In this document: positions 1 through 51,999 of the stretch, piece by piece
How positions within the stretch are numbered: the stretch's first letter is position 1
Layout of the letters: every line of letters begins with the position of its first letter
Virus record (IMG/VR): IMGVR_UViG_3300031758_000112
Span: 1-51,999 of that record
Direction: 5' to 3' (one strand)
DNA from: a virus
Lineage: Duplodnaviria; Caudoviricetes
Length of the DNA: 51,999 bases
Translations under genes and position numbers: made by a program
The notes under the pieces: generated by a model
What the model saw: only the letters and a program-made list of their open reading frames with translations
Database searches by the model: none
What the model was told of the DNA's origin: nothing

Positions 1-2
1 TG

Positions 3-875
3 GGTCAAGCACTCGAAGATGGCACTAGCCTCGATGCTTGGCGCGTAGCCGCTGGCATGGATTGGAGAATCAAACGCGGTATCGTTCGCTACAACACTGA
101 CTTCGCCGGCGGACAGCTGGAGTTGCCAGAACAGCACGTTCTGTTCCGCTCTGACACAAAGAAGCCCCTCGGTGTTGTGTCTAGCCGCTACCAAGTTGTT
201 CAGCCCGGCGACGTTGTGGAATTCTTCCGCGACATTGCACGCGCTGGTGGCTTGGAACTCTCAGCAGCTGGCACCATCTACGGTGGCAAGCGCTTCTGGG
301 CAACAGCCAAGATCGGCGAAGCTGCTCCCACTTCGGTGGCAGACACGATCGGTGGCTACATCCTGATCAGCACAAGCGCTGACGGATCGCTGGCCACTGA
401 GGTGCGTCGCACCACTGTGCGCACTGTGTGCAAAAACACACTGGCCATGGCATTGGCTGACAAGTCGACGATCAAGGTTACTCACCGCTCTGTGTTCGAC
501 CCCGAGTCCGTTAAGGAATTCATGGGTCTGAACACTGCTGCTTGGGACGCCTTCCGTCACAACGTTGTCAAGCTGGCCAACATCGAGTTGCTCGAAGAAG
601 AGGCCGGCGAGATCACCGCCAACATCTTTGGCAACGGCGAGAAGGTCCGCGAAGCCGCCGGCTTCAAGAAGGTCCTGTCGTTGTTCAACGGTGCAGGCAT
701 GGGTGCTCAGATGGACGGTGTGATGGGTACACGTTGGGGCTTGCTCAACGCGTTCACAGAGTACGCTGACCACCACGCCCGTGCCCGCTCTGATGAGAAC
801 CGCTTCGTGGCTTCTCAGTGGGGCGCCGGTGCTGACCTCAAGCAGCGCGCTCTGGCTGCTTTGATGCCTGCTTGA
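3..875 (+). CDS. DUF932 / phage-plasmid TIGR03299-like protein (5' truncated)
   Basis: The frame is open back to base 3 (GQALEDGTSLDAWRVAAGMDW...). Motifs LGVVSSRYQVVQP, GGKRFW, TTVRTVCKNTL and GTRWGLLNAFTEYADH are typical of DUF932. Confidence 0.85.
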   Translation, partial: GQALEDGTSLDAWRVAAGMDWRIKRGIVRYNTDFAGGQLELPEQHVLFRSDTKKPLGVVSSRYQVVQPGDVVEFFRDIARAGGLELSAAGTIYGGKRFWATAKIGEAAPTSVADTIGGYILISTSADGSLATEVRRTTVRTVCKNTLAMALADKSTIKVTHRSVFDPESVKEFMGLNTAAWDAFRHNVVKLANIELLEEEAGEITANIFGNGEKVREAAGFKKVLSLFNGAGMGAQMDGVMGTRWGLLNAFTEYADHHARARSDENRFVASQWGAGADLKQRALAALMPA

Positions 876-947
876 TCGTAGCGTGTAGGGCACCCGCAAG
901 GGTGCTCTATGCAGTGCGATCGCACTACCGATCTGACCGGATGTCAG
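874..947 (+). promoter_or_regulatory. Long intergenic stem-loop with GCAA tetraloop plus a small hairpin before an RBS (possible RNA processing or stability element)
   Basis: 874-895 pairs with 900-921 (20 of 22 pairs including G-U). CTGAC/GTCAG hairpin at 933-947. AGGAGG follows. Confidence 0.5.
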
Positions 948-962
948 GACTCAGGAGGATTT

Positions 963-1133
963 ATGTTTACACCAGAAAACGTCAAGCTGTTCAAGCAGCA
1001 AGTCATCGACGGCGACCCCGCCTGCCCTTGGTACAAAGATGAGGCAACCATGTGGCTGTCAGACGTCACCGGCATGTCGGTCGACGACGCTAAGTTCGAC
1101 GCTTTGTATGAAAAGTTTTGGGATGCTGTATGA
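963..1133 (+). CDS. Hypothetical early protein (56 aa)
   Basis: ATG 963 follows AGGAGG. The ORF-track start at 909 lies inside the hairpin. Confidence 0.7.
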   Translation: MFTPENVKLFKQQVIDGDPACPWYKDEATMWLSDVTGMSVDDAKFDALYEKFWDAV

Positions 1134-1210
1134 ACTACGCATACGCAACCGTCTACGCCCTCGGGCTTATCGTCCTTTTTATGGACCTCATGGTATGGAG
1201 ACCTTTATGA
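1130..1210 (+). CDS. 26-aa hydrophobic peptide MNYAYATVYALGLIVLFMDLMVWRPL (not in ORF track)
   Basis: ATGA overlap with the upstream stop (1130-1133) and with the downstream start (1207-1210). Single TM-like stretch. Confidence 0.6.
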   Translation: MNYAYATVYALGLIVLFMDLMVWRPL

Positions 1211-1602
1211 AACACCAAACTCTTGACGAATTTTTACAATCAAACGGTTGGTCAGCCGGTTTAACTTTTAAGTTGGCTCAAACTGCTGAAAACCCGGACG
1301 TCAAGTACCTTGTTGCTTGGGACAACGCTGGCCAGCTGTCGGCTTCGGCCTACACAACCAAGCCTGATGAATGGCCCGAGACTGCGGTGGCTATCTGGTC
1401 CAAGGACAAAGACCTTGACCCTGCTACCAAATCACGAACCATGTTGGCTGTTGACCGGGTTGAGAAGGACGGCATGACGGTCTACGCTGCTGCCAAGGCT
1501 CTTGGCATCAACCAGTCCGCTATTCACCGCGCCATCAAACGTCGCGAAGACAAAGACATTTGCCCCCACTGCAACCAAGTAATCAGAAGTCAATCTGCCT
1601 AG
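1207..1602 (+). CDS. Putative DNA-binding protein with C-terminal HTH and CPHC knuckle
   Basis: GGAG RBS before ATG 1207. MTVYAAAKALGINQSAIHRAIKRR is HTH-like. Ends ICPHCNQ. Confidence 0.65.
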   Translation: MKHQTLDEFLQSNGWSAGLTFKLAQTAENPDVKYLVAWDNAGQLSASAYTTKPDEWPETAVAIWSKDKDLDPATKSRTMLAVDRVEKDGMTVYAAAKALGINQSAIHRAIKRREDKDICPHCNQVIRSQSA

Positions 1603-2044
1603 CTAACTTCCTCATGATGGCCGCCGCGATCTCCTGCTCCAAGCGGGTGATTTCGGCGGCCAATTTTGTTTCTGCTTCACCTTTTAGTTCTCTGCGGCCT
1701 GCGCCCTTGCAGTCCAAACAAATCTCATCACTCAGGACAGGCGTGCCCTTGATGATGCTGTAGCCCCTGCCATGGCACACGGTGCACACGTCCTTGGACA
1801 AGTGGTGCATCACGTTGTAGACCACCAGCTCGCCGTACCCCATCGCAATCAAAGCCTCTGCAATGCGAAACACTTCCCGTGTATCGCCCGCATAGCGCCA
1901 ACGCCAAATGGCCAGCCCCAGCGGGTTGCCTGCGCCAGCCATCCCACAAGCCCTCACCAAGTCGATGTCGCCAATCTCGTTGGTTGGGACCTCGCCCAAA
2001 TTCTTTGACACCTGCGCTTTTGTAATTCGTTCTTTAAACATCAC
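1583..2044 (-). CDS. Zinc-finger protein, lambda Q-like antiterminator / late regulator candidate
   Basis: Two CxxCxGxG motifs (CTVCHGRG, CLDCKGAG). Last gene of the leftward replication operon. Confidence 0.55.
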   Translation of the reverse strand: MMFKERITKAQVSKNLGEVPTNEIGDIDLVRACGMAGAGNPLGLAIWRWRYAGDTREVFRIAEALIAMGYGELVVYNVMHHLSKDVCTVCHGRGYSIIKGTPVLSDEICLDCKGAGRRELKGEAETKLAAEITRLEQEIAAAIMRKLARQIDF

Positions 2045-3354
2045 TTCCCCTTTGCTTCGTTGACCGCGTCAATCAGTGCCTGCTGCATGTTGCCCTTGCT
2101 TGCAAGCACCGCCATGATTCTTTCGTCGATTGTGCCAACGGACACAAGGTGGTGCACGACAACCTCGTTCTTTTGGCCAGACCTGTGAAGCCTTGCATTG
2201 GCCTGCTCGTACAGGTCCAAGCTGAAAGGCAGGCCAAACCAAACAGCCACATTGCCGCCCACCTGAAGGCCGTCTACGCCGTGCCCGCCACTGGCCGGGT
2301 GCATCACCATCAACTTGATCTCTCCGGCCTGCCAGCGGGCCAATGAGGCCTCGCCGTCAAACTGCACCGCGTCCGGGAACCTTGCCTTGATCCGGTCCAT
2401 GTCATGCACGTATGCAGTAAAGCAAAGAACCGGCTCGCCCTGATCTACGATCTCTTCGAGTGCGTCCAGCTTGGCATCATGTATTGGGTGCACCTGCCGG
2501 TTGTCGTCGTACACCGCGCCGTTGGCCATCTGCCCCAGCTTGCCGGCCAGCACCGCTGCGTTGACCGCCATCACGTTGCCGCTCACCATGGTTGCTTCCA
2601 TGTCCCGGTATCGCTTCATGTCAAACGTCACTTGGACCACGTTGTCGATGCGCTCCGGCATCTCAACGCCGCTGTCCACGCTGACCATCACATCCCTCAC
2701 CGCCTCTTGGATCTCCTGCCTTGCACCCTTCCTGAGCTTCCAGCTGTAGATCGTTTGGCCATTGCGTTTGTCTGGCACGTACCACTTGTCCCGGTACTTG
2801 GTGATCCCGGTGCCCAGTCTTTTGCCGTTGTCCATGATGCTGATCTGGGCCCACAGGTCCAACAAATCGCCGTTGGGGTCTGGCGTGCCGGTCAGGATGT
2901 ACAGCTTCTGAATCTGATTGCGCACTGACTTCAGTGCCTGCCACGCCTTGCTGCCCCGGTCCTTGAACCCTCTGTTCTCGTCGATCACCACGCACTCAAA
3001 CGGCCATGGCTCTTTGCTCTCTTTGACCAAGGCCACCAGCCAAGTAAAGTTTTCTCGGTTGATCACGTACACGTCAGCTTCCATCAACAACCCCTCTGCT
3101 CGTTGCTTAAGAGGGCCTAGGACCTTCGATACGCGTAAGCCTGATAGGTGGTCCCACTTAGCCGCTTCCGTGTGCCACACGAGCTCTGCGACCCGTTTAG
3201 GCGCCACCACAAGGGTCTTCAAACCCAGCCTTTGGACAGCGGTCAAGGTTGCCACCGTCTTCCCGGCACCCATGCGAAGCGCGATCAGCTGGTAGGTCTC
3301 GTCCAGCATCCTTTGAATCGTCACGGCTTGCGCCGGTCTAGCGGAAAATTTCAT
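2041..3354 (-). CDS. SNF2-family (SF2) phage helicase
   Basis: Motif I MGAGKT, VVAPKRVA, motif II VVIDE, motif III LTGTP, HPASGGHG, motif VI QANARLHRSGQ. Confidence 0.9.
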   Translation of the reverse strand: MKFSARPAQAVTIQRMLDETYQLIALRMGAGKTVATLTAVQRLGLKTLVVAPKRVAELVWHTEAAKWDHLSGLRVSKVLGPLKQRAEGLLMEADVYVINRENFTWLVALVKESKEPWPFECVVIDENRGFKDRGSKAWQALKSVRNQIQKLYILTGTPDPNGDLLDLWAQISIMDNGKRLGTGITKYRDKWYVPDKRNGQTIYSWKLRKGARQEIQEAVRDVMVSVDSGVEMPERIDNVVQVTFDMKRYRDMEATMVSGNVMAVNAAVLAGKLGQMANGAVYDDNRQVHPIHDAKLDALEEIVDQGEPVLCFTAYVHDMDRIKARFPDAVQFDGEASLARWQAGEIKLMVMHPASGGHGVDGLQVGGNVAVWFGLPFSLDLYEQANARLHRSGQKNEVVVHHLVSVGTIDERIMAVLASKGNMQQALIDAVNEAKGK

Positions 3355-3604
3355 CTACCTTCTCCATCGAGTCGACCACGCGCACATCGGCGCCCAGCCC
3401 CCTCAGTATTTCAATGATCCGGTCCTGAAGCGCTGTTGGCTTTTCGCCCGGCCGCTTCAGTTCCACAAAAATAATCTTGCCCCCCGGCAAAAAAACAATC
3501 CGGTCAGGCACCCCGCTCATGGACGGCGACACCCACTTGGCCGCCAGCCCACCCGCCTCTTTGGCCCTCTTCTTCAACCGCTCCTCAATTTTCTTCTCCA
3601 ACAT
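3338..3604 (-). CDS. VRR-NUC domain nuclease
   Basis: EKKIE...GVPDRIV...FVELKRPGEKPTALQ is the PD-(D/E)xK VRR-NUC signature. It sits next to the SNF2 helicase. Confidence 0.9.
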   Translation of the reverse strand: MLEKKIEERLKKRAKEAGGLAAKWVSPSMSGVPDRIVFLPGGKIIFVELKRPGEKPTALQDRIIEILRGLGADVRVVDSMEKVDEIFR

Positions 3605-3617
3605 CTTTTTCCAGTCT

Positions 3618-3835
3618 CAGGGTAATAGGGCATTACAGGGCAATTGATTTCCTATATATACCTCTGGCAAACACTATCATTTGCCACAACTGTCAACTAT
3701 CATCTTCCCAAAATATGTATATCTTTTTCTATTACCCTTATTACCCTAACTACTATATTCTTTAATGATTTCAAAGACTTAAGTCAGGGTAATAGGACAG
3801 GGTAATAGGCAGGGTAATAGACCCCCTTTACCCTG
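3618..3835. repeat. Iteron-like array of (C)AGGGTAAT(AG) in both orientations around an AT-rich core; putative replication origin
   Basis: Direct copies at 3618, 3785, 3798 and 3810, a degenerate copy at 3636, inverted copies at 3729, 3739 and 3828. Non-coding AT-rich gap directly downstream of the primase-helicase gene. Confidence 0.75.
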
Positions 3836-6143
3836 TAAATTCAGGCTCATCGGCAGGAACCAAGAAAACGACACGGCCATTTGTTTTTTTGCGCTGACCG
3901 CCGTTCAACTTTTTTAATGCCCTGCCGGCCGCAATCGTCTGCCCTTTTGACGGATCCCGCACACCAATCTTCATCAGCGCATCGGTTGCCGTCACCCACA
4001 AATCGTTTCCAAGCCCAAATTCCGACCAGCTAAATGCGGCCGCCAAGCGTTCCTCGATCGGATCAGCCACGGTGAACTCCTCGTTGTGTATGTTCAATTC
4101 GCCCATCTCTTGCATGTTCAAGGCCCAGTTTTCGCCGCTTGCCCACAACCCCTTCACTTCGGCCCAAAGCTGCTGCATATCAATACCGCTGTCCAAATTG
4201 AACCCGTCAACCTCGATCGACCAGAACCTGCGGTTGCCGGTCGGGTCATTCAGGTATTGGGATTCGTTGACCGTTCCGCCAAACACGGTGCGTCGTCCAA
4301 AGTTCGATTCGGTCGCAGCGTATGGCCGGCGCAGCTTGTCCATGGCCTGTGTCGTGAATGACTTGAGCGCGCTGATCTCGGACTTTGAGAAAGTCGCGTC
4401 AAGCTCACCCAGCTCCACGATCCAGTAGGACAGGGCAATGAAGATCGAGTCCTTGGACCTCATGTCCAGCGTGTGGCCTGTCAGGATTGCGTCAAGGTGG
4501 GCCGGCGCCAGCCTCTGGAACCAAGTTGTCTTGCCAATGTTCTGCGGTCCAACAAAGGTCAGGATGCCTTGGCCAGCGATCCCGTCAGGGCTGAAGGCCG
4601 CAGCCACTGCTTGAATGAGCCACTTGCGCATGAGCTTGCGCTTCATCTTCTCACCGCCGGCCGGCACCCGCACCGTGGCGTAAAAGTCATCGAGCCGCGA
4701 CACGCCGTCCCACGCCGAGCTGTCGATCCACGTCGCCACAGGGTTGTATTGGTTCTTGTCTGCAAGCGTGATCAGGAATTGGGCAACATGCTTGGTCGGC
4801 ATGCGCACGGTCTCGCACTCAGACAGGACGTGGGCTATGGCCGCGTTGTCCCGGTTGTCCCGTGTGAATGCGCTCCCCGGTATGAGCAGCTCGATGGCCT
4901 TCTTGATCACGTTGTATCGGACCCCATACCCCAGCTTGTCCATCAGCACGTAGAAGTTGGGCAAGGTGCACAGAGGGTAGCCGTCGTCGTTCAGGTTGAC
5001 AAAGCCGCCCGAGACCTTGACCCTCGCCCGAACCCACCCCCGGACAGTTGACAGTGGCAGTTTCGTGCCAAGGTCTTTGGCCCGCAGCTGGATCGCGACA
5101 GCGATCTGTTCGCGTTCCACGTCCGATATTTCGGCAGTGTGTGCGATGCCGGCAGCAATCTTTTCTTGCAGGTGGCGCACGTCAGTGCACGCGTCCACCA
5201 TGTCCATCACCGCAGCCAGAGCCACGTCGCGCTTGTCGAGCTTGGCCACTTCGCGTTTGTCTTTAGTGATGTGCAGCAGCGAGGCCAGCGTCACTGCCCC
5301 GCGCCCACCGGCCCTCTGCTGGCTAAAGCTGTCCCACTTCGACGCGCAGTAGCCCTCGATCCACTTGCCGGATGCAGCAGACCAGTTGTCCCAAGCATCA
5401 AGCCACTCCGGGTCACCGCCGCCTTGATGGTGCAATGCAGCACCCACCTTGAGCCAGTCACCGTAGCCAACGTCAGGGTCAAGGTGCACGAGCACTTCGT
5501 CGACCACGCGGTCAAGCTCCCACCCGTCGAGCGTGGACTTCAAGTTAGCGAAGGCGTCCTCGCCGGCGTCAGCGCCAGCGCTGAGCGCCTCGCCCCACAC
5601 CTTCTCGACCATCCAGCCTAGGTCCTGCGGCAGCATGGGCATCGACGCGTGTCCGTTGATCGCGTGGCCAGTCACTGTGAAATACCGGCCGTCTTTGTAC
5701 AGCTCAACGCCAGCCTCTTTTTTGGTGCGACTGCCATCAAGGTTGGTGGTCGTAAAGATCTTCAAGCCAGTGCCAGACGGCGACACTTCGGCGTAGCCTT
5801 CTACGCGGTCGAGTGTTTCTTGGGCAAGCTCACTCAGTGAGCCTGTGACCGGGTCGCGGCAGTCGTCTAGGTCGATGCCATGCAGAGTGCCGCCAAGCAC
5901 AATGCCGATGCCGTCGTAATCGCCCAGCAGGTATTCGTCTACGGCTGCACCGAACGACACCCACGTAGCTGCATCGGTCGAGCTGCCTGCGCCGCCCTTG
6001 GCAGAGAGCGGCATCTTGGCCCAGACCTTGTCGCCGTTGGGCTTGCTGCGCTGCACGTTCTTCCAAAGGACCCAGCGGTCCATCGCTTGCAGGTCGCGGG
6101 GTATGTTGTCTAAGCTAAGCGCCAGTACGTTGGGGCGAGTCAT
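3828..6143 (-). CDS. Primase-helicase: N-terminal AEP primase/polymerase, PriCT-2 domain, C-terminal VapE/VirE-type P-loop ATPase
   Basis: GIDLDDC and EVSPSGTGLKIF (AEP). YGDWLKVGAALH...WDNWS...KWDSF (PriCT-2). GPQNIGKT Walker A, WIVELGELD Walker B, DPTGNRRF. Confidence 0.88.
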   Translation of the reverse strand: MTRPNVLALSLDNIPRDLQAMDRWVLWKNVQRSKPNGDKVWAKMPLSAKGGAGSSTDAATWVSFGAAVDEYLLGDYDGIGIVLGGTLHGIDLDDCRDPVTGSLSELAQETLDRVEGYAEVSPSGTGLKIFTTTNLDGSRTKKEAGVELYKDGRYFTVTGHAINGHASMPMLPQDLGWMVEKVWGEALSAGADAGEDAFANLKSTLDGWELDRVVDEVLVHLDPDVGYGDWLKVGAALHHQGGGDPEWLDAWDNWSAASGKWIEGYCASKWDSFSQQRAGGRGAVTLASLLHITKDKREVAKLDKRDVALAAVMDMVDACTDVRHLQEKIAAGIAHTAEISDVEREQIAVAIQLRAKDLGTKLPLSTVRGWVRARVKVSGGFVNLNDDGYPLCTLPNFYVLMDKLGYGVRYNVIKKAIELLIPGSAFTRDNRDNAAIAHVLSECETVRMPTKHVAQFLITLADKNQYNPVATWIDSSAWDGVSRLDDFYATVRVPAGGEKMKRKLMRKWLIQAVAAAFSPDGIAGQGILTFVGPQNIGKTTWFQRLAPAHLDAILTGHTLDMRSKDSIFIALSYWIVELGELDATFSKSEISALKSFTTQAMDKLRRPYAATESNFGRRTVFGGTVNESQYLNDPTGNRRFWSIEVDGFNLDSGIDMQQLWAEVKGLWASGENWALNMQEMGELNIHNEEFTVADPIEERLAAAFSWSEFGLGNDLWVTATDALMKIGVRDPSKGQTIAAGRALKKLNGGQRKKTNGRVVFLVPADEPEFTG

Positions 6144-6325
6144 GATTTGTCACCCCGCTGTGCCGCAAGCGCTTGCAGCATTGCTTTGCGCATGCCGTTG
6201 TAGCTGTCGGACTGAATCAACGCCGCAATGATGGCGCCTTGGTGTTCTTCGTCAATGTCAAGGTCATCCACTGCTTGAACGCAGTCGGCAATAAGATCTC
6301 TGAAATACTCTGATCGCGAGTTCAT
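6140..6325 (-). CDS. Hypothetical protein
   Basis: AGGAG RBS before ATG 6325. The stop overlaps the primase start. Confidence 0.65.
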   Translation of the reverse strand: MNSRSEYFRDLIADCVQAVDDLDIDEEHQGAIIAALIQSDSYNGMRKAMLQALAAQRGDKS

Positions 6326-6366
6326 GCTATCTCCTGAATGCAACACCGGCATCCGGCCGGCTCGGT

Positions 6367-6561
6367 TTAATTTGGCAGATCGCTGATAGGCAACATGTGC
6401 AAAAGAGCGCGTTGCACCTGTGTGTAAAAAGCGTTGACCGCTTCGTCGTCACACGAGATGAACACGCGCACACCGTCTTCTTCGATGTCAAACACTAACT
6501 CGTCCCCTTCAACAATTGCACGCATTGCTTCCAAGGACAAGGCCAATCTAAGTTCTATCAC
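6367..6561 (-). CDS. Hypothetical protein
   Basis: ORF coupled to the Cro-like gene (4-nt overlap). Confidence 0.55.
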   Translation of the reverse strand: MIELRLALSLEAMRAIVEGDELVFDIEEDGVRVFISCDDEAVNAFYTQVQRALLHMLPISDLPN

Positions 6562-6779
6562 CGGCGTCCCTTAAGGGCGTCCCAGTCAATGTCTGGCCTC
6601 ATGTCTTCGGCACGCAGGCCGAGGCGCAGTAGGCGCGAGACGCGTACCAGCTCAGGCACGCGCGCCATTGGTATGCGGTTCTTGCTGGCCCACAGTGACA
6701 CCGCTTGAGAGCGAATGCCAAGGTAGTGGGCTAGGTTGACAGGGCCGCCAAAGCGGCTGATGATTTCACTTGTGGTCAT
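6558..6779 (-). CDS. Cro/YdaS-like HTH transcriptional regulator
   Basis: FGGPVNLAHYLGIRSQAVSLW...IP...LRAEDMRPDIDW matches the Cro/YdaS pattern. First gene after the divergent promoter. Confidence 0.8.
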   Translation of the reverse strand: MTTSEIISRFGGPVNLAHYLGIRSQAVSLWASKNRIPMARVPELVRVSRLLRLGLRAEDMRPDIDWDALKGRR

Positions 6780-6860
6780 GGGCTGCCATGATAGCGTTGT
6801 TTACATGTAACATGCAATAAATTTATTTTTTTCACAATTCTATGAAAGCGGTGCTATCAT
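6780..6860. promoter_or_regulatory. Divergent sigma70-like promoter pair with operator-like palindromes
   Basis: Rightward: TTCACA(6831)-18-TATCAT(6855) with an extended TG. Leftward (minus strand): TTGCAT-18-TATCAT, spanning about 6789-6818. Palindromes TTACATGTAA (6801-6810) and AATAAATTTATT. Confidence 0.65.
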
Positions 6861-6891
6861 GACCGCTCTAAACCAACCTAAAGGACTAAGC

Positions 6892-7230
6892 ATGATTACT
6901 ATCACATTCAACCCGCAGAACGCGGACCAAGTTCAGATTTTGGCTTGGGCCATGACCAAGCTCTTAGAGCCAACGGCCGATGAGCCAGCAGTCAAAGAAG
7001 AAGCGCCAGCAAAGAAACCCAAAGCAGTCAAGGCTGCACCCGTTGTTGAGCCAGAGGCGCCAGCTGCTGCCCCGGCGGTTACGCTTGAGGAAGTGCGCGC
7101 CAAGCTGGTGGCCTACAAAGAAAAAGGCAAGTCACTCAAGGACTTGTTTGAGACTGTCGGCTGCGCTAACCTCAGCGCCGTGCCGGCTGAGCGCTACGTT
7201 GAGCTGCTGGCCAACATAGACAAGTCTTAA
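6892..7230 (+). CDS. Phage protein of the family usually found upstream of DUF2800/DUF2815/PolA (often mislabelled rrp5-like)
   Basis: AAGGA RBS before ATG 6892. Ala/Pro/Glu linker, then VTLEEVRAKL...LSAVPAERYVELL. Confidence 0.65.
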   Translation: MITITFNPQNADQVQILAWAMTKLLEPTADEPAVKEEAPAKKPKAVKAAPVVEPEAPAAAPAVTLEEVRAKLVAYKEKGKSLKDLFETVGCANLSAVPAERYVELLANIDKS

Positions 7231-7241
7231 GCGGAGGGGTT

Positions 7242-7472
7242 ATGAAAGAACACTTCTGTTTAGTAGAGCAATCCGTCATTGCCTATCAAGGCCAATGCAA
7301 TTGGTGCGATGAAAAAGAATCGACGCAACCACAGCACGCATGGGTAGGGCTGACGGAGGATGACGCGCTTCATCTATTACCAATAATGCCGTACAAGTAC
7401 GAAGTTGATGTTGAAATGGTTGTTGAATTTGCCAAAGCCATCGAAGCCAAGTTGAAGGAGCTCAACACATGA
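7242..7472 (+). CDS. Hypothetical phage protein
   Basis: GGAGG RBS. WVGLTEDD...FAKAIEAKLKELN motif is common in small phage proteins. Confidence 0.7.
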   Translation: MKEHFCLVEQSVIAYQGQCNWCDEKESTQPQHAWVGLTEDDALHLLPIMPYKYEVDVEMVVEFAKAIEAKLKELNT

Positions 7473-7690
7473 ACTTTCGAGAGACAACAATCAAATACAT
7501 CAAAGACATTCTTCGAGCGAAGACTATTTCCGAGGTGATTCAAGTAGAGTTGCAGGAGGCGTATCTACGTAAGTTGGAAGCTGAGACTGCCGCCGAGTAC
7601 GCCCACGCAGCCATGCAATACAACGAAGAGCGCATTGCACGATTGCAGAAGCGGCTGGCGCAACACGCGGGGGAGGACAGGCATGATTGA
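7469..7690 (+). CDS. Hypothetical protein (coiled coil)
   Basis: ATGA-coupled ORF within the operon. Confidence 0.65.
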   Translation: MNFRETTIKYIKDILRAKTISEVIQVELQEAYLRKLEAETAAEYAHAAMQYNEERIARLQKRLAQHAGEDRHD

Positions 7691-7883
7691 CCGACTCATT
7701 ATCAGTGCTGTGCTAGGCACAGTGGGGTTTAACGGCCTGTTCCCCGACCCGCCACCGCCGCTGACACCGGCACGGTTACAAGCACAAGCAAAAGAAAAAT
7801 CCATTAGCGCCATGTGCGACAAGGGGCCAAAGAGCAAGGAAGTAAAAGAGTTGTGCAGACGTTGGAGGAAACACAATGCTTGA
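7683..7883 (+). CDS. Hypothetical protein with hydrophobic N-terminus
   Basis: GGAGG RBS before ATG 7683 (MIDRLIISAVLG...). Confidence 0.55.
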   Translation: MIDRLIISAVLGTVGFNGLFPDPPPPLTPARLQAQAKEKSISAMCDKGPKSKEVKELCRRWRKHNA

Positions 7884-8088
7884 ACGTATAAGAACCTTCT
7901 TTGGAAGAACTAAAAACAAATCAACGATTGTTGCTCAGGGGTCGGCGTGGTATTGCACAGACTGTGGTCTGGTGTTTTTAACCCAACGCGCTGGCGACCA
8001 ACACAGTTGTGAATATCATTTTCAAGATGCAATAGTAAAGATCAGAAAAGATGCCGAGACCAATAAGTATGGGGAGATAAACAATTGA
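7876..8088 (+). CDS. Small zinc-finger-like protein
   Basis: GGAGG RBS. WYCTDCGLVF...HSC. Confidence 0.55.
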   Translation: MLERIRTFFGRTKNKSTIVAQGSAWYCTDCGLVFLTQRAGDQHSCEYHFQDAIVKIRKDAETNKYGEINN

Positions 8089-8264
8089 AGTGCCCGATCT
8101 GCAATGTTTGGACCAGCGTGCTTGACACGCGAAACAAAAGAGACGTTACTGTACGCCGCCGCAAGTGTGCGAACGAACATATATTTATAACCGAAGAGCG
8201 GGTTACAGCGCCCAAGACAAAGGAAAAAGATGAGCTATCTAATTGCATCACTGCCACCGATTAA
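8085..8264 (+). CDS. NrdR N-terminal-like zinc-ribbon protein, 59 aa (not in ORF track)
   Basis: TTG start overlapping the upstream TGA, with GGGGAG RBS. MKCPICNVWTSVLDTR...VRRRKCANEHIFITEE resembles the NrdR Zn-ribbon (CPxC..VxDSR..RRRxC..FTTxE). No ATP cone. Confidence 0.7.
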   Translation: MKCPICNVWTSVLDTRNKRDVTVRRRKCANEHIFITEERVTAPKTKEKDELSNCITATD

Positions 8265-8868
8265 GTGCTTTGTAAAGCGCGAGTTTTTGTACAACGACCA
8301 CAAGGGTCACGGCGAACTAGAGCCGGCCATTTGGGTCAGCTTAAAAGCTTTGCGCGGTCAAGTATTTCGCATCGAGTCTTTGTTGCCTGAGTACGGCGCG
8401 TTGTACGACAAGCTCCCGCTGCACGCTTACGTGTGGCACGACGAGACATCGACGTTGCCCACCTTGCCCATCGATGCTTTGCAATTGTGGGACTGCATGG
8501 GTTACCGTTTCACAATTGTTGAGAAGATCGGATTGCGTAACTTGGGCGTGAAGTTCTTGGGCAAAGACAAGCAGTGGCACTTTGGTCGATACATGTTCAC
8601 CGTCGACTTCTGCGCTGACGAGATGTCACTTGACACCGGGTTCACTGAGACGGCTGAAGAGCACAAGAGCTTTAACTTTATCCAACTAGACAACGGCCAG
8701 TTCGCTGCACAGCCAAACAACCGTTGCCTGTGGTACGACCAGTCTTTGATTCCTGCTGAAACAAAGTTCCCGGACTTTGAAGCAGCTCAAAAATTGTGGA
8801 CCGTAGACGGCACGCGCAAGTGGGCGGCCGGAGGCGATTGGTTTTATGACATACAGGAAAAAACGTAA
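8230..8868 (+). CDS. Conserved hypothetical phage protein (212 aa)
   Basis: Long ORF with an RBS. Aromatic-rich; LQLWDC and EEHKSFNFIQLDNGQFAAQPNNR motifs. Function unknown. Confidence 0.75.
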   Translation: MSYLIASLPPIKCFVKREFLYNDHKGHGELEPAIWVSLKALRGQVFRIESLLPEYGALYDKLPLHAYVWHDETSTLPTLPIDALQLWDCMGYRFTIVEKIGLRNLGVKFLGKDKQWHFGRYMFTVDFCADEMSLDTGFTETAEEHKSFNFIQLDNGQFAAQPNNRCLWYDQSLIPAETKFPDFEAAQKLWTVDGTRKWAAGGDWFYDIQEKT

Positions 8869-9113
8869 TGGCAAAAGTAACACTCATCATTGAAGACCAC
8901 GGCGACGAGGTCAAACTGCAAGGCACTGTTGAGCCTGAGATCACTGCGGACAAAGCGATATTCAGCACAGCTGAAATCATAGGCTTGTACTTGCAGCAGA
9001 ACATGGCCAACGTCATGGCTACTGCGGTCAAGTGGGCGCAGACGCCCGACCCAGTTGAAGAGGTGCCGGTCAAAGAACCGAGTCGCATCTTGTTGCCCGG
9101 GGCGCAGCTATGA
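8868..9113 (+). CDS. Hypothetical protein
   Basis: TAATG-coupled ORF within the operon. Confidence 0.65.
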   Translation: MAKVTLIIEDHGDEVKLQGTVEPEITADKAIFSTAEIIGLYLQQNMANVMATAVKWAQTPDPVEEVPVKEPSRILLPGAQL

Positions 9114-10282
9114 CCATTGAATTAGCACATGCCAAACTGTCCGCATCGGGCAGCGAGAAGTGGATGACCTGCACGCCAAGCGCGCGCATGGAAGAGCCGT
9201 TCCCAGACGAGGGCAGCGAGTTTGCCCGCGAAGGTACGTTTGCCCATGCAGTGTTTGAGCAGGAGTTGTTGACCTACCTTGGCCGCACCATCGAAGCCTT
9301 GCCGCCAGAGCTCGTGCATTTTGACAGCCCGGCTTTGCGCGACTACGTTAACGAGGCGGCTCAATACTGCATCAAGCGCATTGAAGCCGCGCGTAAGCGT
9401 TGCAAGGACCCGGTGTTCTACGTTGAGCGCAGGCTTGACTTCAGCCGCTGGGTGCCAGAAGGTTTTGGCACGGGTGACTTTGTCATCATCACCGACGACC
9501 TTGTTGAGGTGCTTGATTTGAAATACGGCAAGGGCGTCTACGTTGACGCAAAGAACAACAGCCAGATGCGCTTGTATGGCCTTGGTGCATACAACGAGTT
9601 GTCAGATTTGTACAACATACAAGAAGTGCGCATGACTGTATTGCAGCCACGCCTTGGCAACTACAGCAGCGAAGAACTTTTAATAGCTGATTTGCTCAAG
9701 TGGGCTGACGAAGCAGTTGTGCCGGCAGCCAAGCTGGCTTGGGATGGCGAGGGTACGTTTGTCCCCGGGCCACATTGCACAAGCAGCTTTTGCAAAGCTA
9801 GGTACACCTGCCCTGCACGCGCAGAGGGTGCGCTTGCTGTGGCCAGACAAGAGTTCAGTTCGCTGCCGCCGGCGGTGGACACATTGACATTGGACCGCAT
9901 CGCCGAGCTGCTGCCTAGCGCAGACGCTGTGATCGATTGGTTCACGGACCTGAAGGCGCATGCACTCAAGCAGGCCGAGAAGGGCACGACGGTTCCCGGC
10001 TACAAGCTGGTCGAGGGCCGGAGCAATCGCAAGTACAGCGACCAAGACGCCGTGGCCCAAGCGCTGCGGGCAGCCGAGGTCCCTGATGAAATTGCATACG
10101 AGCGCAGCTTGCTTGGCATCACTGCCATGGAGAAGGCGCTTGGCAAAAAGAAATTTGTCGACGTGCTGGGTGAGTTGATCACCAAGCCCGAAGGCAAACC
10201 AACGCTGGTACCCGAAGGGGACAAGAGGCCAGCAATCACATCGCGTGCAACTGCACTAGATGAATTTTCTAAACCAGTCTAA
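9110..10282 (+). CDS. DUF2800 Cas4/RecB-like PD-(D/E)xK exonuclease
   Basis: HAKLSASG, AREGTFAH, GFGTGDFVII, VLDLKYGKG, QMRLYGLG, a C-terminal Cys cluster (HC..FC..TC) and PGYKLVEGRSNRK. Confidence 0.88.
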   Translation: MTIELAHAKLSASGSEKWMTCTPSARMEEPFPDEGSEFAREGTFAHAVFEQELLTYLGRTIEALPPELVHFDSPALRDYVNEAAQYCIKRIEAARKRCKDPVFYVERRLDFSRWVPEGFGTGDFVIITDDLVEVLDLKYGKGVYVDAKNNSQMRLYGLGAYNELSDLYNIQEVRMTVLQPRLGNYSSEELLIADLLKWADEAVVPAAKLAWDGEGTFVPGPHCTSSFCKARYTCPARAEGALAVARQEFSSLPPAVDTLTLDRIAELLPSADAVIDWFTDLKAHALKQAEKGTTVPGYKLVEGRSNRKYSDQDAVAQALRAAEVPDEIAYERSLLGITAMEKALGKKKFVDVLGELITKPEGKPTLVPEGDKRPAITSRATALDEFSKPV

Positions 10283-10291
10283 AGGACCAAC

Positions 10292-10834
10292 ATGACTACC
10301 GACTACAAAGTTATCACAGGCAAAGTTCGCCTCTCTTTCACCAAGAACGTTTTCACACCTGATGAAAAGAATTCTTATTCGATCATGATCTTGGTTGACA
10401 AGAAAGACAAAGAGACGTTGGCCAAAGTCAACGGCGCTGTTGAGAAGTTCAAGACCGACCCGAAGGCAGTAACCATCTGGGGTTCCAAGTTCTTGGCCAG
10501 TTTCAAAACTCCTTTGCGTGACGGCGATACAGACCGTGACACCGAGAAGTACCCTGAGTACAAGGGCCACTACTTTATCAACGCCAACACTTACAACAAG
10601 CCAAGTGTGGTTGACGCAAAGATGAATGACATCATCGACAAGTCGGAGTTGTACAGTGGTTGCTACGGCCGTGTGTCTATCATGCCTGCGGCGTATAACG
10701 TCGACGGCAACAAGGGCATCAAGTTCTATTTGAACAACGTGCAGAAGCTGGCAGAGGGCGAGCCATTGGGCGGCGCCGGTGCATCTAATGCAGCCGACGA
10801 TTTCACTGCGGTCGAAGACGACTTCCTCAATTAA
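10292..10834 (+). CDS. DUF2815 single-stranded DNA-binding protein
   Basis: PLRDGD, YFINAN, ELYSGCYGR, GNKGI..LNNVQKL..GEPLGG and an acidic/aromatic tail (EDDFLN). Confidence 0.9.
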   Translation: MTTDYKVITGKVRLSFTKNVFTPDEKNSYSIMILVDKKDKETLAKVNGAVEKFKTDPKAVTIWGSKFLASFKTPLRDGDTDRDTEKYPEYKGHYFINANTYNKPSVVDAKMNDIIDKSELYSGCYGRVSIMPAAYNVDGNKGIKFYLNNVQKLAEGEPLGGAGASNAADDFTAVEDDFLN

Positions 10835-10840
10835 ATTTTA

Positions 10841-10909
10841 GGGGCCCAAAGCGGATGCTGCGTGACTCTGAAGTGAAGCGCATAGTAAGCAGTGCAGCGA
10901 GTAGGCCCC
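10841..10909 (+). ncRNA. Candidate structured intergenic RNA element
   Basis: Closing stem GGGGCC/GGCCCC, internal loop AAA/GAGTA, inner GCGGATGCTGC...GCAGTGCAGC. No U-tract. Confidence 0.35.
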
Positions 10910-10926
10910 GCCTTTGAAAGCACAAC

Positions 10927-11127
10927 ATGACCGAACAAACCAAACCCCCAGTCCTGTCAATCAAGATGGTTCCCGCCGGCGTTGAGCTGGTGTTGGAAGC
11001 TCTGGCAAAGCTGCCGCATGAGAAGGTGGCGGATCTCTTCATGGAGATTCGCGGCCAAGCACTGTTTCAAATGGACGAGTTGCAAAAGGTAACGAAACCA
11101 GATGACGCAGCAGACGCCCCTAACTAA
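10927..11127 (+). CDS. Hypothetical protein
   Basis: ORF between SSB and PolA. ELVLEALAKLPHEKVADL helix. Confidence 0.65.
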   Translation: MTEQTKPPVLSIKMVPAGVELVLEALAKLPHEKVADLFMEIRGQALFQMDELQKVTKPDDAADAPN

Positions 11128-11212
11128 CGAGGAGCTTTGGATCTTGGTGCTCCACTACGAGCGCCTGATCCAATTACTTCTGGAACAACTAGATGGCAAC
11201 CCTGCGGATTGA
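11102..11212 (+). CDS. Possible 36-aa ORF MTQQTPLTNEELWILVLHYERLIQLLLEQLDGNPAD (not in ORF track)
   Basis: Fills the gap before PolA and overlaps both neighbours. Weak RBS. Confidence 0.4.
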   Translation: MTQQTPLTNEELWILVLHYERLIQLLLEQLDGNPAD

Positions 11213-13208
11213 CCTTGAGACGTACAGCGATGTCGACTTGAAAAAGTGCGGCGTGCATAAGTACGTCGAGTCGGACAACTTCGAAGTGATGTTGTTTGGA
11301 TTTAAATGGAGCACCGGCCAAGTGTGCGTCATTGATCTGGCCCAAGGGCAGGCGTTGCCCGAGCACATCGTTGCCGCATTGGACGACCCCACGATTACCA
11401 AGACCGCATACAACGCGGCCTTTGAGATTGCGTGCTTGAGCAAACATTTCAAGCGCCAGCTGGACGTGACCCAGTGGCGTTGCACCAGCGTGCACGCGCT
11501 GTACCTTGGCCTGCCCGGCAGCCTTGGTGATGTAGGCAAAGTGTTAGGGCTTGGAGACGACAAGCAAAAGCTGGTATCGGGCTGGGCCCTGATCCGCTAC
11601 TTCTGCCTGCCATGCAAACCGACACTGAAGAACGGTGGCCGCACGCGCAACCTACCGCACCACGATCCAGACAAGTGGGCGCTGTTCAAAGAATACTGCG
11701 CGCGTGACGTTGACTCAGAGGATGAGATCGCGATGAAGATCGCAAAGTTTCCGGTGCCCGATCAGGAGTGGAAGTTGTGGCACCTTGACCAACGCATGAT
11801 GAACAGGGGTGTAAGGGTTGACCGCGAGTTGGTCAACGCAGCCATCGAGTGCGACGGCATATTTAAAGAGCGGATGACCACCGAGGCCATTACTCTCACA
11901 GGTTTAGATAACCCTAACTCTCGGGACCAATTGCTCAAGTGGTTGCAGACCGAAGAGGAGGACGACACGATCGTTGACCTGACCAAGAAGAACGTGCCCA
12001 AGGTTCTTGAATCTACAGACAGCGCGACGGTGCGACGCGTGCTGGAGCTGCGCCAAGAGATGGCCAAGACAAGCGTGTCTAAGTATCACGCCATGGCCCG
12101 GGCCATGTGCGACAAGGACGACGCGGTCAAAGGCTTGACCCAGTTCTATGGTGCGAACCGCACCGGCCGTTGGGCTGGTCGTTTGGTGCAGGTGCAGAAC
12201 CTACCGCACAACAAGCTGCGCGACATCGACTTGGCCCGTAACTTGTTGAAGGCCCGTGACTACGAAACCCTTGAGCTGTTGTTTGGCAATGTGCCTGACA
12301 CGCTGTCACAGCTCATCAGGACTGCGTTCGTTGCGCGGGAGGGGTGCAGATACATCATCGTCGACTTCAGCGCCATTGAGGCCCGTGTGATTGCTTGGAT
12401 GGCATGGTGTCAGTGGCGGCTTGATGTGTTTGCCACACACGGCAAAATCTACGAAGCGTCGGCTGAGCAAATGTTTAACTTGCCGGCCGGCAGCGTCACG
12501 AAGAAATCGCCGTACCGCCAGAAGGGCAAGATCTCTGAGTTGGCTTTGGGATACCAAGGCGGGGCCGGCGCACTCAAGACTATGGGCGCGTTGGAGATGG
12601 GGCTCACAGAGGATGAGCTTGAGCCAATCAAAGACGCATGGCGCGGGGCCAACCCTGAGATCGTTCAGCTTTGGTACGCGTGCGAGCGCTCGGCCAAGGA
12701 CGCGGTGCTGGGCAAGAAGTCTGTCACGCTTTTGCTTGCAGGCAAGAAAGCTGCGCTGGTGTTTGCGTACGAGTCAGGGTTCCTGACGATCCAATTGCCA
12801 AGCAAGCGCAAGCTGTTTTATGTGAAGCCGCGCATTGAGGCTGAAGACCTTGTGCGTGAGACCAGTGCCGGCGGCAAATTCATTGCGGCCAGAGCAGGGT
12901 CCTTGACGTATGAAGGTCAGGACCAGAAGACCAAGCAGTGGACGCGCCTGTCTACGTACGGTGGCAAGCTGGTGGAGAACATTACACAGGCAGTGGCCCG
13001 TGATTGTTTGGCCGAGTCGATGCTGGCGCTGGACGATGCAGGCTACACGCAGCTGGCCACGGTGCACGACGAGATCATCATGGAGATGAAAGGCGGCACG
13101 TTGAAAGAAGCCGAAAAGATTATGGGCGAAGCCATTGCATGGGCGCCCGGCTTACCGTTGCGAGGCGACGGCTTTGAAACCAAGTACTACATGAAGGAGA
13201 TTGACTGA
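11193..13208 (+). CDS. polA: Family A DNA polymerase with 3'-5' exonuclease domain (phage type, Leu762)
   Basis: Exo I IDLETY, AYNAAFE, EYCARDV. RTGRWAG. Motif A DFSAIEARV, motif B RQKGKISELALGY, motif C TVHDEI. Confidence 0.95.
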   Translation: MATLRIDLETYSDVDLKKCGVHKYVESDNFEVMLFGFKWSTGQVCVIDLAQGQALPEHIVAALDDPTITKTAYNAAFEIACLSKHFKRQLDVTQWRCTSVHALYLGLPGSLGDVGKVLGLGDDKQKLVSGWALIRYFCLPCKPTLKNGGRTRNLPHHDPDKWALFKEYCARDVDSEDEIAMKIAKFPVPDQEWKLWHLDQRMMNRGVRVDRELVNAAIECDGIFKERMTTEAITLTGLDNPNSRDQLLKWLQTEEEDDTIVDLTKKNVPKVLESTDSATVRRVLELRQEMAKTSVSKYHAMARAMCDKDDAVKGLTQFYGANRTGRWAGRLVQVQNLPHNKLRDIDLARNLLKARDYETLELLFGNVPDTLSQLIRTAFVAREGCRYIIVDFSAIEARVIAWMAWCQWRLDVFATHGKIYEASAEQMFNLPAGSVTKKSPYRQKGKISELALGYQGGAGALKTMGALEMGLTEDELEPIKDAWRGANPEIVQLWYACERSAKDAVLGKKSVTLLLAGKKAALVFAYESGFLTIQLPSKRKLFYVKPRIEAEDLVRETSAGGKFIAARAGSLTYEGQDQKTKQWTRLSTYGGKLVENITQAVARDCLAESMLALDDAGYTQLATVHDEIIMEMKGGTLKEAEKIMGEAIAWAPGLPLRGDGFETKYYMKEID

Positions 13209-13459
13209 TGACACAAGACACGAAAATCTGGAGCGAAGACTTTGTATTGGCCAACCCTAAATTGGCAGCCGATGCCATTGGTTGTCTCATTGAGTTGAAC
13301 GAGTACGCGCGCAACAATACGCTTGATGAGATCTCAAAGAAAATAGCCGCCATGCCCGGAGACACGGCGGCTGGTATTGCCATCTGGATTCGAGAACAGA
13401 AAACTATTTCCGCTTCTCGCCCTCAACAGTTAGACCTTCCTTTAGACGCTGCTTCTTGA
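13208..13459 (+). CDS. Hypothetical protein
   Basis: TGATG-coupled to polA. Overlaps the end of the convergent giant gene by 56 nt. Confidence 0.55.
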   Translation: MTQDTKIWSEDFVLANPKLAADAIGCLIELNEYARNNTLDEISKKIAAMPGDTAAGIAIWIREQKTISASRPQQLDLPLDAAS

Positions 13460-16400
13460 TCTGCTGAAGCTCGCGTTGTGCATCGGCGTTCTTCTCAGTG
13501 ATGGCGCCTTTGCCAGCAAGCCTGTCGATCTGACGCATCTCAGCTTCAAGATCGCGTATCAGTTTTTCTTGCTGCGCTTTGTTGATCTGTTCTGATAACT
13601 CCAGATCGATTGGTCTTGCTTTGATACCCATGGTCTGCATTGCTGCGTAGCCGGGTTGTACTGGCAGGCCGTCTTTGCCTGTGCCGGTGTAGCCCAAAAT
13701 GTCTTGGCCGGTCACGTTGGCAATCACATTGAGCGCGCGGTCCCAGTGGTAGTTGCCAATGGCAACGGCCGGTGCAAACTGCTGCCACAACCACTTGCCG
13801 CGTTTGGCTGCGGCCTCTGCGCTGGTGTCGTTCTTGTCAACAATGTCTTTGCCAAAGAACGGGTCCTTGTTCCAGATCATTGCGCCGACTGTGTTGAGTA
13901 TCGGGTTGCTTGGTGTGATCGGCTGCAAAAGCGGGACGCCGCCGGCGTTGGCGTTTGCGTCTAGCAAGTCGCCGCCCGGGAAGACCCGGCTTACGTCCAA
14001 GAACACGGGCAGGTTGGTCACGTCGTCCATGCCAAGGCGGATAGCCTTTGGTGTGGCCAGCGTGGCGCTGGCGCCCTTCATCCAAGGCGGTAGGTTTTCG
14101 CGCTCTTGCTTCTCTATCTCGCGCGCCTTGTTCCTAAATTCAGGGTCGGTTGCGTAGCGGCGGATGACGGTCCACCAGTCTTCGTCCTCACCACCGCCAA
14201 GGCTGGCAGCCATTGCGTACATGAAGGCGTTGACTGTGTACAGCGCAGCAGCCGGGGCAGCGTATCGCATTGGGTGCTCAAGCGCCGTGCGCGCCAGCAC
14301 TGGCACGACCTTGTATGTGTAGCTAAAGAACGGCAGCGCAAAGTCACGAGCCAGACGCGCGCCCTTGGGCAGGTCGTCGTAGGTAAAGATAAAGTTCTGT
14401 GACCAATCGACCGCGTCTTCTACGTCGACCCCGCGCTTGCGCGCGTCACGGTAAATCAAGTAGCGGAAGAACAAGTCTTCGGCTTCGTACGCTTTGCCGG
14501 CCGGCTTGCGCAAGAAGAATGACAGGGCGTTGAACACCCGGTCAACAGCCATACCTGCTTTGGACTCCGTCATCTGGGCCATGGCCTTGAGCTGTTCTGG
14601 CAGCTGGTCCATTAACTCAGAACGGTTGAACGTGCCGCCAAACAAGCCAGCCTCTTTGGCTTCGTCAACCATGGGGTCGCCCTTGATCAGATCGCGCACT
14701 GCGCCGCCGTACTTACCGGCATCCCAGTAAGACACGCCAGCAAAGTGAGCCATGGTCAAGTTAGACAAAACGTTGTTGGCATGCGATACGGGATTGAGAA
14801 CGGTCTTGCCCTCTTTCCACATCGACAAACCTTTGAGATACATCTTGAGCAAATCGTTTTGCATTGATGTGTCAAAGGTGCTGAGCTGGTCCATCACTTC
14901 TTTGGGCACCCACTTACCGGCGAGCTTGCCATAGCGGCGAACGTTTGCGGTGTCTTCAATTGTGGATGAGGGAACCTTGACGTAACCGGGTTTTTCTACG
15001 CGACTTGCGTATGATGTTGCAAGGTTTTCATACAGACGGCCAAGCGCCATGTCGCGTTGGGATTTGTTGTAGCCCATGACAAAGCGGAACATGGCATCTC
15101 GGATCTCGCCCATGTCGTCGCGCTCGGTGCGTGTGTAGTCGCGCCACATTGTCACGACGTCACTGGTCAGCGGGTCGAACGTAGGATCGCGCACTTCCCA
15201 GCCTTCGTCGAGCCAGTCTTGCACGTCAGCAACGGGCACGTTCTCAAACATACCGCGAGCCTTGAGGCTGTTGCCGGTGATGCCCTGCATTGTGCGGGTG
15301 CGGCCCATCAAACTCTTGGCCGCTTTCATCCATGCTTTTGTTTCGTCGCCAATCTTGGACTCATAGAAACGTGGCAAGTATTTGCCGTCCCAGCGGCCAG
15401 CTGCTTCCGGTGTCAGCATGCCCAAGCGCACCAGTTCTGCGGTCTGTTCGGACATGATTGATTGCATTGAAGCGGCCAAATCTAACACACGCTTGGGTGG
15501 CTTGACGCCGCGCTTGAGTTCGCCCTCGATCACATCGCTGATCATCTGGCGCTCTTGCTCTGGCAAGTCTTTGAGGTTCTTGGCCACGTCGACCGTGAGG
15601 GCCTGCGCCTTCTCAACTTCGGTCTTCATCTTGCGCAGCGCGCGGCTCAGCTCAGGGCTGACTGGCTTCATGCCAATTCTGTCTAGTACGTTGTTGGCCA
15701 CATCGGCCACCAGACGGTAGGCCTTGGCGCCTGCACCAAAGCGGAAGCGGCCGGTGGCATCGCGGCTGAGGATCCAACCCTCAGTCTGGCGATTGCTGAA
15801 CATCATGTCAGCTGGGTTTTCTTGGCGCCACTGCGAGGCGGCTAAGACAAAGGCGTCAAAATCTTTGTCGCCAAACTCATCTATCGTTTTGTAGCCAGCC
15901 TCTTCGGCCTTCTCTTGCAGAAAGACCTGTTGCTGCTTGGCGTCTTCCGAAAGCTCTCTTTGTTTTACCGAGTAGCTTGGCCCTTCAAACTGACCCCGGC
16001 CTCGGCCTTCGCCAACAGCGCGCGTTTCGTCGCCAATAGTTTGGCCTGTGCTTCGGCCTTCTGGGCCGGTGTTAAAACCACGGGTGGTTGCGTCGTAGAC
16101 CGCTTGGTTGATGCGCCCTGCTTCAAGTTCTTTGTCTGTTGCATTTTGAAATTTCTCCCTCAAACCTTCTCTACTGACCACTGGAATTTCTTCAAGTGGA
16201 ACTACGGCAAAGTTACCGTTGCCTCGGCTGTTGTCGACCGCGACAATGTCGAACAATGGGTTGTCTGCAAAATCTCCTTGCAGCTTGAGCACCGTTTCGT
16301 TTGATCCTGCGTGGCCTTTTACCAAAGCATCAAGCGCAACAGTGCGCCCGTTCTTTGGGTCCATGGCTCGCTTGAATACCCCGGCAACTAGAGAGTCGAC

Positions 16401-18170
16401 AGGTTCGCGATATACATAAGCAATCATAACTGCTTGGCCAGAATCAAGAGCAAGCTGGATATTGCGCACGGCCTTGGCGTAACCAGACAGCGTGCCGTCA
16501 AGAATTGTGTTGGCTCGGTTGAACACATCGTCTAGCAAGGTCTCGGCACTGGACTTGCCGGAGCCGCCGCCACCGGCCATAAACAGCACAAGGCCGCCCG
16601 GTCTCTCGCGCATTTCTTGCATGCGTTTTTCAAACAGTTGCTGAGTAAAGGCGCTGGCTGCTTCGTGCACTTCAGGCGCGCGGTTGCGATCGGCCCTGTA
16701 TTCCGGCGACAGCAGGCGTGCCAGATCGGTGTCAAGCAGGCGGCCTTTTTTGGTGCCGTTGATTGCGCTGTACTCTTCAACAGCTGCGTCAAAGTCAGAA
16801 AAGATTTTTTGTTCAAGCAGCCTGTTGAGGTCGTCTTCTCTGGCGCTGAACGCAATCGGTGCGCCGGTGATGTCTTTGCCATCTTCGCTGAACGTGGCGT
16901 TCTTGGCCAACACCAAAGGGCCGATCTGGATCACCTCGTCGGCGCTCAGAACTGGGCGCATGGTGTCGCGGTCGTAGAAGTAGCTGTGGCGGAATGGGTC
17001 CATGCCGACCTGTGTCCAAGCCGAGTCTTTGATGGCGGCATCAGCCCGAACCTTTGCGGCTTGGTTGCTGATGGGTTTCCACTTACCAAGCATGGTGGCA
17101 ATCGTGCCCTTGCTTGTACCCTGTGCAATCTTGATTGCCGCCTTTTGGTTCATGCCAAAAGTTACGTCGGTCATTGATGCTACGGATTCGTAGCCAATGA
17201 CAGTGCCTGCGTCATACGCTGCTTGCACTTCACGGTTGGTGGACTTAGGTGTGTGAATGCTGACCACCCACGAGTCATGCTCTTGGTACGAAGGGATGTC
17301 CAAGCGCAGTTGGGCAAAGTCGCCTTTGGCCAAGGTGCTTGATGGCAGGCCATACTTGGCCGCCTTCTCCGGGCTTTGACCACGGCCATTGGCCAAAGCA
17401 TATTTAGCGTCGGCTGGTGTTGTGAGCGCAGGGACTTTTTCGTACGGATAGACCGGGCGAAGGTCGTCGACCATGGCGTTGTATTCGTCTTGGGTAATCT
17501 TGCCTTCTTGCAAGTCGGTGACGGCTTGCTGCAATTCGTCGGTTCGCTTGAATCGATCAGAGCTAACGTTGGACACGCGGCTTGCTGCCGCATTCTTTTG
17601 TTCGCGGCGGCTAAGGCTAGGTGCAATTACTTTACGGGCTACGATGCCAAGGCCAACATCAAGCTCGGTTGCATATCGAACCGGGTTTTCTACGGGGTAT
17701 AAATATTTAACGCCGCCCGGGGCAATGTCAAACTTAGAATCTTTGGGCACCAAAGTTTGATCTCGATATTGATCAAATTGTTTTTGAGTAGTTACTTTTA
17801 TAGGCTCGCCAATTGTTACCGCGCCAATTGCTTTAGCAGGGCCGTCGCCAGTTCTAACAATGGCAACTCGTTTTCCTACGTAGGGGCGAAGCGAATCCGA
17901 AGCCCTAGTTTCTAAAGTTTTTTGGCCGTCAACAATTTTATCTGCGTATTGATTTTCACCGTCTTGATTGACATTAATGCCAATGCTTTCAGTTTGTTCG
18001 CGTCGGCTAAGTGCTGGCGCCCCACCTCCGGCCTCAGCAAGCGCGGTTGCCCGAGCAGGCAAGTACTGAGCCAGCCCACCTTCAAGCAGGAATTCTTTAA
18101 GGGCGGGTATCCCCTTAACCGTGATGCTCTTACCGTCAGCACCAGTGAACGTGTATTTACATGTTGCCAT
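13404..18170 (-). CDS. Giant polyvalent / ejection protein (1588 aa): ASCH-like domain, unknown domain, zeta-toxin-like P-loop kinase, helical C-terminal ejection-type region
   Basis: YADKIVDGQKTLETR...GKRVAIV...AIGAVTIG (ASCH). VLFMAGGGGSGKS, ILDGT, YVYREP, GRTV (zeta-like). Last gene of the virion operon. Confidence 0.75.
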   Translation of the reverse strand: MATCKYTFTGADGKSITVKGIPALKEFLLEGGLAQYLPARATALAEAGGGAPALSRREQTESIGINVNQDGENQYADKIVDGQKTLETRASDSLRPYVGKRVAIVRTGDGPAKAIGAVTIGEPIKVTTQKQFDQYRDQTLVPKDSKFDIAPGGVKYLYPVENPVRYATELDVGLGIVARKVIAPSLSRREQKNAAASRVSNVSSDRFKRTDELQQAVTDLQEGKITQDEYNAMVDDLRPVYPYEKVPALTTPADAKYALANGRGQSPEKAAKYGLPSSTLAKGDFAQLRLDIPSYQEHDSWVVSIHTPKSTNREVQAAYDAGTVIGYESVASMTDVTFGMNQKAAIKIAQGTSKGTIATMLGKWKPISNQAAKVRADAAIKDSAWTQVGMDPFRHSYFYDRDTMRPVLSADEVIQIGPLVLAKNATFSEDGKDITGAPIAFSAREDDLNRLLEQKIFSDFDAAVEEYSAINGTKKGRLLDTDLARLLSPEYRADRNRAPEVHEAASAFTQQLFEKRMQEMRERPGGLVLFMAGGGGSGKSSAETLLDDVFNRANTILDGTLSGYAKAVRNIQLALDSGQAVMIAYVYREPVDSLVAGVFKRAMDPKNGRTVALDALVKGHAGSNETVLKLQGDFADNPLFDIVAVDNSRGNGNFAVVPLEEIPVVSREGLREKFQNATDKELEAGRINQAVYDATTRGFNTGPEGRSTGQTIGDETRAVGEGRGRGQFEGPSYSVKQRELSEDAKQQQVFLQEKAEEAGYKTIDEFGDKDFDAFVLAASQWRQENPADMMFSNRQTEGWILSRDATGRFRFGAGAKAYRLVADVANNVLDRIGMKPVSPELSRALRKMKTEVEKAQALTVDVAKNLKDLPEQERQMISDVIEGELKRGVKPPKRVLDLAASMQSIMSEQTAELVRLGMLTPEAAGRWDGKYLPRFYESKIGDETKAWMKAAKSLMGRTRTMQGITGNSLKARGMFENVPVADVQDWLDEGWEVRDPTFDPLTSDVVTMWRDYTRTERDDMGEIRDAMFRFVMGYNKSQRDMALGRLYENLATSYASRVEKPGYVKVPSSTIEDTANVRRYGKLAGKWVPKEVMDQLSTFDTSMQNDLLKMYLKGLSMWKEGKTVLNPVSHANNVLSNLTMAHFAGVSYWDAGKYGGAVRDLIKGDPMVDEAKEAGLFGGTFNRSELMDQLPEQLKAMAQMTESKAGMAVDRVFNALSFFLRKPAGKAYEAEDLFFRYLIYRDARKRGVDVEDAVDWSQNFIFTYDDLPKGARLARDFALPFFSYTYKVVPVLARTALEHPMRYAAPAAALYTVNAFMYAMAASLGGGEDEDWWTVIRRYATDPEFRNKAREIEKQERENLPPWMKGASATLATPKAIRLGMDDVTNLPVFLDVSRVFPGGDLLDANANAGGVPLLQPITPSNPILNTVGAMIWNKDPFFGKDIVDKNDTSAEAAAKRGKWLWQQFAPAVAIGNYHWDRALNVIANVTGQDILGYTGTGKDGLPVQPGYAAMQTMGIKARPIDLELSEQINKAQQEKLIRDLEAEMRQIDRLAGKGAITEKNADAQRELQQIKKQRLKEGLTVEGEKRK
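17597..18011. repeat. 19-bp direct repeat (18/19 identical) flanking the ASCH-like domain
   Basis: TTTGTTCGCGGCGGCTAAG (17597-17615) vs TTTGTTCGCGTCGGCTAAG (17993-18011). Both encode LSRREQ. Confidence 0.85.
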
Positions 18171-18174
18171 GTGA

Positions 18175-18666
18175 TCAGGCTCCCAGCTCCTGATCGATCA
18201 AGAGCATGCCCGCTTTGTCGCCATCTACTAGCTGGATGCGTGCAAGCAAGTCGCCGTACTCGCCAACGCTGGTACGCTGGAGCTCCAGAAACTGAAGCAA
18301 AAACTGTTGGACCACGGGGTCGCTGCTGGTCTCGGAGTACATATTTTTGTAAGTGTTATACAGCTCAAGCTCAGTTTCATAGGCCAATTCCATGGCATCA
18401 GAAAACGATTTGATTGAATCATCCATGGCCTCAATCATTGGGACCTTGGCCACGGTGCCTACATCGTTTTGAAATTGTGCGTGCAGTTGGTAGTGATCCA
18501 ACTCGGCTTCGCTTTCTTTCAAAAAGAATTTCATCGCGCCAAGGTAACCAAGGCGCTGCACCTGATTGGCGATGTGTTTGTACAGGTTTGCTGCGTAAAG
18601 CTCAGCGTGAATTGCGTCGTCAAGCATGCGCTTGATGTCAGCGGAGATGATCATTGTTGGTGTCAT
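18175..18666 (-). CDS. ftn: Ferritin (non-haem FtnA-like)
   Basis: 163 aa, four-helix pattern. E22, Y29, E55, H58, E99 and Q130 match the spacing of E. coli FtnA ferroxidase ligands E17, Y24, E50, H53, E94 and Q127. Confidence 0.85.
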   Translation of the reverse strand: MTPTMIISADIKRMLDDAIHAELYAANLYKHIANQVQRLGYLGAMKFFLKESEAELDHYQLHAQFQNDVGTVAKVPMIEAMDDSIKSFSDAMELAYETELELYNTYKNMYSETSSDPVVQQFLLQFLELQRTSVGEYGDLLARIQLVDGDKAGMLLIDQELGA

Positions 18667-18675
18667 GGTAGGCCC

Positions 18676-21600
18676 TTATTTGCAATTGATTTCGACTAAG
18701 CCAGCTGTGTCCAGCTCGTCGAGGATGTCGAGAAAATTGTCCTGCATGTATTGAATTTGAGCCGCGTCTGACCGCCGCGCAATCACGGCTTGAACGTTTG
18801 TCTTGGCAAGGCCTCGACCATCCAGCTTAGTAAACAGATTGACAAGGGGCATAGCATTTGCCCTGCTGTCTAAAGTTTTTTCGGTTCTTGCTCGGATGAG
18901 GTCTGATCGCTCTTGTCCTTGGAACGGACCCAACCTTTGACCCGCGCCGCCAACCGGTCCAGTTGTTCCGGCGTTTTGCTTTCCAGCCATTTGTCGTGCT
19001 GGTCCTGATCCTGATTTGGCTGCTGTGTTGATTCGTTTAGCATCGAAGCCTTCTTTCTTTAGGAGAGATTGTGCCGCACCAGCGTAGTCTTGGCTAGTCA
19101 CGCGGAGCCTTACGCCCAGCTTTTTATAGAGCTCTTGTTCAGGGTACCAGATCAAGGCTTGCAACGCGGCCGGCGGCACGCGCTTACCAGTTTGCTTTTC
19201 AACCAGATCTACCATCTCGCGAACAACGCTGCGCAAACGCTGGCGTTCACCGCCACTGGACGGGGCGTCCGTAGGCTTATCTGCTGATTTTAATATGGAC
19301 CCAGCTGCGCCAACCAATGCGGTCTTCTTGCGCGTGCCAGCGTCAAACTTGGCGCGCTCTTTGATGAACTGCCTGTTGTGCAAACTGAACACCTTGCGCG
19401 CCAAAGCAATTGCGCCTTCGTCGGTTTGTTGCGCGGCAGCAACATCTTCTGGTTTGAAGTCTGCGGCGTAAACGCCCTCGGCCGATGAGCCTGTCTCAGC
19501 CAAAGCAGCGCGCAGCTTGGCCACTTGTTTGGGAAACAGGGCCGGGTCAAACGCTGGCAGCGTGCCACTTAAACGGCCGACGGTGCGCATGAACCACATG
19601 TCCATGGTCACGGGTTCAAAGTTGCCGGTCAAGTTGCTGTAAAAGCCAAAGCCAATCTTGGGTCCAAACACAGCGGACCCTAAAACCGTTTCGCCCATTG
19701 ACTCGCCACCAATCTTAAAGCCCATGCCTTCGAGATCCCGCTTGGTCAATTCAGTTTGTAAGAACCTGCGCAGATCAGGGGCGCCCAATTCTCTTAGCAA
19801 GCTGTTGGCCAGCGCAAAATTCTTGGCCATCGCTGGCGCAGACTTGCCAGTGCCCTGCTCTGGAAATGCGCCCGTATCCGTTTTGCGAAGGGCTTCGCGG
19901 AACGCTTCGTATTGATTTGACGCATAGCGCAAGTTGTCTTCTACGTTCATGGTCTGCGACGAGATGGCCACGGCCATCAAAAATGCATTGCGCGCGTCTG
20001 GGTCTGTGTTTAGTTCGGGGTACTTGACAGCCATGACACGCAGCGTTTTAGCTACAGTCTCGTCGTACCATTCGACAGCATTGCCCGCGCTGCGAATTGC
20101 GCCAACAGCCTCGGCTGCCAGCATGCGTGCCAGCGTGCTGCGGTCGTCGGCCTTGTTAAGGTCAAGCACCGGCATGCCCGCGTCACGGTAGCGCTGGTCA
20201 AGCCATTGCACAACTTCCGGAATGCCGCCAACTTTAGGCGCATCAAACGCATCGCTTTTGGTTTTGCCTGTCATCAAACCTAGAACAGAAGCGTCGTATT
20301 GTTCCTTGGACAAACCAAGCGCGTCGGCCACATTGCGGAACGTACCGAGATCGGTTGGCTTTTCTTCAACAGGCTCTGCTTGTTTATCGCTAAACCTGAC
20401 GGTGCTGCCGATGCGCTCCAGCTCTGTGTTGGCCGCGTCGCGTGAGGCAACGGGGATCTCCAGATTGCCAGCAGCAACACGGGCGCCCGGTACACGGGAT
20501 GCCTCGATAGTGGCCAGCTCTTTGGAAAGGAGACCCTTCTTCAGCGTTGTTGGTTCGGCTGCAACAGGGGCTGGGGCGCCAGCCACGCGGCCTATAGACT
20601 TGACAGGTACGGCCGAATGGCGCGGACCCAACAGGACGACAGCAGCTTGATTGTTCCCGAAAGGGGCAATGTAACCGTCAAAACCCCCGTTAATTACTGC
20701 GGATTCGAAGGCGTTGAAGTTTCCTTTGACCGGGAGTATCTGCGTTTGGGGGTCGTAGATGTTGTTGAGTCGGACTTCGTGGGCGATGCCTCCGACTCCG
20801 GACTCGGGGCGGACGCCGGAGCCTTGGTCAACATAGAAATAAACGCGGTTTTTGAGGCGAGGATCTGGGCTACCGTCCAGTCGATCGCGCTCTGCACCTT
20901 TGAGACCAGTCCCATAATAAGCTCCATTTAACGAAGTGCGGGCTTCGGTTGAGTAGTGGCGGGCGAGGACTGAGATGGCGCCTTCGCGGGCTGTTCCATA
21001 CTCTGGGGTTTCACCGCGCCCATCTCCACCAGCGAGTTGTCGAGTTGACGCTGTAGGCCCTGATACGCCTTCACCGCCTGTGGTGCTAATGCTTCCATTT
21101 AAAGTTCCTTTGTTATACGCGACGAGTGCGTCGCGGGCTATTGCCTTTGCCTTGTTTAAATCACGCAGGTAGGTGTCGACTTTGGCAGATTCTTTTCTGC
21201 CTTGAGTTGACGTGCCCTTAAGCGTGTCAATCAAATTGTCAATGATCTTAATCCATTTGTCGACAAAACCTTTAAAGCCTTGTGGGTCAGCAGCTGCCAC
21301 GTCCTGCCAGAACTTTTTGTCTGTGGCCCGGTTGCCTAGGAAATCGGCAACCATTTCGGACCGCAGGGTCTTGCCGGCCATTGCTTCTTGCAAGCGTTGT
21401 TCCCGCGCAACAGGATCGGCGATTGCGCCCAGCTCTTCCTTCATCAGGAAGTTTTCAAGGTATGCGCGTTTACCCGCATCGGTCATCTCGTCAAAGATGC
21501 CGTCCATGCTGGCCACGTATTGCTGAGCGGCCGTGTTGGTTTGGCCTTGCTTGGCTTCCAGTTTTGCAAGCTGTTCAACCGTGTGATGGAATTCGTGTAG

Positions 21601-23934
21601 GCCTGTGCGCGCAACGTTGGTGTCAACGTTGGCTGTGTTAATGAAGGCCGCGCCGCCAATGGCCACGCCGTTTATGGCGTTGGCTCGGTCGTCGTTATAA
21701 GCGTAAACCCTAGCACCAAACTGGCTATTCAGCGCTTGAGCGATTTCATTGACTGCGCTGTCCAGTGCTACTGGAGACGCATTGAAAACCGCTGGGCTTT
21801 CTACACCGTTGGAAGTAGCCCACCTGTCGATAACATCTTGTGCAGTTGCTCTCGCTCCTGCTGCGGCAGACTCTCCTCCCACTGGCGCAATTGCGGCACC
21901 AGACACTTCCGATTCTGGGAGGGTAAGGGTTTTGTCGGCGGTGATGGTTTGGGTTGCTGCATCGGCTGATAGTACGGCAGGGACGTTTGTAAGTCCAGTG
22001 GCTGGGGTAGTACCAGCCACTTCCGCTTGACGCGCTGTGAGCTCAACTGACGCGCCTCTGCGGGTAATTGCAGGGATGGTCTCGTCAGTAGTGATGGCCT
22101 GAAGCTGGTCGTTGGACAGTTGCGAAACCGCAACACCTTGGATCTTTTGTGGACGCGGTGCAGTCAAACGCAACTTGTCCAAACCAAACTGTTGTTCTGT
22201 AGCAACGCTTGGTTCGGGCAACGTTAGGGCCTGCATTGTGTCAAGGGCAGGCAACGGCTCGTTGGGATCAAACGTTGGCTCGATCCGGCCAAGGGTATCT
22301 ACGGCCGGCAACGGCGGGGGTTCAATTGCAACAGGCGCAAGCGGCTTGGGTGTGATCTCCAGCGATCCGGCCAATTCATTTGCCGAGGTGACCGCGTCGT
22401 CAACCGAGGTTGATTGCAAAACGCGTGATGGGTCTGACGTTTGCAGCGGGCTGATCAACCGGGCGTCGTATGTCTGGGGACTTAATAGGTTACGGGCAGT
22501 TTGGTCAATACCTGTAAACTGGGTATTGGCAACGTTCTGTTCAATAGCCCGGGCAATCTGCGCGTTGGGGTCGTAGGCGCCCGTAGCAATGCCGGCAACT
22601 TGCGGCGTTGACATGACCGTGCCCGTAGCTGCGCCAATCACAGCGGCCTCACCAAGATCTTTGCTTAGCTCAATGTCTTTGCCTTGGAAAAACTTGTCAA
22701 GCACGTTGCCGCCAAATTGGGCAACCGTTTCTTCAACGGCGTTGGTAATGCCGTTGGCTGTGATTGCAACACCTGACTGCGCCAGTCTCTGTCCAGTAAT
22801 TGCCCAGATGGCGTTTTGCTTTGCAACCGATAGGCCTTTAAACGTGTCGCCCAATTTGTCAAAAACTTTTAACGGCAACATCTCTGTGCCGATTTCAATT
22901 GCGCCCTTGGTTACAGCTACCCGAGAGTCATCGCCCTGCGCGTAGCTTTGGCCAGCCGCTGTGCCGCCCATGCTGCCCAGCAAGGCTACGCGAAGCGGAG
23001 GTACAAAAGCCGCAGCCAATTGCTGTGCCATTTGAGGGGAGTTAGCCGCCAGCTTGGACATAAGCCACGGGCCAAACTCTTCGTTTTTCCACGCGCCTTC
23101 CATGCTGCGGGTGCCAATCTTAGGCATGTAATCTTGAGTGCTTTTGGCAAGGTATTCAGTACCAAACGCGGTAGGCGCTCTGGCCAAAGGTTTTAGACCG
23201 GCCAATTGCAAAACGGGGTTGACAACACTTTGGTTGATAAAGTCGGCCGCTACGCTTGGAATGTTTAAGGTGCCGCTAAGCAAACCCGCTGAACCGGCAG
23301 CAGCGCTGGCAAGCAAAGGGCTTTCTTCAGCAGAGCGTTGGCGACGCGCAGTTTCAACATCTTGCTGTAACAGCTCGTCGCTCTTTAACCGTTGAACCAG
23401 TTGGTCAAAAGTTTCGGCGCCTTGGGCTTCGCGAGCTTTGGCAACAGTAAGCGCGGGGCCCGGCTCAACCGGTACGCGCCCCATGCGCATTTGGTCGGCC
23501 TTGGCCACAGTCTCGCGACTGATAGGTCCTGCGCCATAGCCCAAGCGCTTGTCAATTTCGGCCTGTTGCTGTTGAGCTGTTAACGCAGGCGCTGTCTCCA
23601 ACACGCTTTTGTAGGGCGTGACTTTTTCCACAAAGGCGGGAACGATCCCACTAACCGTGCCTTTGATAGCCTCGGCCGCGCGCGACAGCACGCCCGGTGG
23701 CTCTTTTGGTTTAACAGGTGCAGGCGCGGGTGCAGGCGCGGGTGCAGGGGCTTCCTCCACTGGCGCCGCTTTGGGGGCAGCAACCCGACTCGTCAGGTGG
23801 CTTATGATTTCGTCGTCGCTAACGCCGTCCTTACGAGCGCTATCAACGTCGAAGTTTCTTTTGCTGGCAAGGTAGTCAGCAATCTCGGCCGGGCTGTATC
23901 CGTCCTTTAAAGCACCTTGAACGTCAAATGCCAT
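18676..23934 (-). CDS. Giant polyvalent / internal virion protein (1752 aa): zincin metallopeptidase, ART-like and HhH glycosylase-like domains
   Basis: N-terminal GYSxxEI-type repeats. HEFHH plus downstream EMVADF (zincin). RHYS...VYFY...GFDGY (ART-like). WYD...GPKIG.F..NL.G...VTMDMWFMR...LQALIW (HhH-like). Confidence 0.72.
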   Translation of the reverse strand: MAFDVQGALKDGYSPAEIADYLASKRNFDVDSARKDGVSDDEIISHLTSRVAAPKAAPVEEAPAPAPAPAPAPVKPKEPPGVLSRAAEAIKGTVSGIVPAFVEKVTPYKSVLETAPALTAQQQQAEIDKRLGYGAGPISRETVAKADQMRMGRVPVEPGPALTVAKAREAQGAETFDQLVQRLKSDELLQQDVETARRQRSAEESPLLASAAAGSAGLLSGTLNIPSVAADFINQSVVNPVLQLAGLKPLARAPTAFGTEYLAKSTQDYMPKIGTRSMEGAWKNEEFGPWLMSKLAANSPQMAQQLAAAFVPPLRVALLGSMGGTAAGQSYAQGDDSRVAVTKGAIEIGTEMLPLKVFDKLGDTFKGLSVAKQNAIWAITGQRLAQSGVAITANGITNAVEETVAQFGGNVLDKFFQGKDIELSKDLGEAAVIGAATGTVMSTPQVAGIATGAYDPNAQIARAIEQNVANTQFTGIDQTARNLLSPQTYDARLISPLQTSDPSRVLQSTSVDDAVTSANELAGSLEITPKPLAPVAIEPPPLPAVDTLGRIEPTFDPNEPLPALDTMQALTLPEPSVATEQQFGLDKLRLTAPRPQKIQGVAVSQLSNDQLQAITTDETIPAITRRGASVELTARQAEVAGTTPATGLTNVPAVLSADAATQTITADKTLTLPESEVSGAAIAPVGGESAAAGARATAQDVIDRWATSNGVESPAVFNASPVALDSAVNEIAQALNSQFGARVYAYNDDRANAINGVAIGGAAFINTANVDTNVARTGLHEFHHTVEQLAKLEAKQGQTNTAAQQYVASMDGIFDEMTDAGKRAYLENFLMKEELGAIADPVAREQRLQEAMAGKTLRSEMVADFLGNRATDKKFWQDVAAADPQGFKGFVDKWIKIIDNLIDTLKGTSTQGRKESAKVDTYLRDLNKAKAIARDALVAYNKGTLNGSISTTGGEGVSGPTASTRQLAGGDGRGETPEYGTAREGAISVLARHYSTEARTSLNGAYYGTGLKGAERDRLDGSPDPRLKNRVYFYVDQGSGVRPESGVGGIAHEVRLNNIYDPQTQILPVKGNFNAFESAVINGGFDGYIAPFGNNQAAVVLLGPRHSAVPVKSIGRVAGAPAPVAAEPTTLKKGLLSKELATIEASRVPGARVAAGNLEIPVASRDAANTELERIGSTVRFSDKQAEPVEEKPTDLGTFRNVADALGLSKEQYDASVLGLMTGKTKSDAFDAPKVGGIPEVVQWLDQRYRDAGMPVLDLNKADDRSTLARMLAAEAVGAIRSAGNAVEWYDETVAKTLRVMAVKYPELNTDPDARNAFLMAVAISSQTMNVEDNLRYASNQYEAFREALRKTDTGAFPEQGTGKSAPAMAKNFALANSLLRELGAPDLRRFLQTELTKRDLEGMGFKIGGESMGETVLGSAVFGPKIGFGFYSNLTGNFEPVTMDMWFMRTVGRLSGTLPAFDPALFPKQVAKLRAALAETGSSAEGVYAADFKPEDVAAAQQTDEGAIALARKVFSLHNRQFIKERAKFDAGTRKKTALVGAAGSILKSADKPTDAPSSGGERQRLRSVVREMVDLVEKQTGKRVPPAALQALIWYPEQELYKKLGVRLRVTSQDYAGAAQSLLKKEGFDAKRINTAAKSGSGPARQMAGKQNAGTTGPVGGAGQRLGPFQGQERSDLIRARTEKTLDSRANAMPLVNLFTKLDGRGLAKTNVQAVIARRSDAAQIQYMQDNFLDILDELDTAGLVEINCK

Positions 23935-23942
23935 GAGGGTCC

Positions 23943-24803
23943 TTAGTCGTTTACTGCTTTGTCGCGTTCGTATTTCGTCAGGTCTTTGGGACCGCTGCTA
24001 GGCACAACAAGCTGGCCGCGTAAACGCGCTTCTGCTTGTTTGCGCTTTTCAGCTTCCGGCAGTTTGGCAAACTTGTAATCATCTTTGGCCATCTTGGTAA
24101 CCAAGTTGGACACGGTCTTGTCGTAGTCCGCCGCTTTACCAAGCACCCTCTCACTGCTGTCAGACATGATTGCAACTTTGTTACCGTCGCTGTTGGTGTA
24201 GGTGCTGCGTACTGTAATTTTGCCAGCGCCACCGGATGGTTTGTCTTTGACAGCGTCAGCCTTAATTTCAGCTATCTTAATGTCACCCGCTTTAGCGGCT
24301 TTCGACAATTTGCCCGTGCCTTCGAGATAGTCGTCGCTCTCTGACAGCGTTTTTGTTTCTGTAATTTTGGCTGCCGTGGCGGCCGTTGCTTTCTTACCTT
24401 CCAAAGCCTTGTTTTGTTCAAACTCAACGTCCCCGGCTTTGGCGTTAATAGGAGCCAGAGTTTCTCTAGTTTTAGCTGCGGCTGTGCCTTCTGCAACCAG
24501 CGCCCTAGCCTTGGCTTCTGGCACACCGGCTTTTATCAAAGCGTCAAATTTATCGGCCTCTGCTTTAGCCGTTGCTTCCAAATACGCAGGGGTCTGGACG
24601 CGGGCTTCTTCGGTAAGACGATCCGAAACATCACGCCCGCGCTTGATCTCATCGATGCGCAATTGCTTTTCGGTTTCAGCCTCCAAGAGCTGTTTCCTTA
24701 AATCCAGCTCGCCCTGCTTTTTCATTTCCATGTCAGCTGCCTTGCCGTAGCCTTCAGCTGTGCGGCCCATGACGCTGCTAATCAAGCCACCAAAACTAGC
24801 CAT
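23943..24803 (-). CDS. Putative internal virion / ejection protein
   Basis: Ala/Lys/Glu-rich helical protein within the ejection cluster. Confidence 0.6.
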   Translation of the reverse strand: MASFGGLISSVMGRTAEGYGKAADMEMKKQGELDLRKQLLEAETEKQLRIDEIKRGRDVSDRLTEEARVQTPAYLEATAKAEADKFDALIKAGVPEAKARALVAEGTAAAKTRETLAPINAKAGDVEFEQNKALEGKKATAATAAKITETKTLSESDDYLEGTGKLSKAAKAGDIKIAEIKADAVKDKPSGGAGKITVRSTYTNSDGNKVAIMSDSSERVLGKAADYDKTVSNLVTKMAKDDYKFAKLPEAEKRKQAEARLRGQLVVPSSGPKDLTKYERDKAVND

Positions 24804-24804
24804 A

Positions 24805-25305
24805 TCAAGCCCCCATCTGCTGCGGTGCAGCCGGAATGTTCTCGTCGCTGTATTGGTTCAACATCTGTTCCATCTTGTCCGGCGCAACGCCAAACTTTTC
24901 TAAGATGATGGCCATCATGATTTGTATGGCGTTTCCAATATCACCGTTGGTTGGGTTGGCCAGCTTAGTATTTCGCATGAAGTCAACCGCTTCCATAAGC
25001 AACTTAACGCCGGCCGGGATGATCACCTCGGGCGGCATCGTTTCGTTTGATTCTTTGAAAAGCAACAGCATTAAACCAGCGACGCCTTGGCCAAGGCGTT
25101 GATCTATAGGGCCTTCCTTTTGCAATTCTTTCAACATCATGCGGTGACTCTCTTTGGAGTACATCACCTTCATGCCGGCAACGACCACGCGGTCGTAAGC
25201 CTCCTGTAACTCAGGCGGCATTTGGATGTTGTCGGATACGTCTTTCGTTGAAAGGTCGTCGCCATCTGGTCGGCCCATGCCGTCTTGAATAATTCCTGTT
25301 GCCAT
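24805..25305 (-). CDS. Putative virion protein (166 aa)
   Basis: AAGGAG RBS before ATG 25305 (MATGIIQDGMG...). Confidence 0.65.
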   Translation of the reverse strand: MATGIIQDGMGRPDGDDLSTKDVSDNIQMPPELQEAYDRVVVAGMKVMYSKESHRMMLKELQKEGPIDQRLGQGVAGLMLLLFKESNETMPPEVIIPAGVKLLMEAVDFMRNTKLANPTNGDIGNAIQIMMAIILEKFGVAPDKMEQMLNQYSDENIPAAPQQMGA

Positions 25306-25315
25306 GGTGTTCTCC

Positions 25316-26377
25316 TTATGCTGGGCGTGTTTGCATGTTGCTGGCCACAAGCCCGGGGGCTTGTGCGTTGGCGTTGGGGTTAACTGCTATGTTGGATTGC
25401 GGGCTTACTGACGTATAGCGATTAGTCATGTTAAGGCGGCGTTGCTTTTCTTTTGCAATAGCCAACTGAATTTCTTGCGCTTTTGCGTCAGCATAACCAG
25501 TGTTGGCTTCCAGCGCTGCAATCTCAGAGTCGGTCTTGCCGCTTAAGTAATCAGTTAGACCACCGATTGCTTGAGCCGCAACATAGGCACCTGTTGGATT
25601 GTTCTTCAACATGTCCATGGCGCCTGAACCAACAGCGCCGGCGGCGTCTATTAAGTTGCCCTTTTTCAAAGATTCCGCAAACGTGTCTTTATATGGCCCA
25701 TAAGAGGTGGGGGGTTTAACGCCGGGGGCGTAAGACATTTCGGGAAGTTTATTGCCAAGTATGTCCATACCGGGTTTAGCAAGCGGATCGACAGCGGGGT
25801 TCATGTTCAAAGACCGGGTGCCGCCGCCGGCAACGGGGACATCCGCGCCACCGCCACCGCCACCGGGAACGTTAACGTCAAGGTTCTTAGTATTTAAAGC
25901 AGCGTCATTAGATTGGAGCTTGATGTCTGCCGCGCTTGAGGGAACCTCAGCAACTGGTTTAACTTCGGGCGCGCCGGTTGGAGTCTGAGATAAAGTAGCC
26001 TCAGCACCTGTTTTAGCGGCGTCCATACCAAAAGTCTCGCCAACAGTGCCGGATTTAAACAAGCCTGCGCTTTCAGCAGCCATGCCTACACCGCCGGCGA
26101 TACCCGCGATCATGCCAATCTTTGATAAGGTCTTATTGCCCGTCACGTTGCCAATTAGGCTCAGGGCCGCGCCAGCAAAGGTGATGCCTTGCATCAAAGT
26201 CATTGCAGCAAACGTGCCGGCAGCCGCGTAAGTGCCCGCCATTGTCGAGATCGCAATGATCGCGCTGATTGGTTCGTTCTTTTCGCCGTAAGCTGCCCCG
26301 CCGGTGGGGTCACCGATAGGATGGTCAGCCGCCATTGCCCGGGTTTGTGTCCGGGTCAAATAAAATTTCTTAATCAT
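25316..26377 (-). CDS. Putative DNA ejection / pilot protein with hydrophobic N-terminal helices (P22 gp7-like position)
   Basis: Gly/Ala-rich membrane-like segments. Directly follows the GNAT gene, as gp7 follows gp14 in P22. Confidence 0.55.
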   Translation of the reverse strand: MIKKFYLTRTQTRAMAADHPIGDPTGGAAYGEKNEPISAIIAISTMAGTYAAAGTFAAMTLMQGITFAGAALSLIGNVTGNKTLSKIGMIAGIAGGVGMAAESAGLFKSGTVGETFGMDAAKTGAEATLSQTPTGAPEVKPVAEVPSSAADIKLQSNDAALNTKNLDVNVPGGGGGGADVPVAGGGTRSLNMNPAVDPLAKPGMDILGNKLPEMSYAPGVKPPTSYGPYKDTFAESLKKGNLIDAAGAVGSGAMDMLKNNPTGAYVAAQAIGGLTDYLSGKTDSEIAALEANTGYADAKAQEIQLAIAKEKQRRLNMTNRYTSVSPQSNIAVNPNANAQAPGLVASNMQTRPA

Positions 26378-26763
26378 AGTTTCCTCTCAAATGGTAGGCT
26401 GCCAAGCAGGTAGTACTCAACGTTCCCGTCTTTCCAAGTGGGTTTGAACCCAAGTCGTGTTACAAACATTTTTTGATCCGCGTGCCCGTGCGCTATGCGC
26501 GTAGTCAAAAAGCCATGTCTTTCAAACATTGGTTTGAGAAAAGACCTGATTGACCCACGCATGCTGCCCTTGGGCCGCCAGTCAGGAACAAGCGCAAAGT
26601 GCACCTCGGTCCCCTTAGCCACCATCGTACAAACATGGCGCCCTTCAAAATCAAACGGGACGATTTCCCAATCAGCAAAATACTCAAGGATCTCATAACG
26701 AGACAGCGCTGTGCCCTTACGAATCGAAGAGATAATCGGTTCGAGAAAAGCTTCGCGTGTCAT
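26374..26763 (-). CDS. GNAT-fold protein (P22 gp14 / T7 gp13-like)
   Basis: EVHFAL..WRPKG...MFVTRLGFK. Typical size and position before the ejection genes. Confidence 0.65.
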   Translation of the reverse strand: MTREAFLEPIISSIRKGTALSRYEILEYFADWEIVPFDFEGRHVCTMVAKGTEVHFALVPDWRPKGSMRGSIRSFLKPMFERHGFLTTRIAHGHADQKMFVTRLGFKPTWKDGNVEYYLLGSLPFERKL

Positions 26764-27764
26764 GTAAAGACCAACAAGTCTTTAAGCCCGGGGATGCCAG
26801 ACGTTGCGCTCAAAATTCCAAGCGCAGTTTTTAATTGCGCTTTTTGATCGTTGACCGCTGCGGTTACTTGGGTCGTATCTAAGTCAGGGTTGGCCATAAG
26901 ATCCGCAATGTTCTTAGACACTTGCTGGAAAATATCGTTTGCGCTTTGTGACGCCTGCATTTGGTTCTTGTACCTAGCTTCAGTTGCGGCCAAGTCTTTA
27001 CGGGTCGAGGCATCAATGTTTTGCAACTCAATCTTGGTATTTGAATCAGCGTTAGCCAAAGCAATTTTCATTGACTGGTCCATCATGTTTTGAACAGTGC
27101 TGTTCAAAGCCGTGGAGTATTGCTTAGACACATCGGTCTGCACGCCGGCCGTAAACTGGGCGGCTTGGTTTTGATTGGCCGCGTTGTTTAAGGCCGCTTG
27201 GTTCTTGGCGCCAGCAGTAAATTGAGACGCTTGGTTCTGCGCGCCCGCATTGGCCAAAGCCGCTTGATTTGCAGCGGCCGCGCCAAACTGCAAACCGGTG
27301 TTTGTTTGGCCGGTGTTGAACTGGGCGTTCTGGTTGGCCAAATTAGTGTTGAGCTGACCAGCGTTGGCAAAAGTCGTAGCGTCCTGCGACGCAATTGGCA
27401 GAGCTTGTTTGATAACGGCCTCTTGACCAGCGCCTATGGCCATGCTTGAATTGGTCAAACCGCGTTGGTTCATCTGGGCTAAAGAAGCTGCCCGAGCCTG
27501 TTGAAGCAAGGGCGAGTTAGCTGCAAGAATTCCGGTTAACTGACCCTGAACGGTTTCATTGCTTTGGGGAGTCAATGAAGTTAGGGCCGCGTTACCAGCG
27601 GTGTACCCGGTAGCCGCTGCGTTTGAGGCGTCGTAACCCGAAGCGCCAGCTGTCGCGGCGTTATACCCGGTCGCCTGCGGTGCCGACATAGCCTTTGTGG
27701 CCGCAGTAAGCAGGTTAGACCCGGTGTTGGTGTTTAGATCGAATGGATTGTTTGCTATAGCCAT
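26760..27764 (-). CDS. Low-complexity Asn/Gln/Ala-rich virion protein
   Basis: GGAG RBS before ATG 27764 (MAIANNPF). Repeats of NQAxQFTAG and TGYxA. Confidence 0.65.
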   Translation of the reverse strand: MAIANNPFDLNTNTGSNLLTAATKAMSAPQATGYNAATAGASGYDASNAAATGYTAGNAALTSLTPQSNETVQGQLTGILAANSPLLQQARAASLAQMNQRGLTNSSMAIGAGQEAVIKQALPIASQDATTFANAGQLNTNLANQNAQFNTGQTNTGLQFGAAAANQAALANAGAQNQASQFTAGAKNQAALNNAANQNQAAQFTAGVQTDVSKQYSTALNSTVQNMMDQSMKIALANADSNTKIELQNIDASTRKDLAATEARYKNQMQASQSANDIFQQVSKNIADLMANPDLDTTQVTAAVNDQKAQLKTALGILSATSGIPGLKDLLVFT

Positions 27765-27777
27765 ATTTGCTCCACAA

Positions 27778-27856
27778 ATGAGAAAGCCGCGTGACGCGGC
27801 TTCTTGCGGGCGCACGAGCCCCGCACAGATTTTACTTTAATAACCGGGTTGGTCAA
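27778..27856 (-). promoter_or_regulatory. Promoter + hairpin + terminator-like leader upstream of the ejection genes
   Basis: Minus strand: TTGACC(27856-27851)-16-TAAAAT(27834-27829), then a hairpin containing TGCGCCC, then AAGCCGCG-TCA-CGCGGCTT followed by TCTCATTT. Confidence 0.6.
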
Positions 27857-28356
27857 GATAAAAATAACTCCCTTTCGGCCACCCGCCGCTTGACAAGCCC
27901 GGGCAGTACTTTGCCCCCGCCCTTGGTCCAAACCATGAAAGCCTCTGCTGCGCCCTCCCAATCCCCCCGGTTGGCCTTCATCCGGATTGTGCTGCGCTGG
28001 AGGTTACCTAATCCAAAATTAAAGGATATAGATACCAAAGCGTCAAAGCGACCTTGATGCCCAGCACAGCCGGGAACAAGTCGTAGAACACCACGTTCAA
28101 AAGACGCAACGTCATCAGCGAATAGTTTGTTGATTTCTTCTTTTGTCCAAACACGGTTGTCCTCCGATTGCAAAGGGTGCTCACTGCGGATCACGCCAGC
28201 GTAACCCTCCTTGCGCACCATGGGCAGCTTGATCTGGTCTTGGTACAACACATGCCCAAAACCAATTGTCCAAATGTTGGCCGGGCATAGGTAGGGTTTA
28301 CTCCTACACCCTTCAAAGCGGTGCATCAAATCAGCACCGGCTTTGCTCAATTTCAT
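27853..28356 (-). CDS. Endolysin, GH24 (T4-like) lysozyme
   Basis: FEGCRSKPYLCPANIWTIGFG (E-x8-C-x5-T), FDALVSISFNFG, LPGLVKRRVAE. Start at the ATGA overlap, 28356. Confidence 0.92.
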   Translation of the reverse strand: MKLSKAGADLMHRFEGCRSKPYLCPANIWTIGFGHVLYQDQIKLPMVRKEGYAGVIRSEHPLQSEDNRVWTKEEINKLFADDVASFERGVLRLVPGCAGHQGRFDALVSISFNFGLGNLQRSTIRMKANRGDWEGAAEAFMVWTKGGGKVLPGLVKRRVAERELFLS

Positions 28357-28877
28357 TTCTTGCTCCATCCGCGTGAGCCAAACCAGAATCCAATGATGCC
28401 GCCAAGCATGGCCATCTCATCGGGGCTAAAGATGATGTCGGTGTATCGCAGAACGTCGTCCATGTTCTGGATAAGGTTTGGGTTTGAGTACAGGTAGTAG
28501 CACAAGAAGGTATTGATGCACACCAGCTCAAGCACAAAAATGTAGGTTATTGTGGGGCGAACCGTGCCCACGTAGCTGGCCACCCATGTTGACGCTTTTG
28601 CCAACACTGCCTTGTCGTGCTCTTGGGCGCCTTGCACCATCTCAGCCTCAGCCTCGGCCATCTGTGCTTGGGTCTGCAAAGCCACCTGCTCGGTGCGGAT
28701 CTCTTCCACTCGGGCTTGAGCGGCAAACCCCGCAGCGGCCAGCTGAAGCTCTCGCTCGGTTTGGACAGCAGCCAAAGCCAGCTCGTGCTTTTGGTCAGCT
28801 TTATTCTGGAAATACTCCAGCAGTTTGGGCAAGCCTGAAATCAACAGACCGCCAAGAGTTGAGAATAGTGAAAGCAT
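28353..28877 (-). CDS. Holin-like membrane protein (3TM-holin type)
   Basis: N-terminal amphipathic helix, VRPTITY TM, C-terminal IIGFWFGSR. Directly upstream of the endolysin. Confidence 0.65.
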   Translation of the reverse strand: MLSLFSTLGGLLISGLPKLLEYFQNKADQKHELALAAVQTERELQLAAAGFAAQARVEEIRTEQVALQTQAQMAEAEAEMVQGAQEHDKAVLAKASTWVASYVGTVRPTITYIFVLELVCINTFLCYYLYSNPNLIQNMDDVLRYTDIIFSPDEMAMLGGIIGFWFGSRGWSKK

Positions 28878-29067
28878 TATTTTTCTCCAAGTTAATTTTT
28901 ACATCTACACAAATTGCTTCAACCGTTTTGTTTTGCTTGATAAGTTCATTTTTCTGTTGTGCAATTTCTTGCTCACATTTTTTCTCGTTTAACGTGTAAC
29001 TCTCTGATTGAAAAAAGGCACACTCCATTCCGATGCAAATGTATAGGACGGGAATATAAATTATCAT
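28801..29067 (-). CDS. Hypothetical Cys-containing protein
   Basis: Coupled ORF in the lysis block with a hydrophobic N-terminus and four Cys. Confidence 0.55.
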   Translation of the reverse strand: MIIYIPVLYICIGMECAFFQSESYTLNEKKCEQEIAQQKNELIKQNKTVEAICVDVKINLEKNNAFTILNSWRSVDFRLAQTAGVFPE

Positions 29068-29246
29068 TTACCTTCCTTTTTAGAGATCAGAAAATTGATG
29101 ATTTGTTTGGAATCATCGGCGGGCAAAATATACAACAAGCCTAGCAACCAATCGATTGCAAGAACAACAGCGCAGCACTTGATGAAACGATCAATCCCAA
29201 GTCGCCAGTCAGCGCCAACATCAAACCATTTAAATATCTCAAACAC
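29064..29246 (-). CDS. Small membrane protein
   Basis: One TM-like stretch. Tightly packed with neighbours. Confidence 0.55.
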   Translation of the reverse strand: MFEIFKWFDVGADWRLGIDRFIKCCAVVLAIDWLLGLLYILPADDSKQIINFLISKKEGK

Positions 29247-29247
29247 A

Positions 29248-29742
29248 TCAGCCGCATCTTCTTGTTTTTTCGCAGAAGTCTATGAGTTCGCTTACGCCAA
29301 CAAAAGCAAAGAACGCCACAAAGAAAAGAAAACCTATTGCCAAAGCAATCTCGGTCACCTCTTCCTCTTTTTGTTTGGCTTTCTTTTCCTCGGCTTTCAG
29401 CGCACTAATCTCTTTGGCATCAGCTAAGTTCATTTCAGCTTCGCGCGCTTTGATCTTGTTCCACACGTCTATCTTGCCGGTCTGCATGAAAAGCATTTTT
29501 AGCTCTTCCTCAAAAGCACGGGCTTGCTCCAAAGCCATCTCGATCTGGAGAGCCGTCCCCATGTTCGATTTATTTTTGGAACGCTTGGCCTCAAGCATGG
29601 ATTTTGTGGCCACACTTTTTGCGTCAAACAGCTTCCCAATCATGGGCGCCAAACTTGATAAATCGTTGGCGACCTTCGCCGCCTTCTTGACCAACGAGAT
29701 AGCCGACTGTATGCCCGCAAGCGCGGTGATCGGATCAATCAT
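29248..29742 (-). CDS. Coiled-coil protein with C-terminal TM (MIDPIT... type)
   Basis: N-terminal amphipathic helix, coiled coil, C-terminal hydrophobic anchor. Confidence 0.7.
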   Translation of the reverse strand: MIDPITALAGIQSAISLVKKAAKVANDLSSLAPMIGKLFDAKSVATKSMLEAKRSKNKSNMGTALQIEMALEQARAFEEELKMLFMQTGKIDVWNKIKAREAEMNLADAKEISALKAEEKKAKQKEEEVTEIALAIGFLFFVAFFAFVGVSELIDFCEKTRRCG

Positions 29743-29891
29743 TTTCTTTCAACCTTTTTCCATTCAAGGCAAATTACTTTGCGGTTATAAACATCACCGG
29801 TCCACGACCATCGGACACAACGGTATTCAGCCTTGTCTTTGCTAACAGCTATCGGTAGAAAAAGAAAAGCCGTGAGGATTAAACATCTCAC
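29739..29891 (-). CDS. 50-aa exported two-Cys peptide (not in ORF track)
   Basis: GTG start overlapping the upstream TGA, and stop overlapping the next ATG. MRCLILTAFLFLPIAVS-KDKAEYRCVRWSWTGDVYNRKVICLEWKKVERK. Confidence 0.65.
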   Translation of the reverse strand: MRCLILTAFLFLPIAVSKDKAEYRCVRWSWTGDVYNRKVICLEWKKVERK

Positions 29892-30064
29892 GGCTCAACG
29901 GCCTTGTCTTCTTTACGGTTCTGTTGTTGGATTTCTTTACGTAGTTTTTCCATCTTCTCAATCTGCTGCTTGGCCTCGTGCTTTGTTTGCAGCACGTCCA
30001 TGTACAACAGCCCGAGAAGCGGGAGCAACAGACCCGCCAAAACCAACGCCGCTATCCAACCCAT
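29888..30064 (-). CDS. Small TM + coiled-coil protein
   Basis: Probable start at the TGATG overlap, 30064 (MGWIAALVLAGLLL...); the ORF is open to 30187. Confidence 0.55.
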   Translation of the reverse strand: MGWIAALVLAGLLLPLLGLLYMDVLQTKHEAKQQIEKMEKLRKEIQQQNRKEDKAVEP

Positions 30065-30735
30065 CACTGTCCACCAGTCTTGCTCAAGAGGCCGAGGAGT
30101 ATCCACATATACAGGAGGCCTAGGATAGTCACCAGTAGATATACCTGCCGTTCGTTTAGGAGCCGCTCCTTTTCTTTGCGTTGCCATGATTCAGCATCTC
30201 GCTTCTTTCTTGCCTTGTCTTGCTCGGCCTTAATAATGTCACGCATCTCGAACGTTCGGCTGTACAGGGCCCCCATCTCTTTAGGAGCGCCGTATACCAT
30301 CGCCTCTCGTATTTCCACTTCCAGCGCCGTAAACTGATCTTGAACCATGAGCCGCTTTAAGGCGGCCTCCATTAAATTTGCGTCAGGATCGTAAACGTTT
30401 TTTGATCGTTCTTCTTCGGCCCTTATGTGCTCAGCAAGCTGTTCTTGCAATTTGAAGAAATGGGAAAGTTGGGTGACGATGTCTGATAGGACTTGCGTTT
30501 CGTCGACGGCAACGTAAGCCTCTTTCTTTTTCGCCACAGACTTGGGGCTTGCGGTGGGCGTTGTTCCGAAGAGCTTTGACCAGAACCCTCTGACTGCTTT
30601 GACATCTGAAGCAACTTCATCAACCGTTTTCTTAATTTCCATGAAAGACGTTTTGGCGTCTTTATACAGCTTGCATCCCTGCTTAATTGCGGCAACACAG
30701 GTATTGGCTGCCAGAAGGATGCTGAGCGGATCCAC
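30064..30735 (-). CDS. Coiled-coil protein with C-terminal TM (MDPLS... type)
   Basis: Same architecture as 29248-29742. Confidence 0.7.
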   Translation of the reverse strand: MDPLSILLAANTCVAAIKQGCKLYKDAKTSFMEIKKTVDEVASDVKAVRGFWSKLFGTTPTASPKSVAKKKEAYVAVDETQVLSDIVTQLSHFFKLQEQLAEHIRAEEERSKNVYDPDANLMEAALKRLMVQDQFTALEVEIREAMVYGAPKEMGALYSRTFEMRDIIKAEQDKARKKRDAESWQRKEKERLLNERQVYLLVTILGLLYMWILLGLLSKTGGQ

Positions 30736-30739
30736 ATCG

Positions 30740-30937
30740 TTACAGCCCTAAAAGTTTTTTCACAAACTCGGCTGCAACACCGGGTCCAAGCAAGACGGCC
30801 AAGATCACTGCGTACAAAAGGTACTCAATCTTGGTCATACGCTGGTCCCCTTTTTTCAGGGACATTGATATAGCGTTGTATCGTTCTGCGCAAATGGCTT
30901 CGTGCACGGCTACCCTCTTATCGATGTCGGCTTCCAT
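30740..30937 (-). CDS. Small membrane protein (holin/XhlA-like architecture)
   Basis: HEAICAERY coiled coil followed by a C-terminal TM. First gene of the lysis block. Confidence 0.6.
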   Translation of the reverse strand: MEADIDKRVAVHEAICAERYNAISMSLKKGDQRMTKIEYLLYAVILAVLLGPGVAAEFVKKLLGL

Positions 30938-30940
30938 TTA

Positions 30941-31270
30941 TCATTCCGGTTTAGTTGGCCAAGTGATTGTCCAAGGGAAGCCCACTTGTGTTGGCACGTC
31001 GCGCAGCGCTTGACAGTAATCCTTCCACTCTTGTGAGGGTGTCAGGTCACTGCGAAAACGCCAGTCAGTATCAGCAAGCAATTTGTTGCGCTCAAAGCGC
31101 ATTAAGTTGCTTTGGAATTGCTGAGAGGCCTTGGCTGTAAATTCTTTGTCAACATCAGCAACAACCCAGCCTGTGCCAACCCAACAACGTTGAGACTCGT
31201 TGTAAACAATCTCCGTCAGCGACTCTTCAATCACATCGCCTTCAGGCGTTAAGAGTTGATAGTTAGACAT
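30941..31270 (-). CDS. Tail fibre assembly chaperone
   Basis: ERNKLLADTDW...WKDYCQALRDVPTQVGFPWTITWPTKPE signature. Confidence 0.85.
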   Translation of the reverse strand: MSNYQLLTPEGDVIEESLTEIVYNESQRCWVGTGWVVADVDKEFTAKASQQFQSNLMRFERNKLLADTDWRFRSDLTPSQEWKDYCQALRDVPTQVGFPWTITWPTKPE

Positions 31271-31271
31271 T

Positions 31272-32879
31272 TCAAGTCATCCCAAAAAGATTTGCCGTCG
31301 AACCAATCACATTGCCTTTTGTCCCGGGCACCACTGTTGCGCGATTGTCAAAGTTGCCGCCCGATGAGTAGTTAGAAGTTAATTGATAAGTGCCCTTTGT
31401 AGTAAGCCGCACAGATCCATCAGCACTTACAGAATTCAAGGCCACACCCACAACAGACTTGCGCAAATTGTTGATCGTGTACGAACTAGGTTGGGACGAC
31501 ATAACCTTGCGCGAGACATGTATATTTCCGCTTGTAAAAAAGCTATAAATACTGGTTTGACTATTAGACGTTTGTACTACGATTACACTGCCGGATGTTG
31601 CGCCTGACATGTCGCAAACCAAATATTTTTGATCATAAGATGTGCTGTCATCATTGTTGCCCACATTAAAGACACCAAAAAAACCACCACCAAAATAAGT
31701 TGCATCTGGTCCGCACATAGCTACTGAGTTACTGCCTGCTGAATTCCCCCCTGAAACGGCGTTGTTTGAAATATTTCCACCCGCGTCTGAAAAAGTCAAA
31801 AGCCTAATGCTGCCGCTACTCCAAATTACAGTGGCAAAACCAGAACCAAAGCGACACAAACCGGGCCAAGTTGTTGACGAATTTGGAGCGTTTGAAGTCA
31901 AATTGATGTTACTAATCAGAGACAAATCAGAATTGCACAAATAAGCGTGAAGATATGATGTGCTGTTGTTCGCGTAGATTTTTACTATTTTTCCGCCAGA
32001 CAACTCTATGACATTATTGTCATCAAAATTTCCTCTAGCAAGGTTAGTTCCGGAGCTGGCTATGTTGACTTGTGAACCAACTCTGACACCACTAGAGTCG
32101 TATTTAGATATTGAACTTCTGTTGTTTTGAGCGCTGTACCAACCCACCACAAAACCGCCAGCCGCCAAAGGACAAACAGAAAAGTAAAAGGCATTGCTAC
32201 TGGCTTCGACAGCTGTTGTAGATCCTTGCAGCGTGCCTGATGAGTTGTATCGCCGAAAACTCAAAGGGTAAGGATTAACAGACCCGTTTCTCAAAATGAC
32301 AAATTCGCCATTGCTTAAATGTGAAAGCGTCCAGTACTCAGGGGTGCTGCTTTGAGAGTCTGTAAAAACCTCAAATTCCGCAGCTACTGGTGTGCCATCA
32401 TTGTTGTAAATTCTAGCTTTGACTGTAGTGCTAAAAGCCCAAGCGACAACAAATTTGTTTTGTCCGGGCAGTGAAGAAACTCTTGTGCAAGCTACGCTTG
32501 CATCCGTAGAAACTTTAACTCTGGAAATAACTGTGCCGTTACCAATATTGCGAACTACAAAATTTACATCACTGCTTTGAGTAGTTCCGTCGCCGGCATA
32601 AGTGTGAACAATATTTCCATTACTTAACTCACAAGAGGACCTATATCGATAGCCGGTATTGGGTCCGTAACTTCCGCTAGACTCAAAATTTGAAGAAGCA
32701 GAAATAGTCGTTGCGCCCGCAGTGGTTGAATTGTTTGTACTAAAAGCAAGATCTACGTTTGCTTTTACCGCCCGGCCACCATCAGTATTGATGACAAGAT
32801 CCCCGGCCGCAATCGTTGCTCCGGCAGTCATTGTGACGACACCTAAATCGTCCGTTTGTGTTGATGCTATGCGTCCCAT
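31272..32879 (-). CDS. Receptor-binding / tail tip protein, probable beta-propeller
   Basis: Repeated blades (LSNGNIV, LSNGEFV, LAAGGFVVGW, LSGGKIV). Ser/Asn-rich and AT-richer DNA. Confidence 0.65.
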   Translation of the reverse strand: MGRIASTQTDDLGVVTMTAGATIAAGDLVINTDGGRAVKANVDLAFSTNNSTTAGATTISASSNFESSGSYGPNTGYRYRSSCELSNGNIVHTYAGDGTTQSSDVNFVVRNIGNGTVISRVKVSTDASVACTRVSSLPGQNKFVVAWAFSTTVKARIYNNDGTPVAAEFEVFTDSQSSTPEYWTLSHLSNGEFVILRNGSVNPYPLSFRRYNSSGTLQGSTTAVEASSNAFYFSVCPLAAGGFVVGWYSAQNNRSSISKYDSSGVRVGSQVNIASSGTNLARGNFDDNNVIELSGGKIVKIYANNSTSYLHAYLCNSDLSLISNINLTSNAPNSSTTWPGLCRFGSGFATVIWSSGSIRLLTFSDAGGNISNNAVSGGNSAGSNSVAMCGPDATYFGGGFFGVFNVGNNDDSTSYDQKYLVCDMSGATSGSVIVVQTSNSQTSIYSFFTSGNIHVSRKVMSSQPSSYTINNLRKSVVGVALNSVSADGSVRLTTKGTYQLTSNYSSGGNFDNRATVVPGTKGNVIGSTANLFGMT

Positions 32880-32881
32880 GA

Positions 32882-33193
32882 TTAGTCCTCGTATCCGTAA
32901 ACATTGACAGAAACATCTGCTGTACTAGCAAATGCCACCAAATTCTTTGTTGCAGAAGCAACAACGCCTGTTCGCTCAATCACACCATTGCCTTCAAGCA
33001 CGGTGTCGTACTCAATGTACTCAGCGTTAGTTGGTGTTCCAGAAGCGGCCACAGCCAATCTAATTGTGGCTTGTGTTGAACTGCGATTGCACACACTCAC
33101 ATTGAATGTTCCAATCTTCGCAACAGGCACGGTGTAAACCGTGGTGTTTGTCGTTGCGGCCAAAGCTGATTGACCTAGTGTTCCTGATGCCAT
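32882..33193 (-). CDS. Small tail fibre adaptor-like structural protein
   Basis: TTVYTVP...NVSVCNR...YIEYD...VSVNVYGYE beta-sandwich pattern. Confidence 0.65.
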   Translation of the reverse strand: MASGTLGQSALAATTNTTVYTVPVAKIGTFNVSVCNRSSTQATIRLAVAASGTPTNAEYIEYDTVLEGNGVIERTGVVASATKNLVAFASTADVSVNVYGYED

Positions 33194-33207
33194 GGTAAGA
33201 GCTCCTA

Positions 33208-33648
33208 TTAAAAGCCAGAAAAGAAATAACCTTTTGCGTTAGAAAAACTAACGGCCGCGTCAGCCCAAGTTGGCGCAGCCGCGCCCGCAGAAGTAAGCAC
33301 TTGGCCCGACGTACCCGCAGCCAGCATCTGTGTTGTGCCTGCGGCTGATTGGTAAGGGATCGTGCCAGCAGAACCGCCGGCCAAATTAGTTGCTGTAGTG
33401 GCTGAAGCAGGAGTAGCCCACGAAGGTGCACCAACCCCGTTTGTTTGCAACACTTGGCCAGCTGTACCAACAGCCAACATCTGCGTTGTGCCGCTTGCTG
33501 ACTGATAAGGAATCGTGCCGTTGGAACCACCAGCAATGTTGGTTGCGCTACCCACGGCTCCGCTAATGTTTGCCGCCGGGATGGCCGATGGGTTGTCAAG
33601 GACCCCACCGGTCGAGACCGTCGTTGCTAGTGTTTTTGCTTTAGACAT
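33208..33648 (-). CDS. Short fibre stalk protein with internal tandem repeat
   Basis: Two copies of ATNxAGGSxGTIPYQSAxGTTQMLAxGTxGQVL...APxW. Confidence 0.7.
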   Translation of the reverse strand: MSKAKTLATTVSTGGVLDNPSAIPAANISGAVGSATNIAGGSNGTIPYQSASGTTQMLAVGTAGQVLQTNGVGAPSWATPASATTATNLAGGSAGTIPYQSAAGTTQMLAAGTSGQVLTSAGAAAPTWADAAVSFSNAKGYFFSGF

Positions 33649-34009
33649 TTGGTGTCACCTCGATCCATGAAGTTGTTGCTTCGTCCCATGCGTAACTTTT
33701 ACCGTCGTTAGGAGCCGCAATTGGTGCTTCCCAACAGCAGGTGTTCTCGTTTAACAACCAGCTTGCGTATGGCTTAGGCGAGATAAACGCGTCACGCTGA
33801 CCGTCATAGGTAAAACCAATGCCTGCAAAGTTTTTACGAAACGGCGTGCCGCCAAGAAGATGAACGCCACCAAGAGTGTTGTAGCTTGTTTGTTTATAGA
33901 CGTCGCCGGTTCTTTCAGTAAGTTCTGTTTCCTTGCCGTCGTCCTCTTGCCGTCCAACAGTCACAAAGACAACAATGTTGTTTGCGTCGAGTTTTGCAAA
34001 GTGCGCCAT
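33641..34009 (-). CDS. Conserved tail-associated protein (MAHFAKLD type)
   Basis: MAHFAKLD...QTSYN...FRKNFAGIGFTYD..RDAFI.PKPY.SW.L...WEAP. Follows the Gly-rich gene. Confidence 0.75.
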   Translation of the reverse strand: MAHFAKLDANNIVVFVTVGRQEDDGKETELTERTGDVYKQTSYNTLGGVHLLGGTPFRKNFAGIGFTYDGQRDAFISPKPYASWLLNENTCCWEAPIAAPNDGKSYAWDEATTSWIEVTPNV

Positions 34010-34018
34010 GTTTTGTCC

Positions 34019-34897
34019 TTAAGAGAATAGAACCGTTTCGGATGTAGTTGATGTTGCAGTAACGGTGTATACCTTAAAACCAGAAACTGAGGTGCTAAGC
34101 GAAGAAGTAACGCCAGCAGAAAATGTTGCGGTTAAGGTGTCTGGGACGCGAATAATTACTAGACCAGACCCGCCAGCAGCGCCAGTACCAGAAGTACTAC
34201 CATCAGTGCCAGCGGCGCCGCCGCCGCCGCCAGTGTTTGCTGTGCCTGCCACACCGTTACCGGGGCCATTGCCGCCAGTACCGCCGCCGCCTGATCCACC
34301 TGATCCGCCAGCAGAGCCAGACCAACCACCGCCACCTCCAGCACCGCCTCGCGTTACTCCGCTGCCGGTTATATTGTTTGAAATACCGGCACCACCGTTG
34401 CCGCCGTTAGCGCCGCCAGAAGCAACACCGTTGGCTCCAGCACCGCCACCACCTCCACCGCCGCTACTACCGTTGCCGCCGTCAAAGCCCTGAGCTGTGG
34501 TGCCAGTTTGTGAATTTGCGCCAGCTCCGCCGCCGCCGCCGGTTCTGCTGCCGCTACCGCGTCCGCCACCAAGCGATGTAATGCTTGCAAAAACTGAACT
34601 TGACCCTTCAGCATTTAAGCCGCCGCCGGCGCCGACAACCACCGAATAGGAGTTACCTACGTACAGGGTAAGCGTAGCTTCCGCTGTTGAGTTTCGGCCC
34701 GAGGTTTGACCTACCACGTTTGTTCTGTATCCTCCAGCACCGCCACCACCAGAACCGCCAGTACCCGGAGACATGCTGGCCGTCCCGCCGCCGCCACCAA
34801 TGACAAGGTACTCAGCCGTCATTGCAGTCAAGTAAGCGGTTTCTGCCTTAAAATTGCGGATGTCTTTAAGACTATAAATTGCAGAAGTAGTAGCCAT
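34019..34897 (-). CDS. Glycine-rich tail fibre tip protein
   Basis: EYLVIGGGGG...GGGGAGG...GTANTGGGGG...GGSGLVIIR. Confidence 0.75.
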   Translation of the reverse strand: MATTSAIYSLKDIRNFKAETAYLTAMTAEYLVIGGGGGTASMSPGTGGSGGGGAGGYRTNVVGQTSGRNSTAEATLTLYVGNSYSVVVGAGGGLNAEGSSSVFASITSLGGGRGSGSRTGGGGGAGANSQTGTTAQGFDGGNGSSGGGGGGGAGANGVASGGANGGNGGAGISNNITGSGVTRGGAGGGGGWSGSAGGSGGSGGGGTGGNGPGNGVAGTANTGGGGGAAGTDGSTSGTGAAGGSGLVIIRVPDTLTATFSAGVTSSLSTSVSGFKVYTVTATSTTSETVLFS

Positions 34898-35247
34898 TAG
34901 CTGAGCACCTCATAAGAGCAAACGCCATCTAATGACGCACCAGCGCTAGCCGTTAAGCGCAACGAATCTCCCTCTTCCAGATATATCGATTTGGTCAGCA
35001 CATCCACCGTGGCCCCCGGAGGAACAAGTAGTCCAAAAGCAATTTCATAAGCAGTGCTTGATCGAAACAAATCAACCGTTACCGTTACGTTAGTTCCGAC
35101 TAATGAGGCTATGTACAAGGCGTTAATTTTAAAGACTTGATTGCTGCTGCCAGCATTTGAAACAATTGCCGTGGCAGAAGTTCCAATAGCTTGAACAGAG
35201 GTCTTACCAGTAATGGTCGTGACGTTAACGATATTGGGTGCTGTCAT
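34897..35247 (-). CDS. Small tail fibre adaptor-like structural protein
   Basis: MTAPNIVNVTTITGKT...KSIYLEEGDSLR...CSYE. Confidence 0.7.
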   Translation of the reverse strand: MTAPNIVNVTTITGKTSVQAIGTSATAIVSNAGSSNQVFKINALYIASLVGTNVTVTVDLFRSSTAYEIAFGLLVPPGATVDVLTKSIYLEEGDSLRLTASAGASLDGVCSYEVLS

Positions 35248-35250
35248 GAT

Positions 35251-37788
35251 TTATCCTCCAAAGACAATTGCCATTGCAATGGCTTTGCCGGTTGTAAAAG
35301 GGGCCGCAGGTGCGGTTGATTGCCAAGTTGTGCCGTTACTTGTTAACACATTTCCAGCTGTGCTTGGCGCAACAAATGTTGGTGCCGATGTGCCGTTGCC
35401 CAAGATGACATTGTCGGCTGTAAGAGTGGTCAGGCTTGTGCCACCATTTGCAACAGGCAGCGCCGTACCAGACAAGGTAATTGCTAAAGTACCACTACTT
35501 GTAATTGGTGAACCCGCAACAGACAAAAACGAGGGCACTGTTGCCGCAACACTGGTTACCGCGCCCGGGAAAGTCTGGCCACCAGCAAAAGTGATTGCGC
35601 CCGTCATCGTGCCGCCGGACAGCAGCAACACGTTGGCAATATCGAACGCGCCGTAGGCCACGATGTCAACGATGTCACCGGACGTCAAGCCCGTGCCAAA
35701 CACCACGCTTGTGCCGTTGGTAGCCACGAAGTCGACGCTGACTTGCTGCTTTACACCGTTCAAGTAAACGTCAACATAGCCAACGTCGTAAATAGCGGCA
35801 AAGGTTGTTTGGGCTGCGGTAGCCGTGTAGACCACCCGCTGAGACGTGCCGTTGACCGAGGAGCCTGCGTTGACCCAAGCCGTGCCGGTGTACACCTTCA
35901 TCAGGTTGCCGGTTGTGTCAAAGTACAACGCCCCGGTCAGCAAAGCGTTGCCGTCGTTGTCAAGCGTAGGCGGCGTAGCCTTGGGGCCTAGGTAGCGGTC
36001 ATCAAAGCTGTCGTAGCTGGCAGCCGCAGCTGCCGCGCTACCTGCCGCAGCAGAAGCACTGCCAGACGCAGCAGAAGCGCTGCTAGACGCGTTGTTCTCG
36101 CTGGTTAAGGCATTGGCCGCACTTGTAGACGCCGCAGCCGCTGAGGCTGCCGCAGACGCTGTGGTGCCAAACAACACGTCAATGTAGTTCTTGGTCGCGG
36201 CGTCTTGTGCGCTTGTTGGATCGCCGACACCGGTGATCTTGTTTGTGCCCATCGCAATCGCGCCGGACATTGTGCCGCCGGTCTTAGCCAACAAGCCAGA
36301 CACCGTGGTGTCTACCTCAGTTTTGGTGTAGGCGTTGGTGATGTTGTACCCGGCAATAGTCGTTGGGTTTGTCCCGGCAGTCACGCGCCCGTAGGCGTCG
36401 ACTGTCATTGATTGATACGTGCCGGCAGTTACTGCCGTTGTGGCCAAGTCAATGTTGTCGGAGTTGACAACAATACGTGAGCTTGATGCGGTGCCGACAT
36501 CCAGCGTGTTGCCGGTCTTTGTCAAACCCGCGCCAGCTGTGATCTGGCCAGCTCCGGAGAACTGGACCCAAGTTACCGACGTGCTGCCAAGCGTGCCGCC
36601 CGCAGCTATCGTGCAAACAAAGCCGTTGTTGGCATTGACCGTGCCGGACTCCACAAACACGTAAGCGTGAACCAATTCATCCCAAGTATCGGCGTCGGTA
36701 GACCGAGCCCACGTACTTGCAGCCGCAACGTAAATACCGTTGTTGGCCGTAGTGGTTTGGTCCTTAACCAACACCCGGTCGCCCGCAATCACGGCCACGC
36801 CGTCAATTGTTTGAGTGCCGCTTAGGGTAATGTTGGCTGTTGTTCCGGCGCGGCAAGATGCTTTAGCGTCTAAACCTTGGACCGTGTTGTCAACGTAGTT
36901 TTTAGTCGCCGCGTCTTGCGCAGCTGTTGGATCGCCCAAGCCTGTGATCTTGGCGGTGCCCATTGCAATGGCGCCAGACATTGTGCCGCCAGCTAGGTTT
37001 AGCTTAAGCGCGTCTGCTGTGTCGACATAGCCTTTATTGGCTGCGTCTGTCGCGTTTGTTGGCGTGCTCAATCCCGAGATCGTGCTGCCCGTAGCCGAGT
37101 TCATGTCTAACGAACCGTTGATGGTTACGTCGTTAAATGTGGACGTGCCCGAAGACGCGGTTACGTTGCCGGTCAAAGTGCCGGCTAAAGTGCCGGAAAC
37201 CGTCACGTTGTTAAAAGTTGACGTACCGCTTGCTGCGGTAACGTTACCCGTCAAATTGCCGGTCACATTACCAACCACGGCGCCCGTTAACCCGCCAACA
37301 AAACCAACCGTTGCTGTAACCGTTGTACCTTGAATCGTGGTAGCTGTTGTTGCGCCAATCGTTGTACCGTTAATTGTGCCGCCAGAAATGGTCACGCTGG
37401 CAAAGCTGTTGGAGCCGGACGAAGTCACGTTGCCGACTAAGTTGCCGGTCACGTTACCGGTCACGTTGCCGGTGATGTTGCCGGTGATGTTGCCGGTAAA
37501 ACCGCTGCTTGCTGAGACCGTAGTAAACGCACCAGATGATGCCGTAGTTGCGCCGATCGTTGTGCTGTTGATTGTCGAAGCTGTGATGGCCAAGGCTTGC
37601 AAAGCAGCTGAAGCAATTAAAGCTGTACCCGCAGAATTAACCATAGCCACCTTGTACCCATTGCCGGACAAAGTCGGCAACAGATCAAAACCAAGGGTGA
37701 CATTCTCCAACTCATTGCGCATCGTCGCCGATGAGCCGGGCGAGTTGGGCGTCGGGTAGGTGGTGTGGGTATAGTACGGATTGCTCAT
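35251..37788 (-). CDS. Main tail fibre protein (845 aa)
   Basis: GNxT repeats, two GGTMSGAIAMGTxKITGxGDPTxAQDAATKNY repeats, GDRVLVKDQT...NGIY domain, DSFDDRYLG, YLNGVKQ domain. Follows the nozzle gene. Confidence 0.85.
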   Translation of the reverse strand: MSNPYYTHTTYPTPNSPGSSATMRNELENVTLGFDLLPTLSGNGYKVAMVNSAGTALIASAALQALAITASTINSTTIGATTASSGAFTTVSASSGFTGNITGNITGNVTGNVTGNLVGNVTSSGSNSFASVTISGGTINGTTIGATTATTIQGTTVTATVGFVGGLTGAVVGNVTGNLTGNVTAASGTSTFNNVTVSGTLAGTLTGNVTASSGTSTFNDVTINGSLDMNSATGSTISGLSTPTNATDAANKGYVDTADALKLNLAGGTMSGAIAMGTAKITGLGDPTAAQDAATKNYVDNTVQGLDAKASCRAGTTANITLSGTQTIDGVAVIAGDRVLVKDQTTTANNGIYVAAASTWARSTDADTWDELVHAYVFVESGTVNANNGFVCTIAAGGTLGSTSVTWVQFSGAGQITAGAGLTKTGNTLDVGTASSSRIVVNSDNIDLATTAVTAGTYQSMTVDAYGRVTAGTNPTTIAGYNITNAYTKTEVDTTVSGLLAKTGGTMSGAIAMGTNKITGVGDPTSAQDAATKNYIDVLFGTTASAAASAAAASTSAANALTSENNASSSASAASGSASAAAGSAAAAAASYDSFDDRYLGPKATPPTLDNDGNALLTGALYFDTTGNLMKVYTGTAWVNAGSSVNGTSQRVVYTATAAQTTFAAIYDVGYVDVYLNGVKQQVSVDFVATNGTSVVFGTGLTSGDIVDIVAYGAFDIANVLLLSGGTMTGAITFAGGQTFPGAVTSVAATVPSFLSVAGSPITSSGTLAITLSGTALPVANGGTSLTTLTADNVILGNGTSAPTFVAPSTAGNVLTSNGTTWQSTAPAAPFTTGKAIAMAIVFGG

Positions 37789-39830
37789 CGGAGTCCTCGA
37801 CGTAAGGTGTAGTGCACGATGATGTTATTCACCGTGAAAGACGAAAAAAGGTCAGAGTTTGAAGAAATGCGGATAGCTATGTTTTCAGCAGTTCCCGAAA
37901 CTTCAATCTCAGACGGAGATATGTCAGACCCGTCCCACACAAAATTGTCCCAAACCATTTCATCCCAGTAGCTAGAACGCAAATCGTTTTGGTATGAAGC
38001 GTCTTCGGCCTGAGTCAATGCTGTTGTACGGTAGCCAAGGTCATAGCCAAACTGAATTTCGGCGTAGGAATCCCCTGACAATTCTACGGCAGCTTTGCGA
38101 TACCGTTTCAAAATTCGTGGCGATTTTATAGAGTTATAGACCAAGTTCATGTTGGCCGGAATCTGCTCCCCGTCAAAGCTCGTGCCCAAATCCATTTGAT
38201 ACACGTAGCCGTTGGTTGAACCGAAGAATTGGACCGTGCCACCGGTAGGCGCTTCGCTGTCGATTGCACAGTTGATGTTGTGCTGAAACTGCATCGGCAT
38301 GCTGCCCAAGACCCGGCCGTTTAGGATTGTCAGGTAAAGGGCTGATCCATCTGAAAAGAACACACGGTACTGGCCCTTGTCTCGGTTGACCGTACTGCCA
38401 ACAGACAGCCCACGGTGTTGCTCGATAAATTTAGGGATGTTCATGGTCAACGCCGCTGGCACGAAGTTACCAAAGTTCAAAGACGTTCCCAAGCTCATGA
38501 TGCCGCGATCGTCAAGCACATAGGCTTGGTCCATGTTTTGCGCGGTGTAAGGGAAAGCCCCGGTGCCGGAGTTAAATGTCGATAAGCTGAAGTTAGCTGA
38601 ACTTGTGCCGTACAGCACCGATGTATCGCTGCGGGTGTAAACGCCTAGAGCGCCACTTGACTGGTCGCCCGGCAACACCAGCAAGTTGGTAACTTCCGCG
38701 TTCATCGCAATCTCGCCGGCGCCCAGCAAGGGGGTCCACTGGTAAGGAAAACCAAGGGCTGAAAATTGCACAGAAGCGTTAAAGCTCAAAAACAAATGTT
38801 GTTTGTGAAAGCAAATATGTGAAGGCGTGTCCACGGTCATGCCGGTGACAATAGGAACAAAGGTCGTGCCATCAAACTCAAATGCTCGGTTAACACCGTC
38901 ACATCCGTAGAGCTTGTAGTTGGCCGTACCGCCGCCAAAGTTGGCAACCACGGTCTCATAACGGCCGCCCGTTGTAAGCGTGATTTGTGTGGCCGCACCA
39001 CCCGCTATGGCTTTTACCGCTGCCGCAACTGTAAGATTTTCACCATTTGTAAAAACGCCAGTAGAAGATGAAAGAATAAGCCGGCCAGCCGCATTGCCCG
39101 AAGCAAAAGTGCCCGACTGCAATACAACCCTAGCCACTACGCCGGTTGCGCCGCTGGTGGCTCCCGTGACCGTGTTCCCATCTACGATTGCAGCTGTACC
39201 CGTGCCAAAGCTCAACTCTTTGCCAAGCGTAATAGCAACCCAGCCTGCGCTGGTTGATTTGTGCATCACGGCAGCAGTGCCGCCTGCGTTATTGCGCCAT
39301 GCGTAAACCGTGCCGTTGTAATAGGCTACGCCAAGAACAGACCCTGATCCGGGCACAACAGTAATGTCAGCGCGGTAGTTGTCGGCCGCAAGGTTTTGGT
39401 ATTGGGCGTCAAGCAGACCATCGGCCGCCACACCTTCTACCGATGTAATAGTGCCCACAAAACCAGAGCCATTGTTTAAAACATCTCCGGCAGCAAAGGT
39501 TCCGGTCTCTCGGGTAATAACCAAAGAGGCCGTATTCACCACAATGACGCGACCGGTTGCCCCCGACACACTGCCGGTAACTGTTTGACCAACAGTAACC
39601 GTGGCCGTAAACGTCAAAACTAAAATGTTGTAGTTGGCAGCGGACGGGCTGGGCCTGCCGTCAAAACGCTCATAGCCAGCAATACGGGTGTAGCCGCCTG
39701 TAATTGAACACTCAAAATTAGCAGCTCGACGGGCAACACCCGGAGGCAAAGAAAGCGTAGGAGTTACCTGATCCAAACCGCCACCAAGGCGAATTAGATC
39801 GTAGTTAACTTTGGGCGTGGTCAGCTGCAT
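37785..39830 (-). CDS. Tail nozzle / tubular protein B (P22 gp10 / T7 gp12-like)
   Basis: 681 aa, beta-rich. N-terminal GGLDQV. Position after the adaptor. Confidence 0.7.
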   Translation of the reverse strand: MQLTTPKVNYDLIRLGGGLDQVTPTLSLPPGVARRAANFECSITGGYTRIAGYERFDGRPSPSAANYNILVLTFTATVTVGQTVTGSVSGATGRVIVVNTASLVITRETGTFAAGDVLNNGSGFVGTITSVEGVAADGLLDAQYQNLAADNYRADITVVPGSGSVLGVAYYNGTVYAWRNNAGGTAAVMHKSTSAGWVAITLGKELSFGTGTAAIVDGNTVTGATSGATGVVARVVLQSGTFASGNAAGRLILSSSTGVFTNGENLTVAAAVKAIAGGAATQITLTTGGRYETVVANFGGGTANYKLYGCDGVNRAFEFDGTTFVPIVTGMTVDTPSHICFHKQHLFLSFNASVQFSALGFPYQWTPLLGAGEIAMNAEVTNLLVLPGDQSSGALGVYTRSDTSVLYGTSSANFSLSTFNSGTGAFPYTAQNMDQAYVLDDRGIMSLGTSLNFGNFVPAALTMNIPKFIEQHRGLSVGSTVNRDKGQYRVFFSDGSALYLTILNGRVLGSMPMQFQHNINCAIDSEAPTGGTVQFFGSTNGYVYQMDLGTSFDGEQIPANMNLVYNSIKSPRILKRYRKAAVELSGDSYAEIQFGYDLGYRTTALTQAEDASYQNDLRSSYWDEMVWDNFVWDGSDISPSEIEVSGTAENIAIRISSNSDLFSSFTVNNIIVHYTLRRGLR

Positions 39831-39839
39831 TTGTGCGCC

Positions 39840-40532
39840 TTATGCAAGCGGCGGGCCGCTGACAACTGTTGGCAGTTGGTCGATGTCCAATCGGTTCATC
39901 AACCTCTTAAATTCAAATTCACCACGTTGATAGACTTCCGGCGCTGATTCATAGCCGCCATAGAACATCATGGCCCTGTAAACAATCATCATCTGAAAGC
40001 GGTCAGGAAACACAGTAGGCGGCGCATCAGTGGCCAATGCAAACTCTGTTGGCTGAACATAGTACTCACCCACAATGACGTAAGGCTGGTCCGGTATTGA
40101 GCCAAAACCCAAGTTCTTATCTGGGTCAACCGTGACAACCACAGGGCGCGCGTACGTTGTGCGCATATTCCCGTACATGTACAGGTTGCGGAACGTCGTG
40201 TAGTCCATGTAGTTCATCAGCTGCTCGTCTTTGTAGTTTTGTCCTACAGACGAAGCGCGCCAGCTATCACGTTTCCAGTTTCCAAAAGTAGACCCCACAC
40301 CGGCTTGGGTGGGGGTGTAAATTTGCTGTTGCGTAACCGTGTTAAATTCCACTGGATTACGCATCCACTGCCAATCTTCCTTGGCCGTTTGCACATCGAC
40401 CCAAGCACTATTGATCCAACTTGCCATCCGGTAGGACTCGCCGGTCAAACCAGTGACGGTGATCAGCGGCGTGCTGGCGCCAGAGACGCCGCACTCCACA
40501 CGCAATCGGTTGATAAGCTGGAGATAGTTCAC
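39840..40532 (-). CDS. Head-tail adaptor / tubular protein A
   Basis: MNYLQLINRLRVECG...WINSAWVDVQ...WQW...FQMMIVYRAM adaptor pattern and position. Confidence 0.7.
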   Translation of the reverse strand: MNYLQLINRLRVECGVSGASTPLITVTGLTGESYRMASWINSAWVDVQTAKEDWQWMRNPVEFNTVTQQQIYTPTQAGVGSTFGNWKRDSWRASSVGQNYKDEQLMNYMDYTTFRNLYMYGNMRTTYARPVVVTVDPDKNLGFGSIPDQPYVIVGEYYVQPTEFALATDAPPTVFPDRFQMMIVYRAMMFYGGYESAPEVYQRGEFEFKRLMNRLDIDQLPTVVSGPPLA

Positions 40533-40547
40533 TGGGTCGCCCTGTGT

Positions 40548-40970
40548 TTAAGCGGGTTCAGCCAATACGTTTTGAAGCCATGCGCGGCCACGAGGATTCT
40601 CGTCGCTCAGCATTTCAAAAGGATAGGCCAAGCCATGGCGCGCGATCATGTCGATCTGATCAGGCGCTGCTGGGTTGCGAGTTACTTGGCTGTATTTAGT
40701 TTCCTTCATACGTGCCAAGATCTCAACGTACTTGCGGCGAACGCGTGTTGGCACGCCGCGCAGGATAGGCTGGTTGGTTCCGTTGCAATTGAGGATTACG
40801 TGAGGAGCTTGGTTTTCGTCGGTGCTGGAATGCACCATAACTTCAACCATCTCGTTCATGAATGCTTCGCTTGCTGCAAGCTCACGAAGATCCGCAACTT
40901 GGGAAACTGGATCGATTGTTGGTGTGTCGTCTAGGATCTCGATGCCTGCGACTACTTCTTTTTTTGCCAT
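40548..40970 (-). CDS. Conserved hypothetical protein after the capsid genes
   Basis: GGAG RBS. NG...IxRGV...V...YVEIL motif. Confidence 0.7.
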   Translation of the reverse strand: MAKKEVVAGIEILDDTPTIDPVSQVADLRELAASEAFMNEMVEVMVHSSTDENQAPHVILNCNGTNQPILRGVPTRVRRKYVEILARMKETKYSQVTRNPAAPDQIDMIARHGLAYPFEMLSDENPRGRAWLQNVLAEPA

Positions 40971-41008
40971 CTTCTATTCTCCGTTAGGTTTAAAAAAATC
41001 GGTTTGCC

Positions 41009-41037
41009 AAAAAGCAGGTTGCCCGAAGGCAACCTGC
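41009..41037 (-). terminator. Rho-independent terminator after the capsid/decoration genes
   Basis: Minus strand: GCAGGTTGCC-TTCG-GGCAACCTGC followed by TTTTT. Confidence 0.85.
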
Positions 41038-41065
41038 AAAACCCTCCGTTAGGAGAGATGGCAAC

Positions 41066-41503
41066 TTACTGGGCGCTACCGGGCATGTCCATGCAGTCGC
41101 TAAAGGTATCAGTGATACCGGTAGCGCTGAGGTCAGTCGAGCCGGGAGTAAAGGTAGCAGAAGAGCTGGTAACTACTTTGATCAAACCGACCAAAGTTGT
41201 ACCGGCTGTAACTTGGCCGGGCACTGGACATGGATCGTCAGCAGCAACGATAGGACCTTGTGTGGTCGATACCGTGCCGCCAGATGTGATCCACACCGCA
41301 AACAAGCAAGCCTGAGAATTACCCAGAGCTGTGCCGGCCGTAAAGGTCAAGTTGTCAGTAGCAGCCTTAGACTTAAAAATACCATTGCTTGTGTAAGTCA
41401 AGGTGTTTGTAGTCTTAAAAGTGTTGGCGTTTGTGCCTTCGGCTAGGCCGGCAGCGGTCAGCGAGAGATAGCCACTATTGGCTTGTTCGATGTTGTATGA
41501 CAT
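41066..41503 (-). CDS. Putative capsid decoration / minor capsid protein
   Basis: Thr/Ala/Gly-rich beta protein, co-transcribed with the MCP. Confidence 0.6.
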   Translation of the reverse strand: MSYNIEQANSGYLSLTAAGLAEGTNANTFKTTNTLTYTSNGIFKSKAATDNLTFTAGTALGNSQACLFAVWITSGGTVSTTQGPIVAADDPCPVPGQVTAGTTLVGLIKVVTSSSATFTPGSTDLSATGITDTFSDCMDMPGSAQ

Positions 41504-41529
41504 GATTTATTCCTTTAGGAAAAAGATTA

Positions 41530-42000
41530 TTAAGAAGCTGTTGTGAAAGTCACGCCAGCAGCCACGGCGCAATGCGCATAAGCAAACCAGCTTGTACCGT
41601 CACTGATGACAGTTACGCGATCGCCTGCAACTGACGAGCCATCTACAAAAGAGATGGTGTCATCGGCTGTGCCTGTATCACCAGCGGCGCCAGAAGCGGG
41701 ATACGCTTGGCCCTTAATGATGTTGGCACTGCCGTTGGTCACGATCGTGTAGCTGGCGCCAGAAGGTGCCGCAGCCACAATGAAGGTGTATGTCAAACCC
41801 GCAGCAGGCAAGGGCAGAGTAGTTGCGAATTCAGTAGCCGAAGACAAGAAATATGTCTCACCGCTGTCCGCCGCCGTCAGTGATGACGCAGCAGCAAGCG
41901 TAGCGTTTGCAACGGGACCCAAGATGGGAGCCGTAACAGACAGCGCGGATACATCGTTCAAACGGTCTTCGTTTAGAAGTTTCCAGTAGTTTGATTGCAT
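41530..42000 (-). CDS. Putative capsid decoration protein
   Basis: LTAADSG...TLPLPAAGLTYTFIV...GDRVTVISDGTSWF. Directly after the MCP. Confidence 0.6.
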   Translation of the reverse strand: MQSNYWKLLNEDRLNDVSALSVTAPILGPVANATLAAASSLTAADSGETYFLSSATEFATTLPLPAAGLTYTFIVAAAPSGASYTIVTNGSANIIKGQAYPASGAAGDTGTADDTISFVDGSSVAGDRVTVISDGTSWFAYAHCAVAAGVTFTTAS

Positions 42001-42023
42001 GGTAGTGTCCTTTAAGTTAAGAC

Positions 42024-42043
42024 GCTGGGACTTGCGTCCCAGC
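42024..42043 (-). terminator. GCAA-tetraloop hairpin after the MCP stop (weak terminator or mRNA stabiliser)
   Basis: Minus strand: GCTGGGAC-GCAA-GTCCCAGC with a poor U-tract. Confidence 0.5.
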
Positions 42044-42050
42044 TAGTCCA

Positions 42051-43109
42051 TTACAGAGCGGTCACACCGGCTTCGATACGGGCCATGAAGGCGTCGTTGA
42101 GACGCACAGTCGCGAACCATGTAGAAGCACCCACGTAGCCGAATTGGCCCAATGGGTTGGCGTGGTTGGTCTGTGAGGCTTTGAGGACCACAGGCTTGAT
42201 GGCAGACATGCCCTTAAGAGCGACTTGGCCCCAGCAGTCTTCACCGATGATGATGAAGGGATACACGTCAACGTTAGCAGCGCCAACAGACAACATGCCG
42301 TTCAAGGTTGCAGAACCAGCAGCAGCAAAGGATTTCAACAGCGGTGAGCTGATGAAACGGAAGTCTTCGCAAGCGCCGATTTCGCGGTCATGGATTGGCT
42401 TGAATGAACCGTACTCTTCCACACGGGTGAAGCCGGGCAAGTTACGGATGTCGCTGACAGCGTCAGTGTGGCAGAAGATAACGTATGCGGGCTGCACAGC
42501 GCGAGTGCCGAAGTTGACACCGGGAGCCAGACGGCTGGTCACACGGCGTGAACGGTTGGACTCAAGCGTACGAGCTGCTTTACGAATTGCGTTCAAGCTG
42601 ATTGCTGTGTTGATTGCAGAGCGGCTAGAACCGTTTGCATAGATCACAGTAGAACCGGCTTTCAGCACACCGTAACGAACCATCTCCATCACCTCAGCCA
42701 AAGTCTCGCCTGTGAGCTTGACCATTTCGCCGGGGATGTCATCTTCGTACAGCTGCTCAACTTTGCTGGAGTACTTGAACAGCACGCCATATTGTTGCAA
42801 CTGAACAGACACGTCTTGGAAAGAGATCGTGTTTGCGTTGGGTGTCACACCTTCAGCCAACACGAAGTTGGAAGCGGTGATGTCAGGAGTGCCAACGTAG
42901 CGAGAAGAGTTCTCGATTGTTGTACCTGCGGTAGATGCGCCGAAAGGCAGAGTACGACGGAACACCAAGGTGTCTGTCGAGTTCTGTGGCATCTCACGTT
43001 GAGTACCGAAGTCGCCCAAAACAGTGATGGGCTGTGCGTGTTCAAGCATACCTTGGGCGGCGCGGATTAGATTTCGCGATGCTACGGTGCCGTAATTTTG
43101 AATAGACAT
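42051..43109 (-). CDS. Major capsid protein, N4-gp56 family
   Basis: MPQN...FRR, LAEGVTP, LQQYG, EIGACEDFRFI, DVYPFIIIGED, NPLGQFGYVG. 352 aa, after the scaffold. Confidence 0.9.
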   Translation of the reverse strand: MSIQNYGTVASRNLIRAAQGMLEHAQPITVLGDFGTQREMPQNSTDTLVFRRTLPFGASTAGTTIENSSRYVGTPDITASNFVLAEGVTPNANTISFQDVSVQLQQYGVLFKYSSKVEQLYEDDIPGEMVKLTGETLAEVMEMVRYGVLKAGSTVIYANGSSRSAINTAISLNAIRKAARTLESNRSRRVTSRLAPGVNFGTRAVQPAYVIFCHTDAVSDIRNLPGFTRVEEYGSFKPIHDREIGACEDFRFISSPLLKSFAAAGSATLNGMLSVGAANVDVYPFIIIGEDCWGQVALKGMSAIKPVVLKASQTNHANPLGQFGYVGASTWFATVRLNDAFMARIEAGVTAL

Positions 43110-43137
43110 GGTCTAGTTTCCTTTTCTGAAAATTGAT

Positions 43138-44028
43138 TTAATAGCCGCGTTCTTTGAGCTCTCGCTCGCGTTTCTTGGCTTCATAGTTCCACAGTTCCGC
43201 TGGTGACATGTCGCCAAGTGTTTTAGGCGGCGGTGTCTGGCCAGTTCGAGTTGTCGCGGCGGCAGCGAGACGTGCTCCGCGCTCTTGCTTGATGTCACCG
43301 GCTGATCGCGTTTGAGCTGTTGAAAATAAATCCAACATCTTGATCGCGTCTCTGGCAATAGGGCTGTCGGCCAAAGCTCTGGTCTGCGGGTTTTGTACAG
43401 TAAACCATTGCGCGAATTCGGTCGTGTTGATCGTCTCGCGCCAGTTTTCGTACTTACCTTCGATTCGTGCTTCTTCCATGAGGCGACCCATCTCAGCCTT
43501 GGTGTTAGCAACTTCCTGCTGTACAAACTGAGCCACCGCTTCCGGTGACAAACTTTGTTGCTGAGAAGGCACTCCAATTTTGGATGTGACGTATTCCTCC
43601 ATCGCCCCGGCCCACTCCGGGAAATCTTGCTTGAGCTGCTCCCACTTCTCCGGGTTCTTGGCTGCGCTGCTGATAGCTGTCTGCGTAGGCGCTTCTTGCA
43701 TTGCTGCTTGACGTGCCTGCTGAGCTTCTCTTTGCATCGCTGCCACGCGACCCTCAGTCGTTTTGACATGGTGCAGCAGTTGAGCATTTGCCTGTGCTAA
43801 ATCATCAATCTGTGCCAGCTTGGCACGGACCGTCAGGGATAGCCCAGCTAAGGGATCTTCCGGCTGTTCGGGTTCGGTTTGCGCTTGCTCAAGATCAAGG
43901 TCCTGCGGCGTTTCCGGCGCAGCGGCTAAAGAATCAGATGCGAACGTATCACCGTCGGCATTTAATTTTGACGCCTCTTCATCCCACAAGTTTTGCACTT
44001 CTTCCGAAGACAGTTGGTTTTCTTCCAC
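43138..44028 (-). CDS. Capsid scaffolding protein
   Basis: Acidic N-terminus, coiled coil, LKQDFPEWA, FAQW. GTG start with GGAG RBS. Directly upstream of the MCP. Confidence 0.75.
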   Translation of the reverse strand: MEENQLSSEEVQNLWDEEASKLNADGDTFASDSLAAAPETPQDLDLEQAQTEPEQPEDPLAGLSLTVRAKLAQIDDLAQANAQLLHHVKTTEGRVAAMQREAQQARQAAMQEAPTQTAISSAAKNPEKWEQLKQDFPEWAGAMEEYVTSKIGVPSQQQSLSPEAVAQFVQQEVANTKAEMGRLMEEARIEGKYENWRETINTTEFAQWFTVQNPQTRALADSPIARDAIKMLDLFSTAQTRSAGDIKQERGARLAAAATTRTGQTPPPKTLGDMSPAELWNYEAKKRERELKERGY

Positions 44029-44088
44029 TTTTTGCTCTCCAAATAAAGGCCGTCTTTCAACGGCCCACTAAAAAGGCCAAGCGGGACG

Positions 44089-44289
44089 TTAATCCGGCTC
44101 GACCACCACACCCCGAGTTGCCGCATTTGGCAAGTCGAGAAATCTTTTTAGCATGCGTATCTCACCCCGCATCGCCGCTGTCTCAACATCGGAGAGGGCA
44201 ACAGCGTCGTTCTTGATTCTGGCTTGCTCAAGCTGGGCTTCCGCCCACTTGCGCAAAACATGCCATGTGCTTGATGAGTAATCAGTCAT
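44089..44289 (-). CDS. Small conserved head-module protein
   Basis: W..LRKW...L...ND...TAAMRGEIRMLKRFL pattern, typical of the small gene before podovirus scaffolds. Confidence 0.7.
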   Translation of the reverse strand: MTDYSSSTWHVLRKWAEAQLEQARIKNDAVALSDVETAAMRGEIRMLKRFLDLPNAATRGVVVEPD

Positions 44290-44378
44290 AGAAAAAGCCA
44301 GCTCGGTGGCTGGCTTCGGTAAATTTTGGGCGCAACTCGCCCGAAGAAATTTTATAACAGATCGTGGCGCTTATGCAA
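44290..44378 (-). promoter_or_regulatory. Promoter + hairpin + terminator leader upstream of the capsid genes
   Basis: Minus strand: TTGCAT(44378-44373), TGTTATAAAAT (-10 at 44354-44349), GGGCG/CGCCC hairpin, then AAGCCAGC-N6-GCTGGCTT followed by TTTCT. Confidence 0.65.
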
Positions 44379-44397
44379 CAGTTATCTTTGGTCATTT

Positions 44398-45162
44398 TTA
44401 AGTTGGTTCTTCTGTGGCCGGAACCGGCTTTTCGTCCAGTTTTTTGCGAACAATTCCTTTGAGCCCGGTTTTCAACCCTCTACTTTGAAGCACCTCGCCT
44501 ATGAGGCCCATTTCTTGTTGGGCCAGTGATGGTTGCCCGGCTCGGTCCAACTGGGCCTTGGTTGGATCTGGCGCCTTCTTGTCAAAGGTTTCGGTAAACT
44601 CACCCGGCTTGTCTATAAAACTGTTTACGTCGTACTCAATCGTGTACGTTGGAATGCTGGCGCCCATCCCGCTTCTTGCGCCCTCCGTTACAGCAACCAC
44701 GCGAACTTTGCTGGCGTCAAGCTGCCTTGAGGTTGGCGTACCCATCGGGTTTCCCGGGTTCCGTTCTCCGGGTAGGTAGAAATACTCAGGGCGTGGCCTA
44801 CCCCACCCGTCAGTCCCACCGCCGCCCTTGGTAGCACCGGTAAAAGTTTTTGTTTCTTTGCCAGTCGGGTTTTGCCTAAGCATTGAGTACCCGGGGCTAT
44901 CAGTGTTAGCCGTCATCCCAGCATATTGCGCTGGCGCTGAAGTGTCAGTTAATTGGCCCGACGCTTTATCAGCCGTGTAAAACTGTCCGGTGTTAAACCC
45001 CGCAGGGTCGTACTCGCCGCTATAGACGTAGGGGTTTCCACTAGGGTCCCTTACAAAGCTCTCGTTGTACTTACCCACGCCGCTGTTGTAGCTGCCCGCT
45101 CTGCGCTGGTAGGCGGCTAGGGCGCGGTTGTAAGCGTCAATGTCTCGGGCGAGTACTGACAT
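44398..45162 (-). CDS. Hypothetical (putative virion) protein
   Basis: 254-aa ORF between portal and scaffold. Confidence 0.65.
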   Translation of the reverse strand: MSVLARDIDAYNRALAAYQRRAGSYNSGVGKYNESFVRDPSGNPYVYSGEYDPAGFNTGQFYTADKASGQLTDTSAPAQYAGMTANTDSPGYSMLRQNPTGKETKTFTGATKGGGGTDGWGRPRPEYFYLPGERNPGNPMGTPTSRQLDASKVRVVAVTEGARSGMGASIPTYTIEYDVNSFIDKPGEFTETFDKKAPDPTKAQLDRAGQPSLAQQEMGLIGEVLQSRGLKTGLKGIVRKKLDEKPVPATEEPT

Positions 45163-45165
45163 AGG

Positions 45166-45918
45166 TTAGACGTTAAAAGGGTTGGCCACGCCGGGAGGTA
45201 GTTTGACGTTGGGGTTGGTGTTAAACAGCTGCTGGCTCTGATTGGCAATTAAACCGCCGGTGTTGACGTTACCAACTTGAGAGTCGTTGGCCATAAAGCC
45301 CCTAGCCGTTGTGCCACCGCCCCCTGCGCCCAAAGTGTCAGCGCCAGCAATTGCGCCCACAGGTTTTGTGCGGGTGTAGTTGGTCACGCCGGCAGCAATG
45401 GCAGACGCAGCCGAGCTGTACATTTTGCCATCAGGGCCATAGACCACGCCAGAAGTGCCGGCGCCCGAGTTGCTTGTATCAATGCTTGTACCGCCGGCAT
45501 CTACTGTTGCGCCGCCGGTAGTGGTGCCGGTGCTCGTAGTGGTGCCGGGAGTTTTACTTTTTGCCAACAAGTCTTTGTAACTGTTTTGCAGCTCAAGTAT
45601 TTGTTTTTGCAAGTAGCTTGTAGACGGCTTCTTAAGCGCTTGGTCGTAGTAGTTATCGTACCCAGCAGCTGCCAAGGCAGAGTCATTGACTGTGTTGCCC
45701 GGTGCGTACGACATGTTGCCGTAGCCCTGAGCTGCAATAGTTGGCCCATATTTTTTAATGGCTTCGTCGCTTGGGGCGCCCATATTACCGCCGGCCGATT
45801 TGGCCAAACTGTACACGGCGTCGTAGCCGCCGGCCGCATTAAATTCTGAGGTTGGGACGCCGGTCAGCATTGACCGGTAGATCATCTCTTGCGCTTGTGC
45901 TGGGGTTAGTGTCGCCAT
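45166..45918 (-). CDS. Hypothetical (putative virion) protein; C-terminus paralogous to 45922-46791
   Basis: Shared VYGPDG...AIAAGVTNYT...ARGFMA...GGLIA...NPF tail. Confidence 0.7.
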   Translation of the reverse strand: MATLTPAQAQEMIYRSMLTGVPTSEFNAAGGYDAVYSLAKSAGGNMGAPSDEAIKKYGPTIAAQGYGNMSYAPGNTVNDSALAAAGYDNYYDQALKKPSTSYLQKQILELQNSYKDLLAKSKTPGTTTSTGTTTGGATVDAGGTSIDTSNSGAGTSGVVYGPDGKMYSSAASAIAAGVTNYTRTKPVGAIAGADTLGAGGGGTTARGFMANDSQVGNVNTGGLIANQSQQLFNTNPNVKLPPGVANPFNV

Positions 45919-45921
45919 GAT

Positions 45922-46791
45922 TTAAGTCCTAAAAGGGTTGGGGACGCCGGTGGGCAAATTGATTTGGGTAACCGGATTAAACAATTGCGAGTTTTGGCTG
46001 GCAATCAAACCCCCGGGATTGACATTGCCGGTGCTGATAGCGTCAGCCATGAAGCCCCTAGCCTCTGTGCCGCCGCCGCCAGAACCCATCAAGTCCGCAT
46101 TGGCAATCAAACCTGCGGGTTTTGTAAGGGTGTAATTGGTAACGCCAGCAGCAATAGCTGCTGCTGGGGAGACATATGATCTGCCATCTGGACCATAGAC
46201 TGCGCCGGTAGTAGGGGTGCTGGCGCCAGTGTTGATGTTTGTGCTGCCCGTGTTTACGGTTGTGCCACCGCTGGTAAGTGTTGGGTTGCCGCCGTACTTT
46301 TTCCAATAGGAAGCGGTAAACGTGTCTGTAGCAACGGGGTCGTTGGCTGCTTTAGTAACACCGGCTAAATAACCCGGCGTGTCAATCTTGCCTGCAAATT
46401 GCGAACCTGACGACCAGTTTGAGTCGTACGTTGAACCAACCCGACCCTGCATTTGTTGATACGTGTAGTCCGCTTGTTCAGGCAAATAGCCTTGCCCCAT
46501 TACGTGGCTGGCGTTGGCAACCAAATAAGCCTTGTCGCTGTACATGTCTTTAAGCGCTTTTTCAGCAGCCTCAAGCGGGTTGCTGGAAGCCATAATGGTT
46601 TTCCAGTCGCGGGCGTCTAGGTTGGCGCCGACGTTACCGTACATTGCGTTTGAAACCCTTTGAACCAATTCTTGCTCTCCGGGTTGGCTGTAGTCGAGAG
46701 GGCGGCCCGTAGTTGCCTCCACCAACGTTCGCAGATCCACGCCGCTTTTAGGCGTTGCCTTATCTAAGCCCGAGTAACCGCTTGTAGCCAT
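45922..46791 (-). CDS. Hypothetical (putative virion) protein; C-terminus paralogous to 45166-45918
   Basis: Shared ~90-aa C-terminal module. AAGGA RBS. Confidence 0.7.
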   Translation of the reverse strand: MATSGYSGLDKATPKSGVDLRTLVEATTGRPLDYSQPGEQELVQRVSNAMYGNVGANLDARDWKTIMASSNPLEAAEKALKDMYSDKAYLVANASHVMGQGYLPEQADYTYQQMQGRVGSTYDSNWSSGSQFAGKIDTPGYLAGVTKAANDPVATDTFTASYWKKYGGNPTLTSGGTTVNTGSTNINTGASTPTTGAVYGPDGRSYVSPAAAIAAGVTNYTLTKPAGLIANADLMGSGGGGTEARGFMADAISTGNVNPGGLIASQNSQLFNPVTQINLPTGVPNPFRT

Positions 46792-46803
46792 AATTGTTCT
46801 TCC

Positions 46804-49032
46804 TTAAATTCCTGAGCCAGTCTGTAAAGCCAAGTCGCGCTCAGCAGCAAACAGCTCTTTACGGCTGCGCTCTTTCATAGCGGTGTCGGCCAATTGGGCC
46901 TTGATCTTCTCAAGGCTAATGTTCTGCGAGTTGGACAACTTCAGCATCTCGATCTCACGCGTCATCTCCAGCTGCATGATGTGCAGGTCGGCCTCTTGCG
47001 CAGAGATTGCCTGACGCACTTGCAGTTCTTGCAAGTCGCCTTGATTCTGCAATTGGACTTTCTGCATCTCGGCCTGCGCGCGAACTTGGGCCACGGCCAT
47101 GGCTGGGTCGGGCGGTGGCCCTGCGGCTGCCGCCTGCTTCTGCATTTCCTTGATTTGCTCAATCTCTTCCTCTGGCTTGAACACCTCGGCCGGGTCGATG
47201 TGCTGGGCCTGCAAGGCCTTCTCAAATAACTTCTGTGTGTCAAGGTACATGCCGTAAACCGGGTTGGCCCCAGCGGCAAGCAGGTTCAAGAACGATTGGT
47301 TCTGGATGTCACGGACCACCAACGCGCTTGAGCCACGGGCGTCGATTGTGAAGTCGCCCTTGATCTCTTCGTCGTCGTTGTACATCATGTTGTAGTCGTA
47401 GTAACGACGGATGTGCGACTTGGTGACCATGTCGTCGAACTGTTTGACGAGCCTGCGCAAAACCACGTTGGCGCTGTTCATCAACATTTGCATGCCACCG
47501 ACAGTGTCTGGCGCTGCTCCCTTCTCGCCTTGCATGATAGTAGGCACGCCGGTCTCAGCGTCTGCCAGCTCGGTGGCCATCTTGATGATGCCTGCCAGCT
47601 CGGCTTGGTGTGAATTGAATTCAAAGGTCGAGAACGCCTTGCGCACGTCGTCGATGTCGTCGGTTGCGTACCAGATCTTGCGGGCAGACAGCTGCCACTG
47701 CTTGTCGGCTGGCTGGATCGCACCCGGCTTGATGACGATCTGTGGACCGCTGGACACGCCGGCGTTGTCCATCATCTGGCGCCATGCAGCGTTCAAGACC
47801 TTCTGCTGTGAACGCATGAGGTACGGGATGCCGTAGCCCCACATTGAGCCCGCAACCTTTTCCCAGACATAGAAGTCGTAGGGTATGTCGCCGCCTTCCA
47901 GTGGGTTCAGGAACGCCTTGACCACGGTGTTGTTGATCATGACGACGCACGCGCTGATGCTGCGCAGCTCGTCTTTCTCGCCCATGGATACTCCCGCAGA
48001 CTCAAGGTCGTCGTGGTCCACTTCGCCCCAATAGGTCCACATCTCGTAGGTCAAACGGGCCATGTCGCGCTGGTCTTCGTCGGTCATCTCGCGCAATGTG
48101 GCGGACTGCTTAGGCCCCTCTTCCAATACTTTGCGCAGCTGGTCTTTCATGAAGCCGGGCTGCTTGGCAAGGTCGCGGATCTGTTTGGCCGTGACCTGTT
48201 CGCGCTCGTAGATGCCTTTGCCGTTGTGAATGTTTTCGCCGCAGCCGGGATCTGGCCAGACGTTGCGCGGGTCAACGCGGAACGAAGCAGGGCTGATCTC
48301 TTGCACGATCTCGATCTGGTGGACCGTTTGGCCCATGCTGTCTGTCATGGGCTGCCACGCCTTGCGTGTGCGGTTGGTGACGATCGGACCCTTGACCACG
48401 CCTGTGCCAAGCACGGCGGCGTCGTGAATCATTTTGCGCAACTCGCCGTTGTAGTTGCATTCGACCAGCTGATCTTCGATCTCGGTCTGCATGGCCAAGG
48501 CCTTCTTGTTGGCCATCTCAAGCACAGCCTTGACAACGTCACGAACGCGGACTGGTTGCCCGTCCTCACCCATGACTGGCTGGCCTTGTGGGTCCATGGC
48601 CATCTTGTTGTCTTTGCTCATGCCCATCAACTCGGGGCTTGGCGTGGGCTGTATGCCCCAGTTGCGGTCGTCGGTCGGCAGCAGAATGTCTGCAAGGCGG
48701 GCCTCGGCAGCATTGGTCTTTTGACGCGTCATGCCGATAAACACCGTCGAGCGGTGGGGCTTGGCGCCCTGCGTGGTCACAGGGTAGCCCTGCTCCACGC
48801 TGGTCATCATCTGGCTGGCTGCCTTGTTGATGTTGTCCTTGCCGTTGTACTGGTCCTCGTCCTCAATCCAACGCTTGTCGACGCCGTAGGAGCCGCGCGA
48901 ACGAATCCATTCGTCACGTTGGCCACTGAGCGAAGAGCCGAAAGATTGCAGCTTCTCCGCCTTCTTGCGCATCCGCTCTTCTGGATCTTCGTACTCGACC
49001 TCGACGTCGATTTGTTGTGGTTGGATTTGCAT
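46804..49032 (-). CDS. Portal protein
   Basis: 742 aa, after the terminase. HDAAVLGTGVVK, FRVDPRNVWPDP, WGYGIP, GGMQMLM, DFTIDARGS and a Gln-rich coiled-coil tail. Confidence 0.9.
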   Translation of the reverse strand: MQIQPQQIDVEVEYEDPEERMRKKAEKLQSFGSSLSGQRDEWIRSRGSYGVDKRWIEDEDQYNGKDNINKAASQMMTSVEQGYPVTTQGAKPHRSTVFIGMTRQKTNAAEARLADILLPTDDRNWGIQPTPSPELMGMSKDNKMAMDPQGQPVMGEDGQPVRVRDVVKAVLEMANKKALAMQTEIEDQLVECNYNGELRKMIHDAAVLGTGVVKGPIVTNRTRKAWQPMTDSMGQTVHQIEIVQEISPASFRVDPRNVWPDPGCGENIHNGKGIYEREQVTAKQIRDLAKQPGFMKDQLRKVLEEGPKQSATLREMTDEDQRDMARLTYEMWTYWGEVDHDDLESAGVSMGEKDELRSISACVVMINNTVVKAFLNPLEGGDIPYDFYVWEKVAGSMWGYGIPYLMRSQQKVLNAAWRQMMDNAGVSSGPQIVIKPGAIQPADKQWQLSARKIWYATDDIDDVRKAFSTFEFNSHQAELAGIIKMATELADAETGVPTIMQGEKGAAPDTVGGMQMLMNSANVVLRRLVKQFDDMVTKSHIRRYYDYNMMYNDDEEIKGDFTIDARGSSALVVRDIQNQSFLNLLAAGANPVYGMYLDTQKLFEKALQAQHIDPAEVFKPEEEIEQIKEMQKQAAAAGPPPDPAMAVAQVRAQAEMQKVQLQNQGDLQELQVRQAISAQEADLHIMQLEMTREIEMLKLSNSQNISLEKIKAQLADTAMKERSRKELFAAERDLALQTGSGI

Positions 49033-49049
49033 GGGGTTCAGTCCTCAGC

Positions 49050-49415
49050 TCAGTAAGGTGCTTTGGCGTAGCGTGCGTGGATGGCTACAACGCCTTTGAT
49101 TACAACGCTGGTGCCGCTGGTAACTGCGGGACGAATCCACGCCGGGTTCTCATTGGCGGTACCCATTCCAGCCGCCGTAAAAGCCATGGCCGTGGTGCCG
49201 CTTCTCTGGGTTAGCGAGCTCCAATTGGTGTTGTCGTTGGATCCTTGCCACGTAATCGTGCCGCCGCCAAAGGTGCCGGTCGCTTGGGTAGTTAGGTCAG
49301 CTGCATAGGCAATGGGCACGCCGGCGCCCACGTCGTTGGTAGCCATGGCAGCCCATGAGGCAAGGACCACGCCGGGGATTGAGTCGCGATCGATTGTTGG
49401 TGTGATAGTAGCCAT
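49050..49415 (-). CDS. Hypothetical structural protein
   Basis: GTFGGGTITWQGSNDNTNW...WIRP beta-sandwich pattern. GAGG RBS. Confidence 0.7.
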   Translation of the reverse strand: MATITPTIDRDSIPGVVLASWAAMATNDVGAGVPIAYAADLTTQATGTFGGGTITWQGSNDNTNWSSLTQRSGTTAMAFTAAGMGTANENPAWIRPAVTSGTSVVIKGVVAIHARYAKAPY

Positions 49416-49439
49416 AAAAGTTTCCTCTGTTAAGGTTAA

Positions 49440-50909
49440 TCAATACCCGGTGACCGGGTCGAATACGTTGAACTCAAGCGTCGGGGCCATGCGGCTAGAA
49501 CGCATGCGGCCCTCGGCTTCTTCTTGTGTCTTGGCAAAGCGCCTCATCATCATGGCGTATCGCGTTGCCGACATCAAGTCATCGCTGATTTTAACGACCA
49601 TACCGTCTTTGCGGTGGTACAGCCTGAATTCTTCAAACCAGTCTTCCAGATGTGAGAACACGCGCAAGCGCATGGTCTGCATGCGTGTCAGCATCTCGGA
49701 CAGGCCGGCCTCGACGCCGTTGCTGCCGTCCTCGAACGTAGCCCGGTTGGCCATCATGTTCAAGCCTTGGTCCTTGTACTGCTTGGCCAGCTGCTCACCG
49801 CTGCCGCCCTTGTCGCGCTGCAAGCCGTCATGCGGCCAAGCCATTGGCACCCATTCGCCCCGTGCACGCACAGCCATCGAGTGGCCAGCAATGCCGGGCT
49901 CACTGCGTCTGTAGCAGTCGGTCACGTAGAGCGTGTCGCTGTCCTTGTCCCAAGCCATCCACACGACGGCGGTAGGGTGGTCGACACCGAAGTCAATCGC
50001 CGCAATGCGCGCCCAGTGTGGCGGGATCGGGAAGGCCCGGATCTTGATCGCCTCCTCGACCACAGGAAACACACGGCCAGATCCCAAAATGGGAATGCCT
50101 TTGGCACGGGCTTCACGCTCGTGCTCCGGGTAGCTGGCAATGATCGCCGCAGCCTGCTCGGGTGTGTAGTGCTCGGCGTCGCTGATCGTCATGTTGGTGA
50201 CGGTCGATGACGCCGGCTTCTCCAGCAGGAATCGCTTGACCACTTCGGACATGCCAAGCAACGGCGTAAAGGTCACGAAGACCTGACCGGCTGTTGCCTG
50301 CGTACGGGTCAAGCCCTCAGAATAAATTGGCAGCGGTGGCTCCTCGTCGAACCACACCAGATCCACGGTGTCGGCCTGCCACTTGGTGCGGCCTTGGTCG
50401 TAGCTGTTGAACTGGATCACGCTGTCTTCACCGCATTCGTGCCGCACGACAATGCTTGAGACCGCATCGGGCACGCCCTGCTTCATGCTGGTGTCGCGCA
50501 CACAGGCAAACGGAATGGCGCCTGTGCCCCACTCCTCGCGCATCTCTGGCGGCCCAAGCAGCAAGCGCTGAATACCCTTGCGGGTCAGCTCGGCCGATTC
50601 GGATCCAACCATGCAGCGGATAGCGTAGTTGTATCGCTTGCCCGTCCACCACGATGGGTAGCGGCCTGTTGCGTGCATCGCGACCTCAAAGGCCCCGGCC
50701 CACGTCTTGCCAAGCTGGTTGCCTGCCATGAACAAGCGCTCACGAAAGTCAAGGCCGGCATTGTGAAACTCGATCTGCTTTTTGTACGGCGCATAGGTCG
50801 CCAGTCGATTGCGCTTGGCCCGAATGTCTTTCATGCGCAGCAGCTCGTACAACTCTCGCTTCTCGTCGTCGTCTAGCAGCGCAGTGTTGATACGGTCAAG
50901 CTGGATCAT
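49440..50909 (-). CDS. terL: Terminase large subunit (P22 gp2-like)
   Basis: Walker A AGNQLGKT, Walker B VWFDEEP, TFTPLLGMS, nuclease IDFGVDHP and DDLMSATRY. Confidence 0.95.
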   Translation of the reverse strand: MIQLDRINTALLDDDEKRELYELLRMKDIRAKRNRLATYAPYKKQIEFHNAGLDFRERLFMAGNQLGKTWAGAFEVAMHATGRYPSWWTGKRYNYAIRCMVGSESAELTRKGIQRLLLGPPEMREEWGTGAIPFACVRDTSMKQGVPDAVSSIVVRHECGEDSVIQFNSYDQGRTKWQADTVDLVWFDEEPPLPIYSEGLTRTQATAGQVFVTFTPLLGMSEVVKRFLLEKPASSTVTNMTISDAEHYTPEQAAAIIASYPEHEREARAKGIPILGSGRVFPVVEEAIKIRAFPIPPHWARIAAIDFGVDHPTAVVWMAWDKDSDTLYVTDCYRRSEPGIAGHSMAVRARGEWVPMAWPHDGLQRDKGGSGEQLAKQYKDQGLNMMANRATFEDGSNGVEAGLSEMLTRMQTMRLRVFSHLEDWFEEFRLYHRKDGMVVKISDDLMSATRYAMMMRRFAKTQEEAEGRMRSSRMAPTLEFNVFDPVTGY

Positions 50910-51370
50910 CTAGCAGCCTTTGCAAGCAACATGTTTAGCCGATTGTCCAGCTGTTCGCTGGTCAGGTCCAACGTGCCGGACATCTTGAGCTCAACGCTTT
51001 TCAGCTTTGGTTGCGTGTATTGCAGAAACTCATTGAGCGTCCGCATGCGCGTGTCAACGTCAAGCAGAGGAACCATGATGTTCTTGCCTTTGTCGTCAAG
51101 CACTGGCTGGCCACTGCGCATCATCGGGATCGTGGCCTTCAGGGCCTTGGCGATCTCGACGGCTGGATCGAGCCCCTCTTCGATGCAGGCTTCTGCAACA
51201 GCTCGAAGGTTGATCCGGTGCGGCGCGCGGCTCGTGCTGGCGCTCTTGCTCACTGGGTGCGCACGGCCTGTCTTGGCCGCTGTCGGAATCGCCAGATCGT
51301 CCATGGTCGCCAGCTTTGGTGGCGCCCCGGCTAAGTCGGCGTTGCGACTTGGATTTCGTTTACTTGCCAT
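50906..51370 (-). CDS. Probable terminase small subunit
   Basis: Directly upstream of and coupled to terL. GLDP..I...LQYTQPKLKSVE motif. Confidence 0.55.
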   Translation of the reverse strand: MASKRNPSRNADLAGAPPKLATMDDLAIPTAAKTGRAHPVSKSASTSRAPHRINLRAVAEACIEEGLDPAVEIAKALKATIPMMRSGQPVLDDKGKNIMVPLLDVDTRMRTLNEFLQYTQPKLKSVELKMSGTLDLTSEQLDNRLNMLLAKAAR

Positions 51371-51680
51371 TCTTCATTGCTCCCCGCACAAGGCCTTCAT
51401 TGCGCGCGCTGATCGCTTTGGCCTTTGCCTTGGCGTCAGCTTTGCTGCTGGCGCCCCAAGCATTGAGACTCAGCAGCAATCGCGTGGGCTCACCGTCCTT
51501 GCGTTCAGGGCCGGGCATGTTGCCCATGCGCGCCAAAAAGGAAGCGCGGCGAGGGTTGTCGCCGGCTTTGACTGGGGCCTTGAGGTTCATCCCCTCAGCC
51601 TTCGCGCTGGCGCGGCCTTTGGCATTGAGGCCGCCTGATGGCGCCTTGCCTTCTTTGCGTTGCCAAGCGGGGCTCTTCAC
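51360..51680 (-). CDS. Small basic conserved phage protein
   Basis: AWQRKEGK..GGLNAKGRAS...RRASFLARM...LNAW. Confidence 0.75.
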   Translation of the reverse strand: MKSPAWQRKEGKAPSGGLNAKGRASAKAEGMNLKAPVKAGDNPRRASFLARMGNMPGPERKDGEPTRLLLSLNAWGASSKADAKAKAKAISARNEGLVRGAMKNGK

Positions 51681-51856
51681 TTCATCGCCCCTCGGATAAT
51701 GCCGGCCTTGGCCGGCTTGGCCGTCTTGGCCGACTCGACAAAGTCAGCCTTGGTAGGTGCGCCCTTTTCGCCGGGCTGGCGCATACGTTCACCCGAGCCA
51801 GAGGCTATGCGTGCCCTCTTGGCTTGGATGTTGGCGTACAAGCCGGGCTTGGCCAT
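51677..51856 (-). CDS. Small basic protein, 59 aa (not in ORF track)
   Basis: MAKPGLYANIQAKRARIASGSGERMRQPGEKGAPTKADFVESAKTAKPAKAGIIRGAMK. Overlap-coupled at both ends. Confidence 0.75.
   Translation of the reverse strand: MAKPGLYANIQAKRARIASGSGERMRQPGEKGAPTKADFVESAKTAKPAKAGIIRGAMK

Positions 51857-51999: not shown

Follow-up and report, generated by a model that had tools for sequence, protein, structure and literature searches.

A recurrent junction peptide between exchangeable cassettes of two giant polyvalent phage proteins, a candidate site for an embedded zincin

Two giant genes of an uncultured phage encode proteins in which a short peptide recurs at apparent domain boundaries. What does this peptide do there, and is it the site at which a metallopeptidase embedded in one of the two proteins cuts the chains? 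The window analyzed here, the whole stretch of 51,999 nucleotides, corresponds to positions 1–51,999 of the IMG/VR virus record IMGVR_UViG_3300031758_000112 (Duplodnaviria; Caudoviricetes). A preliminary description had proposed that the two proteins form a virion-delivered polyprotein system, that the zincin releases effectors by cutting at the peptide, and that the linker DNA also serves as a joint for domain swapping.

Two giant proteins and their probable counterparts in a solved ejection complex

The record is a virus contig with a completeness of 93%, and genes for terminase, portal, capsid, and tail proteins lie upstream of the two giant genes on the same strand. Protein A (1752 aa; 18676–23934 on the minus strand, as are all features located below) consists of an N-terminal conserved part, a zincin-like domain, an ART-fold domain, an HhH-GPD-fold domain, and a C-terminal tail. 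Protein B (1588 aa; 13404–18170) consists of a leader, four cassettes, and a conserved core. The ferritin/Dps-like gene between them (163 aa; 18175–18666) belongs to the context and lies outside the motif system. The helical tail of A (residues 1673–1752; 18679–18918) ends in INCK and contains the only Cys of the protein, Cys1751. The leader of B (residues 1–46; 18033–18170) is predicted to be a small folded unit (pLDDT 69–81) and contains Cys4, the only Cys of B. The core of B (residues 796–1588; 13407–15785) is related to LPD38, and its neighbors in the Atlas are LPD38 clusters. A Kyte-Doolittle scan of A and B found no 19-residue stretch scoring 1.4 or more, and therefore no membrane-spanning segments are claimed for either protein.

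A megablast search with the 10.5-kb region found no match among phage records, and A had no family in PHROGs, Pfam, or NCBIfam. Against the PDB, phmmer yielded nothing for whole B and low-complexity matches only for whole A, and the A2 profile yielded nothing useful and no chain of cyanophage A4. The A and B of the window carry no signature polyvalent Pfam domain (ART-PolyVal, LPD38, and the like). The BFVD matches of A bear the name "large polyvalent protein associated domain", close relatives of B carry PF18760 and PF18857, and ART-PolyVal, LPD38, zeta kinase, and RelA/SpoT-like domains are found in relatives. A and B combine at least two disparate activities, represented by a zeta kinase, an L5 gp82-like domain, an ASCH-like domain, an ART fold, an HhH-GPD fold, and an HExxH domain. 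Judged by their sequences, A and B are polyvalent proteins with cassette arrays.

Polyvalent proteins were described as late phage polypeptides that each carry many disparate enzyme domains (Iyer, Burroughs, Anand, de Souza, Aravind 2017, PMC5512222). As far as the accessible part of that article goes, its proteins resemble A and B in having disparate domains in one chain and an embedded HExxH domain, whereas A and B differ in carrying a specific peptide at every junction and a zincin that matches no library family. Neither a junction motif nor a cleavage motif is defined in that part of the article, where "linker" is used 0 times and "cleavage site" once.

The solved pre-ejectosome of cyanophage A4 provided a structural comparison. 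According to the accessible text on this structure, its outer layer is composed of gp27 (1717 aa) and gp26 (1114 aa) (PDB 9K3A/9K2V), which are linked by a disulfide between Cys1715 of gp27 and Cys5 of gp26 (PMC12002296). A B-family profile matched 9k3a_A, which is gp26, in hmmsearch with an E-value of 0.0035. The alignment of the B core with gp26 by hhalign was confined to one segment of 54–55 residues (54 in B; probability 57%, E 1e-4), and a single B core sequence retrieved nothing from the PDB by phmmer. No sequence homology was detectable between A and gp27 (hhalign probability 0.45%). Each of the four proteins has one Cys, and the ends at which these residues lie (Cys1751, Cys4, Cys1715, and Cys5 in A, B, gp27, and gp26, respectively) match, being C-terminal in A and gp27 and N-terminal in B and gp26. 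The single terminal Cys was present in all 120 A-family proteins and in 116 of the 120 B-family proteins. In A4, too, the two giant genes adjoin at the distal end of the structural operon, and gp27 contains an ART-like stretch as A does. Unlike A and B, the A4 pair lacks the junction motif and HExxH; in addition, gp26 has no cassette array, and the two A4 genes are not separated by a ferritin gene. These comparisons suggest that A and B probably correspond to the gp27/gp26 outer layer of the pre-ejectosome. The proposed delivery with the virion thereby became plausible through the match to a solved pair, but the homology behind it is weak.

Junction peptides and the cassettes that they bracket

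All seven motif strings of the preliminary description were located at its coordinates. The pattern S-x-[RK]-[EQ] occurs in B at Ser55, Ser187, Ser442, Ser734, and Ser792 (window positions 18008, 17612, 16847, 15971, and 15797, respectively) and in A at Ser963 and Ser1182 (21048 and 20391, respectively), and each occurrence in the two proteins is one of those strings. The original regular expression matched seven times. When both proteins were shuffled 2000 times, the mean was 0.66 matches, and no shuffle reached seven. Although the definition of the motif was post hoc, relatives carry it as well: across 30 related viral loci and some 240 relatives from databases, it sharpened to [AP]-x-[A/R/M]-[FLY]-S-x-[RK]-[QE].

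In B, junction 1 (L54-S-R-R-E58; 17997–18011) separates the leader from a cassette of residues 59–185 (17616–17996), for which an ASCH-like label had been suggested. The similarity to ASCH was found in Pfam, but it is weak (E 0.0088) and below the cut-off. Junction 2 (L186-S-R-R-E190; 17601–17615) is followed by a cassette (residues 191–440; 16851–17600) previously listed as unknown, which resembles L5 gp82 (PF25735, phrog_586), with a Pfam score of 26.1 bits narrowly below the cut-off of 27. Junction 3 (F441-S-A-R-E445; 16836–16850) lies between two well-folded domains, and an alignment of 46 sequences shows no variation at its F441 and S442. The next cassette (residues 446–732; 15975–16835) is a zeta-toxin-type kinase, as had been assigned: PF06414 scored 28.6 bits against a cut-off of 22.3, and Foldseek aligned it over 275 columns with Neisseria gonorrhoeae zeta_1 (6epg; E 5.3e-13). 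Junction 4 (Y733-S-V-K-Q737; 15960–15974), a small helical module, M4 (residues 738–790; 15801–15959), and junction 5 (F791-S-N-R-Q795; 15786–15800) lead to the core.

In A, the first junction (A962-S-T-R-Q966; 21037–21051) has Ala instead of F/L/Y before the Ser and scored below 9 with the motif matrix; S-x-R-Q is retained at this position in relatives. An ART/RES-fold domain (residues 986–1174; 20413–20979) and a second junction (F1181-S-D-K-Q1185; 20380–20394) follow, and then a helical domain with the fold of HhH-GPD glycosylases (residues 1259–1609; 19108–20160). The ART-like and HhH-glycosylase-like labels held at the level of the fold only, with Z-scores of 5.4–6.5 and 6.0–8.0, respectively. 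The matches of the former were MbcT (6.5), NatT (6.1), ParT (5.9), and diphtheria toxin (5.7), and those of the latter were Tm1821 OGG (8.0, 192 residues aligned), MagIII (7.1), ROS1 (7.0), EndoIII (6.6), and MutY (6.2). Upstream of the zincin, ELTARQ (A residues 631–636; 22027–22044), with Thr for Ser, is a candidate variant junction. It is retained in the A-family consensus, lies outside the folded model, and is a weak candidate.

When all six frames of the window were scanned with the motif matrix (score of 9 or more), there were five matches in B, two in A (one of them weak), and one in an unannotated 91-aa frame, and the motif was absent from the capsid, portal, and scaffold frames. In the B family, 340 matrix matches were found in 121 proteins, equivalent to 1.75 per 1000 aa versus 0.019 in shuffles, with at least one match in 113 of the 121; this enrichment is not an independent test because proteins of that family had served to train the matrix. 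In 119 of 121 A-family proteins, the second A junction is retained, 350–420 residues past the HExxH. Across 149 diverse ART-PolyVal proteins, [FLY]S.[RK][EQ] was at the shuffle level (52 matches versus 45), and the full motif is therefore lineage-specific; among the same proteins, only a looser pattern at module ends was enriched. Our literature search found no such junction peptide in print.

In the AlphaFold models, the sites fall in low-confidence linkers, with pLDDT values below 50 exactly at residues 441–446, 698–740, and 786–800 of B and 943–980 (which contain the first A junction) and 1184–1191 of A. The B model omits residues 48–210, which hold the first two B sites, and the low pLDDT at junctions may partly stem from alignment breaks there.

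Comparison of relatives showed that modules are gained, lost, and reordered exactly at the motif, which marks the module boundaries, as the preliminary description had placed it. Homology breakpoints, taken as the ends of BLAST segments, clustered at the five B sites: 414 of 511 were no more than 12 residues away, compared to an expectation of 8–16%. The 140 proteins compared displayed 55 architectures, including changes in cassette order. Relative L005 lacks the zeta cassette and has a hybrid junction, APIAFSA joined to KQREL; the differences among L028, L004, and the window are of entire cassettes, with LSRREQ as the exact boundary; and insertions of about 200 aa occur exactly at the second A junction in L028, L023, L020, and L021. 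In a distant clade, an ART cassette is inserted between FMFSKRA and PDIRRSNRS. The minimal B, of 910 aa, consists of the leader, a degenerate motif, M4, another degenerate motif, and the core. DC33 has cassettes in common with this lineage, but it has another zincin type and no motif. Taken together, the motif is very probably a functional junction peptide.

The embedded zincin and alternative roles of the junction peptide

The HEFHH sequence noted earlier lies exactly at 21583–21597, corresponding to A residues 780–784, within a zincin-like domain (residues 690–946; 21097–21867; pLDDT 80–88). HExxH is conserved in all 121 A-family proteins, with E781 invariant and H780 and H784 present in at least 90%. 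E787, three residues past the HExxH and present in at least 90%, and the invariant E860 are candidates for the third zinc ligand. In the structure predicted by AF2 (model numbering), an N-terminal helix (33–45) and three strands (54–58, 67–70, and 73–77) precede a helix (89–106) with the HExxH at 91–95, which is the MPTase layout. Foldseek of the A model against the PDB gave no match at E ≤ 0.001, the best zincin being 3c37_B with a probability of 0.35, and two VIA fold searches of the model listed no solved zincin; these results say little because the other domains of the 1063-residue model fill the lists. The zincin piece had no family in PHROGs, Pfam, or NCBIfam, and its closest Atlas clusters are unnamed.

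An embedded HExxH domain (zincin-like MPTase) has been proposed to process the polyvalent chain, in the part of that article accessible to us (PMC5512222). The chances that the junction peptide is a protease site appear about evenly balanced, and those that the zincin of A is the protease cutting there appear slightly lower. Among the 149 diverse ART-PolyVal proteins, nine with this zincin type had 0.575 motif matches per 1000 aa versus 0.081 in the other 140; this co-distribution is not independent because it is due mainly to P0352, P0382, and P0271, which are probably deep relatives of A. Within the lineage, the zincin is universal (121 of 121) and therefore does not discriminate. A complex prediction for the zincin domain with B residues 425–464, run without controls, scored 0.02 against a mark of 0.32, which favors neither binding nor its absence.

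The strongest rival, although we consider it unlikely, is that the motif is an uncut hinge or a docking peptide for assembly, packing, or unfolding of the cargo loops, with the cassettes acting while tethered. The zincin would then have some other task, such as an attack on host proteins or the cell wall. Because gp27 of A4 keeps an ART-like stretch without the motif or HExxH, tethered cassettes without cutting are viable. N4 virion RNAP, ArdC, and TraC1 travel uncut, and the peptidase of such proteins may itself be an effector, as stated in the accessible part of the polyvalent-protein article (PMC5512222). The zincin also remains where B has no cassettes, and the layout of the minimal B would suit a structural role. 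A hinge, however, needs less than an invariant Phe-Ser followed by a basic residue and Gln/Glu within a variable linker predicted to be disordered, and these residues are common to the linkers of unrelated cassette folds. A docking peptide would have no known partner.

Cutting of the motif by another protease, either an unrecognized phage head protease or a host enzyme, appears improbable. In T4 and phiKZ-type phages, packaged proteins are substrates of head proteases: T4 internal proteins, which have a targeting sequence, and the inner-body proteins of phiKZ and SPN3US travel in the head, undergo cutting at a short motif that recurs, and are injected. In such prohead-protease systems, capsid and scaffold proteins share the motif, and a separate enzyme of head assembly does the cutting. 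Here, by contrast, the motif is restricted to A and B, and A itself harbors the only candidate protease. Like several other ORFs, the four between the portal and capsid genes lack a family match and could hide a protease. However, the six-frame scan detected no motif in capsid or scaffold frames, the library search found no protease family in the ORFs between portal and capsid (which is no proof of absence), and the Pfam scan of 31 window proteins or protein pieces, which covered a subset of the small ORFs, found no other peptidase family. In addition, the capsid protein matches its family from its start and is accompanied by a separate scaffold-sized gene, which points to a podophage arrangement without a protease.

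It is still less probable that the conservation is a by-product of homologous recombination in shared DNA, the peptide having no function of its own. The two LSRREQ sites agree at 18 of 19 nt and precisely bracket the ASCH cassette, which some loci have and others lack. Beyond this pair, however, the junction sites have no DNA in common. The 62 distinct junction 30-mers contain no conserved DNA core for a site-specific enzyme and use all synonymous codons while the amino acids are kept (Phe, TTC 24 and TTT 23; Ser, AGC 39, AGT 8, and TCN 4; Gln, CAG 20 and CAA 16). Since synonymous codons vary freely, selection acts on the peptide and not on a DNA site. The idea that linker DNA is a swapping joint is thus upheld at the LSRREQ pair, but elsewhere the codons differ freely. 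A split intein across the A/B junction was rejected since the sequences lack an HN or Cys+1 layout, as was Nup98-type self-cleavage between Phe and Ser since the unrelated cassette folds could not all strain the bond.

A candidate device for cargo release

The reading that best explains the locus as a whole, to which we give an even chance, is that A and B are cassette carriers of the ejection complex whose junction peptide is cut by the zincin of A. A and B would be the two large outer proteins of the internal complex, counterparts of gp27 and gp26, which a freshwater podophage lineage may have turned into carriers of exchangeable enzyme cassettes, a phage type of polyvalent protein. A would be anchored by its N-terminal residues (about 625) and its single-Cys tail, and B by its Cys-bearing leader and its 793-residue core, with the cassettes in between. 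Every cassette boundary is marked by the core [FLY]-S-x-[RK]-[QE], usually after A/P-x-A, in a flexible linker. The peptide would be recognized and cut by the embedded zincin, releasing the anchored cassettes either inside the head or once ejection has taken place.

More tentatively, we propose that this is a self-contained device for cargo release, in which a co-packaged zincin reads a lineage-specific code and frees, in the host, enzymes that had been tethered at both ends to the scaffold of the ejection complex. The code would read [FLY]-S-x-[RK]-[QE] in this lineage and [FR]-S-[KN]-R-[AS] in the divergent clade, with different peptides in other polyvalent lineages. Protease and code would co-evolve, and any module bracketed by the code could be delivered. 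In MARTX-type toxins, an exchangeable array of effectors is freed by an embedded protease at inter-domain sites. The likeness to these toxins and to RNA-virus polyproteins is an analogy only, the protease class, delivery route, and ancestry being unrelated to those of A and B; the RNA-virus analogy for polyvalent proteins was drawn by Iyer et al., in the part of their article accessible to us (PMC5512222).

Since 2017, the cutting of polyvalent phage proteins by a zinc peptidase has been discussed without a defined site, and this lineage offers exact candidate residues. It also constitutes a natural library of at least 55 cassette arrangements, all under the same junction rule, and the A4 structure gives a physical picture of where the cassettes are located in the virion. 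If cutting does occur, the junction peptide would determine the set of proteins that a podophage is able to bring in as ready-made enzymes and would provide a rule for reading such cargo in metagenomes.

Genomic setting and the motif in proteins A and B

The phage is uncultured, and the window, its whole IMG/VR record of 51,999 bases, was estimated by CheckV to be 93% complete. The gene layout is of the podophage type. Replication genes on the plus strand encode a primase/VapE-like protein (3828-6143) and a family A DNA polymerase (11193-13208), and a long structural operon on the minus strand encodes the large terminase (49440-50909), an SU10-type portal (46804-49032), and the major capsid protein (42051-43109), together with tail and fibre proteins and a lysozyme. 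At the far end of this operon lie the genes of two giant proteins, A (1752 aa; 18676-23934, minus strand) and B (1588 aa; 13404-18170, minus strand). Between them, a ferritin/Dps-like gene on the same strand (163 aa; 18175-18666; Pfam Ferritin, E 1.7e-15) is separated from A and B by 9 and 4 nt, respectively. This gene was kept in 22 of 30 related loci, always between the A-like and B-like genes where both ends were present; its product may be a virion component or may serve in iron handling or DNA protection. A megablast search with the 10.5-kb region found no nucleotide-level relative among phage records, and the matches of the window proteins to named phages were patchy and module-sized.

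The motif S-x-[RK]-[EQ] occurred five times in B (Ser55, 187, 442, 734, and 792; sites 1–5) and twice in A (Ser963 and Ser1182), and these seven were the sites quoted in the preliminary description. Its motif strings were all at the places it had named, and its zincin motif HEFHH lay exactly at 21583-21597 (A residues 780-784). The regular expression used there gave seven hits, against an average of 0.66 for shuffled sequences, none of which reached seven in 2000 trials; the expression had been chosen post hoc, after inspection, and the real test is provided by the relatives. In a six-frame scan of the window, the motif was confined to A and B, except for one match in an unannotated 91-aa frame.

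The labels first given to the domains between these sites were examined with family and fold searches. The zeta-kinase-like cassette exceeded the Pfam cut-off and matched N. gonorrhoeae zeta_1 in Foldseek (E 5e-13), the domain left unnamed was L5 gp82-like (PF25735, phrog_586), and the ASCH-like label kept a weak Pfam match. A 986-1174 aligned to the ART/RES-fold toxins MbcT (Z 6.5, 125 residues aligned), NatT (6.1), ParT (5.9), and diphtheria toxin (5.7), and A 1259-1609 aligned to the HhH-GPD glycosylases Tm1821 (Z 8.0, 192 residues aligned), MagIII (7.1), ROS1 (7.0), endonuclease III (6.6), and MutY (6.2), with more than 12 such entries in the top 36. The ART-like and HhH-glycosylase-like labels agree with the predicted folds; the Z scores are middling, and the assignments rest on the consistency of the lists and concern the fold, with no bearing on activity. 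In the relatives of B, Pfam named ART-PolyVal, L5 gp82-like, and zeta toxin cassettes and, weakly, RelA/SpoT, ASCH, and MuF_C cassettes, as well as LPD38 in the conserved C-terminal core.

The motif as a cassette junction

Thirty loci, with core identities of 68-97%, were retrieved when viral contigs were scanned with the B core. Complete B proteins in these relatives span 908-2054 aa, owing to variation in the region that precedes the core. The motif was sharper in the relatives than previously described. Of 36 different full-length contexts, 22 had F, 10 had L, 3 had Y, and 1 had V at position −1; position +2 was R in 25 and K in 11, and position +3 was Q in 22 and E in 14, with mostly Ala at −2 and mostly Ala and Pro at −5 and −4. 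At a score of at least 12, a 10-column matrix built from 30 contexts matched shuffled sequence 0.019 times per 1000 aa. In the B family (window B and 120 of 562 database matches), it gave 340 sites, or 1.75 per 1000 aa, with at least one site in 113 of 121 proteins, figures that are descriptive rather than an independent test because the matrix was derived from the same family. Variants such as FQKRQ, FAKRQ, and FSQRV also occurred in the relatives. In the A family (window A and 120 of 360 matches), a motif match followed HExxH by 350-420 residues in 119 of 121 proteins, in the forms VRFS[EK]KQ, VRFAKKQ, APAF[AS]KKQ, and IRFSARE.

The motif is a cassette junction. When window B was compared by BLAST with 140 non-redundant family members, 294 of 511 internal segment ends were no more than 5 residues, and 414 no more than 12 residues, away from one of the five B sites, against an expected share of 8% (whole protein) or 16% (first 800 residues), placing the motif at module boundaries as had been proposed. 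Gain and loss of domains exactly at the motif were found among close relatives. The B protein of locus L005 equals window B without the zeta cassette, with a junction, APIAFSAKQREL, that is hybrid between sites 3 and 4. Locus L028 has an additional 193-aa module followed by ASCH, locus L004 has the same module without ASCH, and the window has ASCH alone; all joints of these differences fall inside LSRREQ. Splitting 140 B-family proteins at the motif yielded 32 segment clusters in 55 architectures, in which the zeta cassette stands ahead of (P0033) or behind (P0007) the gp82-like cassette, the ART cassette occupies three different slots, and ASCH occurs on either side of the gp82-like cassette. 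In A, four relatives carried about 200 additional residues exactly at site 1182.

A distant clade has a B protein of only 908-910 aa and an A protein 26-28% identical over the aligned part. In this clade, where L011 reads FMFSKRAETNI, L029 carries an inserted ART cassette flanked by FMFSKRA and PDIRRSNRS, indicating that the joint persists with an altered code. The cassette-less B of L009, L010, L011, L029, L032, and L033 keeps the leader, a degenerate motif, a 58-aa helical module (M4), a second degenerate motif, and the core, and the cassettes of these loci reside in a longer A (2094-2449 aa). L029 (3618-4139, A-like residues ~600-773) also has a ParB-like-looking insertion of ~135 residues (DGHHQW) relative to L011, at whose edges no recognisable junction motif was found; not every indel uses the motif. 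A second indel hot spot of A lies just ahead of the C-terminal tail (18844-18934, residues ~1667-1697), where L005 and L027 have ~250 additional residues adjoining PFQGQE, possibly a degenerate junction. The additional residues are similar to part of the giant protein of Limnohabitans phage DC33.

The motif sites are in linkers, as judged from the structural models, all of which are predictions. For B, residues 1-800 were modelled with AlphaFold from a 46-row alignment (mean pLDDT 62.6); the model lacks 48-210 and with it sites 1 and 2, and informs on sites 3–5. Its pLDDT was below 50 at 441-446, exactly site 3, between domains at 70-94, and also at 698-740 (site 4) and 786-800 (site 5). For A, modelled over residues 690-1752 (mean pLDDT 73.6), site 963 was inside a low stretch (943-980) and site 1182 at the start of another (1184-1191). 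Low pLDDT at the junctions may partly reflect alignment breaks there. In an independent comparison, the similarity of Roseobacter phage CRP-207 gp58 to the gp82-like domain extends to the conserved ...IQIGPLVLA.NA strand, beyond which gp58 diverges and lacks the motif; the motif is therefore no part of the gp82-like fold.

The linker DNA had also been proposed as the swapping joint, and this was partly supported, at one pair of sites. Between the two LSRREQ sites, 18 of 19 nucleotides are identical, which fits homologous recombination as a source of the ASCH polymorphism, but other sites differ in codons. In a set of 62 distinct 30-mers covering the motif in these loci, Phe was encoded by TTC (24) or TTT (23), Ser by AGC (39), AGT (8), or TCN (4), Gln by CAG (20) or CAA (16), and Arg and Lys by seven codons, and F441 and S442 were invariant in 46 aligned sequences. 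Judged from these sequences, the conserved object is the peptide, not the DNA.

The zincin and the distribution of the motif

HExxH was present in all 121 A-family proteins and in all 16 locus-derived A proteins in which the region was present; its Glu was invariant, and both His were kept in at least 90%. The modelled domain has a helix, a three-strand sheet, and the HExxH helix, the arrangement described for MPTases, whose phage-type clade has an Asp three positions after the motif (Iyer et al. 2017, PMC5512222); the acidic residue at this position in A recalls that clade. Family and fold searches gave the zincin no family name and matched no solved zincin. No other peptidase family was found with Pfam in 31 window proteins or pieces, a scan that several small ORFs and some early genes lay outside.

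Among 149 diverse ART-PolyVal proteins (P0246-P0394, of 14,186 clusters matched), a profile of the A-type zincin matched nine, which had 0.575 matrix hits per 1000 aa versus 0.081 in the other 140. Most of this signal came from three giant proteins, P0382, P0352, and P0271, that are probably related to A by descent, and it is thus not independent. The full motif expression gave 52 hits in the 149 proteins versus 45 in shuffles, indicating that it is not general to polyvalent proteins. The looser pattern P-x-[IVLM]-[RLAKM]-[FYML]-S, typically NPDIRFS, occurred 113 times versus 12 in shuffles, often ~10 residues ahead of the next ART domain start, TPEFKxWFG. This pattern may punctuate ART arrays in general, and its enrichment suggests that the h-x-[FL]-S core may predate the [RK]-[QE] extension.

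The ART-fold and later domains recur in DC33 (34% identity) within a single protein of 3125 aa, with a different HExxH context and no motif at the homologous joints, and in the distant clade a divergent zincin (HEAHHGLPQE) accompanies the changed junction code. These cases hint that zincin and junction code co-vary. The 3125-aa polyvalent protein of DC33 (L003, PQ492659.1) unites an A-like and a B-like part in a single chain, so A and B can be one gene; the taxonomy line of this record reads Inoviridae for a 39-kb genome, and the label looks wrong.

Probable relation to the A4 ejection complex and possible processing

The B-family profile matched one PDB chain, 9k3a_A (E 0.0035, 55 residues), and hhalign of the B family with the gp26 sequence from the phage record gave a probability of 57% (E 1e-4). 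Entry 9K3A is the pre-ejectosome of cyanopodophage A4, in which the outer ring surrounding the portal-proximal core consists of gp27 and gp26, the gp27 C-terminal helix inserts into gp26, and Cys1715 of gp27 forms a disulfide with Cys5 of gp26 (PMC12002296). The genes of gp27 (1717 aa) and gp26 (1114 aa) stand side by side where the structural operon of the A-4L genome ends; no gene lies between them, whereas the ferritin/Dps-like gene lies between A and B. Each of the four proteins has a single cysteine: Cys1715 in gp27, Cys5 in gp26, Cys1751 at the C-terminal end of A (18682-18684, minus strand), and Cys4 at the N-terminal end of B (18159-18161, minus strand), so that the A/B pair mirrors the disulfide of the cryo-EM structure. 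All 120 of 120 A-family proteins had a cysteine in their last six residues, and 116 of 120 in the B family had one in their first eight; cysteines averaged 1.0 per protein. No sequence homology of A to gp27 was found, and homology to A4 rests on one short segment together with the cysteine pattern and gene order. From these three features, A and B are probably functional counterparts of gp27 and gp26, and B is probably an evolutionary counterpart as well.

The conserved parts, which in A are the N-terminus and the C-tail (1673-1752) and in B the leader (1-46) and the core, would be structural anchors, and the cassettes would be loops between them, packaged because they are a covalent part of ejection-complex proteins. 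After assembly or ejection, the zincin would cut at the junction peptide and free the enzymes, and the anchors would remain with the channel.

The junction peptide, its linker position, cassette exchange, selection at the peptide level, and a conserved embedded HExxH domain are directly supported. That the peptide is a protease site is about an even call, and that the zincin of A is the protease cutting it is a tentative proposal, somewhat short of an even chance. Processing of polyvalent proteins by MPTases was proposed by Iyer et al. (2017, PMC5512222), the accessible text of which names no cutting site, with "linker" absent and "cleavage site" occurring once. The main rival to zincin cutting, that the motif is a functional linker left uncut, is less likely; it is favoured by the gp27-type protein of A4, which has an ART-like stretch without motif or zincin, and by several polyvalent proteins described in the same source as travelling uncut.

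Such a junction motif was not found in the accessible text of the A4 paper (PMC12002296) or, at the level of search entries, in a wider full-text literature search. The present case contributes a large natural set of cassette rearrangements and a tie to a solved ejection complex.

What the first reader, a model, noticed from the sequence alone, without database searches (positions are those of the whole stretch)
18175..18666. Ferritin gene embedded in the DNA-ejection operon
Seen: an intact A/B ferroxidase ligand set (E22, Y29, E55, H58, E99, Q130), while the positions matching FtnA site C (E49, E126, E130) read A54, L129 and S133. The gene sits 9 nt and 4 nt from the two giant ejection genes, so it is probably expressed late. 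Known: auxiliary metabolic genes usually lie among early or replication genes. Inference: it may be packaged or co-ejected to sequester iron and protect DNA from Fenton damage, carry iron in the virion, or counter an oxidative defence.
Basis: partly seen in the sequence, partly recalled or inferred. Interest (0 to 1): 0.75.

Follow-up and report, generated by a model that had tools for sequence, protein, structure and literature searches.

The report
Phage ferritin among virion-internal protein genes
An uncultured lake-water phage carries an intact, virus-specific ferritin gene wedged between two giant genes that look like capsid-internal "ejection" proteins, and related phages keep the same ferritin next to their portal gene, which suggests the iron-handling protein is part of the virus particle, although that has not been shown.

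Summary
A 163-aa ORF on the minus strand (18666..18175) is a true ferritin. It passes the Pfam cut-off. Its AF2 model (pLDDT 97.9) matches 24-mer ferritins at TM 0.92-0.94. It keeps the ferroxidase ligands E22/Y29/E55/H58/E99/Q130 and lacks FtnA site C.

It lies 9 nt and 4 nt from giants of 1752 and 1588 aa. It belongs to a ferritin clade found almost only on viral contigs: a clade-motif scan gave 44 hits there against 1 in 185,579 prokaryote genomes. The clade is under purifying selection (dN/dS about 0.09), and the ligands are kept in 72 of 72 distinct proteins.

Of 93 loci with an intact gene, 76 have a giant (700 aa or more) beside the ferritin. In 11 it follows a portal or MuF-like gene, across four portal families. 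Of the other 6, five prove giant-type on inspection and one is unresolved. I saw none flanked by replication genes.

Parts of both giants match proteins at the T7 gp16 position or just after the portal in other podoviruses.

So "late, virion-module gene" is well supported. "Packaged or co-ejected" is plausible (about 0.5) but untested. The main rival is a late cytoplasmic iron/ROS helper gene.

Also seen: each giant has exactly one cysteine, at the end facing the ferritin gene.

The parts
18175..18666 (-). Ferritin gene, 163 aa including the stop codon. It has an intact A/B ferroxidase ligand set, no site C and no cysteine.
18676..23934 (-). Upstream giant, 1752 aa. It is a candidate capsid-internal or ejection protein. 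Its C-terminal half is homologous to giants at the gp16 position of T7-like podoviruses.
   Evidence: The model of the last 560 aa is all-alpha (pLDDT 80.6) with no PDB match.
13404..18170 (-). Downstream giant, 1588 aa, multidomain. Pfam matches: ASCH (weak, below the cut-off), L5 gp82-like, and a Zeta-toxin-type P-loop kinase. It resembles the polyvalent proteins of phages.
18667..18675 (-). 9-nt spacer between the stop of the first giant and the ferritin ATG. There is no room for a promoter. The same 9-nt gap occurs in 42 of 71 giant-type loci that have an upstream ORF.
18171..18174 (-). 4-nt spacer between the ferritin stop and the ATG of the second giant. A GGGAG Shine-Dalgarno-like motif lies inside the ferritin 3' end, so translational coupling is likely.
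   Evidence: Read. Downstream gaps range from -26 to +4 nt in 75 of 75 giant-type loci that have a downstream ORF.
18679..18888 (-). Conserved C-terminal module of the upstream giant, '...NFLDIL.EL.D.G.VKINC[KD]'. It holds that protein's only cysteine (C1751, codon 18684..18682).
18051..18170 (-). Conserved N-terminal module of the downstream giant, 'MA.CTY.FT..DGK..I.G.AAFKAFL..GGL'. It holds that protein's only cysteine (C4, codon 18161..18159).
27778..27856 (-). Promoter-like site (TTGACC-16-TAAAAT) followed by GC hairpins. It is the likely start of the transcription unit that contains five small genes, the first giant, the ferritin and the second giant.
44290..44378 (-). Second leader with the same TAAAAT-N14-TGCGCCC layout, ahead of the scaffold/capsid genes.
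13345..13372 (-). Strongest terminator-like hairpin of the region (12-bp stem, 8 GC pairs), 32 nt after the stop of the second giant. It is the likely end of the unit.

Best explanation
The gene encodes a working ferritin of a virus-specific clade with an H-chain-like di-iron ferroxidase centre and no site C.

It is made late, from the same transcript as the two giant proteins, and is translationally coupled to them. By positional homology the giants are capsid-internal or ejection proteins.

The most likely role is as a component or cargo of the head interior. There it would oxidise and sequester Fe(II), keeping Fenton chemistry away from the packed DNA and the internal proteins while the particle drifts in oxic, sunlit water. 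It might also enter the next host with them.

Shown: the ferritin fold, the ligands, purifying selection, virus restriction of the clade, conserved placement in virion-morphogenesis modules of several phage lineages, and tight operon structure.

Inferred: late expression, presence in the virion, and the protective role.
For: (1) True ferritin. It passes the Pfam cut-off. The model has pLDDT 97.9 and TM 0.92-0.94 to 24-mer ferritins, including the fifth helix. The ligands align with FtnA.

(2) Function is selected. E22/Y29/E55/H58/E99/Q130 are kept in 72 of 72 distinct locus ferritins, and median dN/dS is 0.09 over 259 pairs. In 65 representatives at 28-53% identity, E22, E51 and H58 are invariant and Y29, E55, E99 and Q130 are kept in at least 90%.

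(3) Virus-specific clade. A DNA scan for the motif QRKSVGEYGD found 44 stretches in IMG/VR and 1 in one genome for each of 185,579 prokaryote species. That one lies on a 10.9-kb MAG contig beside a 2355-aa ORF. In a quick IQ-TREE of 67 rows, the 45 viral ferritins form one clade (SH-aLRT 96) apart from E. coli FtnA and FtnB. The NCBIfam FtnA equivalog scores 26.2 bits against a cut-off of 178.

(4) Placement. Among 93 loci: 56 have giants on both sides; 20 have one giant and the other neighbour is short, absent or cut off by the end of the locus; 11 follow a portal or MuF-like gene; 6 are short or unclear. Four of those 6 carry the giant junction modules. The portal-adjacent cases involve four portal PHROG families: phrog_113, 6547, 21 and 12082. 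Their neighbours are a MuF-like 'minor head protein and DNA pilot', a scaffold, a Neck1 protein and, further on, a head maturation protease. On the tree these cases are scattered among giant-flanked ones (5 label changes).

(5) The giants look virion-internal. They match giants at the gp16 position and large post-portal proteins of other podoviruses. Atlas look-alikes carry polyvalent-protein domains, but the scores are below 0.9 and are leads only. Phage polyvalent proteins are predicted to be packaged (PMC5512222, passages).

(6) Operon. The gaps are 9 and 4 nt. No promoter-like site lies between the genes. A promoter-like leader at 27.85 kb has the same layout as the capsid-block leader. 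A terminator-like hairpin follows the second giant.

(7) A 420-nt contig from a lake-water RNA library bridges the junction between the first giant and the ferritin, 18539-18934. This is a weak hint only.

(8) Precedents. A Dps-like protein was found in phage G particles (PMC12484599, passages). A Phyre2-predicted ferritin was detected by mass spectrometry of a Vi01-like phage preparation (PMC10892097, passages).
Against: - There is no direct evidence that the protein is in any virion. The clade has no cultured member.
- That the giants are virion proteins is itself inferred from gene position and partial homology. Pfam finds no MuF or LPD domain in them.
- The ferritin has no extension beyond the standard five helices that could serve as a targeting peptide. 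It is acidic like cellular ferritins (pI 4.46 against 4.77 for FtnA).
- An assembled cage could not pass a tail channel (cage size recalled).
- The loci were found by peptide or motif patterns, so the sample is one clade. The roughly 80 giant-type loci are a few related lineages and are not independent events.
- Tight late placement could simply serve high late expression.
- A published reading of ferritin genes in freshwater phages is mitigation of reactive oxygen in the infected cell (PMC6802176, one passage). Its Table S5 is a supplement that I could not see.
- Contigs from RNA libraries cannot prove a transcript, and DNA may be present in such libraries.
Confidence: 0.5

Rival explanations
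1. Late cytoplasmic helper gene. The ferritin is not packaged. It is expressed strongly late in infection to mop up Fe(II) and limit oxidative damage to replicating and packaging DNA, or to manage iron released as host proteins are degraded. It sits in the late operon only because that gives the right timing and dose.
For: It is a complete, canonical, stand-alone ferritin with no visible targeting peptide. It is acidic like cellular ferritins. Ferritin is listed among ROS-defence genes of freshwater phages, with this interpretation (PMC6802176, one passage).
Against: An expression-only rationale does not predict the exact slot directly after the portal or MuF gene, or between the two giants. 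That slot recurs across four portal families and the giant type, and no locus had replication genes as neighbours. The clade is virus-specific and old rather than a recent host pick-up.
Confidence: 0.3
2. Assembly or redox partner of the giants. The ferritin works with the single terminal cysteines of the two giants. It might keep iron away from the thiols, supply oxidant for a disulfide between the giants, or supply iron for a bridged site. The two giants would then behave as one split protein until they reach a reducing host.
For: All 32 complete distinct upstream giants have exactly one Cys, penultimate in 30. All 60 complete distinct downstream giants have exactly one Cys, within the first 8 residues in 59. 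Both cysteines sit in conserved junction modules that face the ferritin gene. Ferritin-less homologous giants have 0-1 Cys and lack the modules.
Against: The same ferritin clade occurs after portal or MuF genes in loci where I saw no neighbouring giant. None of those 11 loci has a cysteine at the end of the upstream protein, and 2 have one in the first 8 residues of the downstream protein. The giants therefore cannot be its general partner. No chemistry was tested.
Confidence: 0.1
3. Iron-carrying particle. The virion-borne ferritin serves to deliver iron. It could act as bait for host iron uptake ('Ferrojan horse') or as a cofactor supply for phage enzymes after entry.
For: The idea is in print for tail proteins, and was invoked for a predicted ferritin in a Vi01-like phage (PMC10892097, passages).
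Against: The gene here sits with head-internal genes, not tail-fibre genes. That paper reports no dependence on the pathway in the one host it tested (abstract). I found no iron-dependent domain in the giants.
Confidence: 0.05
4. Hitch-hiking or decaying insert with no function.
For: None beyond its odd position.
Against: All ligands are kept in 72 of 72 distinct proteins and dN/dS is about 0.09. The gene is present in 45 of 54 syntenic loci with both neighbours conserved.
Confidence: 0.02

Closest known systems
Bacterial and archaeal 24-mer non-haem ferritins (E. coli FtnA; T. maritima, H. pylori, P. furiosus and A. fulgidus ferritins)
   Same: Same fold including the short fifth helix (TM 0.92-0.94). 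Same intrasubunit A/B ferroxidase ligands. Similar length and acidity.
   Different: Only 18-24% identical. It is far below the FtnA equivalog cut-off (26.2 against 178 bits). The site-C glutamates are replaced: L129, T132 and S133 here, and the motif IQRKSVGEYGDL across the family. It is encoded by viruses inside virion modules.
Eukaryotic H-chain ferritin centre (recalled; no such sequence was fetched)
   Same: An A/B di-iron site with Gln and no third site. The helix-D pattern Q-x-K-[AS]-[IV]-x-E-x-G-D resembles the animal-type tandem ferritin P0219 seen.
   Different: There is no evidence of closer kinship. Animal and bacterial ferritins score alike against the protein.
Ferritin-like proteins reported in phage particles: the Dps-like gp346 of Bacillus phage G and the predicted ferritin gp217 of Vi01-like phage Sajous1
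   Same: Ferritin-superfamily proteins detected by mass spectrometry of phage preparations. gp217 lies in an operon with a tail completion gene (PMC12484599 and PMC10892097, passages).
   Different: These are different branches: Dps-like, or assigned by Phyre2 only. gp346 matches the model only weakly (Foldseek E 3.5e-2). They occur in jumbo or Vi01-type myoviruses, not next to a portal or internal giants.
Encapsulin nanocompartments with ferritin-like cargo
   Same: A ferritin-superfamily protein encoded next to HK97-lineage shell-building genes. An iron-handling protein enclosed in a capsid-like shell is the proposed arrangement here.
   Different: Here there is a real phage with terminase, portal, tail and lysis genes. 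The protein is a full five-helix ferritin, not the two-helix EncFtn, and no C-terminal extension is visible. Cargo loading is not shown.
Capsid-internal and ejected phage proteins, and phage polyvalent proteins (T7 gp14-16, P1 Dar, T4 Alt and internal proteins, N4 vRNAP, MuF)
   Same: The neighbours are giant, modular, nearly cysteine-free proteins encoded in virion modules. They are partly homologous to proteins at the gp16 position and to post-portal proteins.
   Different: The main text of the polyvalent-protein survey mentions neither ferritin nor iron (PMC5512222, term search, 0 occurrences). The window's giants give no Pfam LPD or MuF hit.
Ferritin listed as a ROS-defence auxiliary gene in freshwater phage metagenomes (Kavagutti et al. 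2019)
   Same: Ferritin genes in uncultured freshwater phages. Lake-water RNA libraries from three studies hold near-identical pieces of this stretch.
   Different: The passage I read treats it as a host-helping gene and says nothing about its position in head or internal-protein modules. Its supplementary table was not visible to me.

Membership tests
Ferritin family (Pfam PF00210; classical ferritin) | Sequence score above the curated family cut-off | tested here: met
   57.6 bits against 24.5, E 1.7e-15; confirmed on the genome record
Ferritin family (Pfam PF00210; classical ferritin) | Four-helix bundle with a long B-C loop and a short fifth helix | tested here: met
   The AF2 model has helices 9-38, 42-68, 88-112, 117-147 and 151-162, pLDDT 97.9. 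TM is 0.92-0.94 to solved ferritins.
Ferritin family (Pfam PF00210; classical ferritin) | Intrasubunit di-iron ferroxidase ligands (Glu, Tyr, Glu, His, Glu, Gln) | tested here: met
   E22/Y29/E55/H58/E99/Q130 align with FtnA E17/Y24/E50/H53/E94/Q127 and are kept in 72 of 72 relatives
Ferritin family (Pfam PF00210; classical ferritin) | Assembly into a 24-subunit cage that mineralises iron | not testable with these tools
   Needs expression, SEC or EM, and iron-loading assays
Bacterial non-haem ferritin FtnA (NCBIfam NF007638 equivalog) | Score above the equivalog cut-off | tested here: not met
   26.2 bits against a cut-off of 178. E. coli FtnA scores 379.
Bacterial non-haem ferritin FtnA (NCBIfam NF007638 equivalog) | Third iron site C (FtnA E49, E126, E129, E130; site assignment recalled) | tested here: not met
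   The window has A54, L129, T132 and S133. S133 is kept in 71 of 72. Position 129 is hydrophobic or Thr in 68 of 72. Position 54 is Asp or Glu in 54 of 72.
Dps (12-mer DNA-binding ferritin-like proteins) | Dps-type fold without the C-terminal fifth helix, and a ferroxidase site between subunits (recalled) | tested here: not met
   The listed top PDB matches are all ferritins. The ligands are intrasubunit. Viral Dps-like models match weakly, E 7e-3 or worse.
Encapsulin cargo (EncFtn/Flp) | Two-helix EncFtn or Flp fold with a C-terminal targeting peptide, next to a shell gene in a locus without packaging genes (recalled) | tested here: not met
   Full five-helix ferritin ending at residue 163 with no extension. 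The locus is a phage with terminase, portal, tail and lysis genes.
Capsid-internal/ejection or polyvalent phage proteins (the two giants) | Large multidomain protein encoded within the virion-morphogenesis genes | tested here: met
   1752 and 1588 aa, in the minus-strand structural arm after the lysis gene. Homologous parts lie at the gp16 position or after the portal in other podoviruses.
Capsid-internal/ejection or polyvalent phage proteins (the two giants) | Recognised polyvalent-protein domains (MuF, LPD families, ART-PolyVal and others) | tested here: inconclusive
   Pfam gives Zeta_toxin above its cut-off (28.6 against 22.3 bits). L5 gp82-like is above its cut-off only when a 523-aa piece is scanned alone (28.3 against 27 bits; 26.1 bits for the whole protein). 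ASCH is below its cut-off. There is no LPD or MuF hit. Atlas look-alikes with LPD and ART-PolyVal domains score 0.76-0.84, which is a lead only.
Capsid-internal/ejection or polyvalent phage proteins (the two giants) | Physical presence in the virion and release on infection | not testable with these tools
   No cultured member exists. Virion proteomics are needed.

The most novel reading that the evidence does not exclude
This ferritin clade is genuine capsid cargo. Several lineages of tailed phages would then load an active ferritin into the head next to the portal, MuF or internal proteins, so that the virion is also an iron-handling compartment. That would be a functional counterpart, in real viruses, of ferritin-loaded encapsulins. 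In the window's lineage it would in addition work with a redox-sensitive link between the two giants, made by their single terminal cysteines, which is set in oxic water and released in the host.
Probability: 0.2. Interest if true: 0.85.

Novelty: new variant of a known kind. Interest (0 to 1): 0.65.

Why it matters
Ferritin genes in phages have been read as host-helping metabolic genes. Here a virus-restricted ferritin clade sits in a fixed slot beside the portal, MuF or giant internal-protein genes in several head-gene lineages. That points to a role inside the particle.

If it is packaged, three things would follow:
- it would be a new class of virion-internal protein, one that protects against oxidative decay;
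- it would be relevant to how long phages survive in sunlit water and to how much iron viral particles hold;
- it would give a concrete viral counterpart to ferritin-loaded encapsulins.

The one-cysteine rule of the flanking giants is a separate, sharply testable oddity. All of this rests on comparative genomics of uncultured phages, so the claim can be tested but is not yet established.

Tried and rejected
Closest deposited phages. Megablast of 11 kb and tblastn with four ferritins of the clade found nothing in 50,697 phage records, except one hit at 21% identity (E 2e-3). No cultured relative and no proteomics are available.

PHROGs and Pfam name only the ferritin part of P0140. The listing of cluster members gave no names. 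The fusions remain unexplained.

I used single proteins and a motif scan instead.

Complex prediction with the ferritin plus the two junction modules of the giants, ferritin as the partner, gave no verdict (score 0.30, mark 0.32, controls not run). This is evidence neither for nor against binding.

There is no Pfam hit at E up to 1. The AF2 model of the last 560 aa is all-alpha (pLDDT 80.6). Foldseek against the PDB gave no match at E 0.001 or better. The idea is not supported. The pdb_via_wide library was not available.

MuF likeness of the giants or of the small ORFs upstream. phmmer of the portal and MuF proteins against them gave no hit at E up to 1.

Junction modules in unsplit, ferritin-less giants. 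hmmsearch gave none at E up to 10, so I could not support a simple 'split by insertion' origin.

Stop-codon read-through fusing the first giant to the ferritin. The 9-nt gap is in frame, but gaps of 7, 8, 10, 11, -4 and -10 nt also occur, so read-through is not a general feature.

RNA libraries. Coverage is patchy and made of contigs only. Parts without cover, and the runs' small shares (0.05-0.15), say nothing about expression level.

Literature. 'phage-encoded ferritin' returned 0 papers. 'ferritin + virion + phage + internal virion protein' returned 0. Further term sets turned up only the papers cited. I found no description of a ferritin in portal-adjacent or internal-protein modules. The library lacks most subscription journals, and supplements were closed.
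Full report
THE THING ITSELF

The window is a whole IMG/VR virus record of 51,999 bp, estimated 93% complete. The ORF of the finding lies on the minus strand, 18666..18175, starts with ATG and encodes 163 aa.

It passes the Pfam Ferritin cut-off (57.6 against 24.5 bits). Its best solved relatives by sequence are ferritins. An AlphaFold2 model built on 65 relatives has pLDDT 97.9, with four long helices and a short fifth one. The model superposes on bacterial and archaeal 24-mer ferritins at TM 0.92-0.94 and rmsd 1.2-1.5 A.

I fetched E. coli ftnA from NC_000913.3 and aligned it. E22/Y29/E55/H58/E99/Q130 stand at FtnA E17/Y24/E50/H53/E94/Q127. A54/L129/T132/S133 stand at FtnA E49/E126/E129/E130. 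The assignment of those FtnA residues to sites A, B and C is recalled.

The protein is not an FtnA equivalog: it scores 26.2 bits against a cut-off of 178.

A VIRUS-SPECIFIC, CONSTRAINED CLADE

The word-indexed search gave 639 relatives, and the 120 listed are 77-97% identical. All sources are public genome or metagenome collections, and the only name given is 'ferritin'. The exhaustive search of 1.84 billion representatives found 415 hits at E up to 1e-3 and 105 at E up to 1e-10.

In 65 full-length representatives at 28-53% identity, E22, E51 and H58 are invariant. Y29, E55, E99 and Q130 are kept in at least 90%. Helix D carries the family motif IQRKSVGEYGDL where FtnA has EQHEEEKLF.

In 72 distinct ferritins taken from the loci, all six ligands are kept 72 of 72 times and S133 is kept in 71 of 72. 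Position 54 is Asp in 50, so the window's A54 is a subclade trait. Median dN/dS is 0.09 over 259 pairs, with dS near saturation.

A DNA scan for the motif found 44 stretches in IMG/VR, but only 1 in one genome for each of 185,579 prokaryote species. That one lies on a 10.9-kb MAG contig, next to a 2355-aa ORF.

A quick IQ-TREE of 67 rows puts the 45 viral ferritins in one clade (SH-aLRT 96), apart from E. coli FtnA and FtnB and from 20 low-scoring representatives of unknown origin. Membership was partly set by how the loci were found.

None of four clade members finds a relative in 50,697 deposited phage genomes, apart from one hit at 21% identity.

THE SURROUNDINGS IN THE WINDOW

The minus-strand arm reads, in order: terminase, portal, capsid protein, tail protein, amidase-domain protein, tail fibre, endolysin, five small unknown genes, the 1752-aa giant, the ferritin and the 1588-aa giant. 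It ends convergent with the DNA polymerase.

The ferritin is 9 nt from the first giant and 4 nt from the second. A GGGAG motif for the second giant lies inside the ferritin's 3' end.

The scan found no promoter-like site between the three genes. A TTGACC-16-TAAAAT site lies at 27856..27829, just after the endolysin. The strongest terminator-like hairpin lies at 13372..13345, 32 nt after the second giant. The totals of such sites in the region are not above the shuffled expectation.

Both have TAAAAT, then exactly 14 nt, then TGCGCCC, and a later GGCTTT hairpin arm. This is consistent with co-regulation with the capsid genes, though it rests on two copies only.

Pieces of the stretch occur in lake-water RNA libraries of three studies and in one estuary library, several of them with 0-1 differences. 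One 420-nt contig bridges the junction between the first giant and the ferritin. Contigs cannot prove a transcript.

WHAT THE GIANTS ARE

Pfam finds only a Zeta-toxin-type P-loop kinase, an L5 gp82-like domain and a weak ASCH domain in the 1588-aa protein. It finds nothing solid in the 1752-aa protein. PHROGs adds little, and no solved structure matches by sequence.

Residues 950-1676 of the 1752-aa protein are 30-34% identical to part of a 3125-aa protein of Limnohabitans phage DC33 and part of a 2792-aa protein of a podovirus genome. In the annotated record, the 2792-aa gene follows tail tubular protein A, a 'phage stabilization protein' and an M23 peptidase, and precedes the tail fibre. That is the position of T7 gp16.

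Residues 206-427 of the 1588-aa protein are 32-35% identical to part of CRP-207 gp58 (945 aa) and of a 994-aa protein of another podovirus. Both are encoded after the portal, with one or two small ORFs between, and before the coat protein.

The nearest deposited relative by capsid protein (41% identity) has a single 3145-aa giant and no ferritin.

Atlas look-alikes of both giants carry polyvalent-protein domains (LPD families, ART-PolyVal, Zeta_toxin). The scores are 0.76-0.89, so these are leads only. The polyvalent-protein survey predicts that such phage proteins are packaged. Its main text mentions neither ferritin nor iron (PMC5512222, term search and passages).

So 'ejection operon' is a reasonable label by positional homology, but it is not a demonstrated fact.

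THE KEY COMPARATIVE RESULT

First set. Of 54 IMG/VR loci found with the protein:
- 45 have homologues of both giants in the same order;
- 6 more have at least one on the same strand; in four of these (L013, L014, L028, L052) the ferritin lies at an end of the locus, L025 has a 1091-aa downstream ORF without a match to the 1588-aa giant, and in L054 the 1752-like gene lies on the other strand;
- 3 have neither (L050, L051, L053).

Combined set. After adding 44 motif-scan loci and L060, 99 loci were examined and 93 had an intact ferritin ORF. The 6 left out were L052, L054, L072, L081, L100 and L104, where the gene is partial or at a contig end. Of the 93:
- 56 have ORFs of 700 aa or more on both sides;
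- 20 have one such ORF, with the other neighbour short, absent or cut off by the end of the locus;
- 11 have the ferritin right after a portal or MuF-like gene;
- 6 were short or unclear.

Four of those 6 carry the giant junction modules. L076 ends like the L104 giant. L093 stays unresolved.

Even L053 and L060, whose ferritins are only about 42% identical to the window's, have the ferritin between ORFs of 1103 and 1488 aa, and of 2207 and 1570 aa.

The portal-adjacent cases are:
- terminase, portal (phrog_12082), a 100-aa ORF, then ferritin (L050, L051);
- portal (phrog_113), then ferritin after a 2-nt gap (L080, L094);
- portal (phrog_113), a MuF-like 'minor head protein and DNA pilot' (phrog_220), then ferritin (L070, L095, L102); in L082 the ORF before the ferritin is MuF-like too;
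- portal (phrog_6547) overlapping the ferritin (L085);
- portal (phrog_21), then ferritin (L065, L073), followed in L073 by a scaffold-like protein.

Downstream come a Neck1/tail-completion protein and, in L094, a head maturation protease and a virion structural protein.

On the ferritin tree the portal-adjacent rows are scattered among the giant-flanked ones (5 label changes, at least 2 forced by well-supported branches).

Spacing is tight everywhere. The upstream gap is 9 nt in 42 of 71 giant-type loci and ranges from -10 to +20 nt in all of them. The downstream gap ranges from -26 to +4 nt in all 75.

I saw no locus with replication genes flanking the ferritin. In giant-type genomes, the DNA polymerase lies convergent beyond the second giant.

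HOW IT MOST LIKELY WORKS

Established synteny of tailed-phage head modules is general knowledge, not a call. It says that the slot after the portal holds head components: MuF or pilot proteins, protease, scaffold.

The same virus-specific ferritin occupies that slot with four portal families, and otherwise sits between giant internal-type proteins. This is best explained by a job in or at the head.

The conserved ferroxidase ligands say the job is iron and oxygen chemistry. My reading is a head-internal ferritin that removes Fe(II) and so limits Fenton damage to the packed DNA and internal proteins. Delivery into the host is possible but not required.

My confidence by step:
- functional ferritin: about 0.9;
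- late co-expression with virion genes: about 0.75;
- physically in the particle: about 0.5.

Against this reading:
- there are no proteomics;
- no targeting extension is visible;
- acidity is ordinary (pI 4.46);
- the sample is shaped by how it was found and contains many near relatives;
- the published view is that freshwater phage ferritins mitigate ROS for the infected cell (PMC6802176, one passage; its Table S5 was not visible to me).

Precedents for ferritin-like proteins in particle preparations exist: phage G (PMC12484599, passages) and Vi01-like Sajous1 gp217 (PMC10892097, passages).

AN UNEXPLAINED COMPANION FEATURE

The upstream giants share a C-terminal module ending '...VKINC[KD]'. 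The downstream giants share an N-terminal module 'MA.CTY.FT..DGK..I.G.AAFKAFL..GGL', even where the rest of the proteins differ.

In the window, the 1752-aa protein has one cysteine (residue 1751), the 1588-aa protein has one (residue 4), and the ferritin has none.

All 32 complete distinct upstream giants have exactly one Cys, penultimate in 30. All 60 complete distinct downstream giants have exactly one Cys, within the first 8 residues in 59. Other virion proteins of the window have 2-7.

Ferritin-less homologous giants have 0-1 Cys in 945-3145 aa and lack the modules.

I had seen the modules before reading that note. A disulfide or metal bridge between the two giants is an obvious idea, but it is untested. 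It cannot be the ferritin's general role, because the portal-adjacent loci lack these modules.

COMPARISON AND NOVELTY

The protein is a ferritin by fold and centre. It is not an FtnA equivalog, a Dps or an encapsulin cargo (see the membership table).

Already in print: ferritin genes occur in freshwater phages, and ferritin-like proteins turn up in some phage preparations.

I did not find three things in print, in the searches:
- the virus-restricted clade;
- its fixed slot beside portal, MuF or giant internal-protein genes across head-gene lineages;
- the one-cysteine junction.

The searches cover an open-access library only, without supplements.

I rate it a new variant of a known kind, interest 0.65.

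Noticed in passing
window 18682-18684 and 18159-18161 (minus strand); loci L001-L103: Each giant has exactly one cysteine, at the end that faces the ferritin gene: C1751 of 1752 and C4 of 1588. The rule holds in 32 of 32 complete upstream giants and 60 of 60 complete downstream giants. Ferritin-less homologous giants have 0-1 Cys and lack the junction modules.
   Followed up: partly
window 27778-27856 and 44290-44378 (minus strand): Two leaders share TAAAAT, exactly 14 nt, then TGCGCCC and a later GGCTTT hairpin arm. One heads the block that contains the ferritin. The other heads the scaffold/capsid block (the lead came from note e1-6286384).
   Followed up: partly
loci L002, L009-L011, L015, L024, L027, L029, L039, L047 compared with the window giants: The giants are modular. 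In many relatives only the last ~55-68 aa of the upstream giant, or the first ~49 aa of the downstream giant, match the window, while the bodies differ. Effector-like domains appear to be shuffled between fixed junction modules.
   Followed up: partly
proteins P0140 (685 aa), P0203 (262 aa), P0125 (210 aa): Some members of the clade carry N-terminal extensions: a 520-aa region with no match in Pfam or PHROGs, or 50-100-aa acidic linkers. These might be fusions or targeting parts. Their gene context could not be fetched.
   Followed up: partly
window 18679-20358 (minus strand; last 560 aa of the 1752-aa giant): This is a well-conserved all-alpha region: 67-95% identical in 28 loci and 29% in 2 more. 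The AF2 model has pLDDT 80.6, with no Pfam hit at E up to 1 and no Foldseek PDB match. It may be a new fold.
   Followed up: yes
locus L054: After a partial ferritin and the first ~40 aa of a downstream-giant homologue, a homologue of the upstream giant lies on the opposite strand. This is either a rearrangement or an assembly artefact.
   Followed up: no
BFVD hits of the ferritin model: Several 'uncultured Caudovirales' proteins annotated as prohead protease (432 and 763 aa) or Dps (340-622 aa) give weak matches to the ferritin model (E 1e-2 to 9e-2). This hints at other links between ferritin-like domains and head maturation proteins.
   Followed up: no
window 16080-16830 (minus strand; downstream giant): A Zeta-toxin-type P-loop kinase domain scores above the Pfam cut-off (28.6 against 22.3 bits for the whole protein; 26.4 bits for a piece scanned alone). 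No partner antitoxin is evident. This is typical of phage polyvalent-type proteins.
   Followed up: no
window 18667-18678: The ferritin ATG is in frame with the stop codon of the upstream giant (TAA plus 9 nt). The 9-nt gap recurs in 42 of 71 giant-type loci, but other gap lengths occur, so general read-through is unlikely.
   Followed up: partly
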